Shown here: one piece after another, positions 1 to 64,000 of the stretch
Numbering within the stretch: position 1 is the stretch's first letter
Layout of the letters: the number at the start of each line of letters is the position of its first letter
Assembly (NCBI GenBank): GCA_041738135.1
Contig: JBGSQK010000020.1
Coordinates: 18,082 to 82,081 of the forward strand
DNA from: Alphaproteobacteria bacterium
Lineage (GTDB): Bacteria > Pseudomonadota > Alphaproteobacteria > JAGOMX01
Direction of reading: 5' to 3'
Length of the DNA: 64,000 bases
Made by a program: the position numbers and the translations under genes
Notes under the pieces: model-generated
Seen by the model: only the letters and a program-made list of their open reading frames with translations
Told to the model about the DNA's origin: nothing
The model's database searches: none

Positions 1-197
1 CTTTAATACTACTGGATTTGGTCACATCCAGCTGGATAATCTTGGCTCCCTCGCCTTCCAAATCCTTCATTAACTCCACGCGCCTAGCACAGCTATAAAC
101 TGTAAAACCTTGCTTTAAGAACTCCCTAACCGTAGCTCTTCCAATTCCCGAAGAACCGCCAGTTACTATTACTACTTTATTTTTATTATCAGACATG
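1..197 (-). CDS. Short-chain dehydrogenase/reductase (SDR) family oxidoreductase, N-terminal part; the gene continues beyond the window start
   Basis: Reverse-complement translation from the ATG at 197 gives MSDNKNKVVIVTGGSSGIGRATVREF..., the TGxxxGIG Rossmann motif of classical SDRs. The ORF runs off the window edge. Confidence 0.6.
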
Positions 198-325
198 ATG
201 CCCTCACTGTTTTACATACAGTTTACACTATAAGTCTAATCGAACAATAGAGATTGATGTGGGGTGTTAAAGATCGATTTGAAATGAACACGGGGCCTGC
301 CAGCTGAAGCTCGTAGAGCAAAAGC

Positions 326-415
326 TGGCGGAGGGGATGGGATTCGAACCCACGATACAATTTCTTGTATACACACTTTCCAGGCGTGCGCCTTCAACCG
401 CTCGGCCACCCCTCC
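326..415 (-). tRNA. tRNA-Ser (anticodon GGA), long variable arm, CCA encoded
   Basis: The minus-strand sequence GGAGGGGTGGCCGAGCGG...CCTGGAAAGTG...GGGTTCGAATCCCATCCCCTCCGCCA folds as a cloverleaf: 7-bp acceptor stem, GGA in the anticodon loop, a long class-II variable arm and a TTCGAAT T-loop. Confidence 0.9.
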
Positions 416-737
416 ACTTTTGAGATAAGAACCTCAAGCTCATTCAAGTACCAAATCCCGCAGCCTTCCGCAATGATTTTTTTTGACGTTTTCCACAGAA
501 ATGGTATAAAATATACTTGTGGCTAAAAATAAAGTGCTTTCGGGGCTTTAAATTGCTACATCAGCTCGACTTTTTGGTGGGCTTAACAAAACTCCTCAGC
601 TAGTGCGTTAGCTACGTGTGAAAGTCGAGCACCGGAGCGGAGCGTACATTTTAGTACGTGAGCACCGGAGCACAGACTTTCGCGCGTAGATGACGTGCTA
701 GATGAGGAGTTAACATATTGCTTAACTGTGAAAGGAT

Positions 738-1202
738 ATGACCATGACCACATACGATTTATCACCCCTCATCCGGACAACCGTCGGATTTGACCATTTG
801 ATGCGCATGATGGACTCCGCCATGCGAGCAGACAGCGCTTCTGAAACATACCCTCCGTACAACATCGAAAAGCTAGGCGAAGACACTTACCGCATTGTTG
901 TAGCCGTTGCTGGTTTTTCAGAAGACGAGATTACCATTACAGTTCAAGACAATACCCTGGTCATCGCAGGAAAAGCGGCTCGTGATAAAAACAAGGTTGA
1001 ATATCTCTACCGTGGCATTGCCGGACGGGCATTCGAAAAACATTTCCAGCTGGCTGATTTCATCAAGACCGGCACGGCCTTCATGGAAAACGGGTTACTC
1101 AAGATCGAACTGATCCGAGAAATTCCTGAAGCTATGAAGCCTAGAACAATCCAAATTCAAAGCAAAGAAAAGCAGACAAAACTTATCGAACAACAAAAGT
1201 GA
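738..1202 (+). CDS. Small heat-shock protein, Hsp20/alpha-crystallin family (IbpA-like)
   Basis: The 154-aa ORF has an alpha-crystallin domain (PPYNIEKLGEDTYRIVVAVAGFSEDEITITVQDNTLVIAGK...YLYRGIAGRAFEKHFQLAD...NGLLKIEL), typical of bacterial IbpA/HspA. Confidence 0.85.
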   Translation: MTMTTYDLSPLIRTTVGFDHLMRMMDSAMRADSASETYPPYNIEKLGEDTYRIVVAVAGFSEDEITITVQDNTLVIAGKAARDKNKVEYLYRGIAGRAFEKHFQLADFIKTGTAFMENGLLKIELIREIPEAMKPRTIQIQSKEKQTKLIEQQK

Positions 1203-1227
1203 TTTCTGTATCCATTCACCAAAAGTT

Positions 1228-1393
1228 CGTCATCCAGAGCGCGCCTCCGCCCCTTGCGGAGGAAGCGAAGGATCCAGCATATATGTGCGAGCTCTTGCGA
1301 GCTCCGTGTTAAATACAATCGAGTTCGCATTCGCTCACACACTTATGCTGGATCCCACGCAGCAACGCTTCGCTTATGCTGCTCTGGATGACG
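1228..1393. repeat. MITE-like palindromic element, family A (CCGTCATCCAGAGCGCGCC...GGCGCGCTCTGGATGACG), copy 1
   Basis: An imperfect palindrome of about 165 bp with long terminal inverted repeats. Related copies lie at 28906, 36286 and 40036. It sits between the convergent Hsp20 gene and a hypothetical gene. Confidence 0.8.
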
Positions 1394-1414
1394 TGATTTA
1401 ATCAAGTTAAGCTG

Positions 1415-2155
1415 CTACAGCTTCAATTCCGCTGTCAGCTCCTTTCTTGCTGTGAGCAAAACCATTAGTGATTTGCTGAAAAAATCAACCTCACTTGGAA
1501 CGTCGCATGTGAACTGAATTAACCTGATCAAAAGCTGAAAATATGAGGAATATAAACCCATTTTTTCTTCGTCCAGAAAACACTCAGGAGATTCATTCAC
1601 CACACTATACAAGCCAATGGAGTAACCGGAGACACACATGGGCAAAATACTGCCTGACTTTAGTTTTACACCTTTAGCGCCATTTAGCCTTAAGGAAATA
1701 ACACTAAGGTCCGCCCTTGATAGATCATAATTTCTCGATGAAGAGCATAATGCTAGTTCATCAGTCATTAGCAACAGAATTTTCTCACACGAAACCAAGG
1801 CTACTTCATCGGGTAAATATTTACCCATACCCAAATGATTGCCCACACGATCACCTATCTTGACACCAAAATGAGCCAGATCTGCCCGCAGATTTGTCAA
1901 AAAAGGTCGCAACCAATATTCATCTTTCCCGGCATCCGTCCAAAAGAAATAGGTTTGAGCAGGTTTGCTTGGAAGACTAGAAAGTTCAGCCTGCCACTCA
2001 CCCAATAGAACTTGGTATTCACCTATATGTTTATCACTATGTAAGCAGTTTTGTTGTGAAATAAGGGTTTTAAGTTTTAACTCATCAGAAGATGAAAAAC
2101 TTGGTGTGACAGTGAATAATGAGAACAGGAATAATATATATCGCATGCGATTCAT
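1415..2155 (-). CDS. Hypothetical secreted protein (N-terminal signal peptide)
   Basis: The 246-aa ORF has a hydrophobic N-terminus (MNRMRYILFLFSLFTVTPSFSSS). I recognise no conserved motif. Confidence 0.45.
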   Translation of the reverse strand: MNRMRYILFLFSLFTVTPSFSSSDELKLKTLISQQNCLHSDKHIGEYQVLLGEWQAELSSLPSKPAQTYFFWTDAGKDEYWLRPFLTNLRADLAHFGVKIGDRVGNHLGMGKYLPDEVALVSCEKILLLMTDELALCSSSRNYDLSRADLSVISLRLNGAKGVKLKSGSILPMCVSGYSIGLYSVVNESPECFLDEEKMGLYSSYFQLLIRLIQFTCDVPSEVDFFSKSLMVLLTARKELTAELKL

Positions 2156-2462
2156 ACCTATTTTTTCTTAATTCTACAAAGAAAACTTATGACATGATAG
2201 TCGGTTTTTTGATGACAATAAATCTTATCTATCAGAGCATTTCTAAGTGTATGTAAAGAAACAATAATTATGTTTGAAAGCTTGCATCTACCGTGAAAAA
2301 GCCAAGTTTTTGGCCGTTTAATTAAAAACCTTTTTATTACGTCTTTTGAATAATTTGGATATTTTCTGTATTTATGGCGTTGACGTCAGTGTTTTAGTTA
2401 AGTAGACTTAGAATTGTAACAGTTGACTACCTAAAACATCTTATAAAAGAAAGGACACTATC

Positions 2463-2738
2463 GTGAACAAGAATGATCTGATTACTTACGTAGCAAACGA
2501 GACTGGTTTAAAAAAGAGCCAAGCATGTTGTGCAGTTGATTGCTGTTTCGAAGCAATTTCTCGCTCATTGAGCCGTCAAGAAGACGTACGTCTTGTTGGC
2601 TTCGGTACTTTCACAGTTTCTAACCGTAAAGCAACTGAAGGCCGCAACCCACGCACAGGCGAAAAAATCCGCATTCCTGCGACTCGTCTGCCAAAGTTTA
2701 AGGCTGGTAAAGCTTTGAAAGAATGTGTTGCTGCGTAA
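2463..2738 (+). CDS. hup: DNA-binding protein HU (HU/IHF family), GTG start
   Basis: The 91-aa ORF reads ...LITYVANETGL...VRLVGFGTFTVSNRKATEGRNPRTGEKIRIPATRLPKFKAGKALKE, the canonical HU beta-arm (GFGxF, RNPxTGE). An SD-like AAAGGA lies upstream. Confidence 0.85.
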   Translation: MNKNDLITYVANETGLKKSQACCAVDCCFEAISRSLSRQEDVRLVGFGTFTVSNRKATEGRNPRTGEKIRIPATRLPKFKAGKALKECVAA

Positions 2739-2761
2739 AGCATCTTCACTTTAAGATTTAT

Positions 2762-2797
2762 AGAGCCGGTGGAAGTGTTTTCACTGGCTCTTTTTAT
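2762..2797 (+). terminator. Rho-independent terminator after the HU gene
   Basis: AGAGCCGGTG-N10-CACTGGCTCT forms a hairpin with one G-U pair, followed by TTTTTA. Confidence 0.6.
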
Positions 2798-2904
2798 GCG
2801 TCCTCGCCGCTAAAACAAATTTTCCTTATGATTCATACAAAAACATCTTGCACTATGGCGCTCGGATGAGTATGTTAGTCCTCATACTTACCTTAAGGAA
2901 TTTG

Positions 2905-2980
2905 GGGTGATTAGCTCAGCTGGGAGAGCACCTCGTTTACACCGAGGGGGTCGGCGGTTCGATCCCGTCATCACCCACCA
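2905..2980 (+). tRNA. tRNA-Val (anticodon TAC), CCA encoded
   Basis: GGGTGATTAGCTCAGCTGGGAGAGCACCTCGTTTACACCGAGGGGGTCGGCGGTTCGATCCCGTCATCACCCACCA has acceptor stem GGGTGAT/ATCACCC and anticodon loop TTTACAC. Confidence 0.9.
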
Positions 2981-3043
2981 CTTAATTCCTTACTTGACAT
3001 CCCATAGCCCTCGGGTTAAGGATGTACAATCTTATTCCCCATA

Positions 3044-3120
<77 letters not shown>

Positions 3121-3202
3121 TTTTTAGCAAATATTCATAATTTCGTAAGAAATTTACTCCATACTGAAAATAGGACAACATCCTATTTGATCTGGAGGTC
3201 AC

Positions 3203-4138
3203 ATGAGCGTTTTCAAACAACTTATCGTATGTGCAACTCTATTGGCCGCATTGGCGTACCATGCTAACGCTGAACAAGACAAATCTATACCAGCAGTAAA
3301 CGGTAAAATAAGTAGCAAGCACATCAACGCGGTCGGTGCCGTGTTTACTATCGAGAACGCATCGGCTTCTATTGGCACAGGAACTTATATTGGCGACAAC
3401 AGAATCTTAACAGCAGGCCACCTTTTTAAGGCTATACTGCCGAAAAGCGTTCCCCAAAAGACAGGGCCTGTGAGGATTGATATTTCCCATAAGCGCGTTT
3501 TTTGGTCTAACGAAAACATATTAGATTTATCTATCCCGCCGGATGTGCTTTATCGCGCAAAATATTTAACTGTGGATGCCAGCTTTATCAATGCGTTTAA
3601 CTCAAACCTGGTGGACCCGGACAAGGATGATGTGAAAGCAGACATTGCAATATTGACTCTTGAAGCACCAGTAAAAGATCTTACAGGTGTTTCAGTGCCT
3701 GAAGTAAGGTCTGAGCTGCCTAAAGAAGGACTCTTGGTCGGCTACGGAAAGCGAAGCAAACCAAATCATGAAAAACAATCCATGGTTCAAACACTTCACG
3801 GCCTGATGGACATGGGTGACTGGGGCATTATGATGTCCAATCTTGTAGCTGACATTCAAGCCAGCGTTAATGGAGAAACTCCAGAGCCCAAAAAAGAATT
3901 TGAGCTTTTACTTGGAAAAGAGAACTTAGATCATAAGGACATGCAGATCATACGCGCAGCCCAAGGCGACAGCGGTGGCCCATTGCTTGCAGTTGGTAAA
4001 GACGACAAAATACACATTATCGGGATCATGAGCGCAAACTCAAAAGCCTTCAATGCGTTTGCATCGCTTGTGGTTAAAACACCCAGCGGATACTTCCGCA
4101 ATCCTAATTTGGATGCGCTGCTGCGGGCGTCTAGATAG
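3203..4138 (+). CDS. Secreted trypsin-like serine protease (S1 family)
   Basis: The signal peptide is MSVFKQLIVCATLLAALAYHANA. A catalytic triad is recognisable: His (LTAGHLF), Asp (DIAILTL) and Ser (GDSGGPL). Confidence 0.75.
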   Translation: MSVFKQLIVCATLLAALAYHANAEQDKSIPAVNGKISSKHINAVGAVFTIENASASIGTGTYIGDNRILTAGHLFKAILPKSVPQKTGPVRIDISHKRVFWSNENILDLSIPPDVLYRAKYLTVDASFINAFNSNLVDPDKDDVKADIAILTLEAPVKDLTGVSVPEVRSELPKEGLLVGYGKRSKPNHEKQSMVQTLHGLMDMGDWGIMMSNLVADIQASVNGETPEPKKEFELLLGKENLDHKDMQIIRAAQGDSGGPLLAVGKDDKIHIIGIMSANSKAFNAFASLVVKTPSGYFRNPNLDALLRASR

Positions 4139-4141
4139 CCT

Positions 4142-4235
4142 TTAACCTCTCCCCAAGCGGAAGTAGGTTCAGAGCGAAGCGTAGGGGTGAGAGGGCGGCT
4201 GCGATTAAGTTAAGGGCAGTGGGGTAAGGGGTCTT
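4142..4235. repeat. MITE-like palindromic element, family C (TTAACCTCTCCCC...GAGCGAAGCG(G/T)AGGGGTGAG...), degenerate copy
   Basis: It shares TTAACCTCTCCCC...AGAGCGAAGCGTAGGGGTGAGAGGG with copies at 14448, 17121 and 25477. Confidence 0.6.
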
Positions 4236-4451
4236 ACAAGCCGGATGCATTTAATCGGGGAGGCAGAGTGGTGGTGTAGTATTAGCAATTTTTCCAATTG
4301 CCATAAGCCAACTCTCTCTCCAACACCAACAATACCGTTTCTGAGTCACAACGGTTTCAATCAGACAGACCATCTCACCATTTTTTCTTACAAATACTCA
4401 CAGCAATCAGCCGGCCACACCACTCAAAGAATTACCCCATACAAGCCCAAT

Positions 4452-4480
4452 AAAAAAGGGGCCCAACAATGTTGGACCCC
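4452..4480 (-). terminator. Rho-independent terminator ending the liv operon (livK)
   Basis: The minus strand reads GGGGTCCAACATTGTTGGGCCCC followed by TTTTTTA, a GC-rich hairpin plus U-tract immediately after the livK stop. Confidence 0.75.
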
Positions 4481-4507
4481 TTGCTTCTTATAGTAACTAA
4501 ATCAAAC

Positions 4508-5764
4508 TTATTGCAGCTTTATAGGCGCAGGCTTGTTTGCATCGATTTGCTGATATAGTTGGCCATCAAACTGTGCCAAAAATATCTTTTTGTACCAGTT
4601 GTAATCATTTGGCGTTATCTGAGTAATCGAACCGGGCAAACTTAAAGGCAGATCAAACTTAATATTTTGAGCTTGCTTCAAGAAATTCTCCCTGGTTAAA
4701 TTTTCACCACATTTTTGTAAAACTTGTATAGTGGTATTTGCCCAACCCCAAAAGGCTATGAAGAAGACGTCATTGATTTTCTCATTGGGCATATACTTCC
4801 TCATGAAATCCTTGTATTCAATCATTGCTGGATCATTGTCCCAACGAGGATCAGCTGGATCTTTAGCGAAGGTGGTTGAAACAATACCTTTTGCTGCTTC
4901 TAGACCTGTGAAGTCAAAAGTTGCCTCACGGGATGACGAAGAGATATTGATAATATGCAGATCCAACTTCCAACCACTGGACCTAGCCTCTTGTATAGAC
5001 TGAATTTGCTGAGGAATACCCAAGATAGACACCAATACATTTGCGCCTGACTCTTTAAGAGCCAACATTTGCGCAGAAATAGTCGCATCTGTTGGGTAAG
5101 CCATCTGTTGACCCACAAGCATTTTTTCTTTACCTGCCGCTTTTAATTTAGCTTTAAGAGCTCTTAAGTATGGTTGACCACTTTCATCAGTTGAGCCCAT
5201 GTATGCAATTTTAGCGTCAGGATAGTTTTTTAGAATAAAATCCACATACATACCCATTTCGACAGTATTGTCGTTCTGGCCCTGGAATGAGTAAGGATAC
5301 TGGCCAGGATTGTTAAATAGAGGCGACCCTGAGCTAATCATCCATGAAGGAATTTTTTTCTTATTCAAATATGACCGAACCGACAAGGCCTGCGCTGCTC
5401 CGATTTGATGGGCCATCATAAACACTTGTTCTTCTTCAATAAGCTTACGAGTTTGACTCACTGTATAAGAAGTATTAAAGGCGTCATCCAGAGTTATAAG
5501 AGTAATTTTGCGGCCATTGACGCCGCCTTTCTCATTAAAATATTGATAGGTAGCATTCAGCATCTTATTATACTTAACAAAGATGCCACCAAACACAGAA
5601 AGTGGCGCGGTAGAACCTATTTTAATCTCCGTATCCGTCACGCCAGGATCATACTTTTTTCCTGTGCTAGCAGGCGCTGCTGCTTTATCCTGGGCTTGCG
5701 CATCATAGGATGAACCTATCATGCAAACAGCGGCCAAAAGCAGTAATAATTTATTCTTTTTCAT
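4508..5764 (-). CDS. livK: Branched-chain amino acid ABC transporter, periplasmic substrate-binding protein (LivJ/LivK family)
   Basis: The 418-aa ORF has a signal peptide (MKKNKLLLLLAAVCMIGSSYDAQA) and type-I periplasmic binding fold motifs (IKIGSTAPLSV, GVNGRKITLI). It lies next to the livHMGF genes. Confidence 0.8.
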   Translation of the reverse strand: MKKNKLLLLLAAVCMIGSSYDAQAQDKAAAPASTGKKYDPGVTDTEIKIGSTAPLSVFGGIFVKYNKMLNATYQYFNEKGGVNGRKITLITLDDAFNTSYTVSQTRKLIEEEQVFMMAHQIGAAQALSVRSYLNKKKIPSWMISSGSPLFNNPGQYPYSFQGQNDNTVEMGMYVDFILKNYPDAKIAYMGSTDESGQPYLRALKAKLKAAGKEKMLVGQQMAYPTDATISAQMLALKESGANVLVSILGIPQQIQSIQEARSSGWKLDLHIINISSSSREATFDFTGLEAAKGIVSTTFAKDPADPRWDNDPAMIEYKDFMRKYMPNEKINDVFFIAFWGWANTTIQVLQKCGENLTRENFLKQAQNIKFDLPLSLPGSITQITPNDYNWYKKIFLAQFDGQLYQQIDANKPAPIKLQ

Positions 5765-6011
5765 TTTTTTTCACTCTCCTGTTTAGTGGTCTTATGTTCA
5801 GATTATATCTCTGAATTATTAATTTTAGGTTAGATTACTGATCTATTTATCTTTTTGGATAAATATGATTGTAAATTTCCTATTTCATCTACTGACATGA
5901 TATAAACTTATTAATCTAAAGTCTAGCAGCAATAGTTACTCTGATACGTATTTTACAACTTATTTGTGCCTAAGATTCAAATACAAATTAATGTAAAATA
6001 ATATCAGCATG

Positions 6012-7058
6012 TTATTGCGTGCCCCCTGCTTGTACATCCTTTTTCACTCTACTCCTAAACCAGGAATAAACGCCTTTTAAGATTCCATCAAATCCTGCTG
6101 GCGATATGATAATGATGAGTATGATAAGAAAGCCACCTACAAGTGCAGGCGCGGCCGTCGAAAAAAGTATCAACCATTTATTCATGTACACCAGGTAAAT
6201 AGCAGCGTAAATCGGACCCAACCTAGAAGCTATACCACCCACCAAGATCGCCGTAAGCAAGTATATGGATTGATAGAATGAAAATGAGCCAGGAGAAATA
6301 AAGTGAACCACCAGAGGAAGTAAACTACCCCCAACTGTTGCATACATTACGCTAATGGCAAATACTTGGACTTTGTTTTTAGCCACATCGATACCCATGG
6401 TGGAAGCGGCAATAGGGTTATCACGAACGGCAATGGTCGCTTTTCCGAACGTACCTTTAATCAGATTGAAAGCTATATAAAACATAAAAATGGCTATAAG
6501 ACTTGTAATTAAATACAACCATTGGTCATCGTTTAATTGCACCCACTGAAAGGCACCCATGTCATCAAACCCTAAATATCCGGCCCATGCTGGAATGGTT
6601 ACGTATTCAACATTGAGCCCATTCTGACCGCCCGTATATTCTTCCAATGCTATTATGATGCCAGGCACAACTATGGCCAAGGCAAACGTAACCAAAGCTA
6701 AAAAGGGGCCTTCCAACTTAATTCCGGGCCTAGCAATAACGTATCCCACTACCAGTCCAACGAGGGCAGCTGCTGGTATCATTAAACCATAGTACTCACC
6801 AAAATACGGTAAAGAAACGGCTCCAAAATAGGCGCCAAGCGCATAAAAAGCACCGTGACCCAAGGAAATCTGTCCACTGTAACCAGTAACCAAGTTCAAT
6901 CCCATCAAAACAATGGCATAAATAATCACGGCTGAAAATTCAGCTGTTCTGTATGGACTTGCTGCAAACAGAGGGACCAGCACAAATAGTAGACAAGCAA
7001 CAGTAAACAAAGTCGTCTGCCAAGTGTTGCTCGGATTCATGATGTCTTTTTTCAACAT
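6012..7058 (-). CDS. livM: Branched-chain amino acid ABC transporter permease LivM
   Basis: A 348-aa polytopic membrane protein, second permease of the cluster, positioned between livH and livK. Confidence 0.75.
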   Translation of the reverse strand: MLKKDIMNPSNTWQTTLFTVACLLFVLVPLFAASPYRTAEFSAVIIYAIVLMGLNLVTGYSGQISLGHGAFYALGAYFGAVSLPYFGEYYGLMIPAAALVGLVVGYVIARPGIKLEGPFLALVTFALAIVVPGIIIALEEYTGGQNGLNVEYVTIPAWAGYLGFDDMGAFQWVQLNDDQWLYLITSLIAIFMFYIAFNLIKGTFGKATIAVRDNPIAASTMGIDVAKNKVQVFAISVMYATVGGSLLPLVVHFISPGSFSFYQSIYLLTAILVGGIASRLGPIYAAIYLVYMNKWLILFSTAAPALVGGFLIILIIIISPAGFDGILKGVYSWFRSRVKKDVQAGGTQ

Positions 7059-7067
7059 AAGTTCCCC

Positions 7068-7949
7068 CTACATTCGCGATATGGTTTTGCGGGAAAACAA
7101 ACCGCCGGGTTTAAATATCAGCACCACAACAATGACCGAAAAAGTCAGCAGCATTTCTAGACTGCGATCCAGCCAGCCAAAGTAAAAGAACACCATGGTG
7201 TTCATGATGGATATGCTTATAGCGCCAAAGACCGCGCCGAAAGGACTGTATATACCGCCCAATAAACAGCCTGCAAAAGCATAAATTAATATGCCTGACA
7301 TCATGTTGTAGTTAAGAGAAACGATAGGTGCCACCAACATGCCAGCAACCGCTGCTATTACAGCCGCCACACCCCAATTGATCATAAGCATGCGCGAGGA
7401 GTTAATGCCCATGAGGGAACAGGATACTGGATTTTGTGCCAGTGCCCGCAAGGCCAAACCTAGTTTGGTATAGCGGTAGAAATAAGTAAATCCAGCGATG
7501 AGGCCAGAAATTACAACGAGCACAAACAACTGGTTATTAGAAAGATAATCATTATCGAACAAATGATCTGCTTTAGGAAATGGGTATGGAAAATAGTGTA
7601 CGCCGCCACCATAAAGGATTCCTGAAAGGCCATTAATACCCAAGAAAAGACCAATTAACACGAGAAGCTGACTGGAGGCGCCCGCATGCTCAACTGGCTT
7701 ATAAAAGAGTCTGTGCAGCAACAGGCCCCAACAAAATGCAAAGACCAGGGTCATAGGTACCGCAAGTAATGCAGGTACGCCGCTCACGATTAAAAATGAA
7801 CCGAACAATGTGGAAAATGTAGCCGATTCACCTTGCGAGAAATTGGGCAGCCTCATGGTTTGCATGAGAATCACAATAGACAACGACAGGCTGGCGTATA
7901 TGGCGCCATTGGTAAGACCAAGAAAGAAGAATTCTAAGAACCTATGCAT
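7068..7949 (-). CDS. livH: Branched-chain amino acid ABC transporter permease LivH
   Basis: A 293-aa polytopic membrane protein following livF on the same strand with a 13-bp gap. Confidence 0.75.
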   Translation of the reverse strand: MHRFLEFFFLGLTNGAIYASLSLSIVILMQTMRLPNFSQGESATFSTLFGSFLIVSGVPALLAVPMTLVFAFCWGLLLHRLFYKPVEHAGASSQLLVLIGLFLGINGLSGILYGGGVHYFPYPFPKADHLFDNDYLSNNQLFVLVVISGLIAGFTYFYRYTKLGLALRALAQNPVSCSLMGINSSRMLMINWGVAAVIAAVAGMLVAPIVSLNYNMMSGILIYAFAGCLLGGIYSPFGAVFGAISISIMNTMVFFYFGWLDRSLEMLLTFSVIVVVLIFKPGGLFSRKTISRM

Positions 7950-7962
7950 GCGATAACCTCTC

Positions 7963-8685
7963 TCATGTAATACCTAAATAGGCTTTTTGGATGGATTTAT
8001 CGTTTTTAAATACATCCGGCGTTCCAGATAAAACAACTCTGCCTGTTTCAATCAGATAAACATAATCAGCAATGCCTAAGGCCAAAGAAACGTTTTGTTC
8101 GATCAGTAGAACACTTATTTTTGCCTCATCGCATATTCTACGAACCGAGGAAAATATGGCTTTGATCAACAACGGCGCCAGACCCAATGACGGCTCATCC
8201 ATCAACAACAGTTTGGGTTTTTGCATTATGGTGCGGGCTATGGCAAGCATTTGTTGCTCACCGCCGGATAGGGTGCCGGCCTGTTGATAAAGCCGCTCTT
8301 TCAGAATGGGGAAATAGGTATACACCAAGTCTAGGTCGTCCTTAATAGCTACTTTGTCTTTCCTCAGGTACGAGCCCATTAAGAGGTTCTCAGCAACTGA
8401 AAGCTCCTGGAACGTCCCCCTCATTTCGGGTACATAAGCGACACCACTTCTGATGATGTCGTGGGTTTCCATTTTTGATATGTCTTGGCCTTGGAAAATG
8501 ACCTGGCCTTTTTTTTCATAGAGACCAATAATTCCATTTAATATGGATGTTTTACCTGCACCATTGGCGCCCAGTATGCTGCATACCTGGCCTTCTTCCA
8601 CCTTAAAGTTCACGTCAAATACCACTTGGTTGTAAGCAAAGAATACATCTAAATGGCGGGCTTCAAAAAATGTCATATCAATCAC
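7963..8685 (-). CDS. livF: Branched-chain amino acid ABC transporter ATP-binding protein LivF
   Basis: It has Walker A (GANGAGKTS), the ABC signature (LSGGEQQ) and Walker B (LLLMDEPSLGLAP). It overlaps livG by 8 bp. Confidence 0.85.
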   Translation of the reverse strand: MIDMTFFEARHLDVFFAYNQVVFDVNFKVEEGQVCSILGANGAGKTSILNGIIGLYEKKGQVIFQGQDISKMETHDIIRSGVAYVPEMRGTFQELSVAENLLMGSYLRKDKVAIKDDLDLVYTYFPILKERLYQQAGTLSGGEQQMLAIARTIMQKPKLLLMDEPSLGLAPLLIKAIFSSVRRICDEAKISVLLIEQNVSLALGIADYVYLIETGRVVLSGTPDVFKNDKSIQKAYLGIT

Positions 8686-9475
8686 TGGCTCCCAAATAAA
8701 CTTTGATCACTTCAGGATGTTCTTGCACATGCTTTGCTGTACCATGCGCTATGAGCTGACCCGAATTCAGAGCAATCACATAATCAGAAACTTCCATGAG
8801 TAATTTCATGTGGTGTTCAATGAGTAATATGGAGATCTTGTATCTGTCCCTTAGGTCCAAGATCATTTCCTTCAATCCTTCAATATCCCCATGACTTAAA
8901 CCACCAGCGGGCTCGTCTAAGAGCAACAGTCTAGGGCGGCACATCAATGCGCGCGCCATATCCATACGTTTAATGGTGACAAACTGCAGTGATTTAATGG
9001 GTGAATGCGCAATATCAGCCAGGCCAAAATCATCCAGTATTTCCATAGCACGCTCACGAAGCAGTTTGTTATCCGCGCGCGCGCTGGGCAGAGATAAAGC
9101 ATTGGCAATAGTTCCGGCCTTCGCTAGCGAGTGCCCACCCACCATAACATTCTCCAATACGGTCATGGAATGGTATGGAGCCAAATGCTGAAACGTGCGA
9201 CTAATTCCCAAACCCACAATCTTGTGTGGTGGATGTTGTAAAATGTTTTGACCTTTAAATAATATTTCACCTTCTGCAGGCTCCACCAGACGACTAAAAC
9301 AATTGAATAAAGTCGTTTTACCTGATCCGTTAGGACCAATGAGCCCTAAGATCTGTTCCTCATGCATTGCGAAGCTTACATTATTCAAAGCAACAATGCC
9401 CGAAAAACGAACAACTAAGTTGTTAATTGTTAAAAGGTTATTTGCTACATCGTCCATATGATCTGTTCTTTGCAT
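8678..9475 (-). CDS. livG: Branched-chain amino acid ABC transporter ATP-binding protein LivG
   Basis: It has Walker A (GPNGSGKTT) and the LivG-type N-terminus LTINNLVVRFSGIVALNNVSF. The true start may be the internal Met (MDDVANN). Confidence 0.85.
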   Translation of the reverse strand: MQRTDHMDDVANNLLTINNLVVRFSGIVALNNVSFAMHEEQILGLIGPNGSGKTTLFNCFSRLVEPAEGEILFKGQNILQHPPHKIVGLGISRTFQHLAPYHSMTVLENVMVGGHSLAKAGTIANALSLPSARADNKLLRERAMEILDDFGLADIAHSPIKSLQFVTIKRMDMARALMCRPRLLLLDEPAGGLSHGDIEGLKEMILDLRDRYKISILLIEHHMKLLMEVSDYVIALNSGQLIAHGTAKHVQEHPEVIKVYLGASD

Positions 9476-9507
9476 ACATGTTTCATTTCATTGTACCATA
9501 AAGAAGA

Positions 9508-9523
9508 ACGGTATTAATACCGT
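9508..9523. promoter_or_regulatory. Perfect 16-bp palindrome ACGGTATTAATACCGT in the liv operon promoter region (candidate operator)
   Basis: A perfect dyad 33-48 bp upstream of the livG start codon on the transcribed strand. Confidence 0.4.
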
Positions 9524-9655
9524 CCATGTTTAAATATATTACACATTGATTAATTTATAGTTAATTATTTGATGTAATACGCGAATTTTTTGCGATTTTC
9601 CAGACCCCAATATACGTCATGGAGAGTTGTTGTAGTGGAAACAAAATGACAAAAC

Positions 9656-9774
9656 CCCCGTCATTGCGAGCCCTCTTGGGGCGTGGCAATCTACTGAGGT
9701 TTGTCCGCTCGCTAAAGGTTGCTAAAACGAAAAAAGTAGATTGCCACGCCCCAAGAGGGGCTCGCAATGACGGG
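9656..9774. repeat. MITE-like palindromic element, family B (CCCCGTCATTGCGAGCCCCTCTTGGGGCGTGGCAATCTAC...GTAGATTGCCACGCCCCAAGAGGGGCTCGCAATGACGGG), copy 1
   Basis: About 119 bp with roughly 40-bp terminal inverted repeats. Copies lie at 9879, 10365 and 38797. Confidence 0.85.
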
Positions 9775-9878
9775 TGTGGGGTCGTCTTTATTAAAATTTA
9801 CCGCATTTTAGGTGTCGAGTTGCTTCTGTTGCTTCTAATGACGAAGGATTGTTTTAGGGTCACCAAAATGCCCAACCT

Positions 9879-9995
9879 CCGTCATTGCGAGCCCCTCTTG
9901 GGGCGTGGCAAACTACTTTCTTCGCTTCAGACTTATGCAAAACGGCAACACCAAAGTAGATTGCCACGCCCCAAGAGGGGCTCGCAATGACGGGG
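9879..9995. repeat. MITE-like palindromic element, family B, copy 2
   Basis: It has the same termini as copy 1 and sits 105 bp from it. Confidence 0.85.
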
Positions 9996-10004
9996 ATGGA
10001 GAAT

Positions 10005-10289
10005 CTATATAATATCCCTATATAAATCACGCCATTGTGGATTCATTTTTTCTATCAGATCAACCTTCTTTTTTCTTGAGCCGCCCTTGATTTGCTTTTC
10101 ACGGGCGATTGCCTCATCCATCGATGCATAAAACTCATAGTAAACTAAATGGGAACAATGATATTGACTGGAAAAACACTTCTTCGTAGGATTTTTGTGT
10201 TGATAAGTTCTGTGAACCAAATAAGCCGTAACCCCAGTATAAACTACTCCATCTTTTCTGCTGGCCATTATGTAAGTTGCTGGTTGCAT
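10005..10289 (-). CDS. GIY-YIG nuclease superfamily small protein (UPF0213/YhbQ-like)
   Basis: The 94-aa ORF reads YIMASRKDGVVYTGVTAYLVHRTYQHK...EFYASMDEAIAREKQIKGGSRKKKVDLIEKMNPQWRDLY, the typical GIY-Y(T)G, conserved R and E arrangement. Confidence 0.75.
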   Translation of the reverse strand: MQPATYIMASRKDGVVYTGVTAYLVHRTYQHKNPTKKCFSSQYHCSHLVYYEFYASMDEAIAREKQIKGGSRKKKVDLIEKMNPQWRDLYRDII

Positions 10290-10364
10290 ATAGTTTTCCC
10301 CCCCTATTTTTGGAGAAACATATCAAATTTGGACATTGATGTGAATAAATAAATCAGCCACCAC

Positions 10365-10486
10365 CCCCGCCATTGCGAGCCCCGCTTGGGGCGTGGCAAT
10401 CTATTTTCTTCGCAGCAATTTACTAATCAATAACGGCGGCACCACAGTAGATTGCCGCACCCCAAGAAGGGCTCGCAATGACGGGG
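10365..10486. repeat. MITE-like palindromic element, family B, copy 3 (slightly diverged termini)
   Basis: CCCCCGCCATTGCGAGCCCCGCTTGGGGCGTGGCAATCTA...GTAGATTGCCGCACCCCAAGAAGGGCTCGCAATGACGGGG. Confidence 0.8.
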
Positions 10487-10582
10487 ATGGGGAAATTTCA
10501 CTCCACCTACAAACAACAAAAAAAGCCCCCTGCCGGGGTGGGACCCTTTGGCAGGAGGCTTCTTGTTAGACTTTAGTTCGGT

Positions 10583-12361
10583 TTAGAACCTGACTGTCAA
10601 ACCTGAGTACACGATTTGTACTGGCTTGAACTTGTCGTTTTGTCCTCTACCTTTTCTTTTTAGCGACATGTTGTCGTAACGCAGATAGAGCCAAGAACCA
10701 GCGGCATCAACATCCTGTTGGATACCAACACCCCAGTTAGTACCAACTAGGTGGGTAGGACCACCGGTGGTGACACCAAAAGTACCTGAACCTGTCGCCG
10801 GAAGGTTAGTCAGCGGATCCAAGGCCATAGCTGTCCATTGACCATAGTTGGTAATAAAGTGGGTATTTCCTACACCGAAGAATTTATCGGTATAACCCAA
10901 CTTACCTGCCAAGACCTGTCCGTCTTTTTGTTTGGTTCCAGGATTTCTACCCGATCCAGGAACACCTGGTGTTGGGCTATTAGTGAAATCGAGAATATTT
11001 TGAGGAAGGTTATTGACCAGACGCCACTTTCTCTTTACCCAAGTGAATTGAGTGTTGATACCTGTACCGATTTTACCGGACATACTGAACGGCAGCAAGA
11101 TACCAAACGCCGCATTCATAGTATCAAACTTAGGGCCTCTGTAATTGAAAGGGTTATATTGATACGTGGCCAATAGCTCAGGCAAAACACCGGCTGGAAG
11201 AGGAGGCGCAATGTTCACAGGAGCTGGAAGCAGTGGAGCAAATGGGTTAGCACCCGCCGCTTGACCATTAAACTGTTGACTGTTTGCAAAAAGTATGGGG
11301 AAGTTTTGAGCAACAGTATAGCCCTCACCTGGTTCTTGTGTATGGTTACGTGACCAGCTGGCACCCATAGAGATAATAGTCTTAGTGTTTGCCCAAGGAA
11401 TACGGAACAAATTAGTCCATTTATAGGCCACATCAAAAAGATCACCAATATGCTGGTAACCGTGTGCCACTGCCAAACTCATGCCGTTAAACCAAGATTC
11501 CTGATCCACAATTACAGGCGTTGTATACATTATACGATCAGCCTGTGATGTAAGATTTGTACCATCACCCGGATTAAAAATCGTGGCGCCCGGAACAAGC
11601 GTTGACCCGCCATATGGATTGGTTGCAACGGGGTTATTGAAACGTTGTGGTACAAATACCGACCCAATTCGCGAGTTGGGAGAAATAGGGTTGTAGTTTG
11701 CTGCAGGATTTGGACGAGGAGCATTCTTATACCTAAACGCCATACCGCCCATAGTTGTAAACGGATGCAGCATAGTGAAGGTAAAAGACAAGTCCGTACC
11801 GAAAATGATACCAGAACCAGCCATGGCGCCGCGACCTAAGTTAATTCTACCCCATTTAAAGCTATCGATTGTAACTTCGCTGCGGGTTAAGAATATATTC
11901 CTAACAGCTTCAGCCTGACTTTGTGAGCGGTGTATATCTGTAAGTGCACCACCTGCAATCGGACCAACCGTTCCGTTAGAGCCATAGGAAACACCCAAGA
12001 ACGCACCGAATGTCAGACCAGGAGCCACGCGGCCCTTACCATCAAACTGGATGAAAGACGTCAAGTTGGCAGGAGTTGTGTAGGAGGTGTTGGAATGAAA
12101 TCCGTTATCCGCCCATTGTACGGCCCTGTTTGCCCAACCGGATAGTCTCATTTCATAGATTTCAAACGCTTTAACCGCATGATCTTCTAAGAACTTAACT
12201 TTTCCGTCTAATGTATCGATACGCGATGCGTTATCGTCGCAACAAGGCGGAACCCCGCTTGGTGCTGGACCAGCATTCGCAAGCACTGGGCTGTAACTAG
12301 CAGCCGCCAGCGCTAGCAAGCTAGCCGTTAGAGTTATTTTAAGTGGCCTCATCTGTCTCAT
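10583..12361 (-). CDS. Outer-membrane beta-barrel (porin-like) protein, paralog 1
   Basis: The 592-aa ORF has a signal peptide (…ASLLALAAASYSPVLANA), an N-terminal coiled-coil segment, many Gly/aromatic-rich amphipathic segments and a C-terminal ...IVYSGLTVRF ending in Phe, the OMP signature. It shares many collinear blocks with 12881..14296. Confidence 0.6.
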   Translation of the reverse strand: MRQMRPLKITLTASLLALAAASYSPVLANAGPAPSGVPPCCDDNASRIDTLDGKVKFLEDHAVKAFEIYEMRLSGWANRAVQWADNGFHSNTSYTTPANLTSFIQFDGKGRVAPGLTFGAFLGVSYGSNGTVGPIAGGALTDIHRSQSQAEAVRNIFLTRSEVTIDSFKWGRINLGRGAMAGSGIIFGTDLSFTFTMLHPFTTMGGMAFRYKNAPRPNPAANYNPISPNSRIGSVFVPQRFNNPVATNPYGGSTLVPGATIFNPGDGTNLTSQADRIMYTTPVIVDQESWFNGMSLAVAHGYQHIGDLFDVAYKWTNLFRIPWANTKTIISMGASWSRNHTQEPGEGYTVAQNFPILFANSQQFNGQAAGANPFAPLLPAPVNIAPPLPAGVLPELLATYQYNPFNYRGPKFDTMNAAFGILLPFSMSGKIGTGINTQFTWVKRKWRLVNNLPQNILDFTNSPTPGVPGSGRNPGTKQKDGQVLAGKLGYTDKFFGVGNTHFITNYGQWTAMALDPLTNLPATGSGTFGVTTGGPTHLVGTNWGVGIQQDVDAAGSWLYLRYDNMSLKRKGRGQNDKFKPVQIVYSGLTVRF

Positions 12362-12727
12362 TATTTTTTCCTTTACTTTTTTGACCGATAAATAATTTTC
12401 CTATATACATTAGCCCACATCAATAGATTTTTAACTATTTGTTAGGAAATTTGAAATCTGTGGCCTATTTACAACCATTACTTCAGTATTCACTAACTTT
12501 TCAATGGGTTAGGCAAATAGTTAACTTAGTCTTAACAACGGCTATTACGATGATTTTAACAGGCCTTTTAATTTGTGCGAGCGTTTTATTAATTACTATT
12601 TGGTAAATTGCGCAAAATTACTTGTCGCATCATTTTGTTTTCACGGGATAAGTTTGGCAAATTTTTTGTTTTATGGGAAAATGGGGGATGTGGGGAGAAT
12701 TTACGGAAACATGGGAAATATTAAAAC

Positions 12728-12865
12728 CACCGTCATGGAGAGGAGCGCTAGCGACGTGCCATCCAGTAAATGAAGTGCCGCTTGCGGCTCCGAAACTATA
12801 CAGAGCCGCAAGCGGCACATTTTGCGCTGGATGGCACGCCCTAAAGGGCTCTCCATGACGGGGGC
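12728..12865. repeat. MITE-like palindromic element, family D (ACCGTCATGGAGAGGAGCGC...GGCTCTCCATGACGGGGG), single copy
   Basis: An imperfect palindrome of about 138 bp with an internal hairpin CCGCTTGCGGCTC...GAGCCGCAAGCGG. Its outer termini CCGTCAT...ATGACGG match those of families A and B. Confidence 0.7.
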
Positions 12866-12880
12866 GAGGGAGAGCTCCCC

Positions 12881-14296
12881 CTACAACTTAACCATCAACC
12901 CAGAATAAACAATATTCACAGGCTTAAACCGGTCAGCCGTCCCCTTACGCTTCAGCCTGTAGTTATCATATCGCAAGTAAACTGCCGTACCAGCCGCCTC
13001 AATGTTTTGCACCACACCTGTACCCCAGTTTGTACCAACCATGGTAATGGGCCGACCTGTGCCTGTGCTACCTGGAATGAGCGGTGAGGCATTAGTCCAG
13101 AAATCAATATCCATAGCCCTCCACTGGCCGTAACTGGCAACCCAAGCCGTTTTACCCGCTGCGAAATACTGGTCCAAATAACCAATCTTGCCTTGCAAAG
13201 CACGACCATTGGCTTGATTGGCCATCTTCCACTTACGACTAGCGCCAGAGAAATGAAAGTTAAAACCAGTTCCTTCTTTTCCTGAGAAACTAAACGGCGT
13301 CAACACACCAATAGCGCCCGTAAACGTGTCAAACTTTGGGCCTTTAAATAGGTTTGAGTTACTACTAACCAAAGGGTTGGGATTGCCTAAAACTGCTGCA
13401 TTCTGCATAAAGTTAAAGCCTTGGATATAATCTTGGGTATGATTCCGCGCCCAACTGGTTTGCGCAACGATTGTATACTTAGCCAAAATCGCGGCAAACT
13501 TTAAAGCCACATCAAACAAATCGCCCACATTTTGATAAGAATGGGATGTGCTGAGGTTAAAGCCATAATAGTTAGGGCTGTCGTAACGAATTCGATCATT
13601 CCTACCGTAAATGCTGCCACCATCCCCATGCTCGAAAACCAAAGCACCTGGCTTTAATGTCGCATCTGGACTATTTGGGTTCTCGTTATAAGGCCTGCCG
13701 TTGCGAGCATTTCTAAAGCTAATGCCGCCCATAGATGAATATGGGTGCAAGAAGTAATAGGTACCGGAAAGATCCGTATAATAAACCACACCGGCGGATG
13801 CCATAAGACCCCTACCTAGCGATAGCTTACCGAAGTGTTTGCTGTCTGCGGTTACTTCCGATTCCCGGATAATAATATTCCTCATGGCAAGAGAGTTGGA
13901 CTGAGAACGATGCACATCCACAAACGTGTTACCGCCTGTGTTGCCTGTGGTACCGTTAGAAGCATAATCCATTTGGATTTTCGCACCCATAGTAAAATCA
14001 GGAGCCACGTCCACTGTACCCAACACTTGCACGTTGGAGGTGACGTTGTCTGGTGATACCGTGGATACGTTGGAATGAAATCCATTGTCTGCCCATTGTA
14101 GGGCACGGTTAACCCAGCCCGACAAGGTTATCTTGATAGAATCAGACGTCACCGCATGATCTTCCAGCTTCTTAACCCGCGTTTCCAAGTCAGGCTTACA
14201 AGCCTCATCGGTTTTTTCTTCCGCATGAAGTGTGTTTTGCATCCCCGCCGTCAGAACGAGAGCACTCAGTGTTAGTAAGTTTTTATTTTCAAACAT
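12881..14296 (-). CDS. Outer-membrane beta-barrel (porin-like) protein, paralog 2
   Basis: The 471-aa ORF has a signal peptide. Blocks conserved with paralog 1 include LEDHAV, SGW(A/V)NRA(V/L)QWADNGFHSN, VHRSQS, GDLFDVA, GPKFDT, GQW(T/R)AMD and GTNWG. The C-terminus is ...IVYSGLMVKL. Confidence 0.6.
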   Translation of the reverse strand: MFENKNLLTLSALVLTAGMQNTLHAEEKTDEACKPDLETRVKKLEDHAVTSDSIKITLSGWVNRALQWADNGFHSNVSTVSPDNVTSNVQVLGTVDVAPDFTMGAKIQMDYASNGTTGNTGGNTFVDVHRSQSNSLAMRNIIIRESEVTADSKHFGKLSLGRGLMASAGVVYYTDLSGTYYFLHPYSSMGGISFRNARNGRPYNENPNSPDATLKPGALVFEHGDGGSIYGRNDRIRYDSPNYYGFNLSTSHSYQNVGDLFDVALKFAAILAKYTIVAQTSWARNHTQDYIQGFNFMQNAAVLGNPNPLVSSNSNLFKGPKFDTFTGAIGVLTPFSFSGKEGTGFNFHFSGASRKWKMANQANGRALQGKIGYLDQYFAAGKTAWVASYGQWRAMDIDFWTNASPLIPGSTGTGRPITMVGTNWGTGVVQNIEAAGTAVYLRYDNYRLKRKGTADRFKPVNIVYSGLMVKL

Positions 14297-14431
14297 TTTT
14301 ATCCTCTATTTTATTAAAAAGATACATAACACCCCTTGAGACAAAATACTATACCAAAAGATGAAGAAGTTGATGTTTTTTATGGATTATTTTGTTCAGA
14401 AAAATTTGGAAACTGTAACGCTTAATTATTA

Positions 14432-14617
14432 TGGGGCTTTGCCCCACTTAACCTCTCCCCTTGTGGGAGAGGTCCGGAGCGAAGCGGAGGGGTGAGGGGC
14501 ACAAAAAAGCAATGTTTATCCCCCTCACCCGGCCTTCGGCCGACCTCTCCCACGGGGGGAGAGGTGAAGTCTCATGTTATTTTCTCAAATATCTTGGGGT
14601 TTGGGGCAAAGCCCCAA
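14432..14617. repeat. MITE-like palindromic element, family C, full-length copy flanked by a GGGGCTTTGCCCC/GGGGCAAAGCCCC hairpin pair
   Basis: TTAACCTCTCCCCTTGTGGGAGAGGTCCGGAGCGAAGCGGAGGGGTGAGGG...CCCTCACCCGGCC...CCTCTCCCACGGGGGGAGAGGTGAAG, with small GC hairpins at both flanks. Confidence 0.7.
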
Positions 14618-14622
14618 AAAAA

Positions 14623-17049
14623 CTACCCCGCCTTATTAGCGAGCTCCTTCGGATCAAAATCATCCACATGAACCACATCCATCATAGCGTTATAAGCCGA
14701 TGTCATTTGCTTTTCTTCCGCCGCGGTGATAATGCCATCTTTTTTAGCCGCCTTGATACAATCAGGGAAATCATAACCAAAAATGACCTTGTCACGCTGC
14801 GCCTTTAAGATACGTGTTTCAATTTCAAGACACGCCTCAAGCTGTTTAACCGTATCATTCAACTTGTAGAAAATATTATCCCCCTCAGGTGAAAGATAAA
14901 TACCCTTAGCAAGGCGCATGCGTACATCATCCGATGACAGCAAAGACTCCGCTACCTGATGACGCAATTTATCGTCCGGTTCGCGATAGGTCCTGCCCAG
15001 CGGAAAGACGATGATGCGCATCAGTATTGCCATCAAACGATTGGGGAAGTTTTGTATAACACCGTCCAAAGCTTTTTGCGCTTCAAACAGCAGGTACTGA
15101 TTGCTCCAATCCACAATTGGCAACATGTTAGTGGGCTGTCCTTCATCCTGAAAACGCTTTAGAACGGCGGATTGCAGATAGATCATGCTCAGCGCATCAC
15201 CCAATCTTGCAGAAATGGACTCTTTAAACTTGAGCTTGCCACCCATCAAAATCATAGAAACATCAGCCACGAAAGCAAAGGCAGCAGCAATACGGGTTGC
15301 TTTTTGGAAATAACGTTTTGTGATATGAACTTGCGCCGGTATGGATGCAAAAATACCATCGGTTATGCCCAGCACAAAAGATCTCACGGCATTACTGATG
15401 GTAAAGCCGATGTGACTCATGATGAGGGGTTCAAACTCTTGAATGTTTTTACTACGCAAAGCCAGCATTTCTTTCAATAAGTACGGATGACAACGAACAC
15501 CGCCCTGACCGAATATAATCATGTTACGCGTCAAAATATTGGCGCCCTCAACGGTGATAGCAATGGGCGAGCCTTCCCAAGCTCTCCCCACATAATTGCG
15601 GGGGCCCATCATAACGCCCTTGCCGGCATGCACATCCATGGCATTCATCACCACACGACGACTCATTTCTGTGGCATGATATTTGGAGATAGCAGATGGC
15701 ACAGCAGGCTTCTCACCACGATCGATGGCCGCCAGGGTAAACAAACGAACAGCATCTGAGATGTAAGTCAATCCAGCATTCTCAGCCAGTTTTTCTTGCA
15801 CGCCTTCAAAATTACCAATGGGAATACGGAAGGCTCTGCGGATCTTTGCATAAAGCGCCGTGGCATGGTTCATAGCTTTAGCGCTGGCCACACCCCCTGT
15901 AGGTAATGAAATAGCCCGACCAACCGCAAGACACTCCATGAGCATCCTCCAGCCTTTACCTGCCATAGCAGGACCACCTATGATCCAATCAAGTGGAATG
16001 AAAACATCCTTACCCGAAATAGGTCCATTAGCAAACGCCTGGTGCAACAGAAAATGTCGTCGACCAATTTTTACGCCCTTGGTATCGTGAGGCAGCAGAG
16101 CACAAGTAATACCATACTCATCCACGTCGCCCATTAAATGATCCGGGTCGTAAAGCTTGAACGCTAATCCCACCAAAGTAGCAATAGGCGCTAAGGTGAT
16201 ATATCGCTTTTCGAAATTAAGTCTGATACCAATGATTTCCTTGCCTTCAAACATACCTTTTTCCACAATGCCGCGATCCACCATGCTGCTGGCATCAGAT
16301 CCTGCAAGAGGAGCCGTCAAGGCAAAACAAGGAATATCTAGACCTTTAGCCAAACGGGGCAGATAATGCTTCTTTTGCTCTTCCGTTCCATATTTTCTCA
16401 GCAATTCCGCAGGTCCCAATGAGTTAGGCACCGACACAGTCATGCAAACGTCCATCTGGCGACTGCCTAATTTAAGTAAAACTTCAGAATGGGCAAAATC
16501 ACTAAACTCAAGACCACCGTATTGTTTCGGGATGCCAAACCCCAAAAATCCATTGCCACGTATGTAATCCAAAAGCTTCTTGGGAATCCCAAACTCTTCG
16601 TGGTTAACCTCCCAAGGATCTGTCATAGCGGCCAGCTCTTCCACTTTGGTATCCAGAAATTCCTGCTCCTCCTTAGAAAGAGTCGCCGGTGCTTTGGACA
16701 ACATATCAGTCCAATTGGGATTGCCGCTGAACAGTTCCCCATCCCAGTTGACCGAACCAGTCTGTAAAGCCTCTTCCTCCGTATCCGTCAATGTGGGGAG
16801 CATCTTATTGGCATATTCATAAAGGGGTTTAATGAGATATGTCATTCGCAAGTCAGGCATGTTAAGAAGCACAAGAACACCGGCAACGATCAGCCAAATG
16901 ATTAGAATGCTTAAAGAACTCAACCCACCGAAAACCGTGAGCAGAATAACATAAGCTACAATAGCACCCGTTATAATCGTTAATGACAAACGATTATATG
17001 CAAGATAACCCAACATGATGATTAGTGCGAAAAAGAATATGGTTCCCAT
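14623..17049 (-). CDS. fadE: Acyl-CoA dehydrogenase FadE (large, membrane-anchored form)
   Basis: The 808-aa ORF has two N-terminal transmembrane helices, then an acyl-CoA dehydrogenase fold with a long C-terminal extension. Length and architecture match E. coli FadE (814 aa). Confidence 0.8.
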   Translation of the reverse strand: MGTIFFFALIIMLGYLAYNRLSLTIITGAIVAYVILLTVFGGLSSLSILIIWLIVAGVLVLLNMPDLRMTYLIKPLYEYANKMLPTLTDTEEEALQTGSVNWDGELFSGNPNWTDMLSKAPATLSKEEQEFLDTKVEELAAMTDPWEVNHEEFGIPKKLLDYIRGNGFLGFGIPKQYGGLEFSDFAHSEVLLKLGSRQMDVCMTVSVPNSLGPAELLRKYGTEEQKKHYLPRLAKGLDIPCFALTAPLAGSDASSMVDRGIVEKGMFEGKEIIGIRLNFEKRYITLAPIATLVGLAFKLYDPDHLMGDVDEYGITCALLPHDTKGVKIGRRHFLLHQAFANGPISGKDVFIPLDWIIGGPAMAGKGWRMLMECLAVGRAISLPTGGVASAKAMNHATALYAKIRRAFRIPIGNFEGVQEKLAENAGLTYISDAVRLFTLAAIDRGEKPAVPSAISKYHATEMSRRVVMNAMDVHAGKGVMMGPRNYVGRAWEGSPIAITVEGANILTRNMIIFGQGGVRCHPYLLKEMLALRSKNIQEFEPLIMSHIGFTISNAVRSFVLGITDGIFASIPAQVHITKRYFQKATRIAAAFAFVADVSMILMGGKLKFKESISARLGDALSMIYLQSAVLKRFQDEGQPTNMLPIVDWSNQYLLFEAQKALDGVIQNFPNRLMAILMRIIVFPLGRTYREPDDKLRHQVAESLLSSDDVRMRLAKGIYLSPEGDNIFYKLNDTVKQLEACLEIETRILKAQRDKVIFGYDFPDCIKAAKKDGIITAAEEKQMTSAYNAMMDVVHVDDFDPKELANKAG

Positions 17050-17120
17050 AATTGCCCCTCTTTATTTTTGTTTATTATAGCATTGATGTGAGGGGGGCAC
17101 TATAGGCATTAAGGTGCCAT

Positions 17121-17175
17121 TTAACCTCTCCCCTTGTGGGAGAGGTCCGGAGCGAAGCGTAGGGGTGAAGGGACT
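17121..17175. repeat. Family C element, half copy
   Basis: TTAACCTCTCCCCTTGTGGGAGAGGTCCGGAGCGAAGCGTAGGGGTGAAGGG is identical to the left arm of the copy at 14448. Confidence 0.65.
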
Positions 17176-17263
17176 AACAAGCCGCTAGCTGCATCTTACA
17201 CAGGGTAAAAGGTGAATTTAAACATCCCTAACGGAGGCTTTGAAATGGTCACTATTATTTGGC

Positions 17264-18337
17264 TTAGAGTGATAGACGTTTCTTTATCTCGGCCAACACC
17301 CGCGGGAATTCGTCCAATGCAGGGTAGGACCAAGATTCGAGCTTGTCGCCCATAGGCCTGGTGTAACCGGCTTTTTCGAACAAGCCATGAAACCTGCGGG
17401 AAATGGCGGCGCCACCTGGCAGGTGATACGTATAAACAGGCTTACCGGTAAAGCAGGCTTCAGACGTCATCGAGACTGAATCAGATGTGACCACAATAAA
17501 GTCGGCAAGACCCAAATAGCCAAAATAGGGATTATGGGATTTGGAATCCCATACCACAGCAGGCAAATTTTTAAATGCCTCAACTAGTTCGTCCCGGTTT
17601 TCCAACTCGGTTCGACGAGAAGGAAGGATCGCAATACCTACACCGTACGCCTCGACCCAATGCTGTAACTTCTTTTTTAAATCCTGAACTACCTTAGGTG
17701 TAAGACTGTATCTTTTGTTGGTACCACCAATAAGAACCGTGACCAGTGGCCGCGGCAAATGCGCCAGCGTACCTTTAACTTTTTCTGCCTTTGATTGCAG
17801 GCGCTCTTTGGTCACACGATGCAACGCACCTTCAGTTTGAATAACATTGGGGCCATCATATCGATCATGAATGGGAGCAATCACCAGGTCAAAATGTCGG
17901 GGAGACATCATGGGGCTTTGCAACTGGATGGTTTTGGTTTTGCCTCCTGAAAGTCGGCGAATTTCAGCAACAGGCGCCGCACTTGCTCTACCGGCTGCGA
18001 TCACCACATCGGGCCATGGGGCTTTAAGGAAATCACCATCCTGGTTGACTATACCTTTGATGGAATTAAACCACATCTGAGGAATGAGGTATTTCCAAGG
18101 AAACCTTGCGGAGATCTCATGCACAATAGGTTTCAAACCCAATGCCTCCGCAAGACCAATACATTGATTACCAGTGCCCACCTTACCTGCATCATAAATG
18201 ACCCAACAGCTTGGTTTGGCTTTACGTGACTTGCCCTTCGTATCTTCGCATATCACATCAGGCTCAAGTACTTTTAGAGGATCAAGCCCCACTTTCGTTG
18301 TGCGCACTCCCTGACGTGACTGGCGGGGTGTAATCAT
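17264..18337 (-). CDS. ELM1/DUF1022-family protein (mitochondrial-fission ELM1 homolog, predicted glycosyltransferase-like)
   Basis: CWVIYDAGKVGTGNQCIGLAEALGL matches the N-terminal signature of alphaproteobacterial DUF1022/ELM1 proteins. The annotated start may be about 45 codons too far upstream. Confidence 0.55.
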   Translation of the reverse strand: MITPRQSRQGVRTTKVGLDPLKVLEPDVICEDTKGKSRKAKPSCWVIYDAGKVGTGNQCIGLAEALGLKPIVHEISARFPWKYLIPQMWFNSIKGIVNQDGDFLKAPWPDVVIAAGRASAAPVAEIRRLSGGKTKTIQLQSPMMSPRHFDLVIAPIHDRYDGPNVIQTEGALHRVTKERLQSKAEKVKGTLAHLPRPLVTVLIGGTNKRYSLTPKVVQDLKKKLQHWVEAYGVGIAILPSRRTELENRDELVEAFKNLPAVVWDSKSHNPYFGYLGLADFIVVTSDSVSMTSEACFTGKPVYTYHLPGGAAISRRFHGLFEKAGYTRPMGDKLESWSYPALDEFPRVLAEIKKRLSL

Positions 18338-18339
18338 GC

Positions 18340-18819
18340 TTACTTGAATTCAACTTTGATGATTTCGTAGGCTTTTGACCCGTTTGGGGTCACCACCTCG
18401 ATCTCATCACCTTGGCTTTTACCAATCAGACCACGGGCCAGCGGCGCTGAGATAGACAGCAAACCGCTATCAATGTTGGATTCATCGTCGCCGACAATCT
18501 GGTAAACGGATTCCTTATCCGTATCCACATCCACCAAGGTCACCGTTGCACCAAAGACGATTCGATCGCCCTTATGCTTGGCTATATCTATGACTTCAAC
18601 GCGAGGGAGCTTGTTTTCAAGCTCGGCGATGCGGCCCTCAATGAACCCCTGACGCTCACGCGCCGTATGATATTCAGCATTTTCCGACAGATCGCCATGC
18701 AAGCGGGCCTCTGAAATAGCTTGAATAATACTCGGCCTTTCAACAACCTTAAGATGCTGAAGCTCTGTCTGTAAACGCTGATATCCCGCAGCTGTCATCG
18801 GTATTTTTTCTATGGCCAT
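18340..18819 (-). CDS. greA: Transcription elongation factor GreA
   Basis: [24 protein letters not shown]...[32 protein letters not shown] is collinear with E. coli GreA. The start is taken at the second ATG (MAIEKIPMT) rather than the longer ORF start at 18834. Confidence 0.85.
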
Positions 18820-18970
18820 AGTCCTGAAATCCATTCGTTGTACTGACTAAAATTAGTAAAATATGACCGCTCAATATAACATATGGTCAGGCGTGTACAA
18901 GAAAAAACTTTAAGAATTCAATTTAATCAGGCATTATCGTAAGGCTAAATTGTTAAAAGGGGCGCACATC

Positions 18971-21766
18971 ATGACAACGGATTATAAAGACTCAGTTTTT
19001 CTGCCTAAAACAGACTTTTCCATGCGGGCCAATCTTTCCCAAAAAGAGCCTGAGATTTTAAAGTCTTGGAATGATCGCAATCAATTTGCGCAGATGACAG
19101 AAATCCGTGAAGGTGCTCAGAAATTTATTCTGCACGATGGCCCCCCTTACGCCAACGGGCCAATTCACATTGGCACAGCCATGAATAAAATTTTGAAGGA
19201 CATTGTCAATCGTTCCTATCACCTGCTGGGACGTCAAATCGTTTACATTCCAGGCTGGGACTGTCATGGGCTTCCTATCGAAGCCAAGATTGAAGAAGAA
19301 TTCCGTAAGCAGAAAAAAACTCGCCATGATATTCCGGTCATTGAATTCCGCAAGGAATGCCGTGCCTATGCGCGTAAATGGATTGATGTGCAACGAGAGC
19401 AATTCAAACGCTTAGGTGTTTGGGCCGATTGGGATCATCCTTATATGACCATCGAGAAGAGCACCGAAGCCCAAATAGTCCGCGAGATGAGCAAATGTTT
19501 GCTCAATGGCTCCCTATACCGCGGCGAAAAGCCAGTTATGTGGTCCGTGGTCGAACAAACCGCATTGGCAGAAGCTGAAATCGAATACCATGACCATAAA
19601 TCTTCCTCAGTTTATGTGCGTTTTCCTATAGTTAAAGCAAGCTCTCCTGTATTTGAAGGTGCGGGAGCCGTTATCTGGACGACGACGCCGTGGACCCTAC
19701 CCGCCAATCGTGCCATCGCCTATGGGGATGAATTGGATTACGTTTTACTAGAAGTGGGAACTGTAGAAGAAAGCCTAGCCAAATCTGGCGACAAACTCAT
19801 TCTCGCCAAAGAACTGCAGGATGCGGTTTGCAAGCAACTGGGCATCACCGATTTCAAAATCGCCCACACATTCAAAGGATCCGAACTAGCCGGAACTATT
19901 TGCAAACACCCATTTGCAGACCAAGGTTATGACTTTGAAGTCCCCATGCTTCCAGGCGATCACGTCACCACCGAAGCAGGTACAGGCTTGGTTCATACAG
20001 CTCCAGCCCATGGTATCGAAGACTTTTATTTAGGTATGAAATATGGTCTAGAAGTGACAAAATTCGTACAAGGCGATGGCCTTTATTCTGATGACCTACC
20101 TTTGTTTGGCGGCCTCCATGTCTATAAAGCAGCAGGCCCCGTTATAGAAAAACTCATTGAAGTGAACGGCCTACTTTACCAAGGCGAAATACTGCACAGC
20201 TATCCCCATTCGTGGCGCTCAAAAGCCCCCTTGATCTATCGCACCACCCCACAATGGTTTCTATCCATGGAAAAAACCGGTTTGCGGGACAAAGCTTTAC
20301 AGGCCATTCGTGAAGTAAACTGGTTCCCAGAAAAAGGGCAACGTCGCATTGAATCTTTCGTGGAAGGAAGGCCAGACTGGTGCCTGTCCCGTCAAAGATC
20401 ATGGGGCGTTCCCATTGCTATCTTCATGCACAAGAAAACCCACGAACCATTAAGGGACGAAACAGTTCAAAACCGAATTGCTGATATTTTTGAGCAAGAA
20501 GGTGCAGACGTTTGGTTTGAAGGCGACAAAGCTCGCTTCTTAGGACCCGACCACAACCCTGACGACTACATACAAATCATGGATATTCTAGACGTGTGGT
20601 TTGACTCCGGTTGCAGCCATGCATTCGTTCTTGAAGCTCGCAAGAGCGAAGGACTCACCTGGCCAGCGGATCTTTACTTAGAAGGCTCAGACCAACATCG
20701 TGGCTGGTTCCAAACCTCATTGCTAGAAGCCTGCGGCACCAGAGGCAAAGCTCCCTATAAAAATGTACTCACCCACGGCTATGTACTGGACGACAAGGGC
20801 CGTAAAATGTCCAAGTCCCTAGGCAACGTGATCGATCCAGTCGCCATCGCTGACGAGATGGGCGTTGAAATGCTCAGACTTTGGGTTGCCAGCTCAGACG
20901 TCTCCGAAGACATCCGCATTGCCAAGGAGCGCATGAGTTATCAGCAAGACACCTACAGGCGCTTGCGCAATACTTTAAGGTACCTGCTAGGCGGTCTCAA
21001 AGACTTCAATGAATCAGAAAAAATCGAAACCTCCGCCATGCCCCAGCTGGAACAATGGGTTTTGCATCGACTATATGAACTAGACCAAACCATGCGCGAA
21101 TGCATCACCAATTTTGACTTCCAGAACTGGTTTACGGAACTGCACAATTTCTGTTCCGTCGATTTGTCGTCATTCTACTTCGATATCCGCAAAGATGTTC
21201 TTTACTGCGATTCACCAGACGACCTGACACGCCGTTCCATGAGAACCGTTTTTGATCAGCTGTTCAACTGCCTGACCACATGGATGGCTCCCGTACTTTG
21301 CTTTACCACAGAAGAAGCGTGGAGATGCCGCTACGGGGATGAAAGTTCTGTTCATTTACAGACCTTCCCCACAATTCCCGAATCCTGGAAAAATGCAAAG
21401 CATGCATCCCTGTTTAACGAAGTACGCAAATACCGCCGCCTGATGACCGGCGCCTTAGAAGGCGCTCGCGCAGATGGCGTCATCGGATCAAGTTTACAAG
21501 CAGTCATTGATATCTATGACCCAACGGGAGCATTACCTCAAAACATAGACTGGTCAGAAGTAGCCATTACCTCAGGCGCAGCAATTCTAAACCAACCAGC
21601 CCCGGAAGGCGCATACGGCATCAGCGATAACGAGAAAATCGGCATCGTGGTTAAACTCGCCCCAGGCGAAAAATGCCAACGCTGCTGGAAAGTTCTGGAA
21701 GAAGTTCATAACAAAGACTTATGTAATCGCTGCGATGAAGTGGTATCGAAACAAACCGCAGCATAA
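18971..21766 (+). CDS. ileS: Isoleucine--tRNA ligase
   Basis: MTTDYKDSVFLPKTDFSMRANL, the HIGH motif (PPYANGPIHIGTAMNK), KMSKS and a C-terminal zinc finger (CQRCWKVLEEVHNKDLCNRCDEV). The start is taken at the Met aligning with the E. coli IleRS N-terminus. Confidence 0.9.
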   Translation: MTTDYKDSVFLPKTDFSMRANLSQKEPEILKSWNDRNQFAQMTEIREGAQKFILHDGPPYANGPIHIGTAMNKILKDIVNRSYHLLGRQIVYIPGWDCHGLPIEAKIEEEFRKQKKTRHDIPVIEFRKECRAYARKWIDVQREQFKRLGVWADWDHPYMTIEKSTEAQIVREMSKCLLNGSLYRGEKPVMWSVVEQTALAEAEIEYHDHKSSSVYVRFPIVKASSPVFEGAGAVIWTTTPWTLPANRAIAYGDELDYVLLEVGTVEESLAKSGDKLILAKELQDAVCKQLGITDFKIAHTFKGSELAGTICKHPFADQGYDFEVPMLPGDHVTTEAGTGLVHTAPAHGIEDFYLGMKYGLEVTKFVQGDGLYSDDLPLFGGLHVYKAAGPVIEKLIEVNGLLYQGEILHSYPHSWRSKAPLIYRTTPQWFLSMEKTGLRDKALQAIREVNWFPEKGQRRIESFVEGRPDWCLSRQRSWGVPIAIFMHKKTHEPLRDETVQNRIADIFEQEGADVWFEGDKARFLGPDHNPDDYIQIMDILDVWFDSGCSHAFVLEARKSEGLTWPADLYLEGSDQHRGWFQTSLLEACGTRGKAPYKNVLTHGYVLDDKGRKMSKSLGNVIDPVAIADEMGVEMLRLWVASSDVSEDIRIAKERMSYQQDTYRRLRNTLRYLLGGLKDFNESEKIETSAMPQLEQWVLHRLYELDQTMRECITNFDFQNWFTELHNFCSVDLSSFYFDIRKDVLYCDSPDDLTRRSMRTVFDQLFNCLTTWMAPVLCFTTEEAWRCRYGDESSVHLQTFPTIPESWKNAKHASLFNEVRKYRRLMTGALEGARADGVIGSSLQAVIDIYDPTGALPQNIDWSEVAITSGAAILNQPAPEGAYGISDNEKIGIVVKLAPGEKCQRCWKVLEEVHNKDLCNRCDEVVSKQTAA

Positions 21767-21817
21767 AAGGTTGTTTTTATGCATACCTCGCTCATTCTCA
21801 ACAAATGGGCGGGGTAA

Positions 21818-22816
21818 CTATCCCTTAATGACTTTGACATAATCCTTAACTACGAAGAATTCTGCAGGCATCCCGTGCACATCATCGCGCAAATTGCTTC
21901 CGATTTCAGGATAGCCTTCTCCTGTTTCAAAGCTCTGAAACTTCAATGGCCCAACCAACTTCCTAGCCCTTTCTGAGATTCTATCTTCCGTAAAATTGCT
22001 GTCATAAACCAAACTGCAAGGGTTATAGGTATATTCAATTCCATCACGTTTTTCCACAGGGGAGCAGCTGATGCCCCTCAAAAAAGAAAAGTGGTTTTTT
22101 TGGGGACCGATGTCAACTTTGTATGGCCTTGAATTTAGAATAAAACGACTTTCATCTGTACCAGCGTCGATTAGCTCCTGGGTCTCTTTACGGGTGACCT
22201 CAGAGAGGGCAAAAACACTACAGCTGGCTAAATTAACACCCGGAAGGTAAATAGCGCCCTCTGGCTTAAGGAGTCTAACAATACGAATCATCCTAATTGT
22301 ATCCCATTCAGCAAATTTAAGCACAGACCAATCAAAATAGATCTTGCTTACAGGGCCATTAAATTTAACTTTGCCTGTATCTTGAGGAAGGAGCAGCGCT
22401 ATCAAATGATTCCAATCATCCATCTTGTTAAAGTCAGCATAAAAAATAGGGGAACGTTCATTGGCTGATCTAAAATCGACCCTTTCATCATTGGTGAAAA
22501 ATATTCGGACGGGTGCTTTAAAGGGGTACTGACCTACGCCATTCTCACGCGCTTCCCTTTCCCTGTCTTGATCGATCAATCTTTTCATATGGTTTTCATA
22601 AGGACCGGCACCAAGGACGATATGTAACTCTCGCCCTTCTTGTAGGGCAAACTGAGGTGCCCGCTCCAAGTAAACCTTGAGGTTTCTGTCCGCATTAAAC
22701 TGCTTGCTCAGCTCTACACTCCGAGCACTTTCTTGCTCATTATAAAAAGCTGTAGCGGAGGCAGCACTATTAAAGCCTAGGGCTAATAAGGAAATCGCAA
22801 AAATTTTCTTCAACAT
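21818..22816 (-). CDS. Hypothetical secreted protein with weak Rossmann/methyltransferase-like motifs
   Basis: The 332-aa ORF has a signal peptide (MLKKIFAISLLALGFNSAASA). Possible motif I-like (HIVLGAGPYE) and motif III-like (LLKPEGAIY) segments are seen. There is no confident family assignment. Confidence 0.45.
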   Translation of the reverse strand: MLKKIFAISLLALGFNSAASATAFYNEQESARSVELSKQFNADRNLKVYLERAPQFALQEGRELHIVLGAGPYENHMKRLIDQDREREARENGVGQYPFKAPVRIFFTNDERVDFRSANERSPIFYADFNKMDDWNHLIALLLPQDTGKVKFNGPVSKIYFDWSVLKFAEWDTIRMIRIVRLLKPEGAIYLPGVNLASCSVFALSEVTRKETQELIDAGTDESRFILNSRPYKVDIGPQKNHFSFLRGISCSPVEKRDGIEYTYNPCSLVYDSNFTEDRISERARKLVGPLKFQSFETGEGYPEIGSNLRDDVHGMPAEFFVVKDYVKVIKG

Positions 22817-23043
22817 ATTTTACTCCAATAAATATTCATCAGCCTATCTAAAATATGGGGCCAATTCGTAATGGCCTATATATATGATATATATGACTAG
22901 ATTTTAATCTGTCAAGTAATCTCGATTATTTTGATACATGGGGACTGCTACGTTAGTAAATGGTTCAGGGGCTTCCGGGACACTAAAAATCTGCAAACGC
23001 ACATAGCTTTCAAGTTTTTCATACCAGAAGGCGCATACGGCTC

Positions 23044-23185
23044 CATCGATAACGAGTATAGGCATCGTAGTAAAGCTCGCCCCAGGCGAAAAATGCCAAC
23101 GCTGCAGGAAAGTCTTAGAAGAAGTGCATAACAAGGACCTGTGCAATCGTTGCGACGACGTGATGGCAAACGAACCGCTGCCTAA
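23044..23185 (+). pseudogene. Displaced, frameshifted remnant of the ileS 3' end
   Basis: The fragment is about 85% identical at DNA level to ileS 21602..21766 (GAAGGCGCATACGGC...GCCCCAGGCGAAAAATGCCAACGCTGC...CATAACAA...), but an indel breaks the frame. It lies 1.28 kb downstream of the intact ileS stop. Confidence 0.8.
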
Positions 23186-23258
23186 AGATTTTTTTATCAC
23201 TTGCAACCTCGCTCTATCGCAAGATTAGAGCGAGGAAGCAAACAGAACGCATTCAAGG

Positions 23259-24146
23259 TTAGCGCTTCTTTTGAAGGTCTTTTTTAAGGCCTTCAATTGC
23301 GGATTTTATATTAACTTGGCCCAGTCTATAGATTTTATCCTGACAGCCATCGTCAAAGGTTTCCACATCTTCAAAAGGAAGACTTATTATAAAGTCAGCC
23401 CCTTTAAGAGCCAACTTTGAATGGTGCAAATAACTAATTTCCAGAGATCTTTTAGCAACACCAAACAAATGGTTGGGAGCTTTCTTACCGAGTTTACCGG
23501 ATAGATCAACGGCAATGACGTATTTAGCTCCTAACTGTCGAGCCGTCTCAACAGGACAAGGGCTAGCCACACCGCCATCCACGTAATACTGACCATTAAT
23601 ATTAACAGGCTGAAAGACGCCTGGATAAGCAGCAGATGCCATCACAGCATCGGTTATAGATCCTTGGCCAAAAGCTGTGGGGTCGCCAAATTCAAGATTA
23701 GTCGCCACCGCAACAAAAGGTATTTTCATTTCTTCTATATTTTTTGATTTCAAATGCTTATTTAGAAAATTCTCGAGAGCCACACCACGGGAGAGTCCGA
23801 ACGTAATGTTTCCAAAAGCGAAATCGAGCAAATCGCTACGAGTTTGTTTTAACAAGTCCTCCTTAAGACTTTCTAAATTGACCCCATCAGCATAAAAAGC
23901 ACCAATTATAGCTCCAGCGCTACATCCAACGATTAAATCAGGCTTAATTCCTGCAGCCTCTAATTCTTCCAAGATAGCAAGGTGAGCAATTCCTTTTACT
24001 CCACCGCCTCCAAGAACCAAGGCCGTATTAATGTTCTTGTAAGCTGGCAGCTTCGGATGGCTACACTTTTCATAATGTGAAAAATTCAAGCTGTAACAGC
24101 CCGATAAAAAGATAGGCAACAAAAGTGCAGTTAACTTAAGCCTCAT
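23259..24146 (-). CDS. Patatin-like phospholipase, predicted lipoprotein
   Basis: It has the oxyanion GGGxxG (GGGGVKG), the GxSxG nucleophile (GCSAG), a catalytic DGG (YVDGGV) and a lipobox LSGC in the signal peptide (MRLKLTALLLPIFLSGCYS). The start is taken at MRLK. Confidence 0.8.
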   Translation of the reverse strand: MRLKLTALLLPIFLSGCYSLNFSHYEKCSHPKLPAYKNINTALVLGGGGVKGIAHLAILEELEAAGIKPDLIVGCSAGAIIGAFYADGVNLESLKEDLLKQTRSDLLDFAFGNITFGLSRGVALENFLNKHLKSKNIEEMKIPFVAVATNLEFGDPTAFGQGSITDAVMASAAYPGVFQPVNINGQYYVDGGVASPCPVETARQLGAKYVIAVDLSGKLGKKAPNHLFGVAKRSLEISYLHHSKLALKGADFIISLPFEDVETFDDGCQDKIYRLGQVNIKSAIEGLKKDLQKKR

Positions 24147-24362
24147 CAAGCCTTCCAAATCAAATTGTATGTACATATATGTTTATTCTATATTTCACTA
24201 AAGACAATCTCACAACGGCATTACAAAATGGGATATAACTCGAAATTTCTATGTCAGTCAAGAATATTTCGGAATAAGCATCCGCTGATCTAATTGACTG
24301 CAACTTTTATCTGTTGTATCAGTTATTTTTGACAGACAATTCAAACTGTAAGACAAAGAATT

Positions 24363-25415
24363 ATGAACACAAATTTTACCTTATTTCTTCCAAAACAGAT
24401 GCCTAGCGAATGGCAGGAAATTCCCAAGTCACAATCATATCGAGAAGAACTGCCGCCATATAACATGCAAGACCCATCCACGCGAACCGCCTGGTCCAAT
24501 TGGAGTGGGATTCATAACTCCAGTTACAAAACGGATTTTATGCATCGATCAGGATCCATCATCCGCTGTAAACAGTATCTATACGATTTAGGCCCCTTGT
24601 CGGCGAGCGACCATGCGGCGCTTTATGACCATTTTCATTGGAGATTAGGCCACCGCATATCTGGTGATCGTATTTATTGGCATGGATACGATTACGCCGT
24701 AAAACCTGCCTTGACGTTTCAGGATTCGGGCACCAACATTGAACTACGGGTGGTTCAAGGCGAAGTGTCGACCGAGGAGCTCATTACATTAGCCGAGCAT
24801 CTGCAGCCGGAAAATGATCTGCTAAATAACACGCCTTTTGCTGAAAAAAGTTACTGGTCTCGTTATCCACGCTACGATCTAAATCTCTATATACCAGATT
24901 CCCAATACAAAATCCCTTCCAGCCTATGGAAACTCCGCTGGCCCTTATGGCAAGCAGAGCATCGTTGGGAATTGTTTGAAAAAGACTTGGTTTCAGACGT
25001 GATGAATCGCATATTGCAGGAACTAAGACAATTTGGATTTGAGTCCGACAGCATATGCACCTTTGGTGAACAGCTGGAAGTTCAACTATTTCTTAAGCAC
25101 AAACAGCATCCAAATATCCATGGCTGGCTCCGTCGCTTGAACTCAAAATCAAGCCCTCTCAAACAACCCAGGCCCGATCGCTTGCCTGAAATGGATTCCT
25201 TTAGTGGATTTACAGGATTCGGGATCAACGTACTGGAGTCATCCAAATTCGAGACACCCATTTACATAGCAAGCGTGAGCAAAGAAATTGGCCCGTTTGA
25301 CATCATTTGGTGGGACAAAGGTCATATGTATCTTGTTCAGATAGTAGCTTCAACGGAATTTGATTTGAAAAAAGTTCTTCTGCTGGCTGAAAGGATAGAA
25401 GGCAATCTTGAGTAA
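24363..25415 (+). CDS. Hypothetical protein (350 aa), no recognisable motif
   Basis: A long ORF in an accessory-looking cluster, Trp/His-rich, with no signal peptide. Confidence 0.45.
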   Translation: MNTNFTLFLPKQMPSEWQEIPKSQSYREELPPYNMQDPSTRTAWSNWSGIHNSSYKTDFMHRSGSIIRCKQYLYDLGPLSASDHAALYDHFHWRLGHRISGDRIYWHGYDYAVKPALTFQDSGTNIELRVVQGEVSTEELITLAEHLQPENDLLNNTPFAEKSYWSRYPRYDLNLYIPDSQYKIPSSLWKLRWPLWQAEHRWELFEKDLVSDVMNRILQELRQFGFESDSICTFGEQLEVQLFLKHKQHPNIHGWLRRLNSKSSPLKQPRPDRLPEMDSFSGFTGFGINVLESSKFETPIYIASVSKEIGPFDIIWWDKGHMYLVQIVASTEFDLKKVLLLAERIEGNLE

Positions 25416-25476
25416 TCTCAAGATGGCCTCTTAGCATTAATTTTGAGCATATTTCAAAACTCAAACGGATGTTAAA

Positions 25477-25610
25477 ATTCACCTCTCCCCTCTGTGGGAG
25501 AGGTCGGCCGCAGGCCGGGTGAGGGGGTCCTGCAGCAGTCTGGGAGCGGCTTGTAAGCACCCTCACCCCTCCGCTTCGCTCCGGACCTCTCCCACAAGGG
25601 GAGAGGCGAA
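25477..25610. repeat. MITE-like palindromic element, family C, copy 4
   Basis: TTCACCTCTCCCCTCTGTGGGAGAGGTCGGCC...GGTGAGGGGG...CCCTCACCCCTCCGCTTCGCTCCGGACCTCTCCCACAAGGGGAGAGGCGAA, sitting between convergent genes. Confidence 0.7.
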
Positions 25611-25629
25611 AAGCGGTTTCGAAAAGCCT

Positions 25630-26556
25630 TCAATTATCTAATCTAAGCGTCGTTCTCAACGCACCCATTATCTCATCCTGGCTGTCATACCTAGGTATGG
25701 TAATGTAGTCAACACCCCATAGGCAGTCTAAAACCGTCTTGATAATTGGACGCTTTGTGCCCATGATTTCTTTTATAGTCAATGCTTTGAGAGCTGGGTC
25801 ATGAGGCTTTTCAAGCAAGTCCAAGACCGCAACCAGTTCTCTGGCAGGCGTATGATTTGCTCTTTTTGCAGCATGTAACTGATTGTATGCCATTAAAGGA
25901 TTTACCACATCCACACCCAAAAATCTGAATGTATTGAGATACTCAACCCGGGCCATTGGATTTCTAATTTTATCAGTACACTTGAAAAAGTCAGCAACGT
26001 CTCCTTCTGCAAAATATGAGTCAAAAGCCGCTGCAAAGTCCAAAGCATGTGGTTGCAAAAGACTCATTTCTATACCGCCATAAAATTTGCCATGTAGCCA
26101 AGTACCGGCGCAATCCAAAGCAAATTGAGCTGCCCCTTCCTCTAGCTGTTTTGCATGATATAACATGTTCGGGAAATCAAATGATTCACCAAATGACATC
26201 AACATTTCTGTATAGAGCCATTGCAATGATTCTCCGGAAGTTTCGGCATTGTACGCAAGCTTCCTTAAAGCAAATAATGATCCTTCTCTAGCTTGGTATA
26301 TAAGATCATTTCTTTCCTCTAATTGTCTTTTACTTTCTTCTAATTGCTCTTCTCGTTGTCTCAAAAATGATTCGAATGATTCAATTGCGGCTTTTCCATC
26401 TGCTAAAAAATATTTAGCTACTGCACTATGGATGGGAGCAGTAAATTTAATTTTTACACTATCTGGTTGTTCAATATCACTTGCCATACATGTGCTGGAA
26501 AATGCTACGGATGAGACTAAAGCTAGAATTGTCAGTGACTTGCGTTTAAATTGCAT
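25630..26556 (-). CDS. Hypothetical secreted protein (308 aa)
   Basis: It has a signal peptide (MQFKRKSLTILALVSSVAFSSTCMA) and a charged coiled-coil segment (REEQLEESKRQLEERNDL). No family is recognised. Confidence 0.45.
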   Translation of the reverse strand: MQFKRKSLTILALVSSVAFSSTCMASDIEQPDSVKIKFTAPIHSAVAKYFLADGKAAIESFESFLRQREEQLEESKRQLEERNDLIYQAREGSLFALRKLAYNAETSGESLQWLYTEMLMSFGESFDFPNMLYHAKQLEEGAAQFALDCAGTWLHGKFYGGIEMSLLQPHALDFAAAFDSYFAEGDVADFFKCTDKIRNPMARVEYLNTFRFLGVDVVNPLMAYNQLHAAKRANHTPARELVAVLDLLEKPHDPALKALTIKEIMGTKRPIIKTVLDCLWGVDYITIPRYDSQDEIMGALRTTLRLDN

Positions 26557-26614
26557 TGAGATTCTCCCTGTTAGTTGGTCTGTTTGTTATAAACGATAAA
26601 GGTTAGTTTTTTAT

Positions 26615-27775
26615 TTATGCCGCCGTTCTCCAAGAATTTACATATTCTTCTAATTCTACCCCCATAGCCAATGAACCAACTTCTAATGCGTCTCGTGTGT
26701 CAATCATAACAGCCACTTCATCCGTTTCGGTTTTCAGGCCCGCATGGGATGCCAGATAAGCTTTAGGATGTGGTCCATGGGTAAATCCTGAGGGATGAAA
26801 TGTCACCATCCCCGGATGTATGTTATCCCGACTGAAGAAATTTCCTTTGTGATAGAACAAGACCTCATCATAATCGTCGTTGTTATGATAGAAAGGCACC
26901 TTAAGGGCACCCGGATCGCTCTCAAGAGGACGCGGACAAAATGTACAGACCACAAATCGATTGGTTACAAATGTGGTATGAGCGGAAGGCGGCAAATGAT
27001 ACCGGTGACTCATCACGGGGCGAATATCCCGCCAATTGATTCGCACTGGCATTAAATTTCCGTGCCAACCTACCGTATCCAGAGGATTAAACGGATAGGT
27101 TATGGTTGTGTACTGATCACGTCTTTTGACGATGACTTGCCATTGTTTCACATCAGATTGTTGTGCTAAGAATTCTTCGTCAATGACAGGTGCGTCCAAC
27201 TTAGCAGGATCAAATATGGCATGCCCGCCCAACATACCTTTGTCAGGCATTTTGTAGCTGTCCGAGGTAGCTTCAATCAATAAGGCTGAGATCGGTTCCT
27301 TCACATCGAGCCGCCACATGGTGCCGCGGGGCAGGACCACATAGTCCCCATCCCGGATAAAAAGATGGCCATAATCACAATAAAGATCCGCAGACCCTTC
27401 ATGCACAAATATAAGCTCATCACCGTCACCATTGCGCACCAATTGCTTCATAGATGAAGCGGTTTGCCAATAACGCATTTTAACATGTGAGTTATGCAGG
27501 AAGGTCGTCGCTTTCCAAGGACTTTCGCTAGAAACCTGAATTTTGTTGAGATCCAGTGCACGTGGTTTTAACGGCCCATCCCAATCAATCCAACCCGTAG
27601 GAGGATGCTTATGATGCATATGCGTTGCAGGTCCAAAAAACCCCTCGCGCCCTAATTCACGCTCATAGGTGTCTTGAGGAAAATCAGCATGAGCCTGCCG
27701 AGACGCCTGGCCTTCAATTCGTGAGAGAGAGATCCACTGTTTCATTTTTTTTATTCTCTTTTGTATTTGTAACAT
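26615..27775 (-). CDS. hmgA: Homogentisate 1,2-dioxygenase-like cupin dioxygenase
   Basis: RNGDGDELIFVHEGSADLYCDYGHLFIRDGDYVVLPRGTMWR and the C-terminal HPSGFTHGP resemble the HGD active-site regions. The start may be the internal MKQW. Confidence 0.6.
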   Translation of the reverse strand: MLQIQKRIKKMKQWISLSRIEGQASRQAHADFPQDTYERELGREGFFGPATHMHHKHPPTGWIDWDGPLKPRALDLNKIQVSSESPWKATTFLHNSHVKMRYWQTASSMKQLVRNGDGDELIFVHEGSADLYCDYGHLFIRDGDYVVLPRGTMWRLDVKEPISALLIEATSDSYKMPDKGMLGGHAIFDPAKLDAPVIDEEFLAQQSDVKQWQVIVKRRDQYTTITYPFNPLDTVGWHGNLMPVRINWRDIRPVMSHRYHLPPSAHTTFVTNRFVVCTFCPRPLESDPGALKVPFYHNNDDYDEVLFYHKGNFFSRDNIHPGMVTFHPSGFTHGPHPKAYLASHAGLKTETDEVAVMIDTRDALEVGSLAMGVELEEYVNSWRTAA

Positions 27776-27868
27776 GTTTAAGGGCAGTTTACTAGGCAGC
27801 TTGTTTATTTCATAGATTTTTATTGCGTTTTGAGGTATCTCTAAGCTGTATAATGCTTAGGATATGAA

Positions 27869-28891
27869 ATGACACAACCCATACACATGACAGACGTTGC
27901 CATAATTGGTGCCGGCCCCGTTGGCCTTTTTTCCATCTTTGAGTGCGGTATGCTGCGCCTGAAATGTCATGTTATTGACGCCCTTGATATGATCGGCGGC
28001 CAATGTGCAGCCTTGTATCCGGAAAAACCCATTTACGACATCCCAGCCCATCCGAGCATTTTGGCTCTGGATTTGGTAGAGAAACTCGGTGAACAAGCAA
28101 AACCCTTTGAACCCGTTTACCATTTCGGTCAGCGCGTTGAGGAAATTTCCAAACAAGATTCCGGTCGCTTCGTTATTAAAACATCGGCAGGCATTGAAAT
28201 CAATACGGGCGCAATTATCATAGCTGCAGGCGTAGGTGCCTTTGGACCGAACCGCCCGCCCCTTGAGGGCATAGAAGCGTATGAAGGATCATCCATATTT
28301 TATTTTGTTAAAAGCCGTGAAGAATTTCGGGGCAAAAGAATCGTCATCGGCGGCGGTGGAGATTCAGCGGTTGACTGGGCCCTGTCCTTAAGCGAAGTGG
28401 CAGAGCATGTAACCCTTGTACACAGGCGGGCCAAGTTCAGAGCAGCCCCCGAAAGCCTAGCAAGGCTCGAGTTCTTGGCAGCGGAAGGAAAAATAGACCT
28501 AGCAGTCCCCTACCAACTTTCAGGCCTCGAGGGTGAAAATGGTCAATTAACATCCGTAATTATAGAGGACTTAGATGGCCACAAGAAAACCGTCAAAGCC
28601 GATTGTTTGCTGCCGTTTTATGGTCTAGCCATGAACTTAGGACCCATTGCCAATTGGGGTTTAAGCTTGGATCGCAACCACATCACCGTCGACCAATCAA
28701 CCAGCCAAACGTCAGAAACCGGCATCTACGCCATCGGCGATATAGCCCATTACCCCAACAAGCTAAAGCTGATCCTAACAGGCTTTGCCGAAGCAGCCCA
28801 AGCAGCCCACTCCATCAGAGCTCTCCTACACCCTGATGAAGTGGTTCATTTCGAATACTCCACCACTAAAGGCGTACCGGGTCAGGGTTGA
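27869..28891 (+). CDS. Ferredoxin--NADP+ reductase, thioredoxin-reductase-like type (two Rossmann motifs)
   Basis: The FAD-binding motif is VAIIGAGPVGLF, the NAD(P) motif is IVIGGGGDSAVDWAL and GIYAIGDIA is present. There is no CxxC redox centre, consistent with TrxR-like FNR. Confidence 0.7.
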   Translation: MTQPIHMTDVAIIGAGPVGLFSIFECGMLRLKCHVIDALDMIGGQCAALYPEKPIYDIPAHPSILALDLVEKLGEQAKPFEPVYHFGQRVEEISKQDSGRFVIKTSAGIEINTGAIIIAAGVGAFGPNRPPLEGIEAYEGSSIFYFVKSREEFRGKRIVIGGGGDSAVDWALSLSEVAEHVTLVHRRAKFRAAPESLARLEFLAAEGKIDLAVPYQLSGLEGENGQLTSVIIEDLDGHKKTVKADCLLPFYGLAMNLGPIANWGLSLDRNHITVDQSTSQTSETGIYAIGDIAHYPNKLKLILTGFAEAAQAAHSIRALLHPDEVVHFEYSTTKGVPGQG

Positions 28892-28905
28892 GTGAGCTAA
28901 TAAAG

Positions 28906-29070
28906 CCCCGTCATCCAGAGCGCGCCTCGGCAAAGCCGAGGAAGCGTGGGATCCAGAATATGAGCGTCGCGCAGCGACTCATTATAGCTATACGGAGCCG
29001 CTATCGCGGCACTCATTATCTGGATCCCACGCTTCCTCGGCTTTGCCGAGGCGCGCTCTGGATGACGGGG
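28906..29070. repeat. MITE-like palindromic element, family A (subtype 2), copy 2
   Basis: CCCCGTCATCCAGAGCGCGCCTCGGCAAAGCCGAGGAAGCGTGGGATCCAG...CTGGATCCCACGCTTCCTCGGCTTTGCCGAGGCGCGCTCTGGATGACGGGG, nearly identical to the copy at 40036. Confidence 0.85.
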
Positions 29071-29098
29071 TTATCAACTTCCAGAAACAACTAACTCC

Positions 29099-31507
29099 TC
29101 ACCCATGCGCCCGCATATTAGGCAGCTTAGGCTGCGGAATCTGTTGCAGATTCATCGGAATGATACAGGTAACTTTCGTTCCTGCTTTTTGCTTAGATGA
29201 CATCATAACTCTGCCGCCGTGCATTTCGATGAGGCTTTTCACCAAGGACAAGCCAAGACCGATACCATCATAGCGATCGATAGCTTCATCCGTTCTTTCG
29301 AATTTACGGAATATGCGTTTTTGATCTTTGCGCGATATGCCTGCACCTGTATCAGAAACCGTCAGATGTAAGTTCTGACCAATCCTGGCAGCTGAAAGGG
29401 CAATCTTGCCACCCGCTTGCGTAAACTTTATGGAGTTTTGAATCAGATTGATAAGTGCTTGCTTGAGCCTTCTTTCATCGGCAACAAAATCTCCAATATC
29501 CGGTGCGCATGTGACAGTTAGCGTAAGCTTTCTGTCTTGAATACGCTTTTCGGCGATGCTGGCCACGCTATTCAGCACAGACTTAGTATCCACTGGCTGC
29601 AAGTTCAAATTCATTTGTCCTGCTTCGATGGTAGCAAGGTCAATAATGTCGTTGACCAGTATCAACAATTGATTGGAGGAATCCAATATCCCCTTACAAT
29701 AGGTACTTTGCTGAGGATTTAAATTACCAAAATACTGGTCTGAAAGGATCTCGCCGAAGCCAATGATCGTATTGATAGGAGCTTTTAGATCGAACGAAAA
29801 GCTGTGTAAAAACTCAGACTTGATTCTATCTGCCACTTCCAGTGCTTGGTTTCGTTCTCGCAATGCGCGCTCGGCACGGTAGCTATCTGAAACATCTGTG
29901 TAACTGATTAAATGAGCCCCGTCCGGCAAAGGCACATAAGTGAAATCTAAAATGGTGTCATCCTTACGGGTCAAACGACCATTTTTGGGAATGCGATCTG
30001 TGATATTTTCAATAATCTTTTGTTTGTAGGTCTCCCAACTATCACCTGAGTCAAAAAATCCCCGGATTTGTTCTATGATATCCGATATATGCCTTCCCGG
30101 CTCAAGAAATTCCGATGAAAGCTTCCACAGCCGAGCAAAAGCAGGATTGACGAGTTTTAGACGATTATCGCTAGCAAACACCGCTACGCCTTCGAACAAA
30201 TGATCCAGCGTTTCCTTCTGGACTGCTAGCTGCGTATTGGCTTGGCGTTGAATAATTAGGCTGTCGGTTACATCTTCAAACACGAATAGCAACCCGCCAC
30301 CCGGATGAGGGGCAACCACAGTACGGATGGTCCGTTCATCAGGCAAATGGAGCAACTCTTGTATAGGATTCAGCAAAGATTTGAACATCTGATGCGTACG
30401 TTGCTTAAAAGCTGGAAAGTCCGCATGTTCAGTTAACAACCTGCGCTTATGTAAATTATCCAATATGTCCGTCATAAGAGGATGTGTATGCAACCAGGTT
30501 TCATCCATATCAAACATGCGAGCATAAGCATGATTGAAAAAGGCTAGTCTTTTTTCCGTGTCATAGATGACAACAGCAGATGCAATGTTTTCCAGAATTT
30601 CCTTATGACCTGACATATGTCGATGAACTTCTTTTTGCAACTTTTCAATCTGGGTATGGTCAACCGCATAACCAACGTAACCTTTAACCTCGGAAACAGG
30701 CAGTTCGTGATATTCCAACAGATGTCGAGCGCCATCTATGACTGTATGTTCGCTCAAGCTCTTACGTCCTGCCTGATCAGTCACTAATGTTCCAGACCAT
30801 AAGTTCTGATCACGCTTAAGAGCTAGCTGAGGTGAGGTTTCTAAGATTTCTGCATAATTCTGATTACAATAGGTGAGTTGACCGTCATCTCCCCGAAGCC
30901 ATACGGGCATGGGGAGGGAGTTTAATACCGTATTCAGAACCTTATTTGAAAGAGCTCGGGTTGACATTTCCGTAGGGGATAAAGTTTCTCTGAACCACAA
31001 CACATAGGAAGTATGGGGCGGATCGCTTACTTCTCTTGCCAAAAATATGCAGCTACTTTTATCCTTTTTCATGGTGAGTTTGATATCAAAAGACGCCCCC
31101 TTGTCTTTAAGGTGAACCATTTTTTCCCGCATGAGTTCTACGTCAGAAGCCAGAAAACAACCAGAAAATTCTTTAAAATGAATTTCATAACGCTCATGCA
31201 AGCCAAGATAATCAGCCAGTCTTGGATCCAGAATCATAAAATCCTGATCAGGAGTCCAAATAAGCCACTTTGCAGGGCAAAAATCCAGTAGGGTTTTATA
31301 AAAGTTATGTTGCGTGCTGCGACTTAAAAGTACTTTCTCATTTTCTAGCAACTGATTATTCTTCCGAATAATCATCATGACAAGGTATGAAATTATGGAG
31401 AGCGATAAAAGAGTCAGAAAAAAGAACAAAAAGCTCCAGTCGAACAAATTATCAAAGATGTTCGTTTTAAGCATAGAAAAGAATGTTTTTATCAGCCCGT
31501 TTTCCAC
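29099..31507 (-). CDS. Membrane-anchored multi-PAS sensor histidine kinase (no receiver domain)
   Basis: It has an N-terminal TM helix, several PAS-like segments, a HisKA H-box (HSFSFDLKAPINTIIGFGE) and HATPase_c N/G1/G2 boxes (NLIQNSIKFT, DTGAGIS, GIGLGLS). Confidence 0.8.
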   Translation of the reverse strand: MENGLIKTFFSMLKTNIFDNLFDWSFLFFFLTLLSLSIISYLVMMIIRKNNQLLENEKVLLSRSTQHNFYKTLLDFCPAKWLIWTPDQDFMILDPRLADYLGLHERYEIHFKEFSGCFLASDVELMREKMVHLKDKGASFDIKLTMKKDKSSCIFLAREVSDPPHTSYVLWFRETLSPTEMSTRALSNKVLNTVLNSLPMPVWLRGDDGQLTYCNQNYAEILETSPQLALKRDQNLWSGTLVTDQAGRKSLSEHTVIDGARHLLEYHELPVSEVKGYVGYAVDHTQIEKLQKEVHRHMSGHKEILENIASAVVIYDTEKRLAFFNHAYARMFDMDETWLHTHPLMTDILDNLHKRRLLTEHADFPAFKQRTHQMFKSLLNPIQELLHLPDERTIRTVVAPHPGGGLLFVFEDVTDSLIIQRQANTQLAVQKETLDHLFEGVAVFASDNRLKLVNPAFARLWKLSSEFLEPGRHISDIIEQIRGFFDSGDSWETYKQKIIENITDRIPKNGRLTRKDDTILDFTYVPLPDGAHLISYTDVSDSYRAERALRERNQALEVADRIKSEFLHSFSFDLKAPINTIIGFGEILSDQYFGNLNPQQSTYCKGILDSSNQLLILVNDIIDLATIEAGQMNLNLQPVDTKSVLNSVASIAEKRIQDRKLTLTVTCAPDIGDFVADERRLKQALINLIQNSIKFTQAGGKIALSAARIGQNLHLTVSDTGAGISRKDQKRIFRKFERTDEAIDRYDGIGLGLSLVKSLIEMHGGRVMMSSKQKAGTKVTCIIPMNLQQIPQPKLPNMRAHG

Positions 31508-31610
31508 AGTTTCTTTTTCTTGGCCTTCGCACAGTTTAAAACAGAAAGCACCCTTGCGAAGGAATAAAGTGCCCTTAAGTTATATCAGACTTTTTCTATA
31601 ACGGAAATTT

Positions 31611-32600
31611 TCAATTTTCAAGTATAATTGTTTTACCCTCTTCATAGGTAATTTCGATAGCATCTTGTTCGATGATCCTACTCATATATTTGAGTAATTT
31701 AGCCGCCTTGTCGGATTTTCTTGTTTTACCTATTTTAAGTTCGAAATTTGAAGGATATTCATAATCCGCAAAACCATCAGGTAAAGAAATGTCTGAAATT
31801 AGGATTGTTAAATGAGGATACTTAGTAGCAAATCTTGCAGCAAGACCAACTAGTAGCACATTGTTACAATCTGGCCCCGGAGTTAGATCAATTTTACAAT
31901 CTGATACGTTCCGCGATACCATGACACCTAAAAGATCGACAACTTGCTGTGCATTTAGATTGTGCCCTTTACAAAGTAGAATGTTGAGATTTTTAAAACT
32001 GTCGACATTTAAATTTAAGTAATTGATTAAACCAGGCAACACAATTGGGTTGCATCCAGAAAAATTCATACCCTTCACATCAAATTCCTTATTAATATAG
32101 GTAAGGGCCGTCTCACATGTTTCTTCTGAGTCAACAAGTTGTAAAATGTCTCCTGGCTTTAACATAGAGTTTTTTCCCAAGTAATCCAGGAACTTGTTCG
32201 TTTTCACGGCTTCATGGCTATCCGTATCCAGACTGATGTTTAAAGGCGCTCGCAAAAATTGTTTTGGCGGAGTCACTCCTGTATCTTGCGTACTTTCATC
32301 CCTGTCAGGTGCGGCACCAATATATACTTGATCAGGTGTCTGCGCAGGATCAGATAAGTCTGGCCACCAAGTTAGTTGAAATCCAGCCACCTCATCTGCA
32401 ACACTGCTAAACGCAGATGAAATTCTTTCTTGAAAATAGCTGAAGAAAGGCAGCGTAGCGCAATCTGGATTAAGTTCGCGAAGATCAATAACCGGCCCCA
32501 TATTTCTCGGCGGCGCCATGTAATGGTTGAATTCTTGGTCTGACGCCCATAAGGGCGAGCTGTTTAACATGAGCATGATTGTATATACGAGTCTTTTCAT
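31611..32600 (-). CDS. Hypothetical secreted protein (329 aa), Leu/Asn-rich
   Basis: It has a signal peptide (MKRLVYTIMLMLNSSPLWA). A segment looks leucine-rich-repeat-like (LNLNVDSFKNLNILLCKGHNLNAQ). Confidence 0.45.
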   Translation of the reverse strand: MKRLVYTIMLMLNSSPLWASDQEFNHYMAPPRNMGPVIDLRELNPDCATLPFFSYFQERISSAFSSVADEVAGFQLTWWPDLSDPAQTPDQVYIGAAPDRDESTQDTGVTPPKQFLRAPLNISLDTDSHEAVKTNKFLDYLGKNSMLKPGDILQLVDSEETCETALTYINKEFDVKGMNFSGCNPIVLPGLINYLNLNVDSFKNLNILLCKGHNLNAQQVVDLLGVMVSRNVSDCKIDLTPGPDCNNVLLVGLAARFATKYPHLTILISDISLPDGFADYEYPSNFELKIGKTRKSDKAAKLLKYMSRIIEQDAIEITYEEGKTIILEN

Positions 32601-32661
32601 CTTATATCTCCATATTTTGTATGTGTAGCTAACAAACTGAAATACTAAGACTTACAAAAGA

Positions 32662-33876
32662 TCAATCCACGCTTAAGCAAGCGGCAAGCTGTTCTACCGC
32701 CCAATCAATTTCTTCTTTTGTTATCACTAATGGTGGCGCCAATCTGATGGTTGTTTCGTGGGTTTCCTTCGTCAGAACTCCTTTTTCAAGCATTTTTTCC
32801 GCAACTTGGCGGCCGGTAACAATGCGTGAATCCAGTTCTATTCCTATCCACAAGCCTTTACCTCGAACTTCTTTAATTGCATGACTTCGGATTTTGTTTA
32901 TGCTCTCAATCATATAAGAACCTAACTCATGGCTCTTATCCACTAGATTTTCAGTTTCTATCACCTTTAAAGCCTGCAGCCCGATCGCTGCCGCAAGGGG
33001 ATTGCCACCAAAAGTTGAACCGTGAGTTCCTGGCTCAAATAGCTGCATTATGTCTTTGCGAGCAAGAAAAGCAGAAACAGCCATAATACCCCCACCCAGC
33101 GCTTTACCCAGTATGAGCCCATCAGGCTTGGCATCCTCATGCTGAAAAGCAAACATTTTCCCCGTCCGACCCAGTCCGCTTTGCACTTCATCCAAGATAA
33201 ATAAGACATTATTCTGTTGGCATACAGACTTAACCTGGCGTAGATACCCCTCAGGCGGAACTATAATACCAGCTTCACCTTGAATAGGCTCTATAATCAC
33301 AGCGCAAGTATTGGGCGTGATGGCATTGGCTATAGCATCTACGTTTCCAAATGGAACGCTGACAAAACCAGGAGCAAAAGGACCGAAATTATGTTTACTC
33401 TCCACATCGCTAGAAAAACCAACCACAGTGGTGCTGCGTCCATGAAAATTATTATCAGCTACGATGATTTCTGCTTTATAACGGTCAATGCCTTTGACCA
33501 AATAGCCCCATTGCCTTGATGCTTTGATAGCTGTTTCCACAGCCTCCACGCCTGTGTTCATAGGAGCAGCCATGTCCATGCCAGACACTTCGCATAATTT
33601 GAGCAGAAATGGCGCCAACCTATCATTATAGTAAGCCCTTGAAGGCACGCACAGACGTTGAGCTTGCTCAAACATGGCTTGCAACATCTTTGGATGCCCA
33701 TGCCCCAAGCTTACCGCAGAATAGGCGGACATCATGTCCAAATACCTTTTACCCAGAATGTCCCAAACCCAAGATCCTCTGCCATGTGATAATACAACTG
33801 GTAAAGGATGGTAGTAGCGAGCTGTAACTTTTAGTTCTTCCTCGATCAAATAGTTTCTTTCCACTGACATAACCAT
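32662..33876 (-). CDS. rocD: Ornithine aminotransferase (class-III PLP aminotransferase)
   Basis: YHPLPVVLSHGRGSWVWDILGKRYLDMMSAYSAVSLGHGHP, the PLP lysine region (DEVQSGLGRTGKMFAF) and GKALGGG are present. It lies adjacent to an arginase gene. Confidence 0.75.
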   Translation of the reverse strand: MVMSVERNYLIEEELKVTARYYHPLPVVLSHGRGSWVWDILGKRYLDMMSAYSAVSLGHGHPKMLQAMFEQAQRLCVPSRAYYNDRLAPFLLKLCEVSGMDMAAPMNTGVEAVETAIKASRQWGYLVKGIDRYKAEIIVADNNFHGRSTTVVGFSSDVESKHNFGPFAPGFVSVPFGNVDAIANAITPNTCAVIIEPIQGEAGIIVPPEGYLRQVKSVCQQNNVLFILDEVQSGLGRTGKMFAFQHEDAKPDGLILGKALGGGIMAVSAFLARKDIMQLFEPGTHGSTFGGNPLAAAIGLQALKVIETENLVDKSHELGSYMIESINKIRSHAIKEVRGKGLWIGIELDSRIVTGRQVAEKMLEKGVLTKETHETTIRLAPPLVITKEEIDWAVEQLAACLSVD

Positions 33877-34785
33877 TTACCCCTCCCTACTGAGTAATTC
33901 TCGTAAGATTTTGTGTATAAGATGAGCGGTTTTCATTTGTTGATCCAAATGAGGATTATACTCCGTTATCTCCAAAGCTTTGAATTTAGGGTTATCTCGC
34001 AACAAATGCAGACTTGGAAGCACATCCTCAGTCAAGAGACCGCCTTCTGCGGGACTGCCAACACCTGGCGCCACCGACGGGTCAAAGCCATCTAAATCCA
34101 GACTTAAGCCAAACCCTTTGGTGCCCGTGCTAACAATATGGATTGCTTCCTTAAGAACCGCTTCAAATCCCTTTTTCCTAACGTCTTGCGCATAAAAAAC
34201 TTTTACGCCTAGCTCTGTTAACAGATTTTTCTCACCTTCTTCAAAACTGCGAACACCTATTAGCACTACATGCTCTGGCTTTACTTTTGCATTGGGGTTT
34301 CCCAGCTGCGTCAATTCAGGAAGCCCATGCCCCAACAAACTTGCCACAGGCATGCCGTGATAAGCAAAGGAAGGGCTGGTGGTGGGGGTATGGGCATCCA
34401 TATGAGCATCAAACCAGATAAGCCCGAATTCACCAACCGCATCCATAGACGTGGTAACAGCGCTCCAAGTGCCAACCGCAATGGAATGATCGCCACCGAT
34501 GACACATGGGAAATTGCCTTGATGAACTGTTTTTGTAACCGCACTTAAAATATTCTGACACATGTCGCTCACATAAGGGATACAGTGAGCCGGATGAATA
34601 TCATTGTCATTGGCAAAACGCAGGAATGGGTAGAGAATTTCTTGCCAATCCACAGAAAAATTCTCTTGCTGCAACTTCTCAACAAGGCCAAAATGCTTCA
34701 TGGCATCGGGCCCATGTTCAGTGGTCCGCTTTTGAGCCCCCCATCCTGTGGCGGCGCCTATGAGAGAAGTGTGTTTTATTGACAT
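33877..34785 (-). CDS. rocF: Arginase (ureohydrolase family)
   Basis: The Mn-binding motifs are GGDHSIAVG, DAHMDAHTP and SLDLDGFDP. The start is taken at MSIKHTSLIG (ATG at 34785). The 50-codon N-terminal extension in the ORF track would overlap phrB and is judged artefactual. Confidence 0.75.
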   Translation of the reverse strand: MSIKHTSLIGAATGWGAQKRTTEHGPDAMKHFGLVEKLQQENFSVDWQEILYPFLRFANDNDIHPAHCIPYVSDMCQNILSAVTKTVHQGNFPCVIGGDHSIAVGTWSAVTTSMDAVGEFGLIWFDAHMDAHTPTTSPSFAYHGMPVASLLGHGLPELTQLGNPNAKVKPEHVVLIGVRSFEEGEKNLLTELGVKVFYAQDVRKKGFEAVLKEAIHIVSTGTKGFGLSLDLDGFDPSVAPGVGSPAEGGLLTEDVLPSLHLLRDNPKFKALEITEYNPHLDQQMKTAHLIHKILRELLSREG

Positions 34786-34840
34786 ACTATTAATTTTAAC
34801 TAAAAAAAGGCCACTTGGCAAATGATTGGGAAACAATTCA

Positions 34841-36265
34841 ATGATTAAAGCGACAATCGTTTGGTTTAACAAGGATCTTAGATTAAAAGATAACTTGGCA
34901 TTGATAGAGGCCATAGCGTCCGGCAACCAAATCATCCCTCTATTTATTTTAGATCACAGATTAAAGGCTATGGGAGGAGCTCAGAAATGGTGGCTTCATC
35001 ACAGCTTAGTTGAGTTAAGCGAGAGTCTTATCCAACGAGGATCCAGCCTAATTCTTCGAAATGGAACACCTGAAGCTATCATATCTGACATTGCACGAAC
35101 TATCCAAATTGATCAAATACATTGGAATCAATGTTACACACCGGACGTCATCTCTCGTGACCAGAAGTTTATTCAATTTTGCGATCAGCTTGGCATCCAA
35201 ACGAATGTTCACAAAGGCAATCTATTGTTTGATCCTTCTGATATTAGTACATTAAAAGGTGAGCATTATTCTGTTTACACACCCTTTTGGAATGCTATAC
35301 AAAAATTGCAAGTCGAACCAAATAAACCTTCACCCGCCACGTTACCGCCCTGTCCAGAAATGGTATCCGATAATTTGAGTGACTGGAAACTATTACCCCA
35401 AGCAAATGGTTGGTCTGAAAATTTTAAAGATTGGTGGCGCGCTGGAGAAACCGCAGCGCAGGAAAGGCTAGATTTGTTTTTAGATGAATCTATAGATACC
35501 TATCATAAAGGGAGAGATCTTCCAGGAATAGACGGAACCTCTTGTCTTTCTCCTTATCTGCATTTTGGTGAAATCAGTGTGCGAGATGTGTGGCACAAAG
35601 TCTCACTAAAACGAGAACTAACCGGTTTGTCCGATGGCTGCACAACCTTTCTGAAGGAACTGGTTTGGCGAGAATTTTGCGCCTACCTGCTGTTTCATAA
35701 TCCTAGAATATTAAATCAAAATTTCCGCAAAGAATTTGATAGCTTCCCTTGGGTCCAAGATTCGAATCATTTGCAAGCTTGGCAGAAAGGCAAAACCGGC
35801 TATCCCATTATTGATGCGGGCATGCGACAACTTTGGGCCACCGGCTGGATGCACAATCGAGTACGCATGATCGTGGCTTCCTTCTTGACCAAAAACTTAC
35901 TGATCCATTGGAGACAAGGGGAAGAATGGTTTTGGGATACACTATTGGATGCAGATCAAGCCAGCAATTCTGCCAATTGGCAATGGGTGGCCGGTAGTGG
36001 CGCAGACGCTGCGCCTTATTTTAGGATCTTTAACCCAATTCTTCAAAGCGAGAAATTTGATGCAAAAGGAGACTATATCCGACGGTGGGTGCCAGAACTG
36101 AGTCATCTTTCAGACAAACATATCCACGCGCCTTTTTCTCAAGATCCGATGGTTCTGAAGCAAGGGGGGGTGACTTTGGGTCAAACGTACCCTTTCCCCA
36201 TAGTGGATTTAAGTGTAACCCGAGCAAGGGCCCTTGCGGCATACAAAACGTTAAAGGACGTATAA
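34841..36265 (+). CDS. phrB: Deoxyribodipyrimidine photolyase (CPD photolyase/cryptochrome family)
   Basis: IVWFNKDLRLKDNLAL at the N-terminus and the FAD-binding region (WREF..., GWMHNRVRMIVASFL, NWQWVAGSGADAAPYFRIFNP) are present. Confidence 0.85.
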   Translation: MIKATIVWFNKDLRLKDNLALIEAIASGNQIIPLFILDHRLKAMGGAQKWWLHHSLVELSESLIQRGSSLILRNGTPEAIISDIARTIQIDQIHWNQCYTPDVISRDQKFIQFCDQLGIQTNVHKGNLLFDPSDISTLKGEHYSVYTPFWNAIQKLQVEPNKPSPATLPPCPEMVSDNLSDWKLLPQANGWSENFKDWWRAGETAAQERLDLFLDESIDTYHKGRDLPGIDGTSCLSPYLHFGEISVRDVWHKVSLKRELTGLSDGCTTFLKELVWREFCAYLLFHNPRILNQNFRKEFDSFPWVQDSNHLQAWQKGKTGYPIIDAGMRQLWATGWMHNRVRMIVASFLTKNLLIHWRQGEEWFWDTLLDADQASNSANWQWVAGSGADAAPYFRIFNPILQSEKFDAKGDYIRRWVPELSHLSDKHIHAPFSQDPMVLKQGGVTLGQTYPFPIVDLSVTRARALAAYKTLKDV

Positions 36266-36285
36266 ACGTAAGAAGCCCCGTCATC

Positions 36286-36443
36286 CAGAGCGCGCCTCCG
36301 CATAGCGGAGGAAGCGAAGGATCCAGCGTATGTGCGCGAGCGAATGCGAGCTCCGTATTAAAGTATGATCGAGTTCGCATACGCTCACACTTTTATGCTG
36401 GATCCCACGCAGCAACGCTACGCTTATGCTGCTCTGGATGACG
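36286..36443. repeat. MITE-like palindromic element, family A (subtype 1), copy 3
   Basis: CCCCGTCATCCAGAGCGCGCCTCCGCATAGCGGAGGAAGCGAAGGATCCAGC...GCTGGATCCCACGCAGCAACGCTACGCTTATGCTGCTCTGGATGACG, closest to the copy at 1228. Confidence 0.85.
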
Positions 36444-36465
36444 AGGCTTTACTGGGGTGATTACT

Positions 36466-37233
36466 TTAAACCAAAAATTGTTCTTGGATGATCCGTTCCT
36501 TAAGATCCTGTTCCTTATCGAACAACAGAAACAGCGATATGGAAGGATCTTCTTGAACCTCAACCCACTCCACATCACGAACTTCGGTAAAGTCTGCAAC
36601 TGCGCTGACGGGTCTTTTATCGGGGCAAAGGATTTCAAACTTAACTTTCGCGTTATAAGGCAGCAAGGCCCCTCTCCAACGTCGTGGCCTGAAGGAACTG
36701 ATAGGAGTCAGGGCTAACAAATTAGTACCTATGGGAATAATAGGACCATGGGCCGATAAGTTATAGGCCGTACTTCCAGCTGCCGTAGACACAAGAACGC
36801 CATCACAAACCAGCTCTTCCATTCGCATAACATCATCCACATAAATTTTAATTTTCGCTGCTTGTCGCGTCTCACGCAGCAAAGAAACTTCATTGATAGC
36901 GCTTGCCTGCACTTCTTTTCCATTGATTTGTTTTGCACGCATTATTAAGGGATGCAACTCAATCTTTTCACTATCCTTCAACCGCTCCATCAAACATTCG
37001 ACGCTAAAGGAATTCATCAAGAAACCAACGGTTCCACAATTCATGCCAAACACTGGAATCTGCTTATGGATATTACGGTGTAAAGTTTCCAACATAAATC
37101 CATCACCACCGAGCGCCACAATCAGATCAGCCTCTAATTCATCCACATGCACATAGGATTTCATTAACTCTTTTAAAGCTTTTTGTGCGACCTCAGAATG
37201 ATCAGCCACAAATGCTATTTTATCTAAGTTCAT
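36466..37233 (-). CDS. nadK: NAD+ kinase
   Basis: It has the GGDG motif ([18 protein letters not shown]), the NE/D motif (NEVSL) and a conserved C-terminal Gly-rich region ([16 protein letters not shown]). Confidence 0.85.
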
Positions 37234-37234
37234 T

Positions 37235-38104
37235 CTATTTTTCCCTTAGCAAGCATGATTTTAGAGTGAAGGCGATACCTTCCATCATTTCGTAGTAGGG
37301 ACCATCTAGGGACACTGGATCATCTACACCCATGGGATCCAACACATCCACATGCAAATTGAGTTGCTCCGCAAGACTTTTCACGATTTTCTCACCATGG
37401 TCTGGCTCGCCAAATATACAACGTACGCTTCTTTCCTTGGCAACTTTTTCTATTAGCACCCTCTGGGAAGCGCGCACTGAATGCTCCGCGTCTTTAACTA
37501 CAGGTACACTCCTTTGCAAGCCGAATGCCTTCTCAAAATATTGAAATGCATCATGATACACAAAGTAAGGCTTGTCCTTACAAGAAGCCAAGTCTTGAAC
37601 CAACTTATTATCCAATTGATCTAATTTAATTTGAATCTGAGAGGCGTTGCTCTCGTAGACACCCGCATGAGAGGGGTCCATACCGCTAAGCATAGTGGCT
37701 ACATGTTTAACGATAACTTTAGCATTTTTCGGATCCAACCATATATGCGGGTCGATTTTACCGGTCTCTAACTCAAGCTTCTGGAGATCACTCAAATCTA
37801 GTAAAGTCAGCACCCGACCATTGGTAGCGAGCTTAGTGACCGGCTCTTGCAAGACCGTCTCCATTGCTGGTCCAACCCATATAAATAAATCAGCACCGCT
37901 GATAGCTTCAGCTTTTGAAGGTGTAAGCGAAAAATGATGACCTGATTCATGACCCGAAAGCAACAACGTGGGTTGCCCTACACCTTTCATAACGCCTGAT
38001 ACAAGAGCATGAATAGGATTGATACTTACTACAACCTTAGGTACGGCAGAATTGGCCGTACAAGACATAAAAACAAGTAGGGTGAAAAAAATTCGACTGG
38101 TCAT
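37235..38104 (-). CDS. znuA: Metal (Zn/Mn) ABC transporter substrate-binding protein, ZnuA/TroA family
   Basis: It has a signal peptide. Conserved metal-ligand histidines are present ([16 protein letters not shown]) together with [13 protein letters not shown]. Confidence 0.75.
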
Positions 38105-38181
38105 GAGATTTTATATCCTCGCCGCTAACGCATTTTTAAACTTCTCCATATATTCTATATAGGAAACCAAAGCTGGAGGCA

Positions 38182-38691
38182 ATGATGACTGAAGACTGCT
38201 TAACAAATAAAACGAAAATATCACAGATAAACCTTGGAATTAAAAAAGAAGAGGTTTCGCATGTGGTTCAAATGCTTTCAACTATTTTATCGAGCACCTA
38301 TGTACTATACATGAAAACCCAAGGATTCCATTGGAATGTGGTGGGACCAAACTTTTATAGTCTGCATAAGCTCAGTGAAGAACATTACGAGGAAATGGCC
38401 GAAGCCATTGACACCATCGCCGAACGCATTAGAGCCCTAGGTCATATTGCGCCTGCAAATTACAGTTGGTATGAAAAACTGTCCATCATTAAGACAACTA
38501 CGGAACTCAAAGACACCAAGTCCCAATTAATTGATCTCTTATCAGATCACGAAGCATTAGCTAGTCTTCTGAAAGAAGGTTTTGATCTGGCGGAACAAGC
38601 CAAAGATCATGCTACAGGTGATTTATTTGTAGAACGCATGCGCTCACATGAAAAAACCGCCTGGATGCTAAGATCAGTTCTTGGCGACTAA
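38182..38691 (+). CDS. dps: Dps (DNA protection during starvation) ferritin-like protein
   Basis: YVLYMKTQGFHWNVVGPNFYSLHKLSEEHYEEMAEAIDTIAERI carries the ferroxidase-site H/D/E pattern of Dps. Confidence 0.8.
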   Translation: MMTEDCLTNKTKISQINLGIKKEEVSHVVQMLSTILSSTYVLYMKTQGFHWNVVGPNFYSLHKLSEEHYEEMAEAIDTIAERIRALGHIAPANYSWYEKLSIIKTTTELKDTKSQLIDLLSDHEALASLLKEGFDLAEQAKDHATGDLFVERMRSHEKTAWMLRSVLGD

Positions 38692-38796
38692 GGTTTCTTA
38701 ATATTAATAAGACAACAATACAGTTCACGCGCCACCGTCATTGCGGGTAACTCAACCCCCCAAAAGGGGTAAATTTAAATCAATGACAAACCTACT

Positions 38797-38916
38797 CCCG
38801 TCATTGCGAGCCCCTCTTGGGGCGCGGCAATCTACTGTGACGTAACCGTTTAACATCAGTCTGCGGTAGAGAAGAAAGTAGATTGCCACGCCCCAAGAGG
38901 GGCTCGCAATGACGGG
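38797..38916. repeat. MITE-like palindromic element, family B, copy 4
   Basis: CCCGTCATTGCGAGCCCCTCTTGGGGCGCGGCAATCTACTG...AGTAGATTGCCACGCCCCAAGAGGGGCTCGCAATGACGGG. Confidence 0.85.
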
Positions 38917-39098
38917 AATGGGGACATTTGTTAGCCCTACAAAAATCTTCGTCACTAGAAGTAAATCAATACCCGCGAAATGTGGGAATAGGTGCAAACT
39001 GTTTCTTTGCCTAGTAATAGCTATAAAGTACTGGACATTTTCTCTATAAGTTATTAAAATAGTAATTAAGATACATTATTTATGTAGAGAAAGATAAA

Positions 39099-40004
39099 AT
39101 GGCTAAACCAGTATTTATACCCAATGACATAAACTGGGAACTACTCAAACGCTTTAATGTGTGCGCGAATAGCTTTGGTTTTAATGAAGCTGCAAAAAAA
39201 ATAGGCACCAGCCCGTCAGCTCTACTCGGTCAGATTGAAGTACTTGAAAAGCAGATAGGCTTTAACTTATTTGAACGGGTAAACAGAAATAGGTCCAAAA
39301 CCTTAACACCCGAAGGCCAGATGCTGAAGGAAGCAACTCAACAGATATTTCTGTTTTTAAGCACCCCCATGAATGAGCAGAAAAAATTAAGCAAATCTCA
39401 AGCTCGCATTTTAAGGGTGATAACCACAGAAGGGCTGGCCAAAACAATTCTGGTTAAACCCATTAACCAATATTTAGAAGATCACCCTGATATTCAATTA
39501 CAACTGATCACCAAATCCACAGCAGATTTAATCGAGCCTGGCGAGGTGGTGATTCGTTCAAATTTTGTGGAGCAAAAGCACGTACGAAGGGAATATCTGC
39601 TCAATTACAAAATGAAATTGTATGCAAGCAAAACCTACATTAATAAATTCGGCAGGCCTGCATCTCCACTGGATCTTTCAAATCACAAGGTACTCATATT
39701 CAACAGTTTGGGCGCAAAGGATTCATCATTTCTCTGGAAGCCTGACCTCAATATTTACCTTACTCCCACGGTAGTATCCGATTCCTTCGATTTTCTTTTG
39801 AAGCAATGCTACGAAGGACAAGGTATTTTTGAGTTAGCAGACCTATATCTGGAAAAAGATGAATTGGTAGACTTGTTTCCCGATATGTCCGGGGAACAGT
39901 TTGATCTTTATCTGTCCTATAACAAGAAAAGTACTTACGAAGATCTTATTCCTGATTTCGTTAAATTTCTTAAGAAATCCATCGGCGATAAAGCCAAGGA
40001 ATAA
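39099..40004 (+). CDS. LysR-family transcriptional regulator
   Basis: An N-terminal wHTH (FNEAAKKIGTSPSALLGQIEVLEKQIGFNLFER) is followed by a roughly 200-aa substrate-binding domain. Confidence 0.75.
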   Translation: MAKPVFIPNDINWELLKRFNVCANSFGFNEAAKKIGTSPSALLGQIEVLEKQIGFNLFERVNRNRSKTLTPEGQMLKEATQQIFLFLSTPMNEQKKLSKSQARILRVITTEGLAKTILVKPINQYLEDHPDIQLQLITKSTADLIEPGEVVIRSNFVEQKHVRREYLLNYKMKLYASKTYINKFGRPASPLDLSNHKVLIFNSLGAKDSSFLWKPDLNIYLTPTVVSDSFDFLLKQCYEGQGIFELADLYLEKDELVDLFPDMSGEQFDLYLSYNKKSTYEDLIPDFVKFLKKSIGDKAKE

Positions 40005-40035
40005 TGTGATTTCTTTAATAACAAAATGCCCACAT

Positions 40036-40200
40036 CCGTCATCCAGAGCGCAGCTCCGCGTATGCGGAGTAAGCGTGGGATCCAGCAAATAAGTGTTGCG
40101 CAGCAACTCTCTATAGCTATATAGAAGCCGCTTACGCGGCACTCATTCGCTGGATCCCACGCTTCCTCGGCCTTGCCGAGGCGCGCTCTGGATGACGGGG
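40036..40200. repeat. MITE-like palindromic element, family A (subtype 2), copy 4
   Basis: CCGTCATCCAGAGCGCAGCTCCGCGTATGCGGAGTAAGCGTGGGATCCAGC...GCTGGATCCCACGCTTCCTCGGCCTTGCCGAGGCGCGCTCTGGATGACGGGG. Confidence 0.85.
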
Positions 40201-40211
40201 TTGTATTTCCC

Positions 40212-40808
40212 TCACGAAATCCTAAGGATACTCTCCGAAGATCGCCTACGATGTATAAAAGCCTCATAAGTTTGAGCATTCATAGGCACTATACCGAGTA
40301 CATAGGGCCGACTATCGTTAAAAGGAGAAGCAATCTGGGCCTGTTTCTCAAAAGGCCACAACCCCATGTTTAAAATATCCTTATGCCCTTCAGTCGGCAG
40401 AACTGTAATAAATGCTTTAATTTTCTGAGCAATACTAATGGTCTTTAAAGAATCATACATATTCTGATAAAAATCCTGGCGAATCAGGTTAAACATTTTT
40501 TCTGATTCTTCTTTTGCAGTCTCACCAGGCAGATGAAAAAAAATACGACTCATTTCCCAGATTTTTTGATTGGACTTAAATTGCAAACGCTTCAGCAAAT
40601 CTGAGGTCAATACAGGCTGATCAATAGGAATCAAACGGGCCCCACCAATAACACCAAACTTCTTATGACTGTAAATAAGATAATGCGTTTGATCATGATC
40701 AAATTCATCACGCGCCGACTTTCCATGCTCTAGCTCAATCAACGAAAACATTTGCTTCATTTCCTTACTATACTCGGCCCTTTTCTTAGGGGGAATCAGG
40801 TTAAACAT
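40212..40808 (-). CDS. LuxI-fold acyltransferase (acyl-homoserine-lactone synthase-like; autoinducer synthase family)
   Basis: Collinear matches to LuxI catalytic blocks are DEFDHDQTHYLIYSHKKFGVIGGARLIP (compare LuxI ..DEYD....YIY......VSGCWRLLP) and KIWEMSRIFF (compare ..VELSRFAV). The N-terminal R/W block is only partly conserved. The start is taken at MFNLIPP. Confidence 0.5.
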   Translation of the reverse strand: MFNLIPPKKRAEYSKEMKQMFSLIELEHGKSARDEFDHDQTHYLIYSHKKFGVIGGARLIPIDQPVLTSDLLKRLQFKSNQKIWEMSRIFFHLPGETAKEESEKMFNLIRQDFYQNMYDSLKTISIAQKIKAFITVLPTEGHKDILNMGLWPFEKQAQIASPFNDSRPYVLGIVPMNAQTYEAFIHRRRSSESILRIS

Positions 40809-40996
40809 TACATTAACTCCTAAATAATTATTACCATCTCTTGACACATAGGGTCTTTTTTCAAGATTTCAATAGCTTTGAATAAAAAGAAGTGGGGAAC
40901 TAATGACCTTCATGCAAAGTTATTGGTTAATCTGCACCCTATAAAGCCTAGTCCACCTAAGTATGTAAGTATTTAGTTGCAAAAGTGGTGAAAGGT

Positions 40997-41179
40997 TCAT
41001 TCATGCAGTTCTTGAGTGAGGGCGTTCAAAAAACTCTTCACCACTTTTGCTACTAAATACTCACTTATTCTTAGCTCTGCACAAAGCTTGTCTATCAGTT
41101 TGTATAAGGAATATTTATTTTGAAAATCCAATAAAAAGACCATATTTGTTTTTTTCCAAACTTTTTTGCTCTCAGTCAC
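40997..41179 (-). pseudogene. Truncated HU/IHF-family gene fragment (N-terminal helices only)
   Basis: NKYSLYKLIDKLCAELRISEYLVAKVVKSFLNALTQEL matches the HU/IHF N-terminal helix-turn-helix. A stop follows where the beta-arm (GFGxF) should begin, and the truncation point coincides with an inverted duplication of the same coding segment. Confidence 0.35.
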
Positions 41180-41272
41180 TCATCTTCAGATCCTTCTCCC
41201 ACAAGGCTTTCAAGACAAGATATTATTTATTTAATTTTTTTTGACACTATATGAAAATAATTATAATTTTTT

Positions 41273-41301
41273 CTTGACAAATCATACTTTTATAGCTATA
41301 T
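41273..41301 (+). promoter_or_regulatory. Sigma-70-like promoter (TTGACA-17-TATATT)
   Basis: A near-consensus -35 (41273-41278) and -10 (41296-41301) with 17-bp spacing lie in an AT-rich region. A second TTGACA is at 41241. Confidence 0.45.
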
Positions 41302-41304
41302 TAT

Positions 41305-41630
41305 GCTTAAGGGTAAGAGATGGAACTCTTCCCCTCGTGTACACAAAAACGAAAGGCATCCGGCGTTTGGGCCCCCGCGTAACCCAAACAAGTCTGGAAA
41401 TGAGCGGCGCGGTGAGCAAGTAAGGGATATGGTATGTAAAGTGCCATATCTACCGTACGGTTAATGCAAAAAGGTGACGAGGAAGGTATCCCTATAAGCC
41501 AAAAACAACCTAAAAAATCCAAACGGTGGAAGCCGGATGATGACTGAGACGACATTCAGAGATCAAAAGGCTTCCACCACCTTATAAAGGAAGATCGGGC
41601 AAAGTAGCCCAATCAAGTGAGTAAAGGAGT
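41305..41630 (+). ncRNA. Candidate structured ncRNA or long 5' leader (unassigned family)
   Basis: This is a roughly 330-nt ORF-poor transcript region downstream of the promoter, with several stable hairpins. Examples are GGTGGAAGCC-N34-GGCTTCCACC at 41525-41578 and GATATGG-N11-CCATATC. It ends at the SD (AAGGAG) of a 77-codon ORF. Confidence 0.3.
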
Positions 41631-41634
41631 ATGA

Positions 41635-41868
41635 ATGATACTAGATGATAAACGTTATAAGATAGAGAAAGTTATTAATAGATTTGAGCGGATTTCTCGA
41701 AGATCTGAATTGAAACAAGATTACGCCTCGTCAATTAAGGCGGGGAAAGTAGCCTTGGACTATTTTGTTGATCAAAAAAAAGAAACGCCTGAAGAAGAAA
41801 CCATATGGGACAAAGATAAGTTGATCAGTCTACTGGATTACCTCGAGAAACAGCTCGAACAACCGTAA
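41635..41868 (+). CDS. Hypothetical small protein (77 aa)
   Basis: It has an ATG with a consensus SD (AAAGGAG) 7 nt upstream. The product is charged/helical with no recognised family. Confidence 0.45.
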   Translation: MILDDKRYKIEKVINRFERISRRSELKQDYASSIKAGKVALDYFVDQKKETPEEETIWDKDKLISLLDYLEKQLEQP

Positions 41869-42033
41869 ACGCAAGCCATTTATTGCAACTGAAAACCATC
41901 ATTATCAACAATGATGCAGCACATGCACGCCCTTTAAACAGAGTGTGTGCCAAATTTTCAGCACCAAGATCCAATTTTAAACAACGAAAAATGTTTACCT
42001 GAGGCTTGCTTTCAGTTAGATTCTCTCTTACGC

Positions 42034-42110
42034 GCGTCCTTAGCTCAGTTGGATAGAGCACCGGCCTTCTAAGCCGGGTGTCGCAGGTTCGAATCCTGCA
42101 GGACGCGCCA
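42034..42110 (+). tRNA. tRNA-Arg (anticodon TCT), CCA encoded
   Basis: GCGTCCTTAGCTCAGTTGGATAGAGCACCGGCCTTCTAAGCCGGGTGTCGCAGGTTCGAATCCTGCAGGACGCGCCA has anticodon loop CTTCTAA. Confidence 0.9.
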
Positions 42111-42120
42111 TTTTCTTATG

Positions 42121-43002
42121 CTATGACGTTTCCAAAGTAAGTTTCAGACTATTTCTAGCAGAACCCCGCGGCAGAGCTTTTTGCTGCTCTTCATGATAGG
42201 CCCAACCTGTCAGATAAATAATTTCAAAGGTAGCGGAGATACGTTTGTCCGCAAGACCGTGGTTCTCCACATAAATCTTCTCCACTAAGTTAAAAAACCT
42301 CCTCGAGGACATAAACTTATGACGGTCACACATCACGTTTGTGAGCCCCATCAAACGCATGTCTTGCATTAAAACAGATAGATTGGGGTACTCAACCCTA
42401 ATAACATCACGATCCGCAACCGGTAATTTGAAATCAGCTCTTACCAACAATTGGGACGCTGAATATAAATCGACCATAGGCGCTACACGGGGCGAAGCCC
42501 CTCCGTAAAGCTGCATTTCCGCCTGCAAAAATGATGCCTTGAGTTCCTTTAAAGTATCACCACCTAAAAACGCCCCAATAAATAAACCATCCGGTTTTAA
42601 TATATTGCGAATTTGAATAAGTATGCCGGGAAGATCGTTGACCCAATGGAGATTCAGGTTTGATAAAACTAAATCTTTGCTCTCCGATTTACATAAATGC
42701 GAAGCACTAGAATCAAGGCTCAAAATAGTTTCATCAGAAAAATGTCCTAGATTATTGATCCCCTGATCACCATGGCCCAAAGATTGAATTTGATGTATGA
42801 AGTCAAAACCACAAGCGCCCATGGTTAAAACATGGGGAAACTGACGTTTAACAAATGCAAGTCTATCTATAATGCTGGAGTTGGTATGCTGGGCAAGGAA
42901 ATCTGACTTCTCACAATAGCGTTTTAAACGAGCTATACGCAACCCGTTATCAAACAGATTAGGCGATGATGTCGGGGAAGAGGAAATTTTCAAGCTGGAC
43001 AA
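42121..43002 (-). CDS. Class-I SAM-dependent methyltransferase, NDUFAF5/BioC-like
   Basis: FDNGLRIARLKRY...FLAQHTNSSIIDRLAFVKRQFPHVL, motif I (VLTMGACGF) and a downstream LKPDGLFIGAFLGGDTL resemble alphaproteobacterial NDUFAF5 homologs. It has a TTG start and a 44-bp overlap with the upstream DUF465 gene, so the start is uncertain. Confidence 0.6.
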   Translation of the reverse strand: MSSLKISSSPTSSPNLFDNGLRIARLKRYCEKSDFLAQHTNSSIIDRLAFVKRQFPHVLTMGACGFDFIHQIQSLGHGDQGINNLGHFSDETILSLDSSASHLCKSESKDLVLSNLNLHWVNDLPGILIQIRNILKPDGLFIGAFLGGDTLKELKASFLQAEMQLYGGASPRVAPMVDLYSASQLLVRADFKLPVADRDVIRVEYPNLSVLMQDMRLMGLTNVMCDRHKFMSSRRFFNLVEKIYVENHGLADKRISATFEIIYLTGWAYHEEQQKALPRGSARNSLKLTLETS

Positions 43003-43165
43003 TTTGATCTTTCAAAACGAGCTTCTTACGTTTGAGTGTTTGTAATGTCATGTGATCCACAACGGTTTCCTTCATGAGAAGGCTTAGCCGCTCATCTAAA
43101 TCTCGGTGTTCCTCTCGCAATCTTTGCAGTTGATTCAAAAGGTCTAGTTTATCGTTCATGATCAT
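42959..43165 (-). CDS. DUF465 (YdcH-like) small protein
   Basis: The 68-aa ORF reads LQRLREEHRDLDERLSLLMKETVVDHMTLQTLKRKKLVLKDQIVQLEN, matching the DUF465 pattern (...HRxLD..I.......D...L..LK+.KL.LKD.I..L). Confidence 0.65.
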   Translation of the reverse strand: MIMNDKLDLLNQLQRLREEHRDLDERLSLLMKETVVDHMTLQTLKRKKLVLKDQIVQLENFLFPDIIA

Positions 43166-43295
43166 ATGCTACCATTAACAGTTTACAGCCTAAATACAAC
43201 ATCATAATCTACTATAAATACATAAAGGTCAATTTATTAATCACACTTAAGACTTAAATGTTTATTTTTTACGATGGAAATCAACTGCAAAGCCC

Positions 43296-45089
43296 TTATC
43301 CCGTTAATGAATATTGATTCTGATCTATAGCCACATCGTCGATCACAAATTGTAGTTTTTCAACTCCCATCCACGTATCCAGTTTGATGCTACCAGCCAG
43401 ATGGACAGGGAAACCTCGATGATTAATGAGAGCTTGCCCCATATGCGTATTCACAGCTCTGAATGCGATGGCGTTAATTTTGGCATAGTCTAGTTGACCA
43501 GCCATAATTCGGATATGTTCACCTGCAAAGATATCCAATTTCAGTATTCTCAGGTTGGTTAGGGCAAATTTTGGTGTGGGATTCCCTGAACCAAACGGTG
43601 CTAACGCATCAATCTTGTGAACCAATTGGGGCGTTATAGCGTTAAGATTCAAGACCCCATCTAGCTCCAAAACAGGCACATTATCTTCAGACATAAACTG
43701 GGATGCGCGTTGATTTAGAAATGCTTGCAACTCCGGAATTTTAGATTCTTCCACAGTGAAGCCAGCCGCCATGGCATGCCCACCGCCTGCCATCAAAATA
43801 CCACTTTGTTTTGCTGCTTGAATCATGGAGCCCAGGTCAACGCCGGCAATAGATCTGGCTGACCCTTTGCCTATGCCTTCTTGCGAAAGACTGATAACAC
43901 AAGCCGGGCGATTGTATTTTTCTTTAAGACGGCCCGCAACGATACCGATAACGCCCGCGTGCCATTCTCGATCGGCCACCACAATAATAGAGGAAAGCTG
44001 GGTTTGCGCTTGCCTAAATGCGGCATTCAGCACTTCTTGCTCAATCTCTTTACGCACCCGATTATACTCGTCAAGCCTTAAGGCTATCTCTTCCGCTTGA
44101 ATAGAATTTTCGGTTCTCAAAAGCAAAGAGCCAAGCCCCGCCTCCCCCACTCGCCCACCAGCATTAATGCGAGGACCCAATACGAATCCCAAATGATAAG
44201 TGCTGGGAAGTGAATCAATTTTAGTAATATTACTTAAAGTCTTTAGCCCCAGGTTATTGCGCGCTGCCAATACCTTCAAACCCTGCTTCACAAATGTGCG
44301 ATTGAGTCCACGCAAAGGCATCACATCACAAACCGTCCCTAGGGCCACCAAATCCAGCAAGTTTTTAAGGTTTGGTTCTTGTATAAATTCAAAAAATCCC
44401 GATTGACGAAGATGACGATTTAACGCCACGGCTAACAAGAATGACATCCCCACAGCAGCCAAGCTTTGCAAAGGATTAGTTGGCTCGTCTAGCCTATTAG
44501 GGTTAACTATGGCAAAAGCTTGTGGTAGCTTGGGCTCCGCCACATGGTGATCGATGACAATGACATCCAAACCAATTTCCGCCGCACGAGCGAGGGGCTC
44601 AAATGATGTGGTGCCACAATCCACAGTTATAACCAAATCCGTGCCCTCTTGGCGTAACATCTCAAAAGCTGCATTATTAGGTCCATAACCTTCATCGATA
44701 CGATCTGGGATGTATACGCGGACAGGAAGCCCCAATTGGCTAAAATAGCGAAACAAGAGCGCTGACGAGGTTGCACCATCCACATCATAATCGCCAAATA
44801 TAACGATTTTTTGCTTTTCAGCCACAGCCAAAGCTATACGCCCCACCGCTTTTTCCATATCCTTGAGCATATAAGGATCAGGTAGGGTTTCTTTTAATGT
44901 GGGGTTTAAAAATTGTAACGCTTCATCCGGCTGAAAACCACGCGCTGCCAGCATTTGGGCTACGATTGGCGGAAGCGTCAATCTTTGGGATAGTAAAAGC
45001 GCATCTTTTTCGCTATAGGGTCGCAAAGCCCATTTCTTCCCCGACTCAGAAGATTGGACATTAAATGGACCTTTGTCGTCATTTGTCAT
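43296..45089 (-). CDS. recJ: Single-stranded-DNA-specific exonuclease RecJ
   Basis: DHH motifs (IVIFGDYDVDGATS, VIVIDHH) and DHHA1 (GGGHAMAAG) are present. It is 597 aa. Confidence 0.9.
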   Translation of the reverse strand: MTNDDKGPFNVQSSESGKKWALRPYSEKDALLLSQRLTLPPIVAQMLAARGFQPDEALQFLNPTLKETLPDPYMLKDMEKAVGRIALAVAEKQKIVIFGDYDVDGATSSALLFRYFSQLGLPVRVYIPDRIDEGYGPNNAAFEMLRQEGTDLVITVDCGTTSFEPLARAAEIGLDVIVIDHHVAEPKLPQAFAIVNPNRLDEPTNPLQSLAAVGMSFLLAVALNRHLRQSGFFEFIQEPNLKNLLDLVALGTVCDVMPLRGLNRTFVKQGLKVLAARNNLGLKTLSNITKIDSLPSTYHLGFVLGPRINAGGRVGEAGLGSLLLRTENSIQAEEIALRLDEYNRVRKEIEQEVLNAAFRQAQTQLSSIIVVADREWHAGVIGIVAGRLKEKYNRPACVISLSQEGIGKGSARSIAGVDLGSMIQAAKQSGILMAGGGHAMAAGFTVEESKIPELQAFLNQRASQFMSEDNVPVLELDGVLNLNAITPQLVHKIDALAPFGSGNPTPKFALTNLRILKLDIFAGEHIRIMAGQLDYAKINAIAFRAVNTHMGQALINHRGFPVHLAGSIKLDTWMGVEKLQFVIDDVAIDQNQYSLTG

Positions 45090-46060
45090 TGTGTGATTCG
45101 ACCGATTCTCAGGAATTTCTCTTGTCTTTGTTTTCGCAGCTGCTCACCACTCAAATTTGCCATAGATTTGAGAGCTTGTTCAATAGAATCACCAATAGCA
45201 GTTATAGTTTTAGCTGCATTGCGATGCGCGCCCCCAACAGGTTCTTCAATTATCTTGTCAACAATATGCAGCTTAATGAGGTCCTGCGCAGTAAGCTGCA
45301 AGGCCTCCGCAGCAAGCTCGCGCTTTTCGCTCGTGCGCCATAAAATAGAGGCGCAGCCTTCCGGTGAAATAACTGAATAAATGGAATGCTCGAGGATATT
45401 AACATAATTGGCCACAGCCAGCGCAATTGCACCACCGGATCCCCCCTCACCTGTTATAGTGGCAACCACCGGGATCTGTAAATCGGCCATGGTTTCAATA
45501 CAAGCCGCAATGGCTTCGGCCTGGCCACGCTCTTCCGCATCAATGCCCGGGTGTGCGCCTGCCGTATCTACTAAAGTGATCAATGGAATTTGGAATTTTT
45601 CAGCCAGAAGCATTAGCCTTTTGGCTTTACGATAGCCCTCAGGTCTCGCCATACCGAAATTGTGGCGTATGCGTGATTCCGTATCACGACCTTTCTGATG
45701 ACCCATAATCATAACGGTTTGCCCGCGGAAACGACCAATACCTGCAATAATGGCTTGATCCTCTGCAAAGTTGCGATCGCCGCTCAGCTCAACAAAATCA
45801 TCAACCAAGCCCGTGAGATACTCCTTAAAGCTAGGGCGTTCCACATGCCGTGCCACCAGTACCTTTTGCCATGGTGTAAGTTTGGAATAGGTTGCTTCAA
45901 GTTGCTTTTCTATCTTCAGCTTTAAATCACTGATCTCAGCAGAATTATTTGGATTGCCAGCAAGAGGCATATGCAAAAGCTCGTCGAGCCTGCTTTCCAT
46001 CACATGAATTGCTTTTTCAAATTCTAAAGGTGTAACCATATTGATTCCTTGAATACTCAC
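45086..46060 (-). CDS. accA: Acetyl-CoA carboxylase carboxyltransferase subunit alpha
   Basis: ARHVERPSFKEYLTGLVDDFVELSGDR...IIAGIGRFRGQTVMIMGHQKGRDT...FGMARPEGYRKAKRLM is collinear with AccA. Confidence 0.9.
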   Translation of the reverse strand: MSIQGINMVTPLEFEKAIHVMESRLDELLHMPLAGNPNNSAEISDLKLKIEKQLEATYSKLTPWQKVLVARHVERPSFKEYLTGLVDDFVELSGDRNFAEDQAIIAGIGRFRGQTVMIMGHQKGRDTESRIRHNFGMARPEGYRKAKRLMLLAEKFQIPLITLVDTAGAHPGIDAEERGQAEAIAACIETMADLQIPVVATITGEGGSGGAIALAVANYVNILEHSIYSVISPEGCASILWRTSEKRELAAEALQLTAQDLIKLHIVDKIIEEPVGGAHRNAAKTITAIGDSIEQALKSMANLSGEQLRKQRQEKFLRIGRITQ

Positions 46061-46977
46061 ATACTATGTTGTGCCAATTTTGCGAGCGGATGGCAAGCAT
46101 TAACCACTTCTGTCAGACGATCGGTTGCCACATGGGTATATATTTCAGTAGTAGAAATGTCTTCATGACCTAGTAATTTCTGCACACTTACAAGATCTGC
46201 ACCATTATTTAATAGGTGTGTAGCAAAAGCATGTCGCAGAACGTGAGGCGAAACCTTGTAAGGCTCAATCCCGGCATCCATAGCCAGTTCCTTCAACAGT
46301 TGTCCAATACGTTGACGGGTTAGATAGCCCGTGTTACTTGGCGAAGGAAAAAGGTATAAAGATTCCTTTTGGCCAAGAAACCCTGCACGTATACCCATAT
46401 ATTTAACGATGATTGCAGAAGCTATTTCAGGAAGAGGCAGAACGCGCTCTTTGCGCCCCTTCCCTTTAACGAGAATAAGGGGGATACCGCTTTCTGTGGT
46501 CATGAATGAACTTAAAGGCAGAGAAACCAGCTCCGAAACGCGCATACCTGTTGCATATAGCAGCTCCAGAAGCGTTGCCAACCGTATACCTTCCGGGCCC
46601 GATTTTTGATGCGCCGCGGTCAGTAGCAATGTAACCTCTTGTTCCGTCAGGATTTTGGGCAACGCATTGCTGAGCTTGGGACTGGAAATATCATTGACTG
46701 GATTATCCATAATATGGCGTTCACTAAAAAGGAACGAAAAAAACTGTTTTAAACTTGAAAGTTGGCGAGCAATGGTCCTGGTGGAATAATGCTTTTCAGA
46801 CAGATGTTTAAGATATGCTTGCAGATCCTCAAGGGCCAACTCGCTGACCGCTTTACCTTTTAAAAAGCTAATGAAGCACAAGCAGTCACGACGGTAGGAT
46901 TCTACCGTGTGACCGGACGCATTCTTTTCTGCAATGAGCATTTCGCAGAATTGTTCAACAAAAATCTCATTCTTCAT
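46057..46977 (-). CDS. xerD: Tyrosine recombinase XerD
   Basis: The N-terminal SAM-like domain is MLIAEKNASGHTVESYRRDCLCF. Catalytic R..H.LRH..AT.L...G....V...LGH......YTH is present with the tyrosine in EIYTHV. Confidence 0.85.
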   Translation of the reverse strand: MKNEIFVEQFCEMLIAEKNASGHTVESYRRDCLCFISFLKGKAVSELALEDLQAYLKHLSEKHYSTRTIARQLSSLKQFFSFLFSERHIMDNPVNDISSPKLSNALPKILTEQEVTLLLTAAHQKSGPEGIRLATLLELLYATGMRVSELVSLPLSSFMTTESGIPLILVKGKGRKERVLPLPEIASAIIVKYMGIRAGFLGQKESLYLFPSPSNTGYLTRQRIGQLLKELAMDAGIEPYKVSPHVLRHAFATHLLNNGADLVSVQKLLGHEDISTTEIYTHVATDRLTEVVNACHPLAKLAQHSM

Positions 46978-47158
46978 GCTTTTTTTCAGCTTTCGGGAAA
47001 AAGCGACTGTTTGAAAAAGTTACCTTTACCTCGCCCGAAGGTGCTGGTATACCCCATGTAGCAAGTGATGCTATAGCCAATATGAGGCTTAGAGCTAGCA
47101 CGAGCCAAAGAACTTTAATTGCGATTGACATGTTTTCCTCTTTGAGTTGCGAAACCAT
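46967..47158 (-). CDS. Small hypothetical membrane protein (63 aa)
   Basis: It has a single predicted TM helix (IAIKVLWLVLALSLILAIASLATW) and overlaps the xerD start by 11 bp. It may not be a real gene. Confidence 0.25.
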   Translation of the reverse strand: MVSQLKEENMSIAIKVLWLVLALSLILAIASLATWGIPAPSGEVKVTFSNSRFFPKAEKKHEE

Positions 47159-47219
47159 CGTAGTAGATTAATCTATATACGCAAGAAGAACAACATGGGA
47201 TTCACGAAAAGCTAATGAA

Positions 47220-47804
47220 TTGAAGATGAAAGAATTATTTGAGGTTGCATTACCTAAGACAGTAGTCTTAATTGGAATGATGGGGGTTGGTAAAACCAGC
47301 ATCGGGCGTCGCTTGGCTAAAAAGCTGGGTGTGGAGTTTATTGATTCTGACCACGAGGTTGAAATTGCAGCCAAATGTTCGGTGTCTGATATTTTCGAAA
47401 TCTATGGTGAAGACGCTTTTAGAGATGTGGAAAGAAGGGTGATTTCGCGCTTGCTTAGCGACAAGCCCCATATTCTTGCCACAGGTGGCGGTGCTTTTAC
47501 GGATGAAGAATCCATAAAAGTTATCCAGGAAAATGGTATATCCGTTTGGCTCAAAGCAGAGGCGGAAACACTCCTGCCGAGACTAGAAAGAAGAGATCAC
47601 CGCCCTCAATTCCATCAGGGTGACATTGCTCAAGAATTGACCGAGCTTCTGGATAAATACACACCTTTTTACGAACGCGCTGTTATTCAAGTGGATTGTA
47701 CAGGCAGCTCGCCGGAGGCGACCACCGATAAAATCTTGCTTGAGCTCAATCGCTTTTTATCAAAATTGCAAATGAAGAGCGGGCAGAAAATTAACCATGT
47801 CTAA
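47220..47804 (+). CDS. aroK: Shikimate kinase
   Basis: Walker A (VVLIGMMGVGKTSIGRRLAKKLG), DSD, and the shikimate-binding and LID regions are present. Confidence 0.85.
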   Translation: MKMKELFEVALPKTVVLIGMMGVGKTSIGRRLAKKLGVEFIDSDHEVEIAAKCSVSDIFEIYGEDAFRDVERRVISRLLSDKPHILATGGGAFTDEESIKVIQENGISVWLKAEAETLLPRLERRDHRPQFHQGDIAQELTELLDKYTPFYERAVIQVDCTGSSPEATTDKILLELNRFLSKLQMKSGQKINHV

Positions 47805-48561
47805 AGCAGCTTGTCTTAAGTGGTTAAATTCCATTGGTGATGATATTTTAATAGCCTCTTGTCCCAGCGATCTGGTAGCGGAACCTGTACAAACTATTAA
47901 GCGTAAAAGACCAGTGGCTGTCCATTCAATGTCCGCTTCCAGTATTCAAATATCGTCTTCTGTGCGTGAACTTGTAAAACAAGTAAACTCCTTGGCTGAA
48001 CTCAGGCAGTTAATGGAAAAATTCGATGGCTGCGAGTTGAAAAAAACCGCGAACAAGATGGTTTTTGGCGATGGTAACCCAGAATCAAAAATCATGCTCA
48101 TAGGAGAAGCTCCTGGCGCAGATGAGGATAAGATAGGTCTGCCTTTTGTGGGGGCCAGTGGTAAATTGCTCGATCAGATGCTTTCGTGCATCGGCCTTAC
48201 TCGTGCCAATTATTATATCACTAACATCATACCTTGGCGTCCACCAGGCAACCGGGATCCAACAGCTGAAGAACGGGAAATATGTTTGCCATTTGTTGAA
48301 CGGCGCATTGAGCTCATAAGGCCCAAAGTGATCGTCATGGTGGGTGGTGTCGCAGCGAAATCCTTACTGAATATTGCGACTGGAATCACTGGGATTAGGG
48401 GGCAATGGCAGCCCTACAAGACACCTGCTATGAGTCATGCCATAGATGCATTTGCTATTTATCATCCATCATATTTACTGCGATCGCCTGGGCAAAAGAG
48501 GATTGCTTGGAAGGATTTGTTGGTTTTAAAGCAGAAGCTAAATGAACTGGGCTTGCTTTAA
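47797..48561 (+). CDS. Uracil-DNA glycosylase, family 4 type
   Basis: GDGNPESKIMLIGEAPGADEDKIGLPFVGASGKLLDQML carries the GEAPG(xxE) motif with conserved F/G. It overlaps the aroK stop by 8 bp. Confidence 0.8.
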   Translation: MSKAACLKWLNSIGDDILIASCPSDLVAEPVQTIKRKRPVAVHSMSASSIQISSSVRELVKQVNSLAELRQLMEKFDGCELKKTANKMVFGDGNPESKIMLIGEAPGADEDKIGLPFVGASGKLLDQMLSCIGLTRANYYITNIIPWRPPGNRDPTAEEREICLPFVERRIELIRPKVIVMVGGVAAKSLLNIATGITGIRGQWQPYKTPAMSHAIDAFAIYHPSYLLRSPGQKRIAWKDLLVLKQKLNELGLL

Positions 48562-48563
48562 GA

Positions 48564-49589
48564 TTATGATTCTAAGAGTTTCTTCATCATTAATGTTTGT
48601 CTGTGCCATTGTTTTATAGGGATAGCTGGAATACCTCCTACTTTTTGCCCAGATTCTATATTTTTTGCAATCCCAGATTTTCCGGCTATAAATACATTGC
48701 TTCCTATTTTCAAATGATCAGCAACACCCGCTTGCCCGCCGATAAACACGTTGTCACCTATAACTGTATTCCCTGCAATGCCTACTTGGCTGACAAGGGT
48801 ACATCGTCTGCCGATCGCAACTCCGTGACCGATAGATACGTTGCTATAGATGCTTGTAAAATCTCCAATGACTGTGTCGCCAATGCTGCCCCTATCTATA
48901 ACAGTATTGGCTCCTACGTCAACGTTCTGACCCACAAATACACGACCAACTTGCGGTAAGGAAAAAGTGCCAGTTTTATCAGAATAGGATTCTAACGTGG
49001 ATTGACCTAGTTTGACACCCGTCGCAAGAGTTACCTTATCACTGATCAGGCAATGACTTAAATGGCAGTGCGCTCCGATACTACAGTATTGTCCAATTTG
49101 GACACCTTGCTCAATAATGCTATGGGGATGAATTTCTGTATTATCTTTGATAATAACATCTCGACCAATGATAACATAAGGAGCTATATGCACATTCTGG
49201 CCAATTTTGGCAGTTGGATGAATGCGGGCAGTCGGATCCTGATATTGAGGAAGTGTCTGTTTAGGATAGAATGCAGACAAAATTGTGGCATAATCCCTGA
49301 AGGGCGTGTCGGTAGGAATGCAGATAGTGTTTTGAGGAATACTCTTCATGAGGCCCTTGGGAATAATGCATATACCAGCCTTGGTATTACTAAGGAGCTC
49401 CTTATGCCGTGCCACATGAATCACTGCTATATGCTCTTGGGTTGCGAGCTCTATTTTTACTACATCCGTATATTTTTTTAAGGGATCATAGTTTGTAGGT
49501 AAAATGGACGGCACTTCCGAGCCTATGAGTTTGCATAGCTCCTCTAAAGTGAAAGGTCCTAAACGTTTATAAAATCTCGAATCTGCCAT
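48564..49589 (-). CDS. lpxD: UDP-3-O-(3-hydroxyacyl)glucosamine N-acyltransferase
   Basis: An N-terminal LpxD domain (MADSRFYKRLGPFTLEEL) is followed by a long left-handed beta-helix of hexapeptide repeats and a C-terminal helix. Confidence 0.85.
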   Translation of the reverse strand: MADSRFYKRLGPFTLEELCKLIGSEVPSILPTNYDPLKKYTDVVKIELATQEHIAVIHVARHKELLSNTKAGICIIPKGLMKSIPQNTICIPTDTPFRDYATILSAFYPKQTLPQYQDPTARIHPTAKIGQNVHIAPYVIIGRDVIIKDNTEIHPHSIIEQGVQIGQYCSIGAHCHLSHCLISDKVTLATGVKLGQSTLESYSDKTGTFSLPQVGRVFVGQNVDVGANTVIDRGSIGDTVIGDFTSIYSNVSIGHGVAIGRRCTLVSQVGIAGNTVIGDNVFIGGQAGVADHLKIGSNVFIAGKSGIAKNIESGQKVGGIPAIPIKQWHRQTLMMKKLLES

Positions 49590-49599
49590 TTCTTATACC

Positions 49600-52542
49600 T
49601 TAGACCGGGTCATGTACGATGACTTGGACAATTGCTTCAACTTGAACAATTGCTCCATTGTCGTGGCTTATGTAAGTATGATAATCGCCGGCTTGAGATC
49701 CTGCAGGGGGTGGTGCTGCAGCATCATTTAATTCCCAGTTTCCAGTACTCAAATTGACAATGTCGCTAGAATCGCCATGGAATATGATCGTATTATTGGT
49801 TGCTCCAATATTCAGTACATCAGATGCAGTGATAGAAACTGTATTTGCCAAGCCGTTGCTCATATCAATAGTTTCTATATTATTAATATTGGAAAATGTG
49901 ATCAGGCCGCTATCGTTCATCTGCAGGGTATCCATACCAGAGCCACCATCTATCAAAACATCCGTTGCATCGTAAACTATAGTGTCACTTCCTGAACCTG
50001 CACGAATAGTGTCGGCACCTGCCCCCCCATCAATGAAGTCATTGCCGCCGAGGCCATTGTCCGCACCTCCTGCATCACCATATATGGTGTCGTTTCCTGC
50101 ACCACCATAAATGGTATCATTGCCGCCATGTGCAGAACCTGCTAGATTTCCAGCCGTATCGCCATATATAGTGTCATTACCTGCATCACCATAAATAGTA
50201 TCGTTTCCTCCTTGAGAATTACCAGACATATTGCCTGCGGCATCGCCATAGATGATATCAGCTCCAGATCCGCCATGTATGTTGTCGTTGCCACCAACAG
50301 TGTTGTCAGCCATCGTGCCACCAGCATCTCCATAAATATTATCAGCAGCTGCACCACCATAAATCGTATCGTGACCGCCCAAAGCCGAACTGGACAAATT
50401 ACCACCCACATCACCGTATAGATTATTACCGGCTTTACCTCCAGCTCCGTCACCACCATGGATAATATCTGACCCCATTGTACCATTTGATATATTTCCA
50501 GAGGCGTCGCCATATACTATATCTGTGCCGGCTAAAGTATAAAAAGCTTGGTTTGTCGTGTTTCCTGTCATTGTATCGTTGCCGGATGTGCCAGTAGCTA
50601 CATCAAGGGTCTGCATGTTAAAGGTGTTCGAGACTTTTGCTCCCGAAGAATCGGTTGCAGTGACAGTTATATTAGCAGAGCTTGAATCTGAATATCCCGG
50701 CATTCCTGAAATAACACCTGTTTGAGAATCAATGGTGGCCCATGATGGTGCCCCGCTCATGGTATAAGTGAGAGAAGCACCCGCATCAACATCTGAGAAA
50801 AATGAAGAGACGTTATAGTTTACAGCCTGACCTTCTTCGCCAACAAATGCGGCAATCTGAGATACCGTTGGCGCGTCATTGGTATTGTTAACTGTGAGCT
50901 GGAAAGTATCTTGTACGGTTGAACCATGTGAGTCAGTAGCGACTACGGTGATGTTGGCAACTCCCACGTCGCCGTTGGCAGGCGTACCTGAAATGACGCC
51001 TGTGTTGGCATCAATGGTAACCCAAGCTGGAGTAACATTGGCCAAAGAATAGGTCAACGAATCGCCCACGTCTACATCCGCAAATTGCCCTGAGACATTG
51101 TAGTTCAATGCTGCATCTTCATTTACGGAAGTATCAGCAATGGGCGTGACCGTTGGGGCGTCATTGGTATTGTTCACTGTGATCTGGAAGGTATCTGTCA
51201 CAGTTGAGCCATGTGAGTCTGTGGCGATTATTGTTATGTTGGCAGATCCCACATCGCCGTTGCCTGGAGTTCCTGTAATCACGCCTGTGTTAGCATCAAT
51301 GGTGACCCAAGCTGGAGCACCATTAGCCAGGGAAAAGGTTAAATGATCGCCCGCGTCTATATCCGTAAAGTGTCCTGCCACATTGTAATGCAATGCTGCA
51401 TCCTCATTTATGGAAGTGTCGTTTATAGGGATTGCCGTCGGGGCATGCTCTACAGCATTTACGCCTATACTTAGGGAGCTCGAAATGCTTTGTCCTTGGC
51501 TATCTGTAGCTATTATAGTTAAATGCAAAATCCCTATATCACCGTGCCCCGGAGAACCAGTAAGAACACCGGTGGTTGCGTTCATACTTACCCAGGATGG
51601 CAGTGGGCTGCCGTCTTGAAGGATAGCGCTAAAGGTCAGATGATCACCTGTGTCTATATCACTAAAATAGCTATTTAAGTTCACGTTCAGGCCAGCTCCC
51701 TCATTAACGAATGTATCTGAGATAGCGATTACGGTTGGTGTATGGTTAGTATTAACTGGTGTGTCAATGAGCGTTTCTAAGTTTAACTGTGATTGTGAAG
51801 GGATTGCTACTTTTGTGGCAGTGATATGAAGACTAGAAATCCCCGATGGTTCACTGAAGGTGAATGTTGGTGTAATTGTTGTTTGGGCAACATCAAGCGA
51901 TTCATCATCCGTTTCAGTTAATAAGGCAGGATCTCCTGTTGTATGGTATTTACTTAGTACGGCGTTAAAGTCTTGTGATGTTTGCGTAGCAGCAGAATCC
52001 TGATTGCCCTCTGCATCAGCTGGATCCGTATGCGCATGGTTGGTTTCTTCAGATTGATTGTCATCACCTTCTTGGGTCTTTGCTTGTTCCGTATTACTCC
52101 TTATATCTGAAAATGCTAGCAAAGAAAGATTACTTACTGTTAGCTGAGAAATTGTGCTGTCCGCATTTATGACTGGATTGAGATTGTTTGCAGGGCCATT
52201 ACCCATATCTCGCAAATTGCCATTTGAAGAATTGAAATTAAAACGAGCAATATCTAAAATGTGGCTTTGAATATGAGTCGTACTTAATAGCATAATAGCG
52301 GCAAGGGCAGAGTCAGCTGAAATGGAGACATTGTTTTCATTTATAGCTATTGAGATTAGATCGGAAGAATTGTTTTGTGTGATCAGGTTTGAGTTATGTT
52401 CTTTTGAAGAATGATTATTTAATGTTGAACCATCATAGCTCATTGAGGTATTTAAAGAGACTATGGCAAATGACGAACTATTTCCATTATTATTTTGTTG
52501 CTTGCTCATAAATCTACCTGACTCAAGTTTCCTCGACTTCAT
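49600..52542 (-). CDS. Large exoprotein: Ser/Asn-rich N-terminus, four cadherin-like/Ig-like ~100-aa repeats, C-terminal RTX (GGxGxD) calcium-binding repeats
   Basis: Four tandem domains follow the pattern (D/H)APTV.PI.DT.VNEDAAL.YNV.G.F.D.D.GD.LT.SLAN..P.WVTIDANTGVI.GTP.NGDVG.ANIT..ATDSHGSTV. Then come at least 12 nonapeptide repeats (GGNDTIYGDAGNDTIYGD...). This architecture is typical of type-I-secreted adhesins. Confidence 0.75.
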   Translation of the reverse strand: MKSRKLESGRFMSKQQNNNGNSSSFAIVSLNTSMSYDGSTLNNHSSKEHNSNLITQNNSSDLISIAINENNVSISADSALAAIMLLSTTHIQSHILDIARFNFNSSNGNLRDMGNGPANNLNPVINADSTISQLTVSNLSLLAFSDIRSNTEQAKTQEGDDNQSEETNHAHTDPADAEGNQDSAATQTSQDFNAVLSKYHTTGDPALLTETDDESLDVAQTTITPTFTFSEPSGISSLHITATKVAIPSQSQLNLETLIDTPVNTNHTPTVIAISDTFVNEGAGLNVNLNSYFSDIDTGDHLTFSAILQDGSPLPSWVSMNATTGVLTGSPGHGDIGILHLTIIATDSQGQSISSSLSIGVNAVEHAPTAIPINDTSINEDAALHYNVAGHFTDIDAGDHLTFSLANGAPAWVTIDANTGVITGTPGNGDVGSANITIIATDSHGSTVTDTFQITVNNTNDAPTVTPIADTSVNEDAALNYNVSGQFADVDVGDSLTYSLANVTPAWVTIDANTGVISGTPANGDVGVANITVVATDSHGSTVQDTFQLTVNNTNDAPTVSQIAAFVGEEGQAVNYNVSSFFSDVDAGASLTYTMSGAPSWATIDSQTGVISGMPGYSDSSSANITVTATDSSGAKVSNTFNMQTLDVATGTSGNDTMTGNTTNQAFYTLAGTDIVYGDASGNISNGTMGSDIIHGGDGAGGKAGNNLYGDVGGNLSSSALGGHDTIYGGAAADNIYGDAGGTMADNTVGGNDNIHGGSGADIIYGDAAGNMSGNSQGGNDTIYGDAGNDTIYGDTAGNLAGSAHGGNDTIYGGAGNDTIYGDAGGADNGLGGNDFIDGGAGADTIRAGSGSDTIVYDATDVLIDGGSGMDTLQMNDSGLITFSNINNIETIDMSNGLANTVSITASDVLNIGATNNTIIFHGDSSDIVNLSTGNWELNDAAAPPPAGSQAGDYHTYISHDNGAIVQVEAIVQVIVHDPV

Positions 52543-52591
52543 TAGATCATGATAGTGTTGACAAAAAGTTAAAGCTTCCTGATTTATGAAT

Positions 52592-53980
52592 TTACAACAA
52601 TAGGAATGTGGCCAGTCCTAAAAATATGGAGTAACCGAGAACATCCGTTGTGGTGGTAAGCAAGGGTCCTGCGCTGATAGCCGGATCCATACCTAGTCTT
52701 CGCACCATGATTGGGACAAAAGTTCCCGCAAAACCTGCCCACATCATATTGCAAATCAATGCAATTCCTAAAACGATGCCAATGTATAAGTCGCCCAGCC
52801 AAACAGCGGCCACCGATCCAAGAATGAAGGCGAACAAAGCGCTCGTATTCATAGCCACTAGAATTTCCTTCGCTATGGATTTACGTGTATTGTTGCTATC
52901 TAGCTCCTTGGTTGCAAGGGCACGAACCGTAACCGTTATAGTTTGCATACCTGCATTACCGCCCATGGCCGCAACGATAACCATAAGAAAGGACAAAGCT
53001 ACTTTTTCCTCAATAGAATTTTGGAACTGCGAGATCACGCTTGAGGCAATGAGGGTGTTTATCAGGGTTACAAAAAGCCATCTAGACCTATGGTATGCCG
53101 TCTGAAATACGGGCGCGTGAAAGTCTGATTCAGACACACCAGCCAAGTGCATAATGTCGGCTTCCACTTCTTCTTCAATCACGTCAACGATGTCGTCCAC
53201 CGTGATCATACCTACGATTCGGCCATTGGGGCTAACCACAGGCGCTGAGACCAGTGCATAGTGCTGGAATATCCTGGCAACCTCTTCTTGCTCCATGGAT
53301 ACGGGAATGGATTTGATTTGCGTATCCATGACTTCGGCTATAGGACTATTCGTTGGAAACCTTAACAACGTGTCCAGCGATACAACGCCAATGGGATGGT
53401 GCTTTGGGTCCACCACGTACACATCATAAAAGGATTCGGGTAGCTCTTGAGATTCTCTTATGAAATCGATCACTTCCTGGATTGTCCAGAAGGTGGGCAC
53501 ACATACGATTTCTCGTTGCATTAAACGGCCGGCACTGGATTCAGGGAAGGTTAAAACTTCTTCGAGCATTGCGCGATTCTTCGCGGGAATTGCTCGCAAA
53601 ATTGCTCGCTGTTCTTGTCTGTCCAGATCCTCAAGCAGATGGATAGCATCGTCCGAGTCAAGCCCCGCTAAGGCAGCGGCAACGGCTCCTGGTCCTACCA
53701 ACCTTAACACTTGTTCTTTAACTTGGTCTTCAAGATGTGCTAATACGTCAGGATCAATTTGCGTCTTTATGCTGTCGACAAATTTTTCTCTGATATCATA
53801 ATCTAGGTTAGCAATAAGATCTGCTACGTCAGCCGCATGCAACGGCCCCGTGATTTCCTGAACACGTTCGATGTCGCCTTCTTCCAAAGCAATACGAATG
53901 TGTTCCACAAGTTCATTGGACACACCATAGGTGGGAGAAGTGTTATCCAGATCTAGCTTTTCTTGCTCATCCATTGTCAT
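52592..53980 (-). CDS. mgtE: Magnesium transporter MgtE
   Basis: An N-terminal MgtE-N domain, tandem CBS domains and a C-terminal five-TM channel domain with Mg-site Asp are present. Confidence 0.85.
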   Translation of the reverse strand: MTMDEQEKLDLDNTSPTYGVSNELVEHIRIALEEGDIERVQEITGPLHAADVADLIANLDYDIREKFVDSIKTQIDPDVLAHLEDQVKEQVLRLVGPGAVAAALAGLDSDDAIHLLEDLDRQEQRAILRAIPAKNRAMLEEVLTFPESSAGRLMQREIVCVPTFWTIQEVIDFIRESQELPESFYDVYVVDPKHHPIGVVSLDTLLRFPTNSPIAEVMDTQIKSIPVSMEQEEVARIFQHYALVSAPVVSPNGRIVGMITVDDIVDVIEEEVEADIMHLAGVSESDFHAPVFQTAYHRSRWLFVTLINTLIASSVISQFQNSIEEKVALSFLMVIVAAMGGNAGMQTITVTVRALATKELDSNNTRKSIAKEILVAMNTSALFAFILGSVAAVWLGDLYIGIVLGIALICNMMWAGFAGTFVPIMVRRLGMDPAISAGPLLTTTTDVLGYSIFLGLATFLLL

Positions 53981-53989
53981 AGCAAATCC

Positions 53990-56305
53990 TTAAGCCAAAG
54001 CACTGTTATCAAGCAAAACATCCGTTTGCTTTATTTGAGCATCAACCACAGCCATGGCTGTCATATTCACAATCCGTCTAACGGTCGCGGATGGCGTCAG
54101 TATATGCGCTGGATGATCGAGTCCCAGCATAATGGGTCCGATAGACTGTCCTTCTGCAATTGATTTCACCAGGTTAAAAGCAATATTTGCTGAGTCCATA
54201 TTGGGCATGACCAGCAAATTGGCTCGGCCCGTTAAAACGGAGTTTGGAAAGATCTTTTCTCTGATGATGGGATCGATAGCCGTATCTCCATGCATCTCCC
54301 CATCCACTTCAAGTTCTGGGGCCAGCTGCCTGATTATTCTTAAGGCTTCTTGCATCTTAAGAGCTGTTTCAGAGTCATTGGAACCAAAGTTAGAATGGGA
54401 CAACAAGGCAACTTTTGGAATTATATTGAATTGACGTATTTGCTCCGCTGCCAAGATAGTATTTTCTGCAATTTGCTCGGCTGTAGGATTACTGTTAACA
54501 TATGCATCGCAGAAGAAAAGTGTACCCATATGGGTAACTAGAGCTGATAGTGATGAGGTAATACTCACACCATCTTGCATACCTAAGATTGGCTTTATAT
54601 TTTTCAAATGGTTCTGAAACAAACCAATGGGCCCCGCTAGCATAGCATCCGCCTCTTTTCGATGAACCATTAATGCTGCGATAACACTAGTATTGGTGCG
54701 CACCACTGTTTTTGCGGCATCGGGCGTTACCCCTTTGCGTTCTAACAGGTTTAAGTAACATTGGGTATAAGCTTTGTATCGCGGATCGTCTTGAGGATCT
54801 ACCAGTATAAAATCCCTGTCCATCTTCAATCGCAGACCTAACTTACTTATGCGGTTGTTGATCACGTCTTTTCTGCCGATAAGAACTGGTTCGGCAAGCT
54901 TTTCATCTACAACCACTTGTACCGCGCGCAAGACTCTTTCGTCTTCAGCTTCAGCATAAGCTACGCGTTTAGGACTTGCCATGGCGCGGTTGAAGATTGG
55001 CTTCATCACCAAACCTGAACGAAAGACGAATTCGGATAGTTTCTGCCTATAGGCTACAAAATCTGTAATAGGTCTTGTGGCAACGCCCGTGTCCATAGCT
55101 GCTTTTGCAACGGCTGGCGGGATTTCAATGATAAGGCGCGGATCAAATGGTTTCGGGATAATGTAGTCAGGCCCAAATTGTAATTCTTGTCCGCCGTAGG
55201 CGACCGCCACGATATCAGAAGGTTCCGCTTGAGCAAGATCAGAGATAGCCTTTACGCAAGCCAACATCATTTCCATATTGATGCTGGTTGCGCCCACATC
55301 CAAAGCACCGCGGAAAATATAAGGGAAGCACAGTACATTGTTCACCTGGTTTGGATAATCCGAGCGGCCTGTAGCTATGATTGCATCCGGCCTTGCTTCT
55401 TTTGCTATGCGAGGATCAATTTCTGGATCTGGATTGGCAAGAGCTAAAATTATTGGATTTTCTGCCATTTTCTTGACCGATTCAGCTGTCATTACATTAC
55501 CGGCTGAAACGCCTAAAAACAAATCGGCACCCTCAATGGCATCATCTAATGTGCGACATTTTGTTTTAGTTTGGTATTTAGCTTTGAAAGCATCGATTTC
55601 GCCTTCACGGCCTTCATAAATCACGCCCTTTAAATCAACCATGATGATATTGCTTTTTTTCAGGCCCAAGGCAACAAGCAAATCAAGGCATGCAATAGCT
55701 GCAGCGCCGGCGCCAGAACATACAAGACGGACTTGCGTGATGTCTTTTTTAACAAGCTTCAAGCCATTGAGCATGGCTGCTGCAGTAATAATGGCTGTGC
55801 CATGCTGGTCATCGTGAAATACTGGAATTTTGAGTCGTTCTTTTAATTTTTCTTCCACATAAAAACACTCAGGCGCCTTGATATCTTCCAGGTTCATAGC
55901 GCCAAAGGTGGGCTCTAAACTGGCGATGATATCGACCAGCTTATCGGGATCATTTTCATTGATTTCAATGTCAAAAACATCAATATTGGCAAATTTTTTA
56001 AATAGGACTGCTTTGCCTTCCATGACAGGCTTGGAAGCCAACGGACCAATAGCGCCCAATCCCAATACGGCTGTGCCGTTGGTTATAACGCCTACTAAAT
56101 TGGCTCTGGATGTAAGACTGGCAACTTGCATCTCATCTTTTACGATTTCTTCGCAAGCAGCAGCAACCCCTGGTGAGTATGCCAAGGCCAGATCTCGCTG
56201 ATTCGCAAGTGGTTTGGTCGCTATGACTTCCAGTTTTCCTGGCGTGGGAAAACGATGATAGTCTAGCGCGCTCTGATAAATTTTACTGACCATGCCACAA
56301 TCCAT
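53990..56305 (-). CDS. maeB: NADP-dependent malic enzyme (malic enzyme + PTA-like C-terminal domain)
   Basis: [12 protein letters not shown]...[10 protein letters not shown] is the malic enzyme N-terminal signature. The 771-aa size and a phosphotransacetylase-like C-terminal half match MaeB. Confidence 0.85.
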
Positions 56306-56473
56306 TTTCTATTGTGTGCCAATTATAGCACGTTGTGTGTCAAGCTAAATCAAAATTGTTAAAGTAGGGGCAAAAACAATTTTACTTTCTTCGCACAGAC
56401 TATTTACAAAATTGCTAGAAACAGCCATAACATGACAAGGCTGCTCATGAAGATGTCCTTGAGAACTTATCAT

Positions 56474-56613
56474 TCTCCCGTGTCTTCCCGGCCTTGAGCC
56501 GGTATACAGTTTAACTAAGCTTTGCGCAGCAACTTCAGTATAGAACATATGGAGTCGCTATCGCTCCAATTATGGCGCTGGATCCCGGCTCTAGGCAGGT
56601 AAGACACGGGAGA
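56474..56613. repeat. Palindromic element E with 13-bp perfect terminal inverted repeat (TCTCCCGTGTCTT...AAGACACGGGAGA)
   Basis: Its internal core (GAGTCGCTATCGC...GCGCTGGATCCCGGC) resembles the family A core (GAGCCGCTATCGCGGCACTCATTATCTGGATCCCACGC). It lies in the divergent maeB/gpt intergenic region. Confidence 0.5.
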
Positions 56614-56689
56614 ACGTAGAGTTTTTGAATATAAATGATATTTCATGAGGTGCCCCTGCATAACATTCAAAACCACGGGAGTCTGTGAG

Positions 56690-57175
56690 ATGCCGAATAA
56701 TTTAACCCTCAGCTGGAAACAGTTTGAAGAAGATACCGATCAACTCACGCAAAAATTACTTGCATTGGATCAGAAGTGGACTGCCATTGTGGCCATCGCC
56801 AGAGGCGGTCTGGTGCCTGCAGCCATCGTTTCAAACAGGCTCGACATTCATTGGGTCGACACCATTTGTATGAGTAGCTATGACGATGAAACATTTCAGC
56901 AACATCACATGGAAGTTTTAAAAGAATTCAAAAGCGAGAGTCAAAATATCTTAGTGATCGATGACTTAGTAGATTCTGGCAACACTTTTAAGCTCGTGCG
57001 TGAAATGCTACCTAACGCTCACTTTGCCTGCGTTTATGCAAAACCCGCTGGCATCCCAGCAACAGACACGTATTTCCGTGAAGTTGCAGGTGACACCTGG
57101 CTCGTCTTCCCATGGGAAGAACAGATTGAAGATCAATCATCCGTGGATTTAAGCGCAGCCAAGAACGCGCTTTGA
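56690..57175 (+). CDS. gpt: Xanthine-guanine phosphoribosyltransferase
   Basis: [17 protein letters not shown]...[34 protein letters not shown]...[35 protein letters not shown] is collinear with E. coli Gpt. The start is taken at MPNNLT. Confidence 0.8.
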
Positions 57176-58938
57176 GGGATTTCCACGTTACCGATGTTCC
57201 TCATGCGTTTTTTACCTTTTTTCTGCTTGTCTAGCAGCTTCCTTTTGCGGGAGACGTCTCCGCCATAGCATTTGGCGAGCACGTCTTTGCGCATGGCGGA
57301 GACGGTTTCGCGGGCTACGATTTTTCCGCCGATGGCGGCTTGGATGGCTATTTTAAATAGTTGTCTTGGGATTAGGTCTTTAAGTTTTGCGCATAGGATA
57401 CGACCGCGTTTTTCTGCTTGGGCGCGATTGACGATGATGGAGAGTGCGTCAACGGGCTCCGCATTGACCAAGATTGAAAGTTTAACCAATTCGCCTTCAC
57501 GGTATTCATCCACATGGTAGTCAAAGCTAGCATAGCCGCGACTGATGGATTTCAGGCGGTCATAGAAATCAAATACGATTTCGTTGAGTGGTAGTTTGTA
57601 TACAACCATGGCCCTACTGCCCACATAAGTGAGATCCACTTGCTCGCCACGTCGTTCCGTGCAGAGATTTAAAATGGGCCCTAGGTATTCGTCTGGTACC
57701 ATGATGGTGGCTCGTATCCATGGCTCTTCGATGTGATCGATGCGCACTACGTCAGGCATATCGGCTGGATTATGCAGCTCCAATAAATCGCCGTTGGTCA
57801 GATGAATTTTGTACACAACGCTTGGGGCTGTGGTAATCAAATCTAGGTCAAATTCGCGTTCTAGGCGTTCTTGAATGATTTCCAAGTGCAGCAAACCTAA
57901 AAAACCGCAACGGAAGCCAAAGCCTAAGGCGGCTGAGGTTTCGGGTTCGTAATGGAAGCTGGCATCATTTAGATGTAAGCGTTCGAGACTTTGTCTTAAG
58001 TGTTCAAATTCACCGGCATCGATAGGGAACAAACCACAGAACACAACCGGGACGCTTGGCTTGAAGCCGGCAAGGGCTTCGGTTGCGGGATTGCGATCAT
58101 CGGTGATGGTATCACCCACGTTACAATCGGCCACGTATTTAATGCTGGCGGTGATAAAGCCCACTTCGCCAGGGCCTAATTCATCGATGATTTCGCGCTT
58201 CGGTGTGAACACACCCACTTGCTCGATTTGGTAGCTAGCACCGGTGGACATCATGCGGATTTTCATGCCTTTGCGCATAATTCCGTCCTTAATTCGCACT
58301 AGAATGATAACGCCCAGATAAGCATCGTACCAGCTGTCAATCAGCAGTGCTTTTAATGTGGCATCTTCGACGCCTTGCGGCGGAGGAAGCAATGTGACGA
58401 TGGCTTCCAGCACATCTTCGATACCAATACCTGTTTTGGCGGAGATCATCAGAGCCTGGCTGGCATCAAGGCCGATCACATCTTCAATCTGTTGCTTGAT
58501 CCGATCAGGTTCCGCGGCGGGAAGATCGATCTTATTCAACACGGGGATAATTTCGTGATTGTTATCCAATGCCAGATACACGTTGGCAAGGGTTTGTGCT
58601 TCCACGCCTTGGCTGGCATCCACCACTAGCAAGGATCCTTCACATGCTGCTAAAGACCGGCTTACCTCGTAGGTAAAGTCCACGTGGCCAGGGGTGTCCA
58701 TCAGGTTTAGCTGATAGGTTTGCCCGTCATGCGCTTTGTAATTGAGGCGAACGGTTTGCGCCTTGATGGTAATACCGCGCTCACGCTCAATATCCATGGT
58801 ATCGAGCATCTGCGTTTGCAGTTCACGTTTTTCTATGGCACCACATTTCTCTATCAAGCGGTCGGCCAGCGTTGATTTTCCGTGATCGATATGAGCAATA
58901 ATCGAGAAATTTCTTATGCGCTCTAAAGGCATTGTCAT
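57133..58938 (-). CDS. lepA: Elongation factor 4 (LepA)
   Basis: [21 protein letters not shown] forms the G domain, followed by EF-G-like domains and the LepA-specific C-terminal domain. Confidence 0.9.
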
Positions 58939-61340
58939 GAGCGTAATTCACCACCAGTTGATATTCGAACTTGTTCAATAATCTTATTCGAAAGGGTTGT
59001 TAACATGTCGTCAGTTAGTGTGCCCTCTTTGGGTTCAATACGAACGGAAAGGGCTAATGATTTTTTACCCGCTTCGATGGTTTTTCCTTCGAAGACATCA
59101 AAAAGGCGTACCTCAGAAATCAGGATTTTGTCAGCTCTTTTTACAGCTGATAAAACATCCTGTGCAGGAGTTTCTTTGTTTACAAGAAACGCGAAATCCC
59201 GTTCAACCGCTTGATACGGCGATAGCTCTAGCTGTCCTTTGTTATTCTTAGGTATCGGCAGATCTTGCACGTACACCTCAAAACCAACTATTTTTGGATC
59301 GATGTTCATATCCGCAAGAATCTTTGGATGAAGCTCACCAAAGGCCGCCAGTTTGTTTTTAGGACCTTGCATGAAATAACCAGAACGACCCGGATGAAAA
59401 TACGCAGGACCTGGTGCAGCAACAGTCAAATTATCAACGGCTATGCCACAAGCTTGTAAAGTGGTTATTGCATCGGATTTGGCATCGAATAGATCCACAT
59501 CTCGAGGCTGTGCTGCCCAGTTGCGAGGACCGGTTTTGCCTGAGCGAACACCGGCAGCCACCAGCTTTTCACCATCTTTCGTAATATCCGAAAACTGTTT
59601 GCCAACCTCAAAGAGATTAACATTATGCAGCCCACGATCATGGTTTCTCTGCACCGCGTTGATCAAGTTAGGAAGCAAAGACGGCCTCATATCAGACAAT
59701 TCACTGCTGATTGGGTTGACGATCTTTAAGGCAGGATTGCCGCCGCCGAACATTTTCGTGGTTTCTTCATCGAGGAATGAAAGACTCATAGCCTCGTTGA
59801 GGCCTCTAGCGCACAAAGCCCTGCGAATCTGCCAGCCCCATTTTTGTCTGGCGCGAGCGCCTGGAGTGCTTTCAAAAGACTCTATGGTTGAGGCTGAAGG
59901 CAGTTCAGTGGTGGGAATATGATCATAGCCGTATATACGAATGACTTCTTCGATCAAGTCTGCTTCCAAAGTAATGTCATGCCGCCATGTGGGCGATGTG
60001 ATTTGCCATTGCTCACCGTCGCCTTTGATGATCATGCCAAGCGATTCTAGTATCTGCCTACATTTATCACTGGGCACATCCACGCCAATGAGATCTTTAA
60101 CGCGTTTTGGTCTGAAAGTCACAGTTGGCATTACCCTTGGAGGAAGGCCCACTGTAATCATTTCACTGGCTTCACCACCACAATGATCCAGGATAAACTG
60201 CGTCGCAATTTTTTGCGCCACAGGGATCATGTCTGCATCAACACCGCGCTCAAAACGATGGCGGGCATCGGTTAGGATGTTTAATTTACGGCCTGTTAGG
60301 GTAATGTTGATAGCATCAAATACTGCGCATTCCATGAACACATTTTGCGTCGTTTCTGTGCAACCGGAATCCATGCTACCGATAATGCCGCCGATAGCAT
60401 GGGCTGTGGTTTTGTCTGCAACAACGGTGATGCTTTCATCTAATTCATATTCTTCAGCATTAAGGGCAAGAACCTTTTCACCCTTCTTGGCTTGTCGAAT
60501 CAGCAGATCGCCATCCAGTTTGTCCGCATCAAATACGTGCATGGGACGACCAATGCCTTGAGACATATAATTTGTAATGTCAACCAAGGCTGAAATGGGG
60601 CGCAAGCCTACCGCACGGAGGCGCTTTTGCATCCATTCTGGGCTAGGGCTGTTTTTGAAGCCTTTGATATAAACACCCGTGAATAGCGTGCATACATTCT
60701 TTGATTCATCGGCAATAACAATGGTTTTAGGACTTTTAAAATTGGTCTTAATTTCCGGTACTTTTATCGGCTTTAAAGTCCCAATGCCTGTGGCCGCGAG
60801 ATCCCTTGCAAGACCATAGGCCCCAAGGCAATCGCCTCTGTTTGGTGTAATCTCCACATCAAGAATGGGATCATTAAGCTCAGCATACTTTGCATAAACC
60901 GCGCCCACAGGCGCATCACTAGGCAAATCCAATATACCTTTTTCCACGCCTGGTTCAGCAAGGCCAAGTTCTTCTGCAGAGCAAAGCATTCCTTGACTTT
61001 CTACACCTCTGATAGTGCCTAATTTGATTTTCATACCGTTGGTAGGTATGACAGAGTTGATGGGCGCAAGGACGGTTTTCATGTCGGTGCGAGCATTGAC
61101 ACCCGCACAAACTATTTGAAGAATTTCGGAACCAGTATCAACTTTACAAACCTTCAATCTATCTGCTTCAGGGTGTTTTTCAGCAGATATTACATGGACG
61201 ATTTTAAACTCTTCCATTCCCTTACTGCGATCGATAACATCATCGACCACCAAACCGAGCATGCTTAGCTGCTCGATGATGGCTTCATTAGAAGCCTTCG
61301 TGTCTAAATATTCCTTAATCCATGATAAAGTAATTTTCAT
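58935..61340 (-). CDS. pheT: Phenylalanine--tRNA ligase beta subunit
   Basis: An 801-aa ORF with an N-terminal tRNA-binding domain plus B3/B4 and B5 domains, immediately downstream of pheS. Confidence 0.85.
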
Positions 61341-61344
61341 GAGT

Positions 61345-62412
61345 CTAACCTTCTTGTGTGGTTAAGGCTTGAGTAAAGGGGAAACCGTGATGTTTCATCC
61401 AACGGGTATCGGAATCGTAAAACGACCGCAGGTCAGGTATACCGTATTTAAGCATGGCAGGACGTTCAATTCCCATGCCCCATGCAAAGCCCTGGTATTC
61501 ATCTGGATCTATGCCGCAGTTCTTAAGAACCTGGGGATGGACCATGCCGCAGCCCAAGATCTCCAGCCAGTCATCATTGCCGCCAATGGTCATTTTATCC
61601 TTGGTGCGTGTGCAACCAATATCCATTTCAGCACCAGGTTCAGTAAAAGGAAAGAAACCCGGTCTGAATCGAGCAGAGAGGTTTTTCACTTCAAAGAATC
61701 GTTCGCAAAATTCAACCAAACAGCCTTTCAAGTGGCCCATGTTGATGTTTTTATCGATGAGCAACCCTTCAATCTGATGGAAGTTGGGGGTATGTGTCGC
61801 ATCGGATTCATTACGATAAGTCCTGCCCGGCGCAATGATGCGTATGGGCGGCTTTGTGGTTTCCATGGTACGAATTTGGATGGGCGACGTTTGGGTGCGA
61901 AGCAGCATCTGCGTTCCATCGGGTGCCGGTGGCAGATAAAATGTATCTGCTTCTTGCCGGGATGGATGGGTCGGCGGAATGTTCAATGCTGTGAAGTTGT
62001 AATAGTCGTTTTCAATATCCGTACCATCCGCAACCGTAAAGCCCATGTCGCGGAAAATGGCGATGATTTCATAGAGAGCTTGCGTAAAAGGATGGATGCG
62101 CCCTTCGCTGATTTCACGAATGGGGAGACTTACGTCCACAGACTCGGTCTTCAATCGTTGGTTGATTTCCTCGTTTTCCAGCAACTGCTTACGCTCCTCT
62201 AGAGCTGTCACGATAGCTGTTCTGAGATCGTTATATTCTTGACCCTTAACACGGCGTTCTTCAGGATCCAAACTTCCCAAGGATTTCATTAGAACCGAAA
62301 TGCGGCCCTGCTTACCAAGTTCAGCCACACGCAATTCTTCCAATGACCTTAGATCTTGCGAGCTTTCCAGATTACTGAGAATCTCTTTCCTCAGCCCAAC
62401 CAAATTATCCAT
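61345..62412 (-). CDS. pheS: Phenylalanine--tRNA ligase alpha subunit
   Basis: Class-II aaRS motifs are present (FRPGFFPFTEPGAEMDI; GCGMVHPQVL; GFAWGMGIERPAM). Confidence 0.9.
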   Translation of the reverse strand: MDNLVGLRKEILSNLESSQDLRSLEELRVAELGKQGRISVLMKSLGSLDPEERRVKGQEYNDLRTAIVTALEERKQLLENEEINQRLKTESVDVSLPIREISEGRIHPFTQALYEIIAIFRDMGFTVADGTDIENDYYNFTALNIPPTHPSRQEADTFYLPPAPDGTQMLLRTQTSPIQIRTMETTKPPIRIIAPGRTYRNESDATHTPNFHQIEGLLIDKNINMGHLKGCLVEFCERFFEVKNLSARFRPGFFPFTEPGAEMDIGCTRTKDKMTIGGNDDWLEILGCGMVHPQVLKNCGIDPDEYQGFAWGMGIERPAMLKYGIPDLRSFYDSDTRWMKHHGFPFTQALTTQEG

Positions 62413-62485
62413 AGTTTCAAACTTTTTCTGTCAATGATATTTAACCCACTGAGACAGTTCTAGCAAAGAAAGGCAAAGGTTTCCA

Positions 62486-63574
62486 CTAGAATTCGTTTTT
62501 AAGTGAGAAAACGCCAACAACTTCCGCATGCTTGGACCAAAGGAATTGATCGACTGGGATGACGGTAGATATATGATATCCGCCTTGAATAAGAATCTTG
62601 GCGTCCCTGGCAAAGGTGATTGGATCGCACGAGACCATGACTACCACTGGAAGCTTTGACTGGGCGAGATTGCGTGATTGCCTTATAGCACCTGCTCTTG
62701 GAGGATTTATGACAGCAAAGTCATAACGGTCAAGCTCTTTAGGACATAAAGGATTTTCAAAGAGATTTCGCATTGCTGTGTTAATGGGTTTGTTATGTTT
62801 ATTTTTGGCTTTGTCTAAGGCGGATAAAGATTGAGAATCCAGTTCAAAAGCATCCACCTTAACATGTGCTGACAAAGGCAACGTGAATGTTCCCCGGCCA
62901 CAGAACAGGTCCACGGCACGTTTGACGCCCTGAGGCAGGGCTTTTAATACGAAGCCTGTCAGGATTTCATCGGATAGCTTGCTGGCTTGCATGAATCCTG
63001 CGCCATCACATTCAACGGGCACATTCCCATAGGTAATAAAGGGGGTGCGAAAAGTAATCACCGGCTCCATGTCATCCTTGCTTTTTAAGCTAACGCGAGC
63101 TAAATCGTGGGTCCGCGCCAATTCCACCAAGCATTCTGTTTGTTCAAAGGTTAGCGATTTCAGTCCTTCAAGAACCAGGTCTATGCCTGCATCACTATGA
63201 ACGATGAACAAATCCACTGTCTGCTTATGCTTCAAAATTTGCTTCAGGCATTGACGCAAAGGATTGAATAGCGCTTCAATTTCGGGAACAACTAGAGGGC
63301 AACAGCTGATATCCACAATGTTATGGCTTTTGCTTTCGTAATATCCTAAAAGACCCCTCCCCTGCACTAATTCTGCCTTTAAATTGCAACGCCGGCGATG
63401 ATGAGCAGGTATTAAAATGGGATCAGCCACGTGAATATCGCCAAGGCCAGCTTGTTCTAGCGCATCAACAACCAAAGCTTTTTTAAATTCGGCATAAGCT
63501 ACTGGCGCAAGGTGTTGCAGCATACAGCCACCACAAACTTCAAAGTGCGGACATAAGGGGCCTTCGAAAGGCAT
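62486..63574 (-). CDS. 23S rRNA (uracil-C5)-methyltransferase, RlmD/TrmA family
   Basis: It has the Fe-S cluster Cys motif (CPHFEVCGGCMLQHL), a SAM-binding fold (VDLFCGRGTFTLPL) and the catalytic region (FAVINPPRAG). Confidence 0.75.
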   Translation of the reverse strand: MPFEGPLCPHFEVCGGCMLQHLAPVAYAEFKKALVVDALEQAGLGDIHVADPILIPAHHRRRCNLKAELVQGRGLLGYYESKSHNIVDISCCPLVVPEIEALFNPLRQCLKQILKHKQTVDLFIVHSDAGIDLVLEGLKSLTFEQTECLVELARTHDLARVSLKSKDDMEPVITFRTPFITYGNVPVECDGAGFMQASKLSDEILTGFVLKALPQGVKRAVDLFCGRGTFTLPLSAHVKVDAFELDSQSLSALDKAKNKHNKPINTAMRNLFENPLCPKELDRYDFAVINPPRAGAIRQSRNLAQSKLPVVVMVSCDPITFARDAKILIQGGYHISTVIPVDQFLWSKHAEVVGVFSLKNEF

Positions 63575-63673
63575 GTTATTACTAATCTAAAACCATCCAA
63601 TTATTTGATTTTTTGCAAATGCAGATTTGGCGCACTATATCAAAAATCTAAATGACTGTGTACTCTTTTTAAT

Positions 63674-64000
63674 TTAAATATAGGGCTTTGAAACATAAGG
63701 CATCAATTCCCCGGCTTTCAATTTGGTTAAGTCTTTAGCGACCTCATGGGCCACCTTAGACAATACATTGTGACTCAAGTATTTACGTAATTCACCCAGA
63801 GTTTGCGGCGGAGCGACCAGCACAAGGCTGTCCATATCTGATAGACCATTATTCAAGTGGTTCGAAATTTTTCTAACAAAGTGTTCCTTCTCGTTTCGAT
63901 GGACGTCTGTGTGAGGAGCAAAAGAATGTGTGCCCGACATGACTTTTTTAATTCTACCAGGTTTTGCTGCACCCATGTCAAAATTATCTTTGGTTCCTCG
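63674..64000 (-). CDS. Hypothetical protein, C-terminal part (possibly host-attachment-protein-like family); the gene continues beyond the window end
   Basis: The ORF is open to the window edge. Its C-terminus is ...LVLVAPPQTLGELRKYLSHNVLSKVAHEVAKDLTKL. The family call is weak. Confidence 0.35.
   Translation of the reverse strand, partial: RGTKDNFDMGAAKPGRIKKVMSGTHSFAPHTDVHRNEKEHFVRKISNHLNNGLSDMDSLVLVAPPQTLGELRKYLSHNVLSKVAHEVAKDLTKLKAGELMPYVSKPYI

What the first reader, a model, noticed from the sequence alone, without database searches (positions are those of the whole stretch)
40212..40808. LuxI-fold (AHL-synthase-like) gene with no LuxR partner, next to a LysR regulator
The product conserves the LuxI-family acidic/catalytic blocks (DEFD...Y.IY...G..RL(I/L)P; E.SR(F/I)) but diverges in the N-terminal Arg/Trp block that contacts the acyl-ACP. 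No LuxR-type gene is in the window. The neighbour is a convergent LysR-type regulator, separated by a family A MITE. This could be an unpaired acyl-HSL synthase, or a LuxI-fold N-acyl-amino-acid synthase of unknown product. Either would be unexpected if the organism is host-restricted.
Basis: partly seen in the sequence, partly recalled or inferred. Interest (0 to 1): 0.65.

Follow-up and report, generated by a model that had tools for sequence, protein, structure and literature searches.

The report
Divergent LuxI-type synthase lacking SAM pocket
This gene encodes a working enzyme with the fold and catalytic residues of bacterial acyl-homoserine-lactone (quorum-signal) synthases, but the short segment those enzymes use to hold S-adenosylmethionine is missing, so it probably makes a related but still unknown N-acyl compound.

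Summary

The six core LuxI residues are present and invariant in all 20 clade members: D34, D37, R58, E85, S87 and R88, equivalent to LasI D44, D47, R70, E101, S103 and R104. The N-terminal R23/F27/W33 block is gone: LasI K28-I38, which includes W33, is an 11-residue deletion here.

The protein scores below the Pfam and NCBIfam thresholds for AHL synthases. It does not match FeeM or the PEP-CTERM acyltransferase models. It belongs to a small monophyletic clade known only from uncultured Alphaproteobacteria and is under strong purifying selection (dN/dS 0.035).

No LuxR gene is present in the window or in any related locus. A convergent LysR gene accompanies it in 5 of 6 lineages, including one with different flanking genes, but is absent in one. 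The 163-bp MITE between the two genes is real and recent.

Verdict: a new variant of a known kind. The product is unresolved.

The parts
40212..40808 (-). luxI-like gene, 198 aa. It encodes a LuxI-superfamily acyltransferase with the core residues D34, D37, R58, E85, S87 and R88, and it lacks the W33-bearing SAM-pocket segment.
40817..40821 (-). Shine-Dalgarno AGGAG, 8 nt upstream of the ATG at 40808.
   Evidence: Read directly from the sequence. The family N-terminus MFNLI supports this start.
40036..40198 (.). 163-bp palindromic MITE (terminal inverted repeat CCGTCATCCAGAGCGC) inserted between the two convergent stop codons.
   Evidence: Inverted repeats I2 and I4. Four copies in the window at 1227-1394, 28908-29068, 36278-36444 and 40036-40198, against 0.31 expected by chance. 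Absent at the orthologous site in L017, whose spacer is 82 bp.
39099..40004 (+). Convergent LysR-type transcriptional regulator, 301 aa (GcvA/YafC-like). It is a conserved neighbour in most lineages of the clade.
   Evidence: Pfam HTH_1 4e-11 and LysR_substrate 3e-14. NCBIfam best hits are YafC and GcvA, both far below cutoff. Orthologues lie next to the luxI-like gene in L017, L001, L004, L016 and L010. dN/dS 0.037.
40809..41534 (.). Upstream non-coding spacer, unusually conserved with the closest relative. It presumably holds the promoter and regulatory region of the luxI-like gene and possibly a divergent small RNA (41303 to about 41580).
   Evidence: 65-97% identity per 60 nt to L017. 41240-41534 is 91.6% identical, although dS of the neighbouring genes is about 0.7. 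Promoter-like site at 41274-41302 on the + strand. No Rfam match.

Best explanation
The gene encodes a functional enzyme of the LuxI (AHL-synthase) branch of the GNAT superfamily. It belongs to a small, previously undescribed clade found so far only in uncultured Alphaproteobacteria.

Shown here:
- It has the LuxI/FeeM-type fold.
- It keeps every residue of the LuxI catalytic and electrostatic core: D34, D37, R58, E85 (aligned with LasI E101, the proposed catalytic glutamate), and S87-R88 on the beta4 strand, which in LuxI enzymes holds the acyl-phosphopantetheine.
- It is under strong purifying selection.

Inferred:
- It takes an acyl group from an acyl-thioester (acyl-ACP or acyl-CoA) and transfers it to the amino group of a small amino-acid-like acceptor, giving an N-acyl amide.
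- The 11-residue segment that carries W33 (and R30) of the canonical SAM pocket is deleted, and R23 and F27 are replaced. The acceptor is therefore either not S-adenosylmethionine or is bound in a non-canonical way. The product is more likely a non-AHL N-acyl compound than a standard acyl-homoserine lactone.
- No LuxR receptor accompanies it. If the product is a signal, the convergent LysR-type regulator that travels with the gene in most lineages is the best available candidate for the sensor or regulator. That link is only circumstantial.
For: Homology to LuxI:
- hhalign of the clade against 28 canonical LuxI proteins: 99.7%, E 6e-27, 178 columns.
- The clade profile finds about 28 canonical LuxI representatives at E 3e-9 to 1e-3 in 1.84 billion proteins.
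- 17/20 clade members hit PF00765, best E 3e-6.
- 15/20 hit only AHL-synthase TraI models in NCBIfam.

Fold:
- AF2 model pLDDT 85.9.
- Foldseek top 12 hits are all AHL synthases, E about 1e-9.

Core residues: invariant 20/20.

Missing SAM-pocket segment:
- 11-residue gap opposite LasI K28-I38; R23 aligns with I24 and F27 with H28.
- W33 is invariant in 28/28 canonical proteins.
- No Trp occurs before residue 84 in any clade member.
- The role of R23/F27/R30/W33 in SAM binding comes from PMC4655403 and PMC4246208.

Functional gene: dN 0.026, dS 0.73 against the 95%-identical orthologue.

Separate clade: clade 21/21 and canonical 19/19 are each monophyletic in an NJ tree.

No LuxR.

LysR partner: retained in 5 of 6 lineages, including L010, where both flanks differ.
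Against: - All of the closest sequence and structure relatives with known function are true AHL synthases. The strict retention of D34/D37/R58/R88 would fit continued use of SAM.
- No ligand was modelled, so the statement that the SAM pocket is lost rests on alignment plus the AF2 secondary structure (helix 14-32 runs straight into D34), not on a pocket analysis.
- The LysR gene is convergent, whereas LTTRs are usually divergent from their targets (general knowledge). It is missing in lineage L008/L015 and in the more distant relatives P0018, P0021 and P0022.
- A LuxR gene could lie elsewhere in the genome.
Confidence: 0.55

Rival explanations
1. It is a genuine acyl-homoserine-lactone synthase, a 'LuxI solo'. 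It still uses SAM, with the adenosine held by other residues. The signal is read by a LuxR encoded elsewhere in the genome, by other bacteria, or by a host.
For: All top sequence and fold matches are AHL synthases. All six core LuxI residues are invariant. JGI annotates two clade members as N-acyl-L-homoserine lactone synthetase. LuxI solos are documented, for example in Sphingomonadaceae and Ruegeria (PMC4288048, PMC7154725).
Against: W33 is invariant in 28/28 canonical proteins and is assigned with F27, R23 and R30 to the SAM pocket (PMC4655403, PMC4246208). It lies in a segment that is deleted here. The protein scores below the Pfam gathering threshold (17.9 vs 24) and far below the NCBIfam AHL-synthase cutoffs (18.7 vs 292). 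No LuxR lies within 6-10 kb on either side in any of about 10 independent loci.
Confidence: 0.3
2. It is an acyltransferase with no signalling role, for example one making a membrane aminolipid or modifying or detoxifying a metabolite. Its position next to the LysR gene is inherited synteny rather than a functional link.
For: There is a sub-threshold match to PF13444 Acetyltransf_5 (18.8 vs 22.4 bits; 8/20 members). By my recollection that family includes lipid N-acyltransferases. The neighbourhood is a conserved housekeeping block (Dps, ZnuA, NAD kinase, photolyase, arginase, aminotransferase). LysR is dispensable in L008/L015. The gene pair is convergent.
Against: Autoind_synth and TraI models are hit more often and better than PF13444. 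The LuxI-specific residue set is fully conserved in this clade, whereas the wider non-canonical family has largely lost it: R88 in 10/92 and D34 in 31/92. LysR stays with the gene in L010 although both flanks changed.
Confidence: 0.12
3. It is a decaying or non-functional remnant of a former quorum-sensing locus in a genome littered with MITEs.
For: MITEs flank the gene. LuxR is absent. The N-terminal segment is lost.
Against: The ORF is intact with a good SD. dN/dS is 0.035. There are 39 invariant columns across 20 proteins down to 46% identity, and the same 198-aa length in 16 of the 19 retrieved homologues. The deletion is shared by the whole clade, so it is ancient and tolerated.
Confidence: 0.03

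Closest known systems
LuxI-family acyl-homoserine-lactone synthases (Pfam PF00765; LasI 1RO5, TofI 3P2F/3P2H, EsaI 1KZF, BjaI 5W8x, RpaI 6WN0, MesI 6WNS)
   Same: Same fold, with full-length homology (hhalign 99.7%). Same size (198 vs about 200 aa). Same conserved D-x-x-D, G-x-x-R-L-x-P and W-E-x-S-R blocks, with all six core residues retained.
   Different: Only 14-20% identity. Below the family thresholds. An 11-residue deletion removes the W33/R30 segment, and R23 and F27 are replaced. The clade has its own invariant residues (K8, K9, H38, H48, K49, K50, D112, F113, H142, W151-P152-F153). The basic ACP-docking position LasI R154 aligns with a variable non-basic residue (PMC4234381). There is no adjacent LuxR. 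The clade is a separate monophyletic group.
FeeM-type N-acyl amino acid synthases (PDB 2G0B; Pfam PF21926)
   Different: 7-10% identity. PF21926 is not hit by the window protein at E up to 1 and is not among the families matched by any of the 20 clade members at E up to 0.1. This clade keeps the LuxI D/D/R/E/S/R set.
PEP-CTERM/exosortase-associated acyltransferases (NasY-type, NCBIfam TIGR03694)
   Same: Same broad superfamily. One distant member of the wider non-canonical family (alignment A2) hits TIGR03694 at 5.6e-14.
   Different: No clade member hits TIGR03694. No exosortase or PEP-CTERM genes are listed in any neighbourhood.
LuxI solos (for example in Sphingomonadaceae, or SscI of Ruegeria)
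   Same: A LuxI-type gene without an adjacent luxR (PMC4288048, PMC7154725).
   Different: By my understanding of the cited reports, the described solos are canonical PF00765 members that make AHLs. This protein is non-canonical and is usually paired with a LysR gene.

Membership tests
LuxI-type AHL synthase (PF00765, EC 2.3.1.184) | Scores at or above the curated family thresholds (Pfam gathering score; NCBIfam AHL-synthase models) | tested here: not met
   PF00765 17.9 bits against a cutoff of 24. NF010408 18.7 against 292. NF052393 17.5 against 250. 17/20 clade members give sub-threshold or weak PF00765 hits, best E 3.2e-06.
LuxI-type AHL synthase (PF00765, EC 2.3.1.184) | LuxI-type alpha/beta GNAT-like fold, closest to solved AHL synthases | tested here: met
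LuxI-type AHL synthase (PF00765, EC 2.3.1.184) | Conserved core residues (LasI numbering D44, D47, R70, E101, S103, R104) | tested here: met
   They align with D34, D37, R58, E85, S87 and R88. All are invariant in 20/20 clade members.
LuxI-type AHL synthase (PF00765, EC 2.3.1.184) | N-terminal SAM-pocket residues (LasI R23, F27, R30, W33) | tested here: not met
   R23 aligns with I24 and F27 with H28. K28-I38, including R30 and W33, has no counterpart. W33 is invariant in 28/28 canonical sequences. The HMMER alignment to TofI places W33 on the variable residue S22. The role of these residues is taken from PMC4655403 and PMC4246208.
LuxI-type AHL synthase (PF00765, EC 2.3.1.184) | Basic ACP-docking helix (LasI 146-173, conserved basic residue at R154) | tested here: inconclusive
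   LasI R154 aligns with the variable M148. Only K155 (aligned with LasI R161) is conserved. CoA-dependent LuxI enzymes also lack these basic residues (PMC4234381), so this does not decide membership.
LuxI-type AHL synthase (PF00765, EC 2.3.1.184) | Produces an acyl-homoserine lactone from SAM and an acyl-thioester | not testable with these tools
   Needs expression, biosensors, LC-MS, or an in-vitro MTA/DCPIP assay.
LuxI/LuxR quorum-sensing pair | Cognate LuxR-type receptor (Autoind_bind plus GerE) encoded nearby | tested here: not met
   None is in the window, nor within 6-10 kb on either side in related loci. The rest of the genome was not available.
FeeM N-acyl amino acid synthase (PF21926) | Match to the family model | tested here: not met
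PEP-CTERM/exosortase-associated acyltransferase (TIGR03694) | Match to TIGR03694 and linkage to exosortase/PEP-CTERM genes | tested here: not met
   There is no hit in 20/20 clade members. No such neighbours are listed in any gene table.
Acetyltransf_5 (PF13444) | Score at or above the gathering threshold | tested here: not met
   18.8 bits against a cutoff of 22.4, covering only residues 27-90. 8/20 members match at E 0.0015 or weaker.
LysR-type transcriptional regulator (neighbour gene) | N-terminal HTH_1 plus C-terminal LysR substrate-binding domain | tested here: met
   PF00126 4e-11 and PF03466 3.2e-14, both above their cutoffs.
MITE (element 40036-40198) | Short, non-coding, terminal inverted repeats, multiple copies, presence/absence polymorphism | tested here: met
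   163 bp with 24-nt and 37-nt inverted arms. Four copies in the window against 0.31 expected. Absent at the orthologous site in L017. A target-site duplication could not be determined because the L017 spacer is not alignable.

The most novel reading that the evidence does not exclude
This clade is a LuxI-derived synthase that has abandoned SAM. It makes a new class of N-acyl signal (not an AHL), which is sensed by the co-inherited LysR-type regulator rather than by a LuxR. That would be a LuxI/LysR signalling pair in uncultured, possibly protist-associated, Alphaproteobacteria.
Probability: 0.15. Interest if true: 0.8.

Novelty: new variant of a known kind. Interest (0 to 1): 0.5.

Why it matters
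LuxI enzymes are the standard synthases of Gram-negative quorum signals, and their conserved residues are used to annotate 'AHL synthases' in genomes and metagenomes. This clade keeps the catalytic core but has lost the tryptophan-bearing SAM-pocket segment. It has no LuxR partner and usually sits next to a LysR regulator.

If it still makes AHLs, it shows that the canonical SAM pocket is dispensable. If it makes something else, it is an evolutionary intermediate between AHL synthases and N-acyl-amino-acid synthases, and a possible source of a new signal or lipid in uncultured Alphaproteobacteria.

In practice, it is a case where automatic labels such as 'N-acyl-L-homoserine lactone synthetase' (given by JGI to two members) may be wrong.

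Tried and rejected
- **GTDB genome scan:** returned only two MAGs, labelled no more precisely than 'Alphaproteobacteria'. The organism and its lifestyle could not be pinned down. I considered Holosporales but have no evidence for it, and a literature search linking Holosporales or Paracaedibacter to AHL/LuxI found nothing relevant.
- **Metagenome scan:** added only one redundant locus.
- **Remnants of relatives' upstream neighbours** (YajC, SecDF, SodB, a DUF2608-like protein) in the 1.2-kb spacer: none found.
- **Arginase pseudogene:** I suspected one because my ATG-only ORF list had a gap at 33.9-34.8 kb. tblastn shows an intact arginase there.
- **The 60-aa ORF at 40997-41179:** tested as a truncated HU gene. 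The similarity is weak (Pfam E 0.17) and the real HU gene is at 2463-2729. I treat it as not a gene.
- **Rfam hits in the spacer:** only sub-threshold miRNA-like hairpin matches to a palindrome at 40959-41070, rejected as meaningless.
- **LysR as an OxyR-type regulator of the adjacent dps:** considered but not favoured. The best NCBIfam matches are YafC, GcvA and DsdC, and in L010 LysR stays with the luxI-like gene, not with dps.
- **Promoter scan for the luxI-like gene:** no convincing site on the minus strand.

Full report
**1. The observation**

The finding's coordinates are exact. A 597-nt ORF runs on the minus strand from the ATG at 40808 to the TGA at 40212 and encodes 198 aa. The ORF listing extends it to a GTG at 40847. 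Homologues begin with MFNLI at the ATG, and an AGGAG lies 8 nt upstream at 40817-40821, so 40808 is the start.

The quoted motifs are all present: D34-E-F-D37, Y43-L-I-Y46, G55-G-A-R58-L-I-P61 and E85-M-S87-R88-I89.

**2. Is it LuxI-like beyond chance?**

The single sequence is weak against the family libraries:
- Pfam Autoind_synth 17.9 bits (cutoff 24).
- Acetyltransf_5 18.8 bits (cutoff 22.4).
- NCBIfam AHL-synthase TraI models E about 1e-3, against cutoffs of 250-292 bits.
- Best PDB sequence hit TofI (3P2F), E 4e-4, covering residues 22-96 only.

The family context makes the homology clear. A search of 5.8 billion proteins found only 19 homologues at 46-95% identity, 16 of them exactly 198 aa and nearly all from metagenomes. 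Their alignment (A1) has 39 invariant columns.

A profile of A1, run against 1.84 billion representatives, gave 121 hits at E below 1e-3:
- About 92 are short, non-canonical relatives, mostly without any Pfam match.
- About 28 are canonical LuxI proteins, recognised by phmmer with LasI and EsaI. Both reproduce the published residue numbering.

Profile-profile comparison of A1 with 28 canonical LuxI sequences (A3) gives probability 99.7%, E 6e-27, 178 aligned columns, end to end.

An AlphaFold2 model built on A1 is confident (pLDDT 85.9, pTM 0.83).
- Foldseek against the PDB: ranks 1-12 are all AHL synthases (RpaI, MesI, TofI, BjaI, LasI, EsaI; E about 1e-9). Generic GNATs and FeeM follow at 1e-6 to 1e-5.

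The protein therefore lies inside the LuxI/FeeM-type branch of the GNAT superfamily and nearest to the AHL synthases.

**3. Residue-level test**

In the hhalign alignment, LasI residues map to this protein as follows:

| LasI residue | This protein |
|---|---|
| D44 | D34 |
| D47 | D37 |
| R70 | R58 |
| E101 | E85 |
| S103 | S87 |
| R104 | R88 |

All six are invariant in the 20-member clade and nearly so in the canonical set (25-28 of 28).

- Both families start with a beta1 strand (MFNLI versus MIVQI).
- LasI R23 aligns with I24 and F27 with H28.
- LasI K28-I38 (KERKGWDVSVI, containing R30 and W33) faces an 11-residue gap.
- In the model, helix 14-32 runs straight into D34.
- W33 is invariant in all 28 canonical sequences. 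No clade member has a Trp before residue 84.
- The alternative ungapped HMMER alignment to TofI puts W33 on the variable S22. The triad is absent under either alignment.

Papers citing the LasI structure state that R23, F27 and W33 (and R30) form the SAM-binding pocket (PMC4655403, PMC4246208). The ACP-docking helix is LasI 146-173 (PMC4234381). The diverged block is therefore the SAM pocket, not the acyl-ACP contact.

In the ACP-helix region, LasI R154 is the basic position conserved in ACP-using clades (PMC4234381). It aligns with the variable M148, and only K155 (aligned with LasI R161) is conserved. This is a weak hint against classical ACP docking. CoA-dependent LuxI enzymes also lack these basic residues, so the point is inconclusive.

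**4. Is the gene functional?**

The closest relative is L017, a JGI metagenome contig (protein 95% identical). Against it:
- luxI-like gene: dN 0.026, dS 0.73, ratio 0.035.
- Neighbouring LysR gene: ratio 0.037.

The ten amino-acid differences avoid every invariant position. The gene is not a relic.

**5. Where the clade sits**

In a simple NJ tree of 126 sequences, the clade (21/21) and the canonical LuxI set (19/19) are each monophyletic. The clade's nearest neighbours are the non-canonical short proteins.

That wider group has largely lost the LuxI core: D34 in 31/92, R58 in 41/92, E85 in 51/92 and R88 in 10/92. It shares other motifs with the clade, such as F113 and G149-x-W151-P-F153.

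The clade therefore combines the intact LuxI catalytic core with the shortened N-terminus of the non-canonical group. None of its members hits FeeM (PF21926) or the PEP-CTERM acyltransferase model TIGR03694.

**6. Neighbourhood**

No LuxR gene is present in the window:
- Pfam scans of all unannotated and small ORFs found no Autoind_bind or GerE domain.
- The remaining ORFs are recognisable housekeeping genes.

None of the gene tables of related loci lists PF03472 or PF00196 within 6-10 kb on either side. The rest of the genome is unknown.

The convergent neighbour at 39099-40004 is a LysR-type regulator, with HTH_1 and LysR_substrate domains and GcvA/YafC-like best hits.

Across six clade lineages the pattern is:
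- LysR present beside the luxI-like gene: window/L017, L001 group, L004 group, L016, and L010/L011.
- In L010/L011 both flanks are different (MerR upstream; LppC and RsmI downstream). Apart from the window and L017, whose upstream flank also differs (point 3 of section 9), the other lineages carry YajC-SecDF or SodB on one side and Dps-ZnuA-NadK on the other.
- LysR absent: L008/L015 (63% identity), where the luxI-like gene abuts dps directly.
- LysR also absent next to the distant relatives P0018, P0021 and P0022.

The LysR orthologues are 41-96% identical to the window's LysR. The association is thus frequent and survives one rearrangement, but it is not obligatory. The convergent orientation is not the usual LTTR-target arrangement (general knowledge). 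I treat a LuxI-like/LysR functional pair as possible, not shown.

**7. The MITE**

The 207-bp spacer between the two stop codons contains a 163-bp palindromic element at 40036-40198 with nested inverted repeats. Its terminal sequence CCGTCATCCAGAGCGC marks four elements in the window, against 0.31 matches expected by chance.

In L017 the spacer is only 82 bp and lacks the element. In L004 the two genes are 3 bp apart. The insertion is therefore recent and incidental to the gene pair.

**8. Mechanism**

Shown: LuxI-type fold, intact catalytic core, purifying selection, loss of the W33 segment, and no LuxR nearby.

Inferred: the enzyme transfers an acyl group from an acyl-thioester to an amino group. 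The retention of the D/D/R/E/S/R set in this clade, while the wider family lost it, suggests an amino-acid-like acceptor positioned as in LuxI enzymes. The deletion of the adenine-side pocket argues that the acceptor is not SAM, or is SAM bound differently.

My estimates:
- About 0.55 for a non-canonical N-acyl product.
- 0.30 for a true AHL synthase solo.
- 0.12 for a non-signalling acyltransferase with LysR adjacency being mere synteny.
- 0.03 for a relic.

**9. Other things seen**

1. The spacer upstream of the gene is far more conserved with L017 than the synonymous sites of the flanking genes.
   - Window 41240-41534 is 91.6% identical, with 1-nt indels, so it is not coding.
   - The block starts at an 11/12 sigma70-like promoter on the + strand (41274-41302).
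   - It ends at a conserved stem (41525-41578) whose loop differs by 18 nt. On the minus strand that stem is followed by a T-run.
   - Folding z-scores are -3.6 and -3.8.
   - Rfam finds nothing.
   - It may be a small RNA, or the regulatory region of the luxI-like gene.
2. A second MITE family (CCCGTCATTGCGAGCC, about 118 bp) has four copies, one of them between dps and the LysR gene. L017 carries a copy of that family at a different site.
3. A tRNA-Arg(TCT) gene at 42034-42110 marks the point where synteny with relatives ends.

**10. Verdict**

Membership in the NasY and FeeM families was tested and not met.

This is a new variant of a known kind, of moderate interest (0.5). Its main value is as a testable candidate for a LuxI-derived enzyme that no longer uses the canonical SAM pocket.

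Noticed in passing
window 41240-41590: This non-coding block is 91.6% identical to the closest relative (L017), although dS of the flanking genes is about 0.7. It has 1-nt indels, starts at a near-consensus promoter (TTGACA-17-TATATT, 41274-41302, + strand), and ends at a conserved stem (41525-41578) with a variable loop that looks terminator-like on the minus strand. MFE z is about -3.7 on both strands and there is no Rfam match. It may be a small RNA or the regulatory leader of the luxI-like gene.
   Followed up: partly
window 9657-9774, 9878-9994, 10366-10485, 38797-38916: A second MITE family (about 118 bp, terminal repeat CCCGTCATTGCGAGCC) has four copies. Three are clustered around a small GIY-YIG gene (10005-10289), and one lies between dps and the LysR gene. 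That last copy is absent at the same site in L017, which carries a copy of the family elsewhere (L017 1704-1859). The 123-aa 'ORF' at 9619-9990 is made of these repeats.
   Followed up: partly
window 1227-1394, 28908-29068, 36278-36444: Three further copies of the 163-168-bp MITE family found between the luxI-like and LysR genes. All are intergenic.
   Followed up: partly
window 40959-41070: A third palindrome (36-nt arms, 34-nt loop) lies in the spacer upstream of the luxI-like gene and overlaps the end of a doubtful 60-aa ORF (40997-41179). It gives only sub-threshold miRNA-hairpin Rfam matches.
   Followed up: partly
window 41635-41868 (+) and 42034-42110 (+): A 77-aa ORF with a strong AGGAG Shine-Dalgarno and no family match is followed by tRNA-Arg(TCT). 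This is where synteny with relatives breaks: they have YajC-SecDF or SodB/DUF2608-like genes upstream of the luxI-like gene.
   Followed up: partly
window 10583-12361 and 12881-14296 (-): Two paralogous signal-peptide proteins of 592 and 471 aa have similar N- and C-terminal halves and an outer-membrane, porin-like look. They were not scanned against family libraries.
   Followed up: no
window 49600-52542 (-): A 980-aa protein has tandem roughly 100-aa cadherin-like repeats followed by Gly/Asp-rich RTX-like nonapeptide repeats. It is a probable secreted adhesin or toxin-like protein.
   Followed up: no
window 17264-18337 (-) and 63674-63976 (-): An ELM1 'mitochondrial fission' family protein (PF06258, E 7e-95) and a 'host attachment' protein (PF10116, E 2e-24).
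   Followed up: no
window 1415-2155, 21818-22816, 24363-25415, 25630-26556, 31611-32600: Five ORFs of 246-350 aa have no Pfam match at E up to 0.01. 31611-32600 has weakly similar counterparts at the same syntenic position in relatives (31-35% identity).
   Followed up: partly

Follow-up and report, generated by a model that had tools for sequence, protein, structure and literature searches.

What is encoded by the long, ORF-poor stretch of DNA that separates a divergently oriented LuxI/GNAT-like gene from a small 77-aa ORF in this uncultured alphaproteobacterium? In the 64,000-nt stretch analysed here (hereafter the window), a preliminary description had drawn attention to a near-consensus sigma-70 promoter followed by a ~330-nt region with stable hairpins, and had left open whether this region is a riboswitch, a leader of the small protein or an independent small RNA (sRNA). 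The intergenic space, originally delimited as 40848-41634, widens to 40809-41634 when the upstream gene is taken to begin at the ATG consistent with the 198-aa length found throughout its family, and a candidate RNA at 41309-41590 would account for most of this otherwise unannotated ~830-bp region. The locus is organized as follows, with positions given in the window.

38182-38691, plus strand: Dps gene (context)
39099-40004, plus strand: LysR-type regulator gene (context)
40212-40808, minus strand: LuxI/GNAT-like gene, 198 aa, divergent from the RNA (context)
41274-41302, plus strand: sigma-70-type promoter TTGACA-17-TATATT, 11/12 consensus positions
41309-41590, plus strand: candidate non-coding RNA, ~282 nt; conserved in a sister species, non-coding, no Rfam family
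41591-41634, plus strand: spacer specific to this genome, containing a small hairpin (41593-41614) as well as the SD AAAGGAG (41623-41629); not conserved in the sister species
41635-41868, plus strand: 77-aa ORF, ATG at 41635
42034-42110, plus strand: tRNA-Arg(TCT), ancestral neighbour of the LuxI-like gene (Rfam, ARAGORN)

A conserved, predicted sigma-70-type promoter

The promoter TTGACA-17-TATATT is present, one base away from its earlier placement at 41273-41301, its real span being 41274-41302. It is the sole site matching at least 11 of 12 consensus positions on either strand of the window. As block-wise dinucleotide shuffles yield about 1.1 such sites per window, the match by itself lies within chance; it is the position of the promoter and its conservation in a sister species that make it credible. 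The comparison was made with L011 (JGI 3300050211), a contig from a different species of the same lineage that was reached via the divergently oriented LuxI-like gene (95%-identical protein copy) and is the sole relative contig with the RNA available for comparison. Across the promoter segment (41241-41308), 66 of 69 positions (96%) are identical in L011 and both hexamers and their spacing are unchanged, against a divergence of ~27% in the neutral flanks (binomial P ~1e-6). The predicted start at 41309 is an A in the window and a G in L011. An independent sRNA gene would be expected to have a promoter of its own, and the predicted 11/12 sigma-70 match, with L011-identical hexamers and spacing, provides one that is probably strong and constitutive.

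Mosaic conservation of a candidate RNA unit

L011 aligns with window positions 40208-41534 at 87.8% identity, and the counterpart of the RNA occupies positions 1921-2186 of L011, on its minus strand. Two neutral yardsticks are available for the same pair of sequences, namely the LysR and LuxI-like genes, whose third codon positions are 28-29% diverged, and the intergenic segment 41069-41240, which is 27% diverged. The candidate RNA, whose 5' end is predicted from the promoter and whose 3' end is predicted from the point at which homology with L011 stops, falls into the following parts.

41311-41334, plus strand: 5'-terminal hairpin H1, GGG-AAGAG / CUCUU-CCC; begins 2 nt past the predicted start, 100% identical in L011
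41335-41357, plus strand: hypervariable first linker; 9 substitutions and one 1-nt indel in 23 nt relative to L011
41358-41474, plus strand: conserved GC-rich core, 117 nt, holding hairpins H2 and H3
41359-41398, plus strand: hairpin H2, within the core
41401-41463, plus strand: long irregular hairpin H3, within the core, apical stem 41425-41451
41473-41500, plus strand: small hairpin
41499-41524, plus strand: variable linker, A/C-rich and G-free, preceding H4
41525-41578, plus strand: 3' hairpin H4, putative terminator or 3' stabiliser; 9-10-bp GC-rich basal stem conserved, apex variable

The core differs from L011 by three substitutions and one 1-nt indel in 117 nt (97% identical; binomial P ~1.6e-11). 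The first linker is ~57% identical, the second linker or patch (41475-41523) carries 11 substitutions (~75% identical), and identity drops to 38% over 41591-41640. Selection on a modular RNA would produce a mosaic of conservation, whereas a recent block transfer would leave contiguous low divergence. The mosaic seen here, at a scale of 20-100 nt, argues for functional constraint and speaks against recent block transfer. Between the window and L011, the RNA at 41309-41590 is thus conserved above the neutral level independently of the flanking genes, and it appears that the RNA gene has been kept, whereas the adjoining DNA on its 3' side is exchanged between the sister species. At ~282 nt, the conserved unit is shorter than the ~330 nt first proposed; the last ~45 nt before the small ORF are specific to this genome.

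The unit also stands out in composition. Its GC content is 47.5%, and that of the core 51%, compared with 27-31% in flanking intergenic DNA and 37-39% in neighbouring genes, yet a GC content equal to or above that of the core occurs in 13% of the 117-nt segments of the 64 kb. The hairpins described earlier are real, with H1 at the 5' end and a perfect 10-bp stem at the 3' end. Compared with shuffled sequences, the fold of 41309-41595 is stable (z = -3.25), owing mainly to the 3' hairpin. The stability of the conserved core, taken as the 149 nt of 41355-41503, is not significant in either species (z = -0.64 in the window and +0.72 in L011), and the full-length L011 RNA gives z = -1.06.

Coding potential and strand-specific pairing

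Three ORFs lie inside the RNA region, two of 53 and 60 aa on the plus strand and one of 82 aa on the minus strand (41307-41555), none with a match in Pfam. In L011, no reading frame runs unshifted through the 5' third of the RNA, because of two 1-nt indels. The 14 substitutions that separate the 82-aa minus-strand ORF, the one long frame, from L011 are spread 2:5:7 over its codon positions, compared with 8:2:58 for a neighbouring real gene, and amount to 4 synonymous and 6 non-synonymous codon changes. Neither its start codon nor its C-terminal frame is conserved in L011, owing to a 1-nt indel, and to the right of this ORF the window and L011 share no conserved sequence able to hold a minus-strand promoter. 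Among 1.84 billion representative proteins it has a single match, to an artefactual 986-aa sequence of tandem repeats. A short ORF beginning MELFP at the 5' hairpin was also considered and rejected, since its frame changes in L011. The absence of a credible ORF noted in the preliminary description is thus borne out by the missing Pfam matches, the frame-breaking indels and the lack of codon-position bias, and 41309-41590 is non-coding as judged from its indels, its codon-position pattern and the absence of protein homologues.

The substitutions do preserve pairing on one strand. In the RNAalifold consensus of the plus strand, which comprises 57 internal pairs, four pairs are changed on one side (U-A to U·G, U·G to C-G, A-U to G·U and U·G to C-G), all four are kept via G·U, and none is broken. 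All three core substitutions sit in stems and retain their pair via G·U on the plus strand. On the minus strand, the changed pairs and several invariant G·U pairs would become A·C mismatches. Because the consensus fold was derived from both sequences, the pairing test was rerun with folds of each single sequence, in which the pairs broken by the substitutions between the two species were counted against random placement.

Window fold, plus strand: 5 pairs broken, 10.9 expected, P = 0.005
L011 fold, plus strand: 7 pairs broken, 11.1 expected, P = 0.05
Window fold, minus strand: 9 pairs broken, 12.2 expected, P = 0.08
L011 fold, minus strand: 9 pairs broken, 9.5 expected, P = 0.5

No compensatory double change was seen in the helices in this two-sequence comparison. 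With two distinct sequences and no such change, the support for a plus-strand secondary structure is modest.

The 3' hairpin and the predicted end of the RNA

The basal helix of H4 (41525-41534/41569-41578) forms a perfect 10 bp in the window, together with inner stems, and the hairpin is far more stable than shuffled sequences in both species (z = -7.6 in the window and -3.9 in L011). In L011 the arms are kept and the apex is replaced by one that is ~19-21 nt shorter. H4 is followed by ACC in the window or ACU in L011 and then by UUAUAAAG; neither the window tail, ACCUUAUAAAG, nor its L011 counterpart, ACUUUAUAAAG, contains a U-run. The earlier observation of a 10-bp stem lacking a U-tract therefore stands, ACCUUAUAAAG being what follows the stem. 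A terminator scan did not call H4 (41525-41578). As H4 lacks a proper U-tract and such a call, we infer a discrete 3' end from the homology with L011, which ends at ~41590, 12 nt beyond H4, and so supports a unit boundary there. Most likely H4 terminates transcription weakly and without a factor, protects the 3' end, or does both, and the transcript in this genome may simply run on into the 77-aa ORF.

A Logan contig from the same organism (L001, SRR28170464) stops at window position ~41531, inside H4, and the window and L011 begin to differ at 41534, almost exactly where this contig ends. The position of the contig end suggests strain-level variation of the hairpin apex within the SRR28170464 sample.

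The small ORF downstream

Downstream of the spacer, the Shine-Dalgarno sequence (AAAGGAG, 41623-41629) and the 77-codon ORF (41635-41868) are found as previously described. The 77-aa protein has one homologue among 5.8 billion proteins, 75% identical and of equal length, and no match in Pfam, PHROG or NCBIfam; its AlphaFold model consists of three helices predicted with medium confidence (pLDDT 69). It is probably a real small helical protein, encoded outside the conserved RNA unit.

In L011, the 77-aa ORF is absent downstream of the RNA. There, H4 is followed by ~75 nt of unrelated sequence, a repeat copy, a 93-aa ORF of no relation to the 77-aa one, and a gene for an ABC transporter, and the nearest same-strand ORF, itself unrelated, lies ~415 nt further on, behind the repeat element. 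A riboswitch or leader is expected to travel with the gene that it regulates, and such linkage to a regulated downstream gene is missing here, L011 having the RNA and no 77-aa ORF. A candidate antiterminator can be drawn in the window, in which 41355-41370 forms a 16-nt alternative pairing with 41519-41534 in the 5' arm region of H4, and both L011 substitutions that fall inside it break pairs (two sequences compared). Taken together, the missing ORF and the disrupted alternative pairing make it less likely that the 77-aa gene has a riboswitch or attenuator of its own here. Of the three candidates initially put forward, the independent sRNA is consequently the favoured one, and the riboswitch and the leader lose ground to it, since L011 keeps the RNA without the ORF.

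No convincing promoter for the 77-aa ORF was found between 41560 and 41634, and the ORF is probably expressed by read-through past H4, in this genome only. Such read-through would be an accident of the downstream DNA and not the purpose of the RNA.

Searches against known RNA families and replicons

Rfam 15 was searched with all 4227 models, which cover tmRNA/alpha_tmRNA, RNaseP_bact_a, 6S, bacterial SRP, riboswitches, group I/II introns and large ncRNAs. At the gathering score nothing was found in 41241-41634, so that no family is assigned to the region, and at E<=10, in either 1.35 kb or 301 nt, the matches were noise only (SIB_RNA, 15.8 bits; snoR9, 10.3 bits). ARAGORN found no tmRNA in the window. 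Both programs agree with the initial inspection by eye, which had found no match to tmRNA, RNase P, SRP or 6S RNA. The CCACCA-like 3' arm had suggested a tmRNA, an idea rejected on three grounds: the ARAGORN result, the replacement of ACC by ACU in L011, and an A-U pair where position 3 of the presumed acceptor stem should be G·U. Inspection of 41309-41590 also showed no T-loop sequence, and the in-frame segment that might have encoded a tag peptide is completely different in the window and L011. The segment CCGUACGGUU resembles group II intron domain V, a reading that finds no support from Rfam.

Searches of plasmids and phages by blastn with the 1-kb region gave no similarity, and two core 24-26-mers were absent from viral contigs in two pattern scans. 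In 150-220 kb of retrieved loci plus the window, searches by nhmmer, by blastn and with a core-based covariance model recovered the RNA in the window, the identical L001 and L011 only. It is accordingly known in two closely related uncultured alphaproteobacteria, and appears single-copy in the window. Possible targets gave little guidance. The conserved CCCUAUAAGCC is complementary to the putative LuxI-like 5' UTR (repeat D2), a match that is taken as chance because conservation in L011 does not extend to the partner site, and an RNAduplex scan of the 47 translation-start regions in the window returned only unrealistically long, uninformative duplexes.

Screens of intergenic regions by GC content and length catalogue GC-rich ncRNA candidates (PMC11109978), and the present RNA resembles these candidates and orphan trans-encoded sRNAs in its own sigma-70-type promoter and its 5' and GC-rich 3' hairpins. 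It further shares with orphan sRNAs that it is non-coding, intergenic, GC-rich relative to its flanks and conserved in a narrow lineage only. Unlike most base-pairing sRNAs, it is longer (~280 nt) and its constraint takes the form of a contiguous 117-nt block with no short seed, and unlike Hfq-type sRNAs, its 3' hairpin lacks the typical U-tail. The alphaproteobacterial alpha-r/ar families in Rfam, including ar14, ar15/AbcR and ar35, are comparable in apparent host class, intergenic location, the presence of a promoter, multiple hairpins and a pyrimidine-rich stretch (CUCUUCCCC), yet none of their models matches at E<=10 and the pyrimidine stretch of this RNA lies in a stem and not in a loop. 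Riboswitches and structured 5' leaders likewise sit directly upstream of a same-strand ORF, with a terminator-like hairpin before the SD; the RNA differs from them in being unlinked to the ORF in the sister species, in matching no known aptamer and in having an unsupported alternative pairing. In size, strong promoter, structure and GC enrichment it is also similar to two-piece tmRNA, RNase P RNA and 6S RNA. It differs from them in that ARAGORN and Rfam are negative, that inspection reveals neither a T-arm nor RNase P conserved-region sequence, and that its ends form no 6S-like rod in any predicted fold. It is also missing from the equivalent loci of distant relatives, although a housekeeping gene might be sited elsewhere in their genomes.

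Relatives and rearrangement of the locus

The host genes that show alphaproteobacterial affinity are those for a DUF465 protein, an NDUFAF5-like methyltransferase and RecJ. In two relatives whose loci were retrieved, L013 and L022, tRNA-Arg(TCT) lies 169-174 nt from the LuxI-like start and there is no trace of the RNA. The corresponding gap is 1225 nt in the window, the LuxI-like proteins of the relatives with the short gap being 59-68% identical. As these distant relatives have the tRNA gene close by and no RNA, the RNA and the 77-aa ORF sit in a lineage-specific block of ~1 kb. Where the methyltransferase is 55-64% identical, the genes of the relatives are arranged differently (PFK, DUF465, methyltransferase) and the RNA is absent. 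A metagenome scan with the LuxI-like alignment returned one locus (L012), in which the RNA is absent, and a genome-collection scan with RecJ peptide patterns, which are not conserved, found only an unrelated Lachnospiraceae locus. In a closer relative, L003 (methyltransferase 83% identical), tRNA-Arg and its upstream region are kept and the contig ends before the RNA. The region around the RNA and the small ORF has undergone repeated rearrangement. No duplicated 3' half of tRNA-Arg, such as would mark an att site, was found.

In L003 (2438-2665, corresponding to window ~41808), the 77-aa ORF is cut to its last ~20 codons (WDKDKLISLLDYLEKQLELP), and an unrelated gene on the opposite strand (MHYDELDFEERLAIAEYDGNQ...) abuts the remnant; this junction is a second rearrangement within 250 bp of tRNA-Arg. 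The tRNA gene and 85 nt of its upstream promoter region are identical in L003 and the window. The tRNA-Arg(TCT) promoter, TGTTTACC-17-TAGATTCT (41950-42033; L013 3827-3900), is conserved in the window, in L003 and in the much more distant L013, so the tRNA need not rely on read-through from the RNA or the small ORF.

Repeats were also observed. A family of ~125-nt palindromic MITE/REP-like repeats, matching itself in both orientations, has at least four copies in the window (9647-9783, 9871-9994, 10363-10485 and 38791-38916) and one in L011 (1725-1849). Between the Dps and LysR genes, where the window carries one copy, L011 has none; the L011 copy lies ~75 nt downstream of the RNA, beside the synteny break. 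A separate inverted repeat (40962-40997/41032-41067), with 36-nt arms and a 34-nt loop, separates the LuxI-like gene from the promoter of the RNA. This repeat is very stable relative to shuffles (z = -7.6 on the plus and -9.2 on the minus strand), single-copy in the window and 89% conserved in L011, where two pairs are changed on both sides and kept (T-A to A-T and G-C to A-T) and two others are broken. Its likeness in Rfam is to generic long-hairpin miRNA precursors only, far below threshold, and it may belong to the LuxI-like 5' UTR, represent another small RNA or function at the level of DNA. A 28-nt direct repeat with a TTGACA at 40822-40849 was set aside, its hexamer not being conserved in L011.

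The 198-aa LuxI-like family comprises 19 clusters among 5.8 billion proteins and is weakly similar to acyl-homoserine-lactone synthases and GNATs. Its gene always lies beside a regulator of the LysR type, not the LuxR type, and usually near Dps (window, L013, L018 and L022). The LuxI-like/LysR pair may be an uncharacterised signal- or acyl-amide-synthase module.

Discussion

By a slight balance of probability, we regard 41309-41590 as an independent, single-copy plus-strand sRNA gene and not as the leader of the downstream small gene, a case built on two distinct sequences, those of the window and L011. According to this model, the sigma-70 promoter at 41274-41302 would drive constitutive transcription from ~41309, and the 5' end of the transcript would be protected by hairpin H1, two bases past the start. 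The 117-nt core, with its two hairpin domains between two fast-evolving linkers, would be the functional part, and the long GC-rich hairpin at 41525-41578 with its short U/A tail would end or stabilise the RNA, giving a length of ~270-280 nt. The RNA would then work in trans, with its conserved unpaired stretches available for base pairing or, alternatively, by binding a protein, and polymerases reading through H4 would in this genome also make the mRNA of the 77-aa ORF.

The main competing explanation, that the RNA is a long cis-acting 5' leader (riboswitch, attenuator or protein-binding) of the 77-aa mRNA with H4 as a regulated terminator or processing site, we hold to be unlikely. It would fit the lack of a U-tract terminator between promoter and ORF, the lack of a convincing separate promoter for the ORF, the strong SD 45 nt past the conserved unit, and an ORF that looks real by virtue of its equal-length, 75%-identical homologue; the 16-nt alternative pairing of 41355-41370 with the 5' arm region of H4 would even offer a switch. 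Yet L011 conserves the promoter and the RNA without the ORF, homology stops 12 nt past H4, the nearest same-strand ORF in that species is unrelated and ~415 nt further on behind a repeat, the L011 substitutions break the alternative pairing in two of two cases, and no riboswitch or leader family in Rfam matches at E<=10. Distinctly less probable is the idea that the RNA belongs to an acquired or rearrangement-prone ~1-kb module of promoter, RNA and small ORF between the LuxI-like gene and tRNA-Arg, in which the RNA would serve the module, by regulating or stabilising a variable cargo or by marking a recombination hot spot, and not the host. The short, RNA-free gap of 169-174 nt in relatives with 59-68%-identical LuxI-like proteins, against 1225 nt in the window, is in keeping with such a module, as are three junctions (after the RNA in L011, inside the small ORF in L003, and at the Logan contig end at ~41531) and a ~125-nt palindromic repeat family that is active in the lineage and adjoins the L011 junction. 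Against it, the locus shows no integrase, no transposase, no terminal repeats and no duplicated tRNA fragment, searches of plasmids, phages and viral contigs gave no match to the region, and the small ORF has no PHROG match; a module would in any case be compatible with, and not opposed to, the RNA being an sRNA.

It is very improbable that the conserved segment is no RNA at all, and instead a DNA element (a protein-binding or recombination site) or a small protein gene such as the 82-aa minus-strand ORF (41307-41555). This possibility draws on a minus-strand frame that is open in both genomes over ~50 shared codons and on a core without a thermodynamic signal. It is countered by the unconserved start codon and C-terminal frame of that ORF (1-nt indel), by substitutions without a third-position preference (2:5:7; synonymous in 4 codons, non-synonymous in 6), and by the lack of a conserved place for a minus-strand promoter and of protein homologues; in addition, a 117-nt DNA site straight after a conserved promoter would be unusual. 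A more far-reaching proposal, which we consider a long shot, is that the core and its freely evolving linkers represent the first of a new class of tertiary-structured RNA at a tRNA-Arg rearrangement hot spot, with read-through expressing variable downstream genes. Such an RNA would bind a protein or ligand, or be the component of a ribonucleoprotein, and would be specific to this uncultured alphaproteobacterial lineage.

Returning to the independent sRNA gene, the RNA is most likely a credible but fairly ordinary orphan bacterial sRNA. Nothing points to a new mechanism, and its value would lie mainly in annotation and as the seed of a covariance model. If transcribed as predicted, it would represent an uncatalogued sRNA family of a poorly sampled, uncultured alphaproteobacterial lineage.

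Follow-up and report, generated by a model that had tools for sequence, protein, structure and literature searches.

The open reading frame between lpxD and mgtE

What kind of protein does the long ORF between lpxD and mgtE encode, and how could it leave the cell when no secretion genes lie beside it? The ORF is located in a window of 64 kb (the whole stretch of DNA that was analysed). An earlier note, made from the sequence, had described its 980-aa product as a cadherin-like RTX exoprotein with the architecture of type-I-secreted adhesins or toxins. We found that the ORF is real and carries the expected Pfam domains, and that lpxD and mgtE flank it as that note had stated (Table 1). The explanation that best covers all the data, to which we assign a probability of about 0.65, is a calcium-dependent RTX exoprotein of ~99 kDa with cadherin-like domains, exported by a type I secretion system (T1SS) and acting as an adhesin or matrix protein.

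Table 1. Positions of the gene, its encoded regions and its two neighbours in the window
Feature	Residues	Position	Strand	Remarks
Whole ORF		49600..52542	(-)	980 aa; stop codon 49600-49602 included in coordinates
N-terminal region	1-267	51742..52542	(-)	Ser/Asn/Thr-rich, acidic, no signal peptide
He_PIG D1	268-366	51445..51741	(-)	Pfam, AlphaFold; degenerate linker to D2 (VNAVEHAPT)
He_PIG D2	367-461	51160..51444	(-)	terminal cadherin-type Ca2+ linker motif NNTNDAP
He_PIG D3	462-556	50875..51159	(-)	80% nt and 78% aa identity to D2
He_PIG D4	557-647	50602..50874	(-)	Pfam, AlphaFold
RTX block	648-860 (~210 aa)	49963..50601	(-)	Gly/Asp-rich calcium-binding repeats; Pfam, PDB matches, AlphaFold
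84-nt super-repeat DNA copies		50074-50157, 50158-50241, 50326-50409	(-)	mutual identity 67-74%
C-terminal tail	861-980 (120 aa)	49603..49962	(-)	presumed uncleaved T1SS secretion signal region
lpxD		48564..49589	(-)	downstream neighbour; begins 10 nt past the RTX-gene stop codon
mgtE		52592..53980	(-)	upstream neighbour; ends 49 nt before ATG1

The ORF is unbroken, with a GC content similar to that of the neighbouring genes, and a pseudogene reading was dropped for these reasons. The NCBI protein (969 aa, 100% identical) begins at Met12 of the 980-aa ORF, and the ATG of Met12 at 52509 is preceded by the Shine-Dalgarno-like AGGTAG. The true start is likely this Met12, giving a protein of 969 aa and 98.7 kDa. 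The protein has a pI of 4.05, with 109 acidic against 11 basic residues, and contains no cysteine. Its hydropathy maximum over a 19-residue window is 1.19, and within the first 100 aa the 15-residue maximum (1.85) lies at aa 72 to 86, away from the N-terminus. Judged by hydropathy, a cleavable N-terminal signal of the Sec or Tat type is predicted to be absent. The acidic pI, the absence of cysteine and the lack of a signal-peptide-like hydrophobic stretch together give the usual profile of a T1SS substrate. RTX proteins are described by the same properties, namely no Sec/Tat signal, an acidic composition and few or no cysteines (Linhartova et al. 2010, PMC3034196).

Domain architecture

Pfam detected four stretches of He_PIG (PF05345, the dystroglycan-type cadherin-like domain) with an E-value of 6.7e-64 and a score of 212.8 bits (cut-off 24); like other members of this family, they are ~95-aa beta-sandwiches above the gathering score. 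The AlphaFold2 model showed four beta-sandwiches with a pLDDT of ~92. The best Foldseek matches were cadherin and protocadherin ectodomains (E about 5e-19), and the tetra-tandem extender from an RTX adhesin of Aeromonas (6xi1) was also matched (E 1e-15, target-normalised TM ~0.5). These results bear out the four cadherin-like domains of ~100 aa proposed earlier. The domains are joined by cadherin-type linkers (NNTNDAP, DxD, xEDx), and the Ca2+ linker motifs are conserved across the four-domain alignment. In addition, a sequence search of the PDB gave weak matches to desmocollin-2 and alpha-dystroglycan. He_PIG arrays are present in 254 homologues, many of which have PF00353 as well.

The C-terminal block of GGxGxD nonapeptides that had been read from the sequence is likewise present. 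Pfam HemolysinCabind (PF00353) matched five stretches (E 2.7e-23), and nonapeptides of the pattern GGxGxDxUx, the repeat by which the RTX family is recognised (PMC3034196), can be read at aa 648 to 875. They are arranged in a super-repeat of 28 aa (84 nt) with the pattern GGxDxIY-GGxGxDxIY-GDxxGxxxxxxx, and in the AlphaFold2 model of this block short strands are paired at 28-aa intervals. The PDB sequence search matched the RTX blocks of CyaA and HlyA with E-values of 4e-21 to 1e-6. N-x-S/T sequons are enriched in the RTX region only, where the repeat motif GNDT accounts for them, and a glycosylation reading was therefore rejected.

The C-terminal tail contains no basic residues, its last ~50 aa have a pLDDT below 40, and it shares 37% identity with the C-terminus of a homologue (P0008). 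By eye, its pattern DGGxGxDTL ... IExID ... DVL resembles what we take to be the C-terminal target domain of the VC_A0849 subclass (TIGR03661). This model was not listed for the last 166 aa in an NCBIfam search with E up to 10, in a library whose inclusion of the model is unconfirmed, and neither a curated T1SS-signal model nor any other domain model was found in the C-terminal piece with NCBIfam and Pfam at E up to 10. The tail had no match in the PDB sequence search. A word-index search for homologues of the C-terminal 123 aa gave no match at all; since it missed even the protein itself, it carries no information. RTX proteins carry an uncleaved C-terminal secretion signal of ~60 residues that is recognised by the ABC transporter (PMC3034196). 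T1SS signals have no sequence consensus.

Export and proposed role

We looked for T1SS genes by reading the translations of ORFs of at least 240 aa (positions 1 to 43000) and at least 80 aa (44000 to 58000) and by Pfam searches of ten ORFs, including three beyond 58900. No ABC, MFP or TolC genes of a T1SS were found in the 64-kb window, in agreement with the earlier note. The substrates of a typical T1SS are encoded close by (PMC2275737). However, PrsDE of Rhizobium leguminosarum is not dedicated to a substrate encoded beside it but handles many dissimilar ones (PMC2275737, PMC9298526), and at least 12 are secreted by it, including the cadherin-like RL2961 and pRL100309 (PMC2275737). The homologue loci that we examined were also devoid of T1SS genes in all three contexts. 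Since these loci are alike and PrsDE secretes unlinked cadherin-like proteins, the missing T1SS genes are unremarkable. Export by a T1SS encoded outside the window is most likely.

RL2961, pRL100309 and the Rap family, all secreted by PrsDE, share with the protein studied here an alphaproteobacterial host, cadherin-like beta-sandwiches and the lack of a signal peptide. The PrsDE-secreted proteins are about 60 to 95 kDa in size and calcium-binding, a likeness drawn from their description and not from sequence (PMC2275737, PMC9298526). Rap proteins have Ra/CHDL domains and no RTX repeats, whereas the present protein combines He_PIG domains with a clear RTX block.

According to the general RTX/T1SS mechanism (PMC3034196), the low Ca2+ of the cytoplasm would keep the protein unfolded, an ABC/MFP/TolC T1SS encoded beyond the window would recognise its uncleaved C-terminal tail, and the chain would be threaded through with the C-terminus leading. 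Outside the cell, the beta-roll of the RTX block and the linkers between the domains would bind Ca2+, and the four domains would become a short, stiff rod, in the way that extender repeats are rigidified by Ca2+ (PMC7493085). Like the cadherin-like proteins that PrsDE secretes in Rhizobium, it may act as an adhesin or matrix protein that is either released or loosely attached to the cell surface. No ligand-binding domain was found between the extender and the RTX block.

With this reading, a protein that is nameless in the searched collection and comes from a poorly sampled alphaproteobacterial lineage can be assigned to a functional class with confidence. Proteins that combine He_PIG with RTX abound in metagenomes, yet our literature searches turned up no characterised one; with four domains and ~1000 aa, the present protein could serve as a compact example. 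Proteins of this kind are commonplace among the surface and secreted proteins of bacteria, and the importance of this one beyond annotation is slight.

The N-terminal region

The orphan N-terminal third is the sole part of the protein that may hide something new. The earlier description of it as Ser/Asn-rich agrees with the measured composition (S 15%, N 12%, T 10%). AlphaFold gave it a pLDDT of ~30, with no confident fold and no folded domain. An exhaustive HMMER search of 1.84 billion representative proteins, with the first 256 aa as query, returned only the protein itself and one 47-aa Ig-like match in a 3831-aa protein. Only aa ~217 to 263 resemble a known unit, the C-terminal half of an Ig/He_PIG-like domain, and this segment looks like a decayed fifth domain. 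Neither a retention module nor any other domain was found in the N-terminal 256 to 291 aa by NCBIfam and Pfam searches with E up to 10.

An acidic, S/N/T-rich stretch of 265 aa with such a low pLDDT and no counterpart in that collection could itself be the functional module of a T1SS-delivered host-interaction effector of a host-associated bacterium, with the cadherin-like and RTX parts serving mainly for export and spacing. The TRPs and Ank200 of Ehrlichia are RTX-related T1SS substrates (PMC3417381), and the TRPs are acidic, serine-rich tandem-repeat proteins. Furthermore, patatin-like and trypsin-like proteins are among the products of the window, as are several orphans with hydrophobic, signal-peptide-like N-termini. 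For both MgtE and MaeB, the homologues in Holosporales, Caedimonas and Paracaedibacteraceae MAGs are roughly as similar as those in any other group. However, our searches of the N-terminal region found neither tandem repeats nor known host-interaction motifs, and the window also holds a photolyase and a broad metabolic gene set. Low pLDDT in a region without homologues is not proof of disorder. We regard an effector as unlikely.

The repeat array and its assembly

The earlier note had reported near-identical DNA repeats at roughly 50600 to 51800, prone to repeat-number variation and assembly collapse. A tandem repeat with a period of ~285 nt indeed exists at 50602-51741 (TRF score 784), but the units are far from identical. 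Even in the closest pair, D2 and D3 (Table 1), 48 of the 95 codons differ, 27 of them synonymously, and every other pair of units shows 51 to 56% nucleotide identity. The longest exact direct repeat within the gene is 17 nt. The internal DNA repeats are old and diverged. Efficient RecA recombination usually needs roughly 20 to 30 nt of exact homology, and common assembler k-mers are longer than 17 nt as well. With exact repeats below both lengths and identity of at most 80%, the proposed instability and collapse are not supported.

The accompanying caution about the assembly is not entirely set aside. An independent Logan assembly (SRR28170464), the only other assembly of the locus, leaves 232 nt uncovered at 50921-51152 of the window, inside D3, while both flanks are 100% identical. 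The four-unit count thus rests on one assembly, the only one from which the full-length protein is known. The gene model could then be partly an artefact, with a different number of D2/D3-like units or with D3 as a chimera of strain variants, and in P0014, the closest relative, the tandem units are ~97% identical and the sequence breaks off within the array. However, the reading frame of D3 is unbroken, D3 is a complete domain with a pLDDT above 90 and its own diverged sequence, and exact repeats long enough to mislead an assembler (18 nt or more) are absent. A plain coverage gap accounts for the break equally well, and an artefact of this kind appears rather improbable. De Bruijn graph models with tandem identical units or a deletion variant predicted the Logan contig breaks 8 to 18 nt off and were discarded.

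Gene neighbourhood

The genes around the RTX gene are maeB, mgtE, lpxD, udg and aroK. No terminator-like site was found between the stop codon of the RTX gene and lpxD, and the sequence suggests that the two genes are probably co-transcribed. In a promoter and terminator scan of the locus, sites were no more frequent than in shuffled sequence. The maeB-mgtE pair is conserved in Alphaproteobacteria, and the genes after it vary. The best relatives of MgtE in a scan of genome contigs are only 48 to 56% identical. The adjacency to lpxD was kept in none of 80 related loci and hence looks accidental.

We consider it very doubtful that the N-terminal 265 aa are a lineage-specific functional module, for example for host targeting or surface tethering, on a minimal cadherin-like and RTX export scaffold, with the order mgtE-RTX-lpxD, on one strand and probably co-transcribed, reflecting real coupling. 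If true, this order would couple divalent-cation uptake, a Ca2+-dependent exoprotein and the synthesis of outer-membrane lipid A. Another reading is an RTX S-layer or envelope-coat protein like RsaA of Caulobacter, which would be secreted by a T1SS and bound again to LPS via its N-terminus; the place next to lpxD would then point to a functional tie with the outer-membrane surface. RsaA is paralleled in size (~1000 aa), in RTX motifs, in the alphaproteobacterial host and in T1SS export (PMC3034196), and only 10 nt, without a terminator, separate the gene from lpxD downstream. However, the N-terminus has no predicted fold, tandem cadherin-like beta-sandwiches mark extender or adhesin proteins and not known RTX S-layers, and the lpxD adjacency is not conserved, which makes an S-layer protein highly improbable.

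Comparison with known RTX and cadherin-like proteins

The preferred reading, a cadherin-like RTX exoprotein, places the protein near the biofilm-associated RTX adhesins. Tandem beta-sandwiches with Ca2+-binding linkers are shared with the extenders of these adhesins (6xi1 of Aeromonas hydrophila; LapA, MpIBP, FrhA and SiiE), and in both cases they are followed by C-terminal RTX repeats and by a T1SS signal, which is presumed here (PMC7493085). In contrast to the giant adhesins with thousands of residues, the present protein has only four repeats in ~1000 aa and lacks an N-terminal retention module, adjacent LapG, LapD or T1SS genes, and a ligand-binding domain before the RTX block. An anchored adhesin of the LapA type, a BTLCP-linked T1SS substrate that would have a folded N-terminal retention module with a LapG di-alanine cleavage site, was rejected because the N-terminal 256 to 291 aa gave no retention-module match and have neither a folded domain nor homologues, and because the neighbours are not a lapEBC-type T1SS or lapG/lapD.

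HlyA and CyaA have an RTX nonapeptide block in common with the protein, as well as a C-terminal T1SS signal that is presumed here, and the PDB matches to them are confined to the RTX blocks. A pore-forming toxin of this type was rejected, since no hydrophobic pore-forming domain is present at such a low hydropathy maximum and NCBIfam RTX_toxin (NF033943) scored 37.8 bits against a cut-off of 1000, in the repeat region only. No HlyC-type acyltransferase gene was recognised among the window ORFs inspected. Of the earlier reading as an adhesin or toxin, the RTX exoprotein or adhesin is thus supported by Pfam, the PDB matches, AlphaFold and Foldseek and the composition of the protein, whereas the pore-forming toxin is not. 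The protein also shares its fold and the calcium motifs of its linkers (NNTNDAP, which is DxNDxxP-like, and DxD) with the ectodomains of eukaryotic classical cadherins and protocadherins and with the cadherin-like domains of alpha-dystroglycan. Compared with eukaryotic cadherins, however, the protein is bacterial, has no transmembrane anchor, shows only 17 to 21% identity and is built of the He_PIG subfamily rather than canonical cadherin repeats.

Gene model and predicted architecture

The 980-aa exoprotein ORF described in the earlier note is borne out, coordinates included, as a single ORF in the ORF listing. An identical protein in NCBI (P0001; 969 aa, 100% identity), which is encoded on a contig of 120,998 nt and forms a singleton cluster in a large protein collection, begins at Met12 of this ORF. 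The two in-frame ATGs lie 33 nt apart, at window positions 52542 (ATG1) and 52509 (Met12). Because a Shine-Dalgarno-like AGGTAG lies 5 nt upstream of the Met12 ATG and no comparable motif precedes ATG1, the 969-aa form is the likelier product. It has a mass of 98.7 kDa, a pI of 4.05, 109 acidic versus 11 basic residues and no cysteine.

Positions of the RTX gene, its domains and other features (nt, window; aa, RTX protein)
Feature	Position	Strand	Remark
RTX gene	49600-52542 nt	-	
D1	aa 268-366		He_PIG unit
D2	aa 367-461		He_PIG unit
D3	aa 462-556		He_PIG unit
D4	aa 557-647		He_PIG unit
Tandem repeat	50602-51741 nt		Coincides with He_PIG array
mgtE	52592-53980 nt	-	Same strand as RTX gene; maeB precedes it
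maeB-mgtE pair	52592-56305 nt		
lpxD	48564-49589 nt	-	Same strand as RTX gene; starts 10 nt past RTX stop codon
liv-type amino-acid importer genes	4508-9475 nt		
Paralogous ORF, 592 aa	10583-12361 nt	-	
Paralogous ORF, 471 aa	12881-14296 nt	-	
Mito_fiss_Elm1 family gene	17264-18337 nt	-	PF06258
Signal-peptide-like ORFs, listed together with the trypsin-like and patatin-like ORFs	1415-2155, 21818-22816, 25630-26556, 31611-32600 (all -), 3203-4138 (+), 23259-24176 (-) nt		
211-aa ORF	40212-40847 nt		No Pfam match
ORF-poor stretch (~1.2 kb)	40850-42030 nt		No ORF >82 aa
tRNA gene	42034-42107 nt		

Four cadherin-like domains followed by C-terminal RTX repeats had been proposed, and Pfam, AlphaFold2 and Foldseek all agree with this class. 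Pfam assigned four He_PIG units (D1 to D4; E 6.7e-64), overlapped by weaker matches to Big_9, Cadherin_4/5 and RibLong, and five stretches of HemolysinCabind (E 2.7e-23). The alignment of D1 to D4 revealed cadherin-type calcium motifs, namely xNEDx close to the beginning of the unit, D(I/V)DxGD midway along it and ATDS; the linker VNNTNDAPT follows D2 and D3, and a degenerate form, VNAVEHAPT, joins D1 to D2. A 28-aa super-unit, GGxDxIY / GGxGxDxIY / GDxxGxxxxxxx, makes up the RTX block and corresponds to an 84-nt DNA repeat with 67-75% identity. In the AlphaFold2 prediction, made with a 29-sequence alignment, the array formed four beta-sandwiches (pLDDT ~92), and residues 675-856 showed paired short strands every 28 residues with moderate confidence; no confident fold was obtained for residues 1-263 (pLDDT ~30) or the last 50 residues. 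The top Foldseek matches in the PDB were cadherin, protocadherin and CELSR ectodomains (E ~5e-19 to 1e-15), and a further match was 6xi1, a tetra-tandem extender from an RTX adhesin of Aeromonas hydrophila. In the PDB sequence search, matches were confined to the CyaA and HlyA RTX blocks, apart from weak ones to desmocollin-2 and alpha-dystroglycan.

Probable secretion route and candidate role

We consider the protein, with a probability of about 0.65, to be a cadherin-like exoprotein exported by a type I secretion system (T1SS), a type of protein that is known and very common. The RTX protein fits the general description of T1SS substrates (PMC3034196): it is acidic and free of cysteine, lacks an N-terminal signal and carries RTX repeats in its C-terminal part. 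Its C-terminal region matched no curated secretion-signal model, such signals being without consensus; the tail shares 37% identity with the C-terminus of the homologue P0008.

The earlier note had rightly pointed out that the 64-kb window lacks genes for any type I ABC exporter, membrane fusion protein or TolC-like protein; according to the translations, its only ABC genes encode the liv-type importer. Typical T1SS secrete substrates encoded nearby, unlike PrsDE of Rhizobium leguminosarum, whose substrates are dissimilar and number at least 12, the cadherin-like RL2961 and pRL100309 among them (PMC2275737). Given this precedent, and since three homologues with both He_PIG and RTX domains (P0003, P0004 and P0011) likewise had no T1SS genes in the recovered flanks of up to 10 kb per side, the absence is not unusual. 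The protein would leave the cell via a T1SS, its short array would be made rigid by Ca2+, and it may serve as an adhesin or matrix component that is either released or loosely attached; our confidence in this adhesive role is lower than in the class and export route.

The N-terminal region is rich in Ser and Asn, as had been noted, and also in Thr; it is acidic, has no confident predicted fold, and no retention module was found in it. A search of 1.84 billion representative proteins returned no relative for residues 12-267, apart from a match to a 47-aa stretch (residues ~217-263). This stretch matches a repeated Ig-like element of a 3831-aa protein and can also be aligned to the C-terminal half of one He_PIG unit in P0014 (MBP6985867.1), the closest relative, a partial alphaproteobacterial protein with 59% identity over the array. 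The stretch seems to be what is left of a fifth domain that has decayed. The apparently disordered N-terminus might instead be the active part of a T1SS effector comparable to the Ehrlichia TRPs (PMC3417381), which we regard as unlikely.

DNA repeats and number of units

The internal repeats had been described as ~300-bp, near-identical and prone to repeat-number variation. A repeat with a period of ~285 nt (TRF score 784) does exist, but its units are not near-identical: D2 and D3 share 80% nucleotide and 78% amino acid identity, and all other pairs 51-56% nucleotide identity. D2 and D3 differ in 48 of 95 codons, 27 of them synonymously. The longest exact direct repeat within the gene is a 17-mer at both NNTNDA linkers, and with identities of at most 80% the expected proneness to repeat-number variation was not supported. 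On sequence grounds, the D1-D4 repeats are an old duplication without sign of recent homogenisation. In P0014, tandem units at residues 321-510 share ~97% identity, and its sequence stops inside the array; repeat expansion therefore occurs in the family, whose units can be recently amplified or homogenised, although this is not evident in the RTX gene.

In an independent Logan assembly of SRR28170464, the locus lies on two contigs (L085 and L086; 100% identity) covering 41531-50920 and 51153-56502, leaving 232 nt (50921-51152) inside D3 uncovered. The window sequence has no feature there that would break a k=31 graph, and exact repeats of 18 nt or longer are absent. Missing coverage, variation between strains, additional units or a paralogue may each explain the gap, so that a single assembly supports the number of four units. 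That the gene model is partly misassembled is rather improbable.

An RsaA-like S-layer protein is the most doubtful of the alternatives. A pore-forming RTX toxin and a LapA-type anchored adhesin were rejected, as the protein fails the tests for either class.

Gene neighbourhood

The gene lies between lpxD and mgtE, as previously described; maeB, mgtE, the RTX gene and lpxD share one strand, with no terminator-like site between them. MgtE and MaeB place the organism in Alphaproteobacteria without a close relative; their best identities (56% and 66%, respectively) were to MAGs with labels such as Rhodospirillaceae, Dongiaceae, Caedimonas and Holosporales. The maeB-mgtE pair was conserved in at least 24 of 80 alphaproteobacterial loci, and no RTX gene, He_PIG gene or lpxD followed mgtE in the loci with the pair. 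The RTX gene thus marks a break in synteny, and its position next to lpxD is probably fortuitous. The lpxD gene stands apart from the usual bamA-skp-lpxD-fabZ-lpxA cluster. The GC content of the RTX gene (41-48%; N-terminal part 37%) compared with its neighbourhood (42-50%) does not mark it as foreign.

Other features of the window

Two neighbouring paralogous ORFs, 592 and 471 aa long, share a coiled 'KVKxLEDHAV' start; each has a signal-peptide-like N-terminus, a beta-barrel-like composition and a hydrophobic residue at the C-terminus. Neither matched Pfam, and both probably encode porins or outer-membrane proteins specific to the lineage. Several further ORFs begin with a hydrophobic, signal-peptide-like segment, and their translations suggest no obvious function; the window also encodes one trypsin-like and one patatin-like protein, and together these may hint at a host-associated lifestyle. 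The ORF-poor stretch is flanked by the 211-aa ORF and the tRNA gene, and the Logan contig end at 41531 falls inside it. The Mito_fiss_Elm1 match is strong (E 6.8e-95); the family name comes from a plant mitochondrial fission factor.
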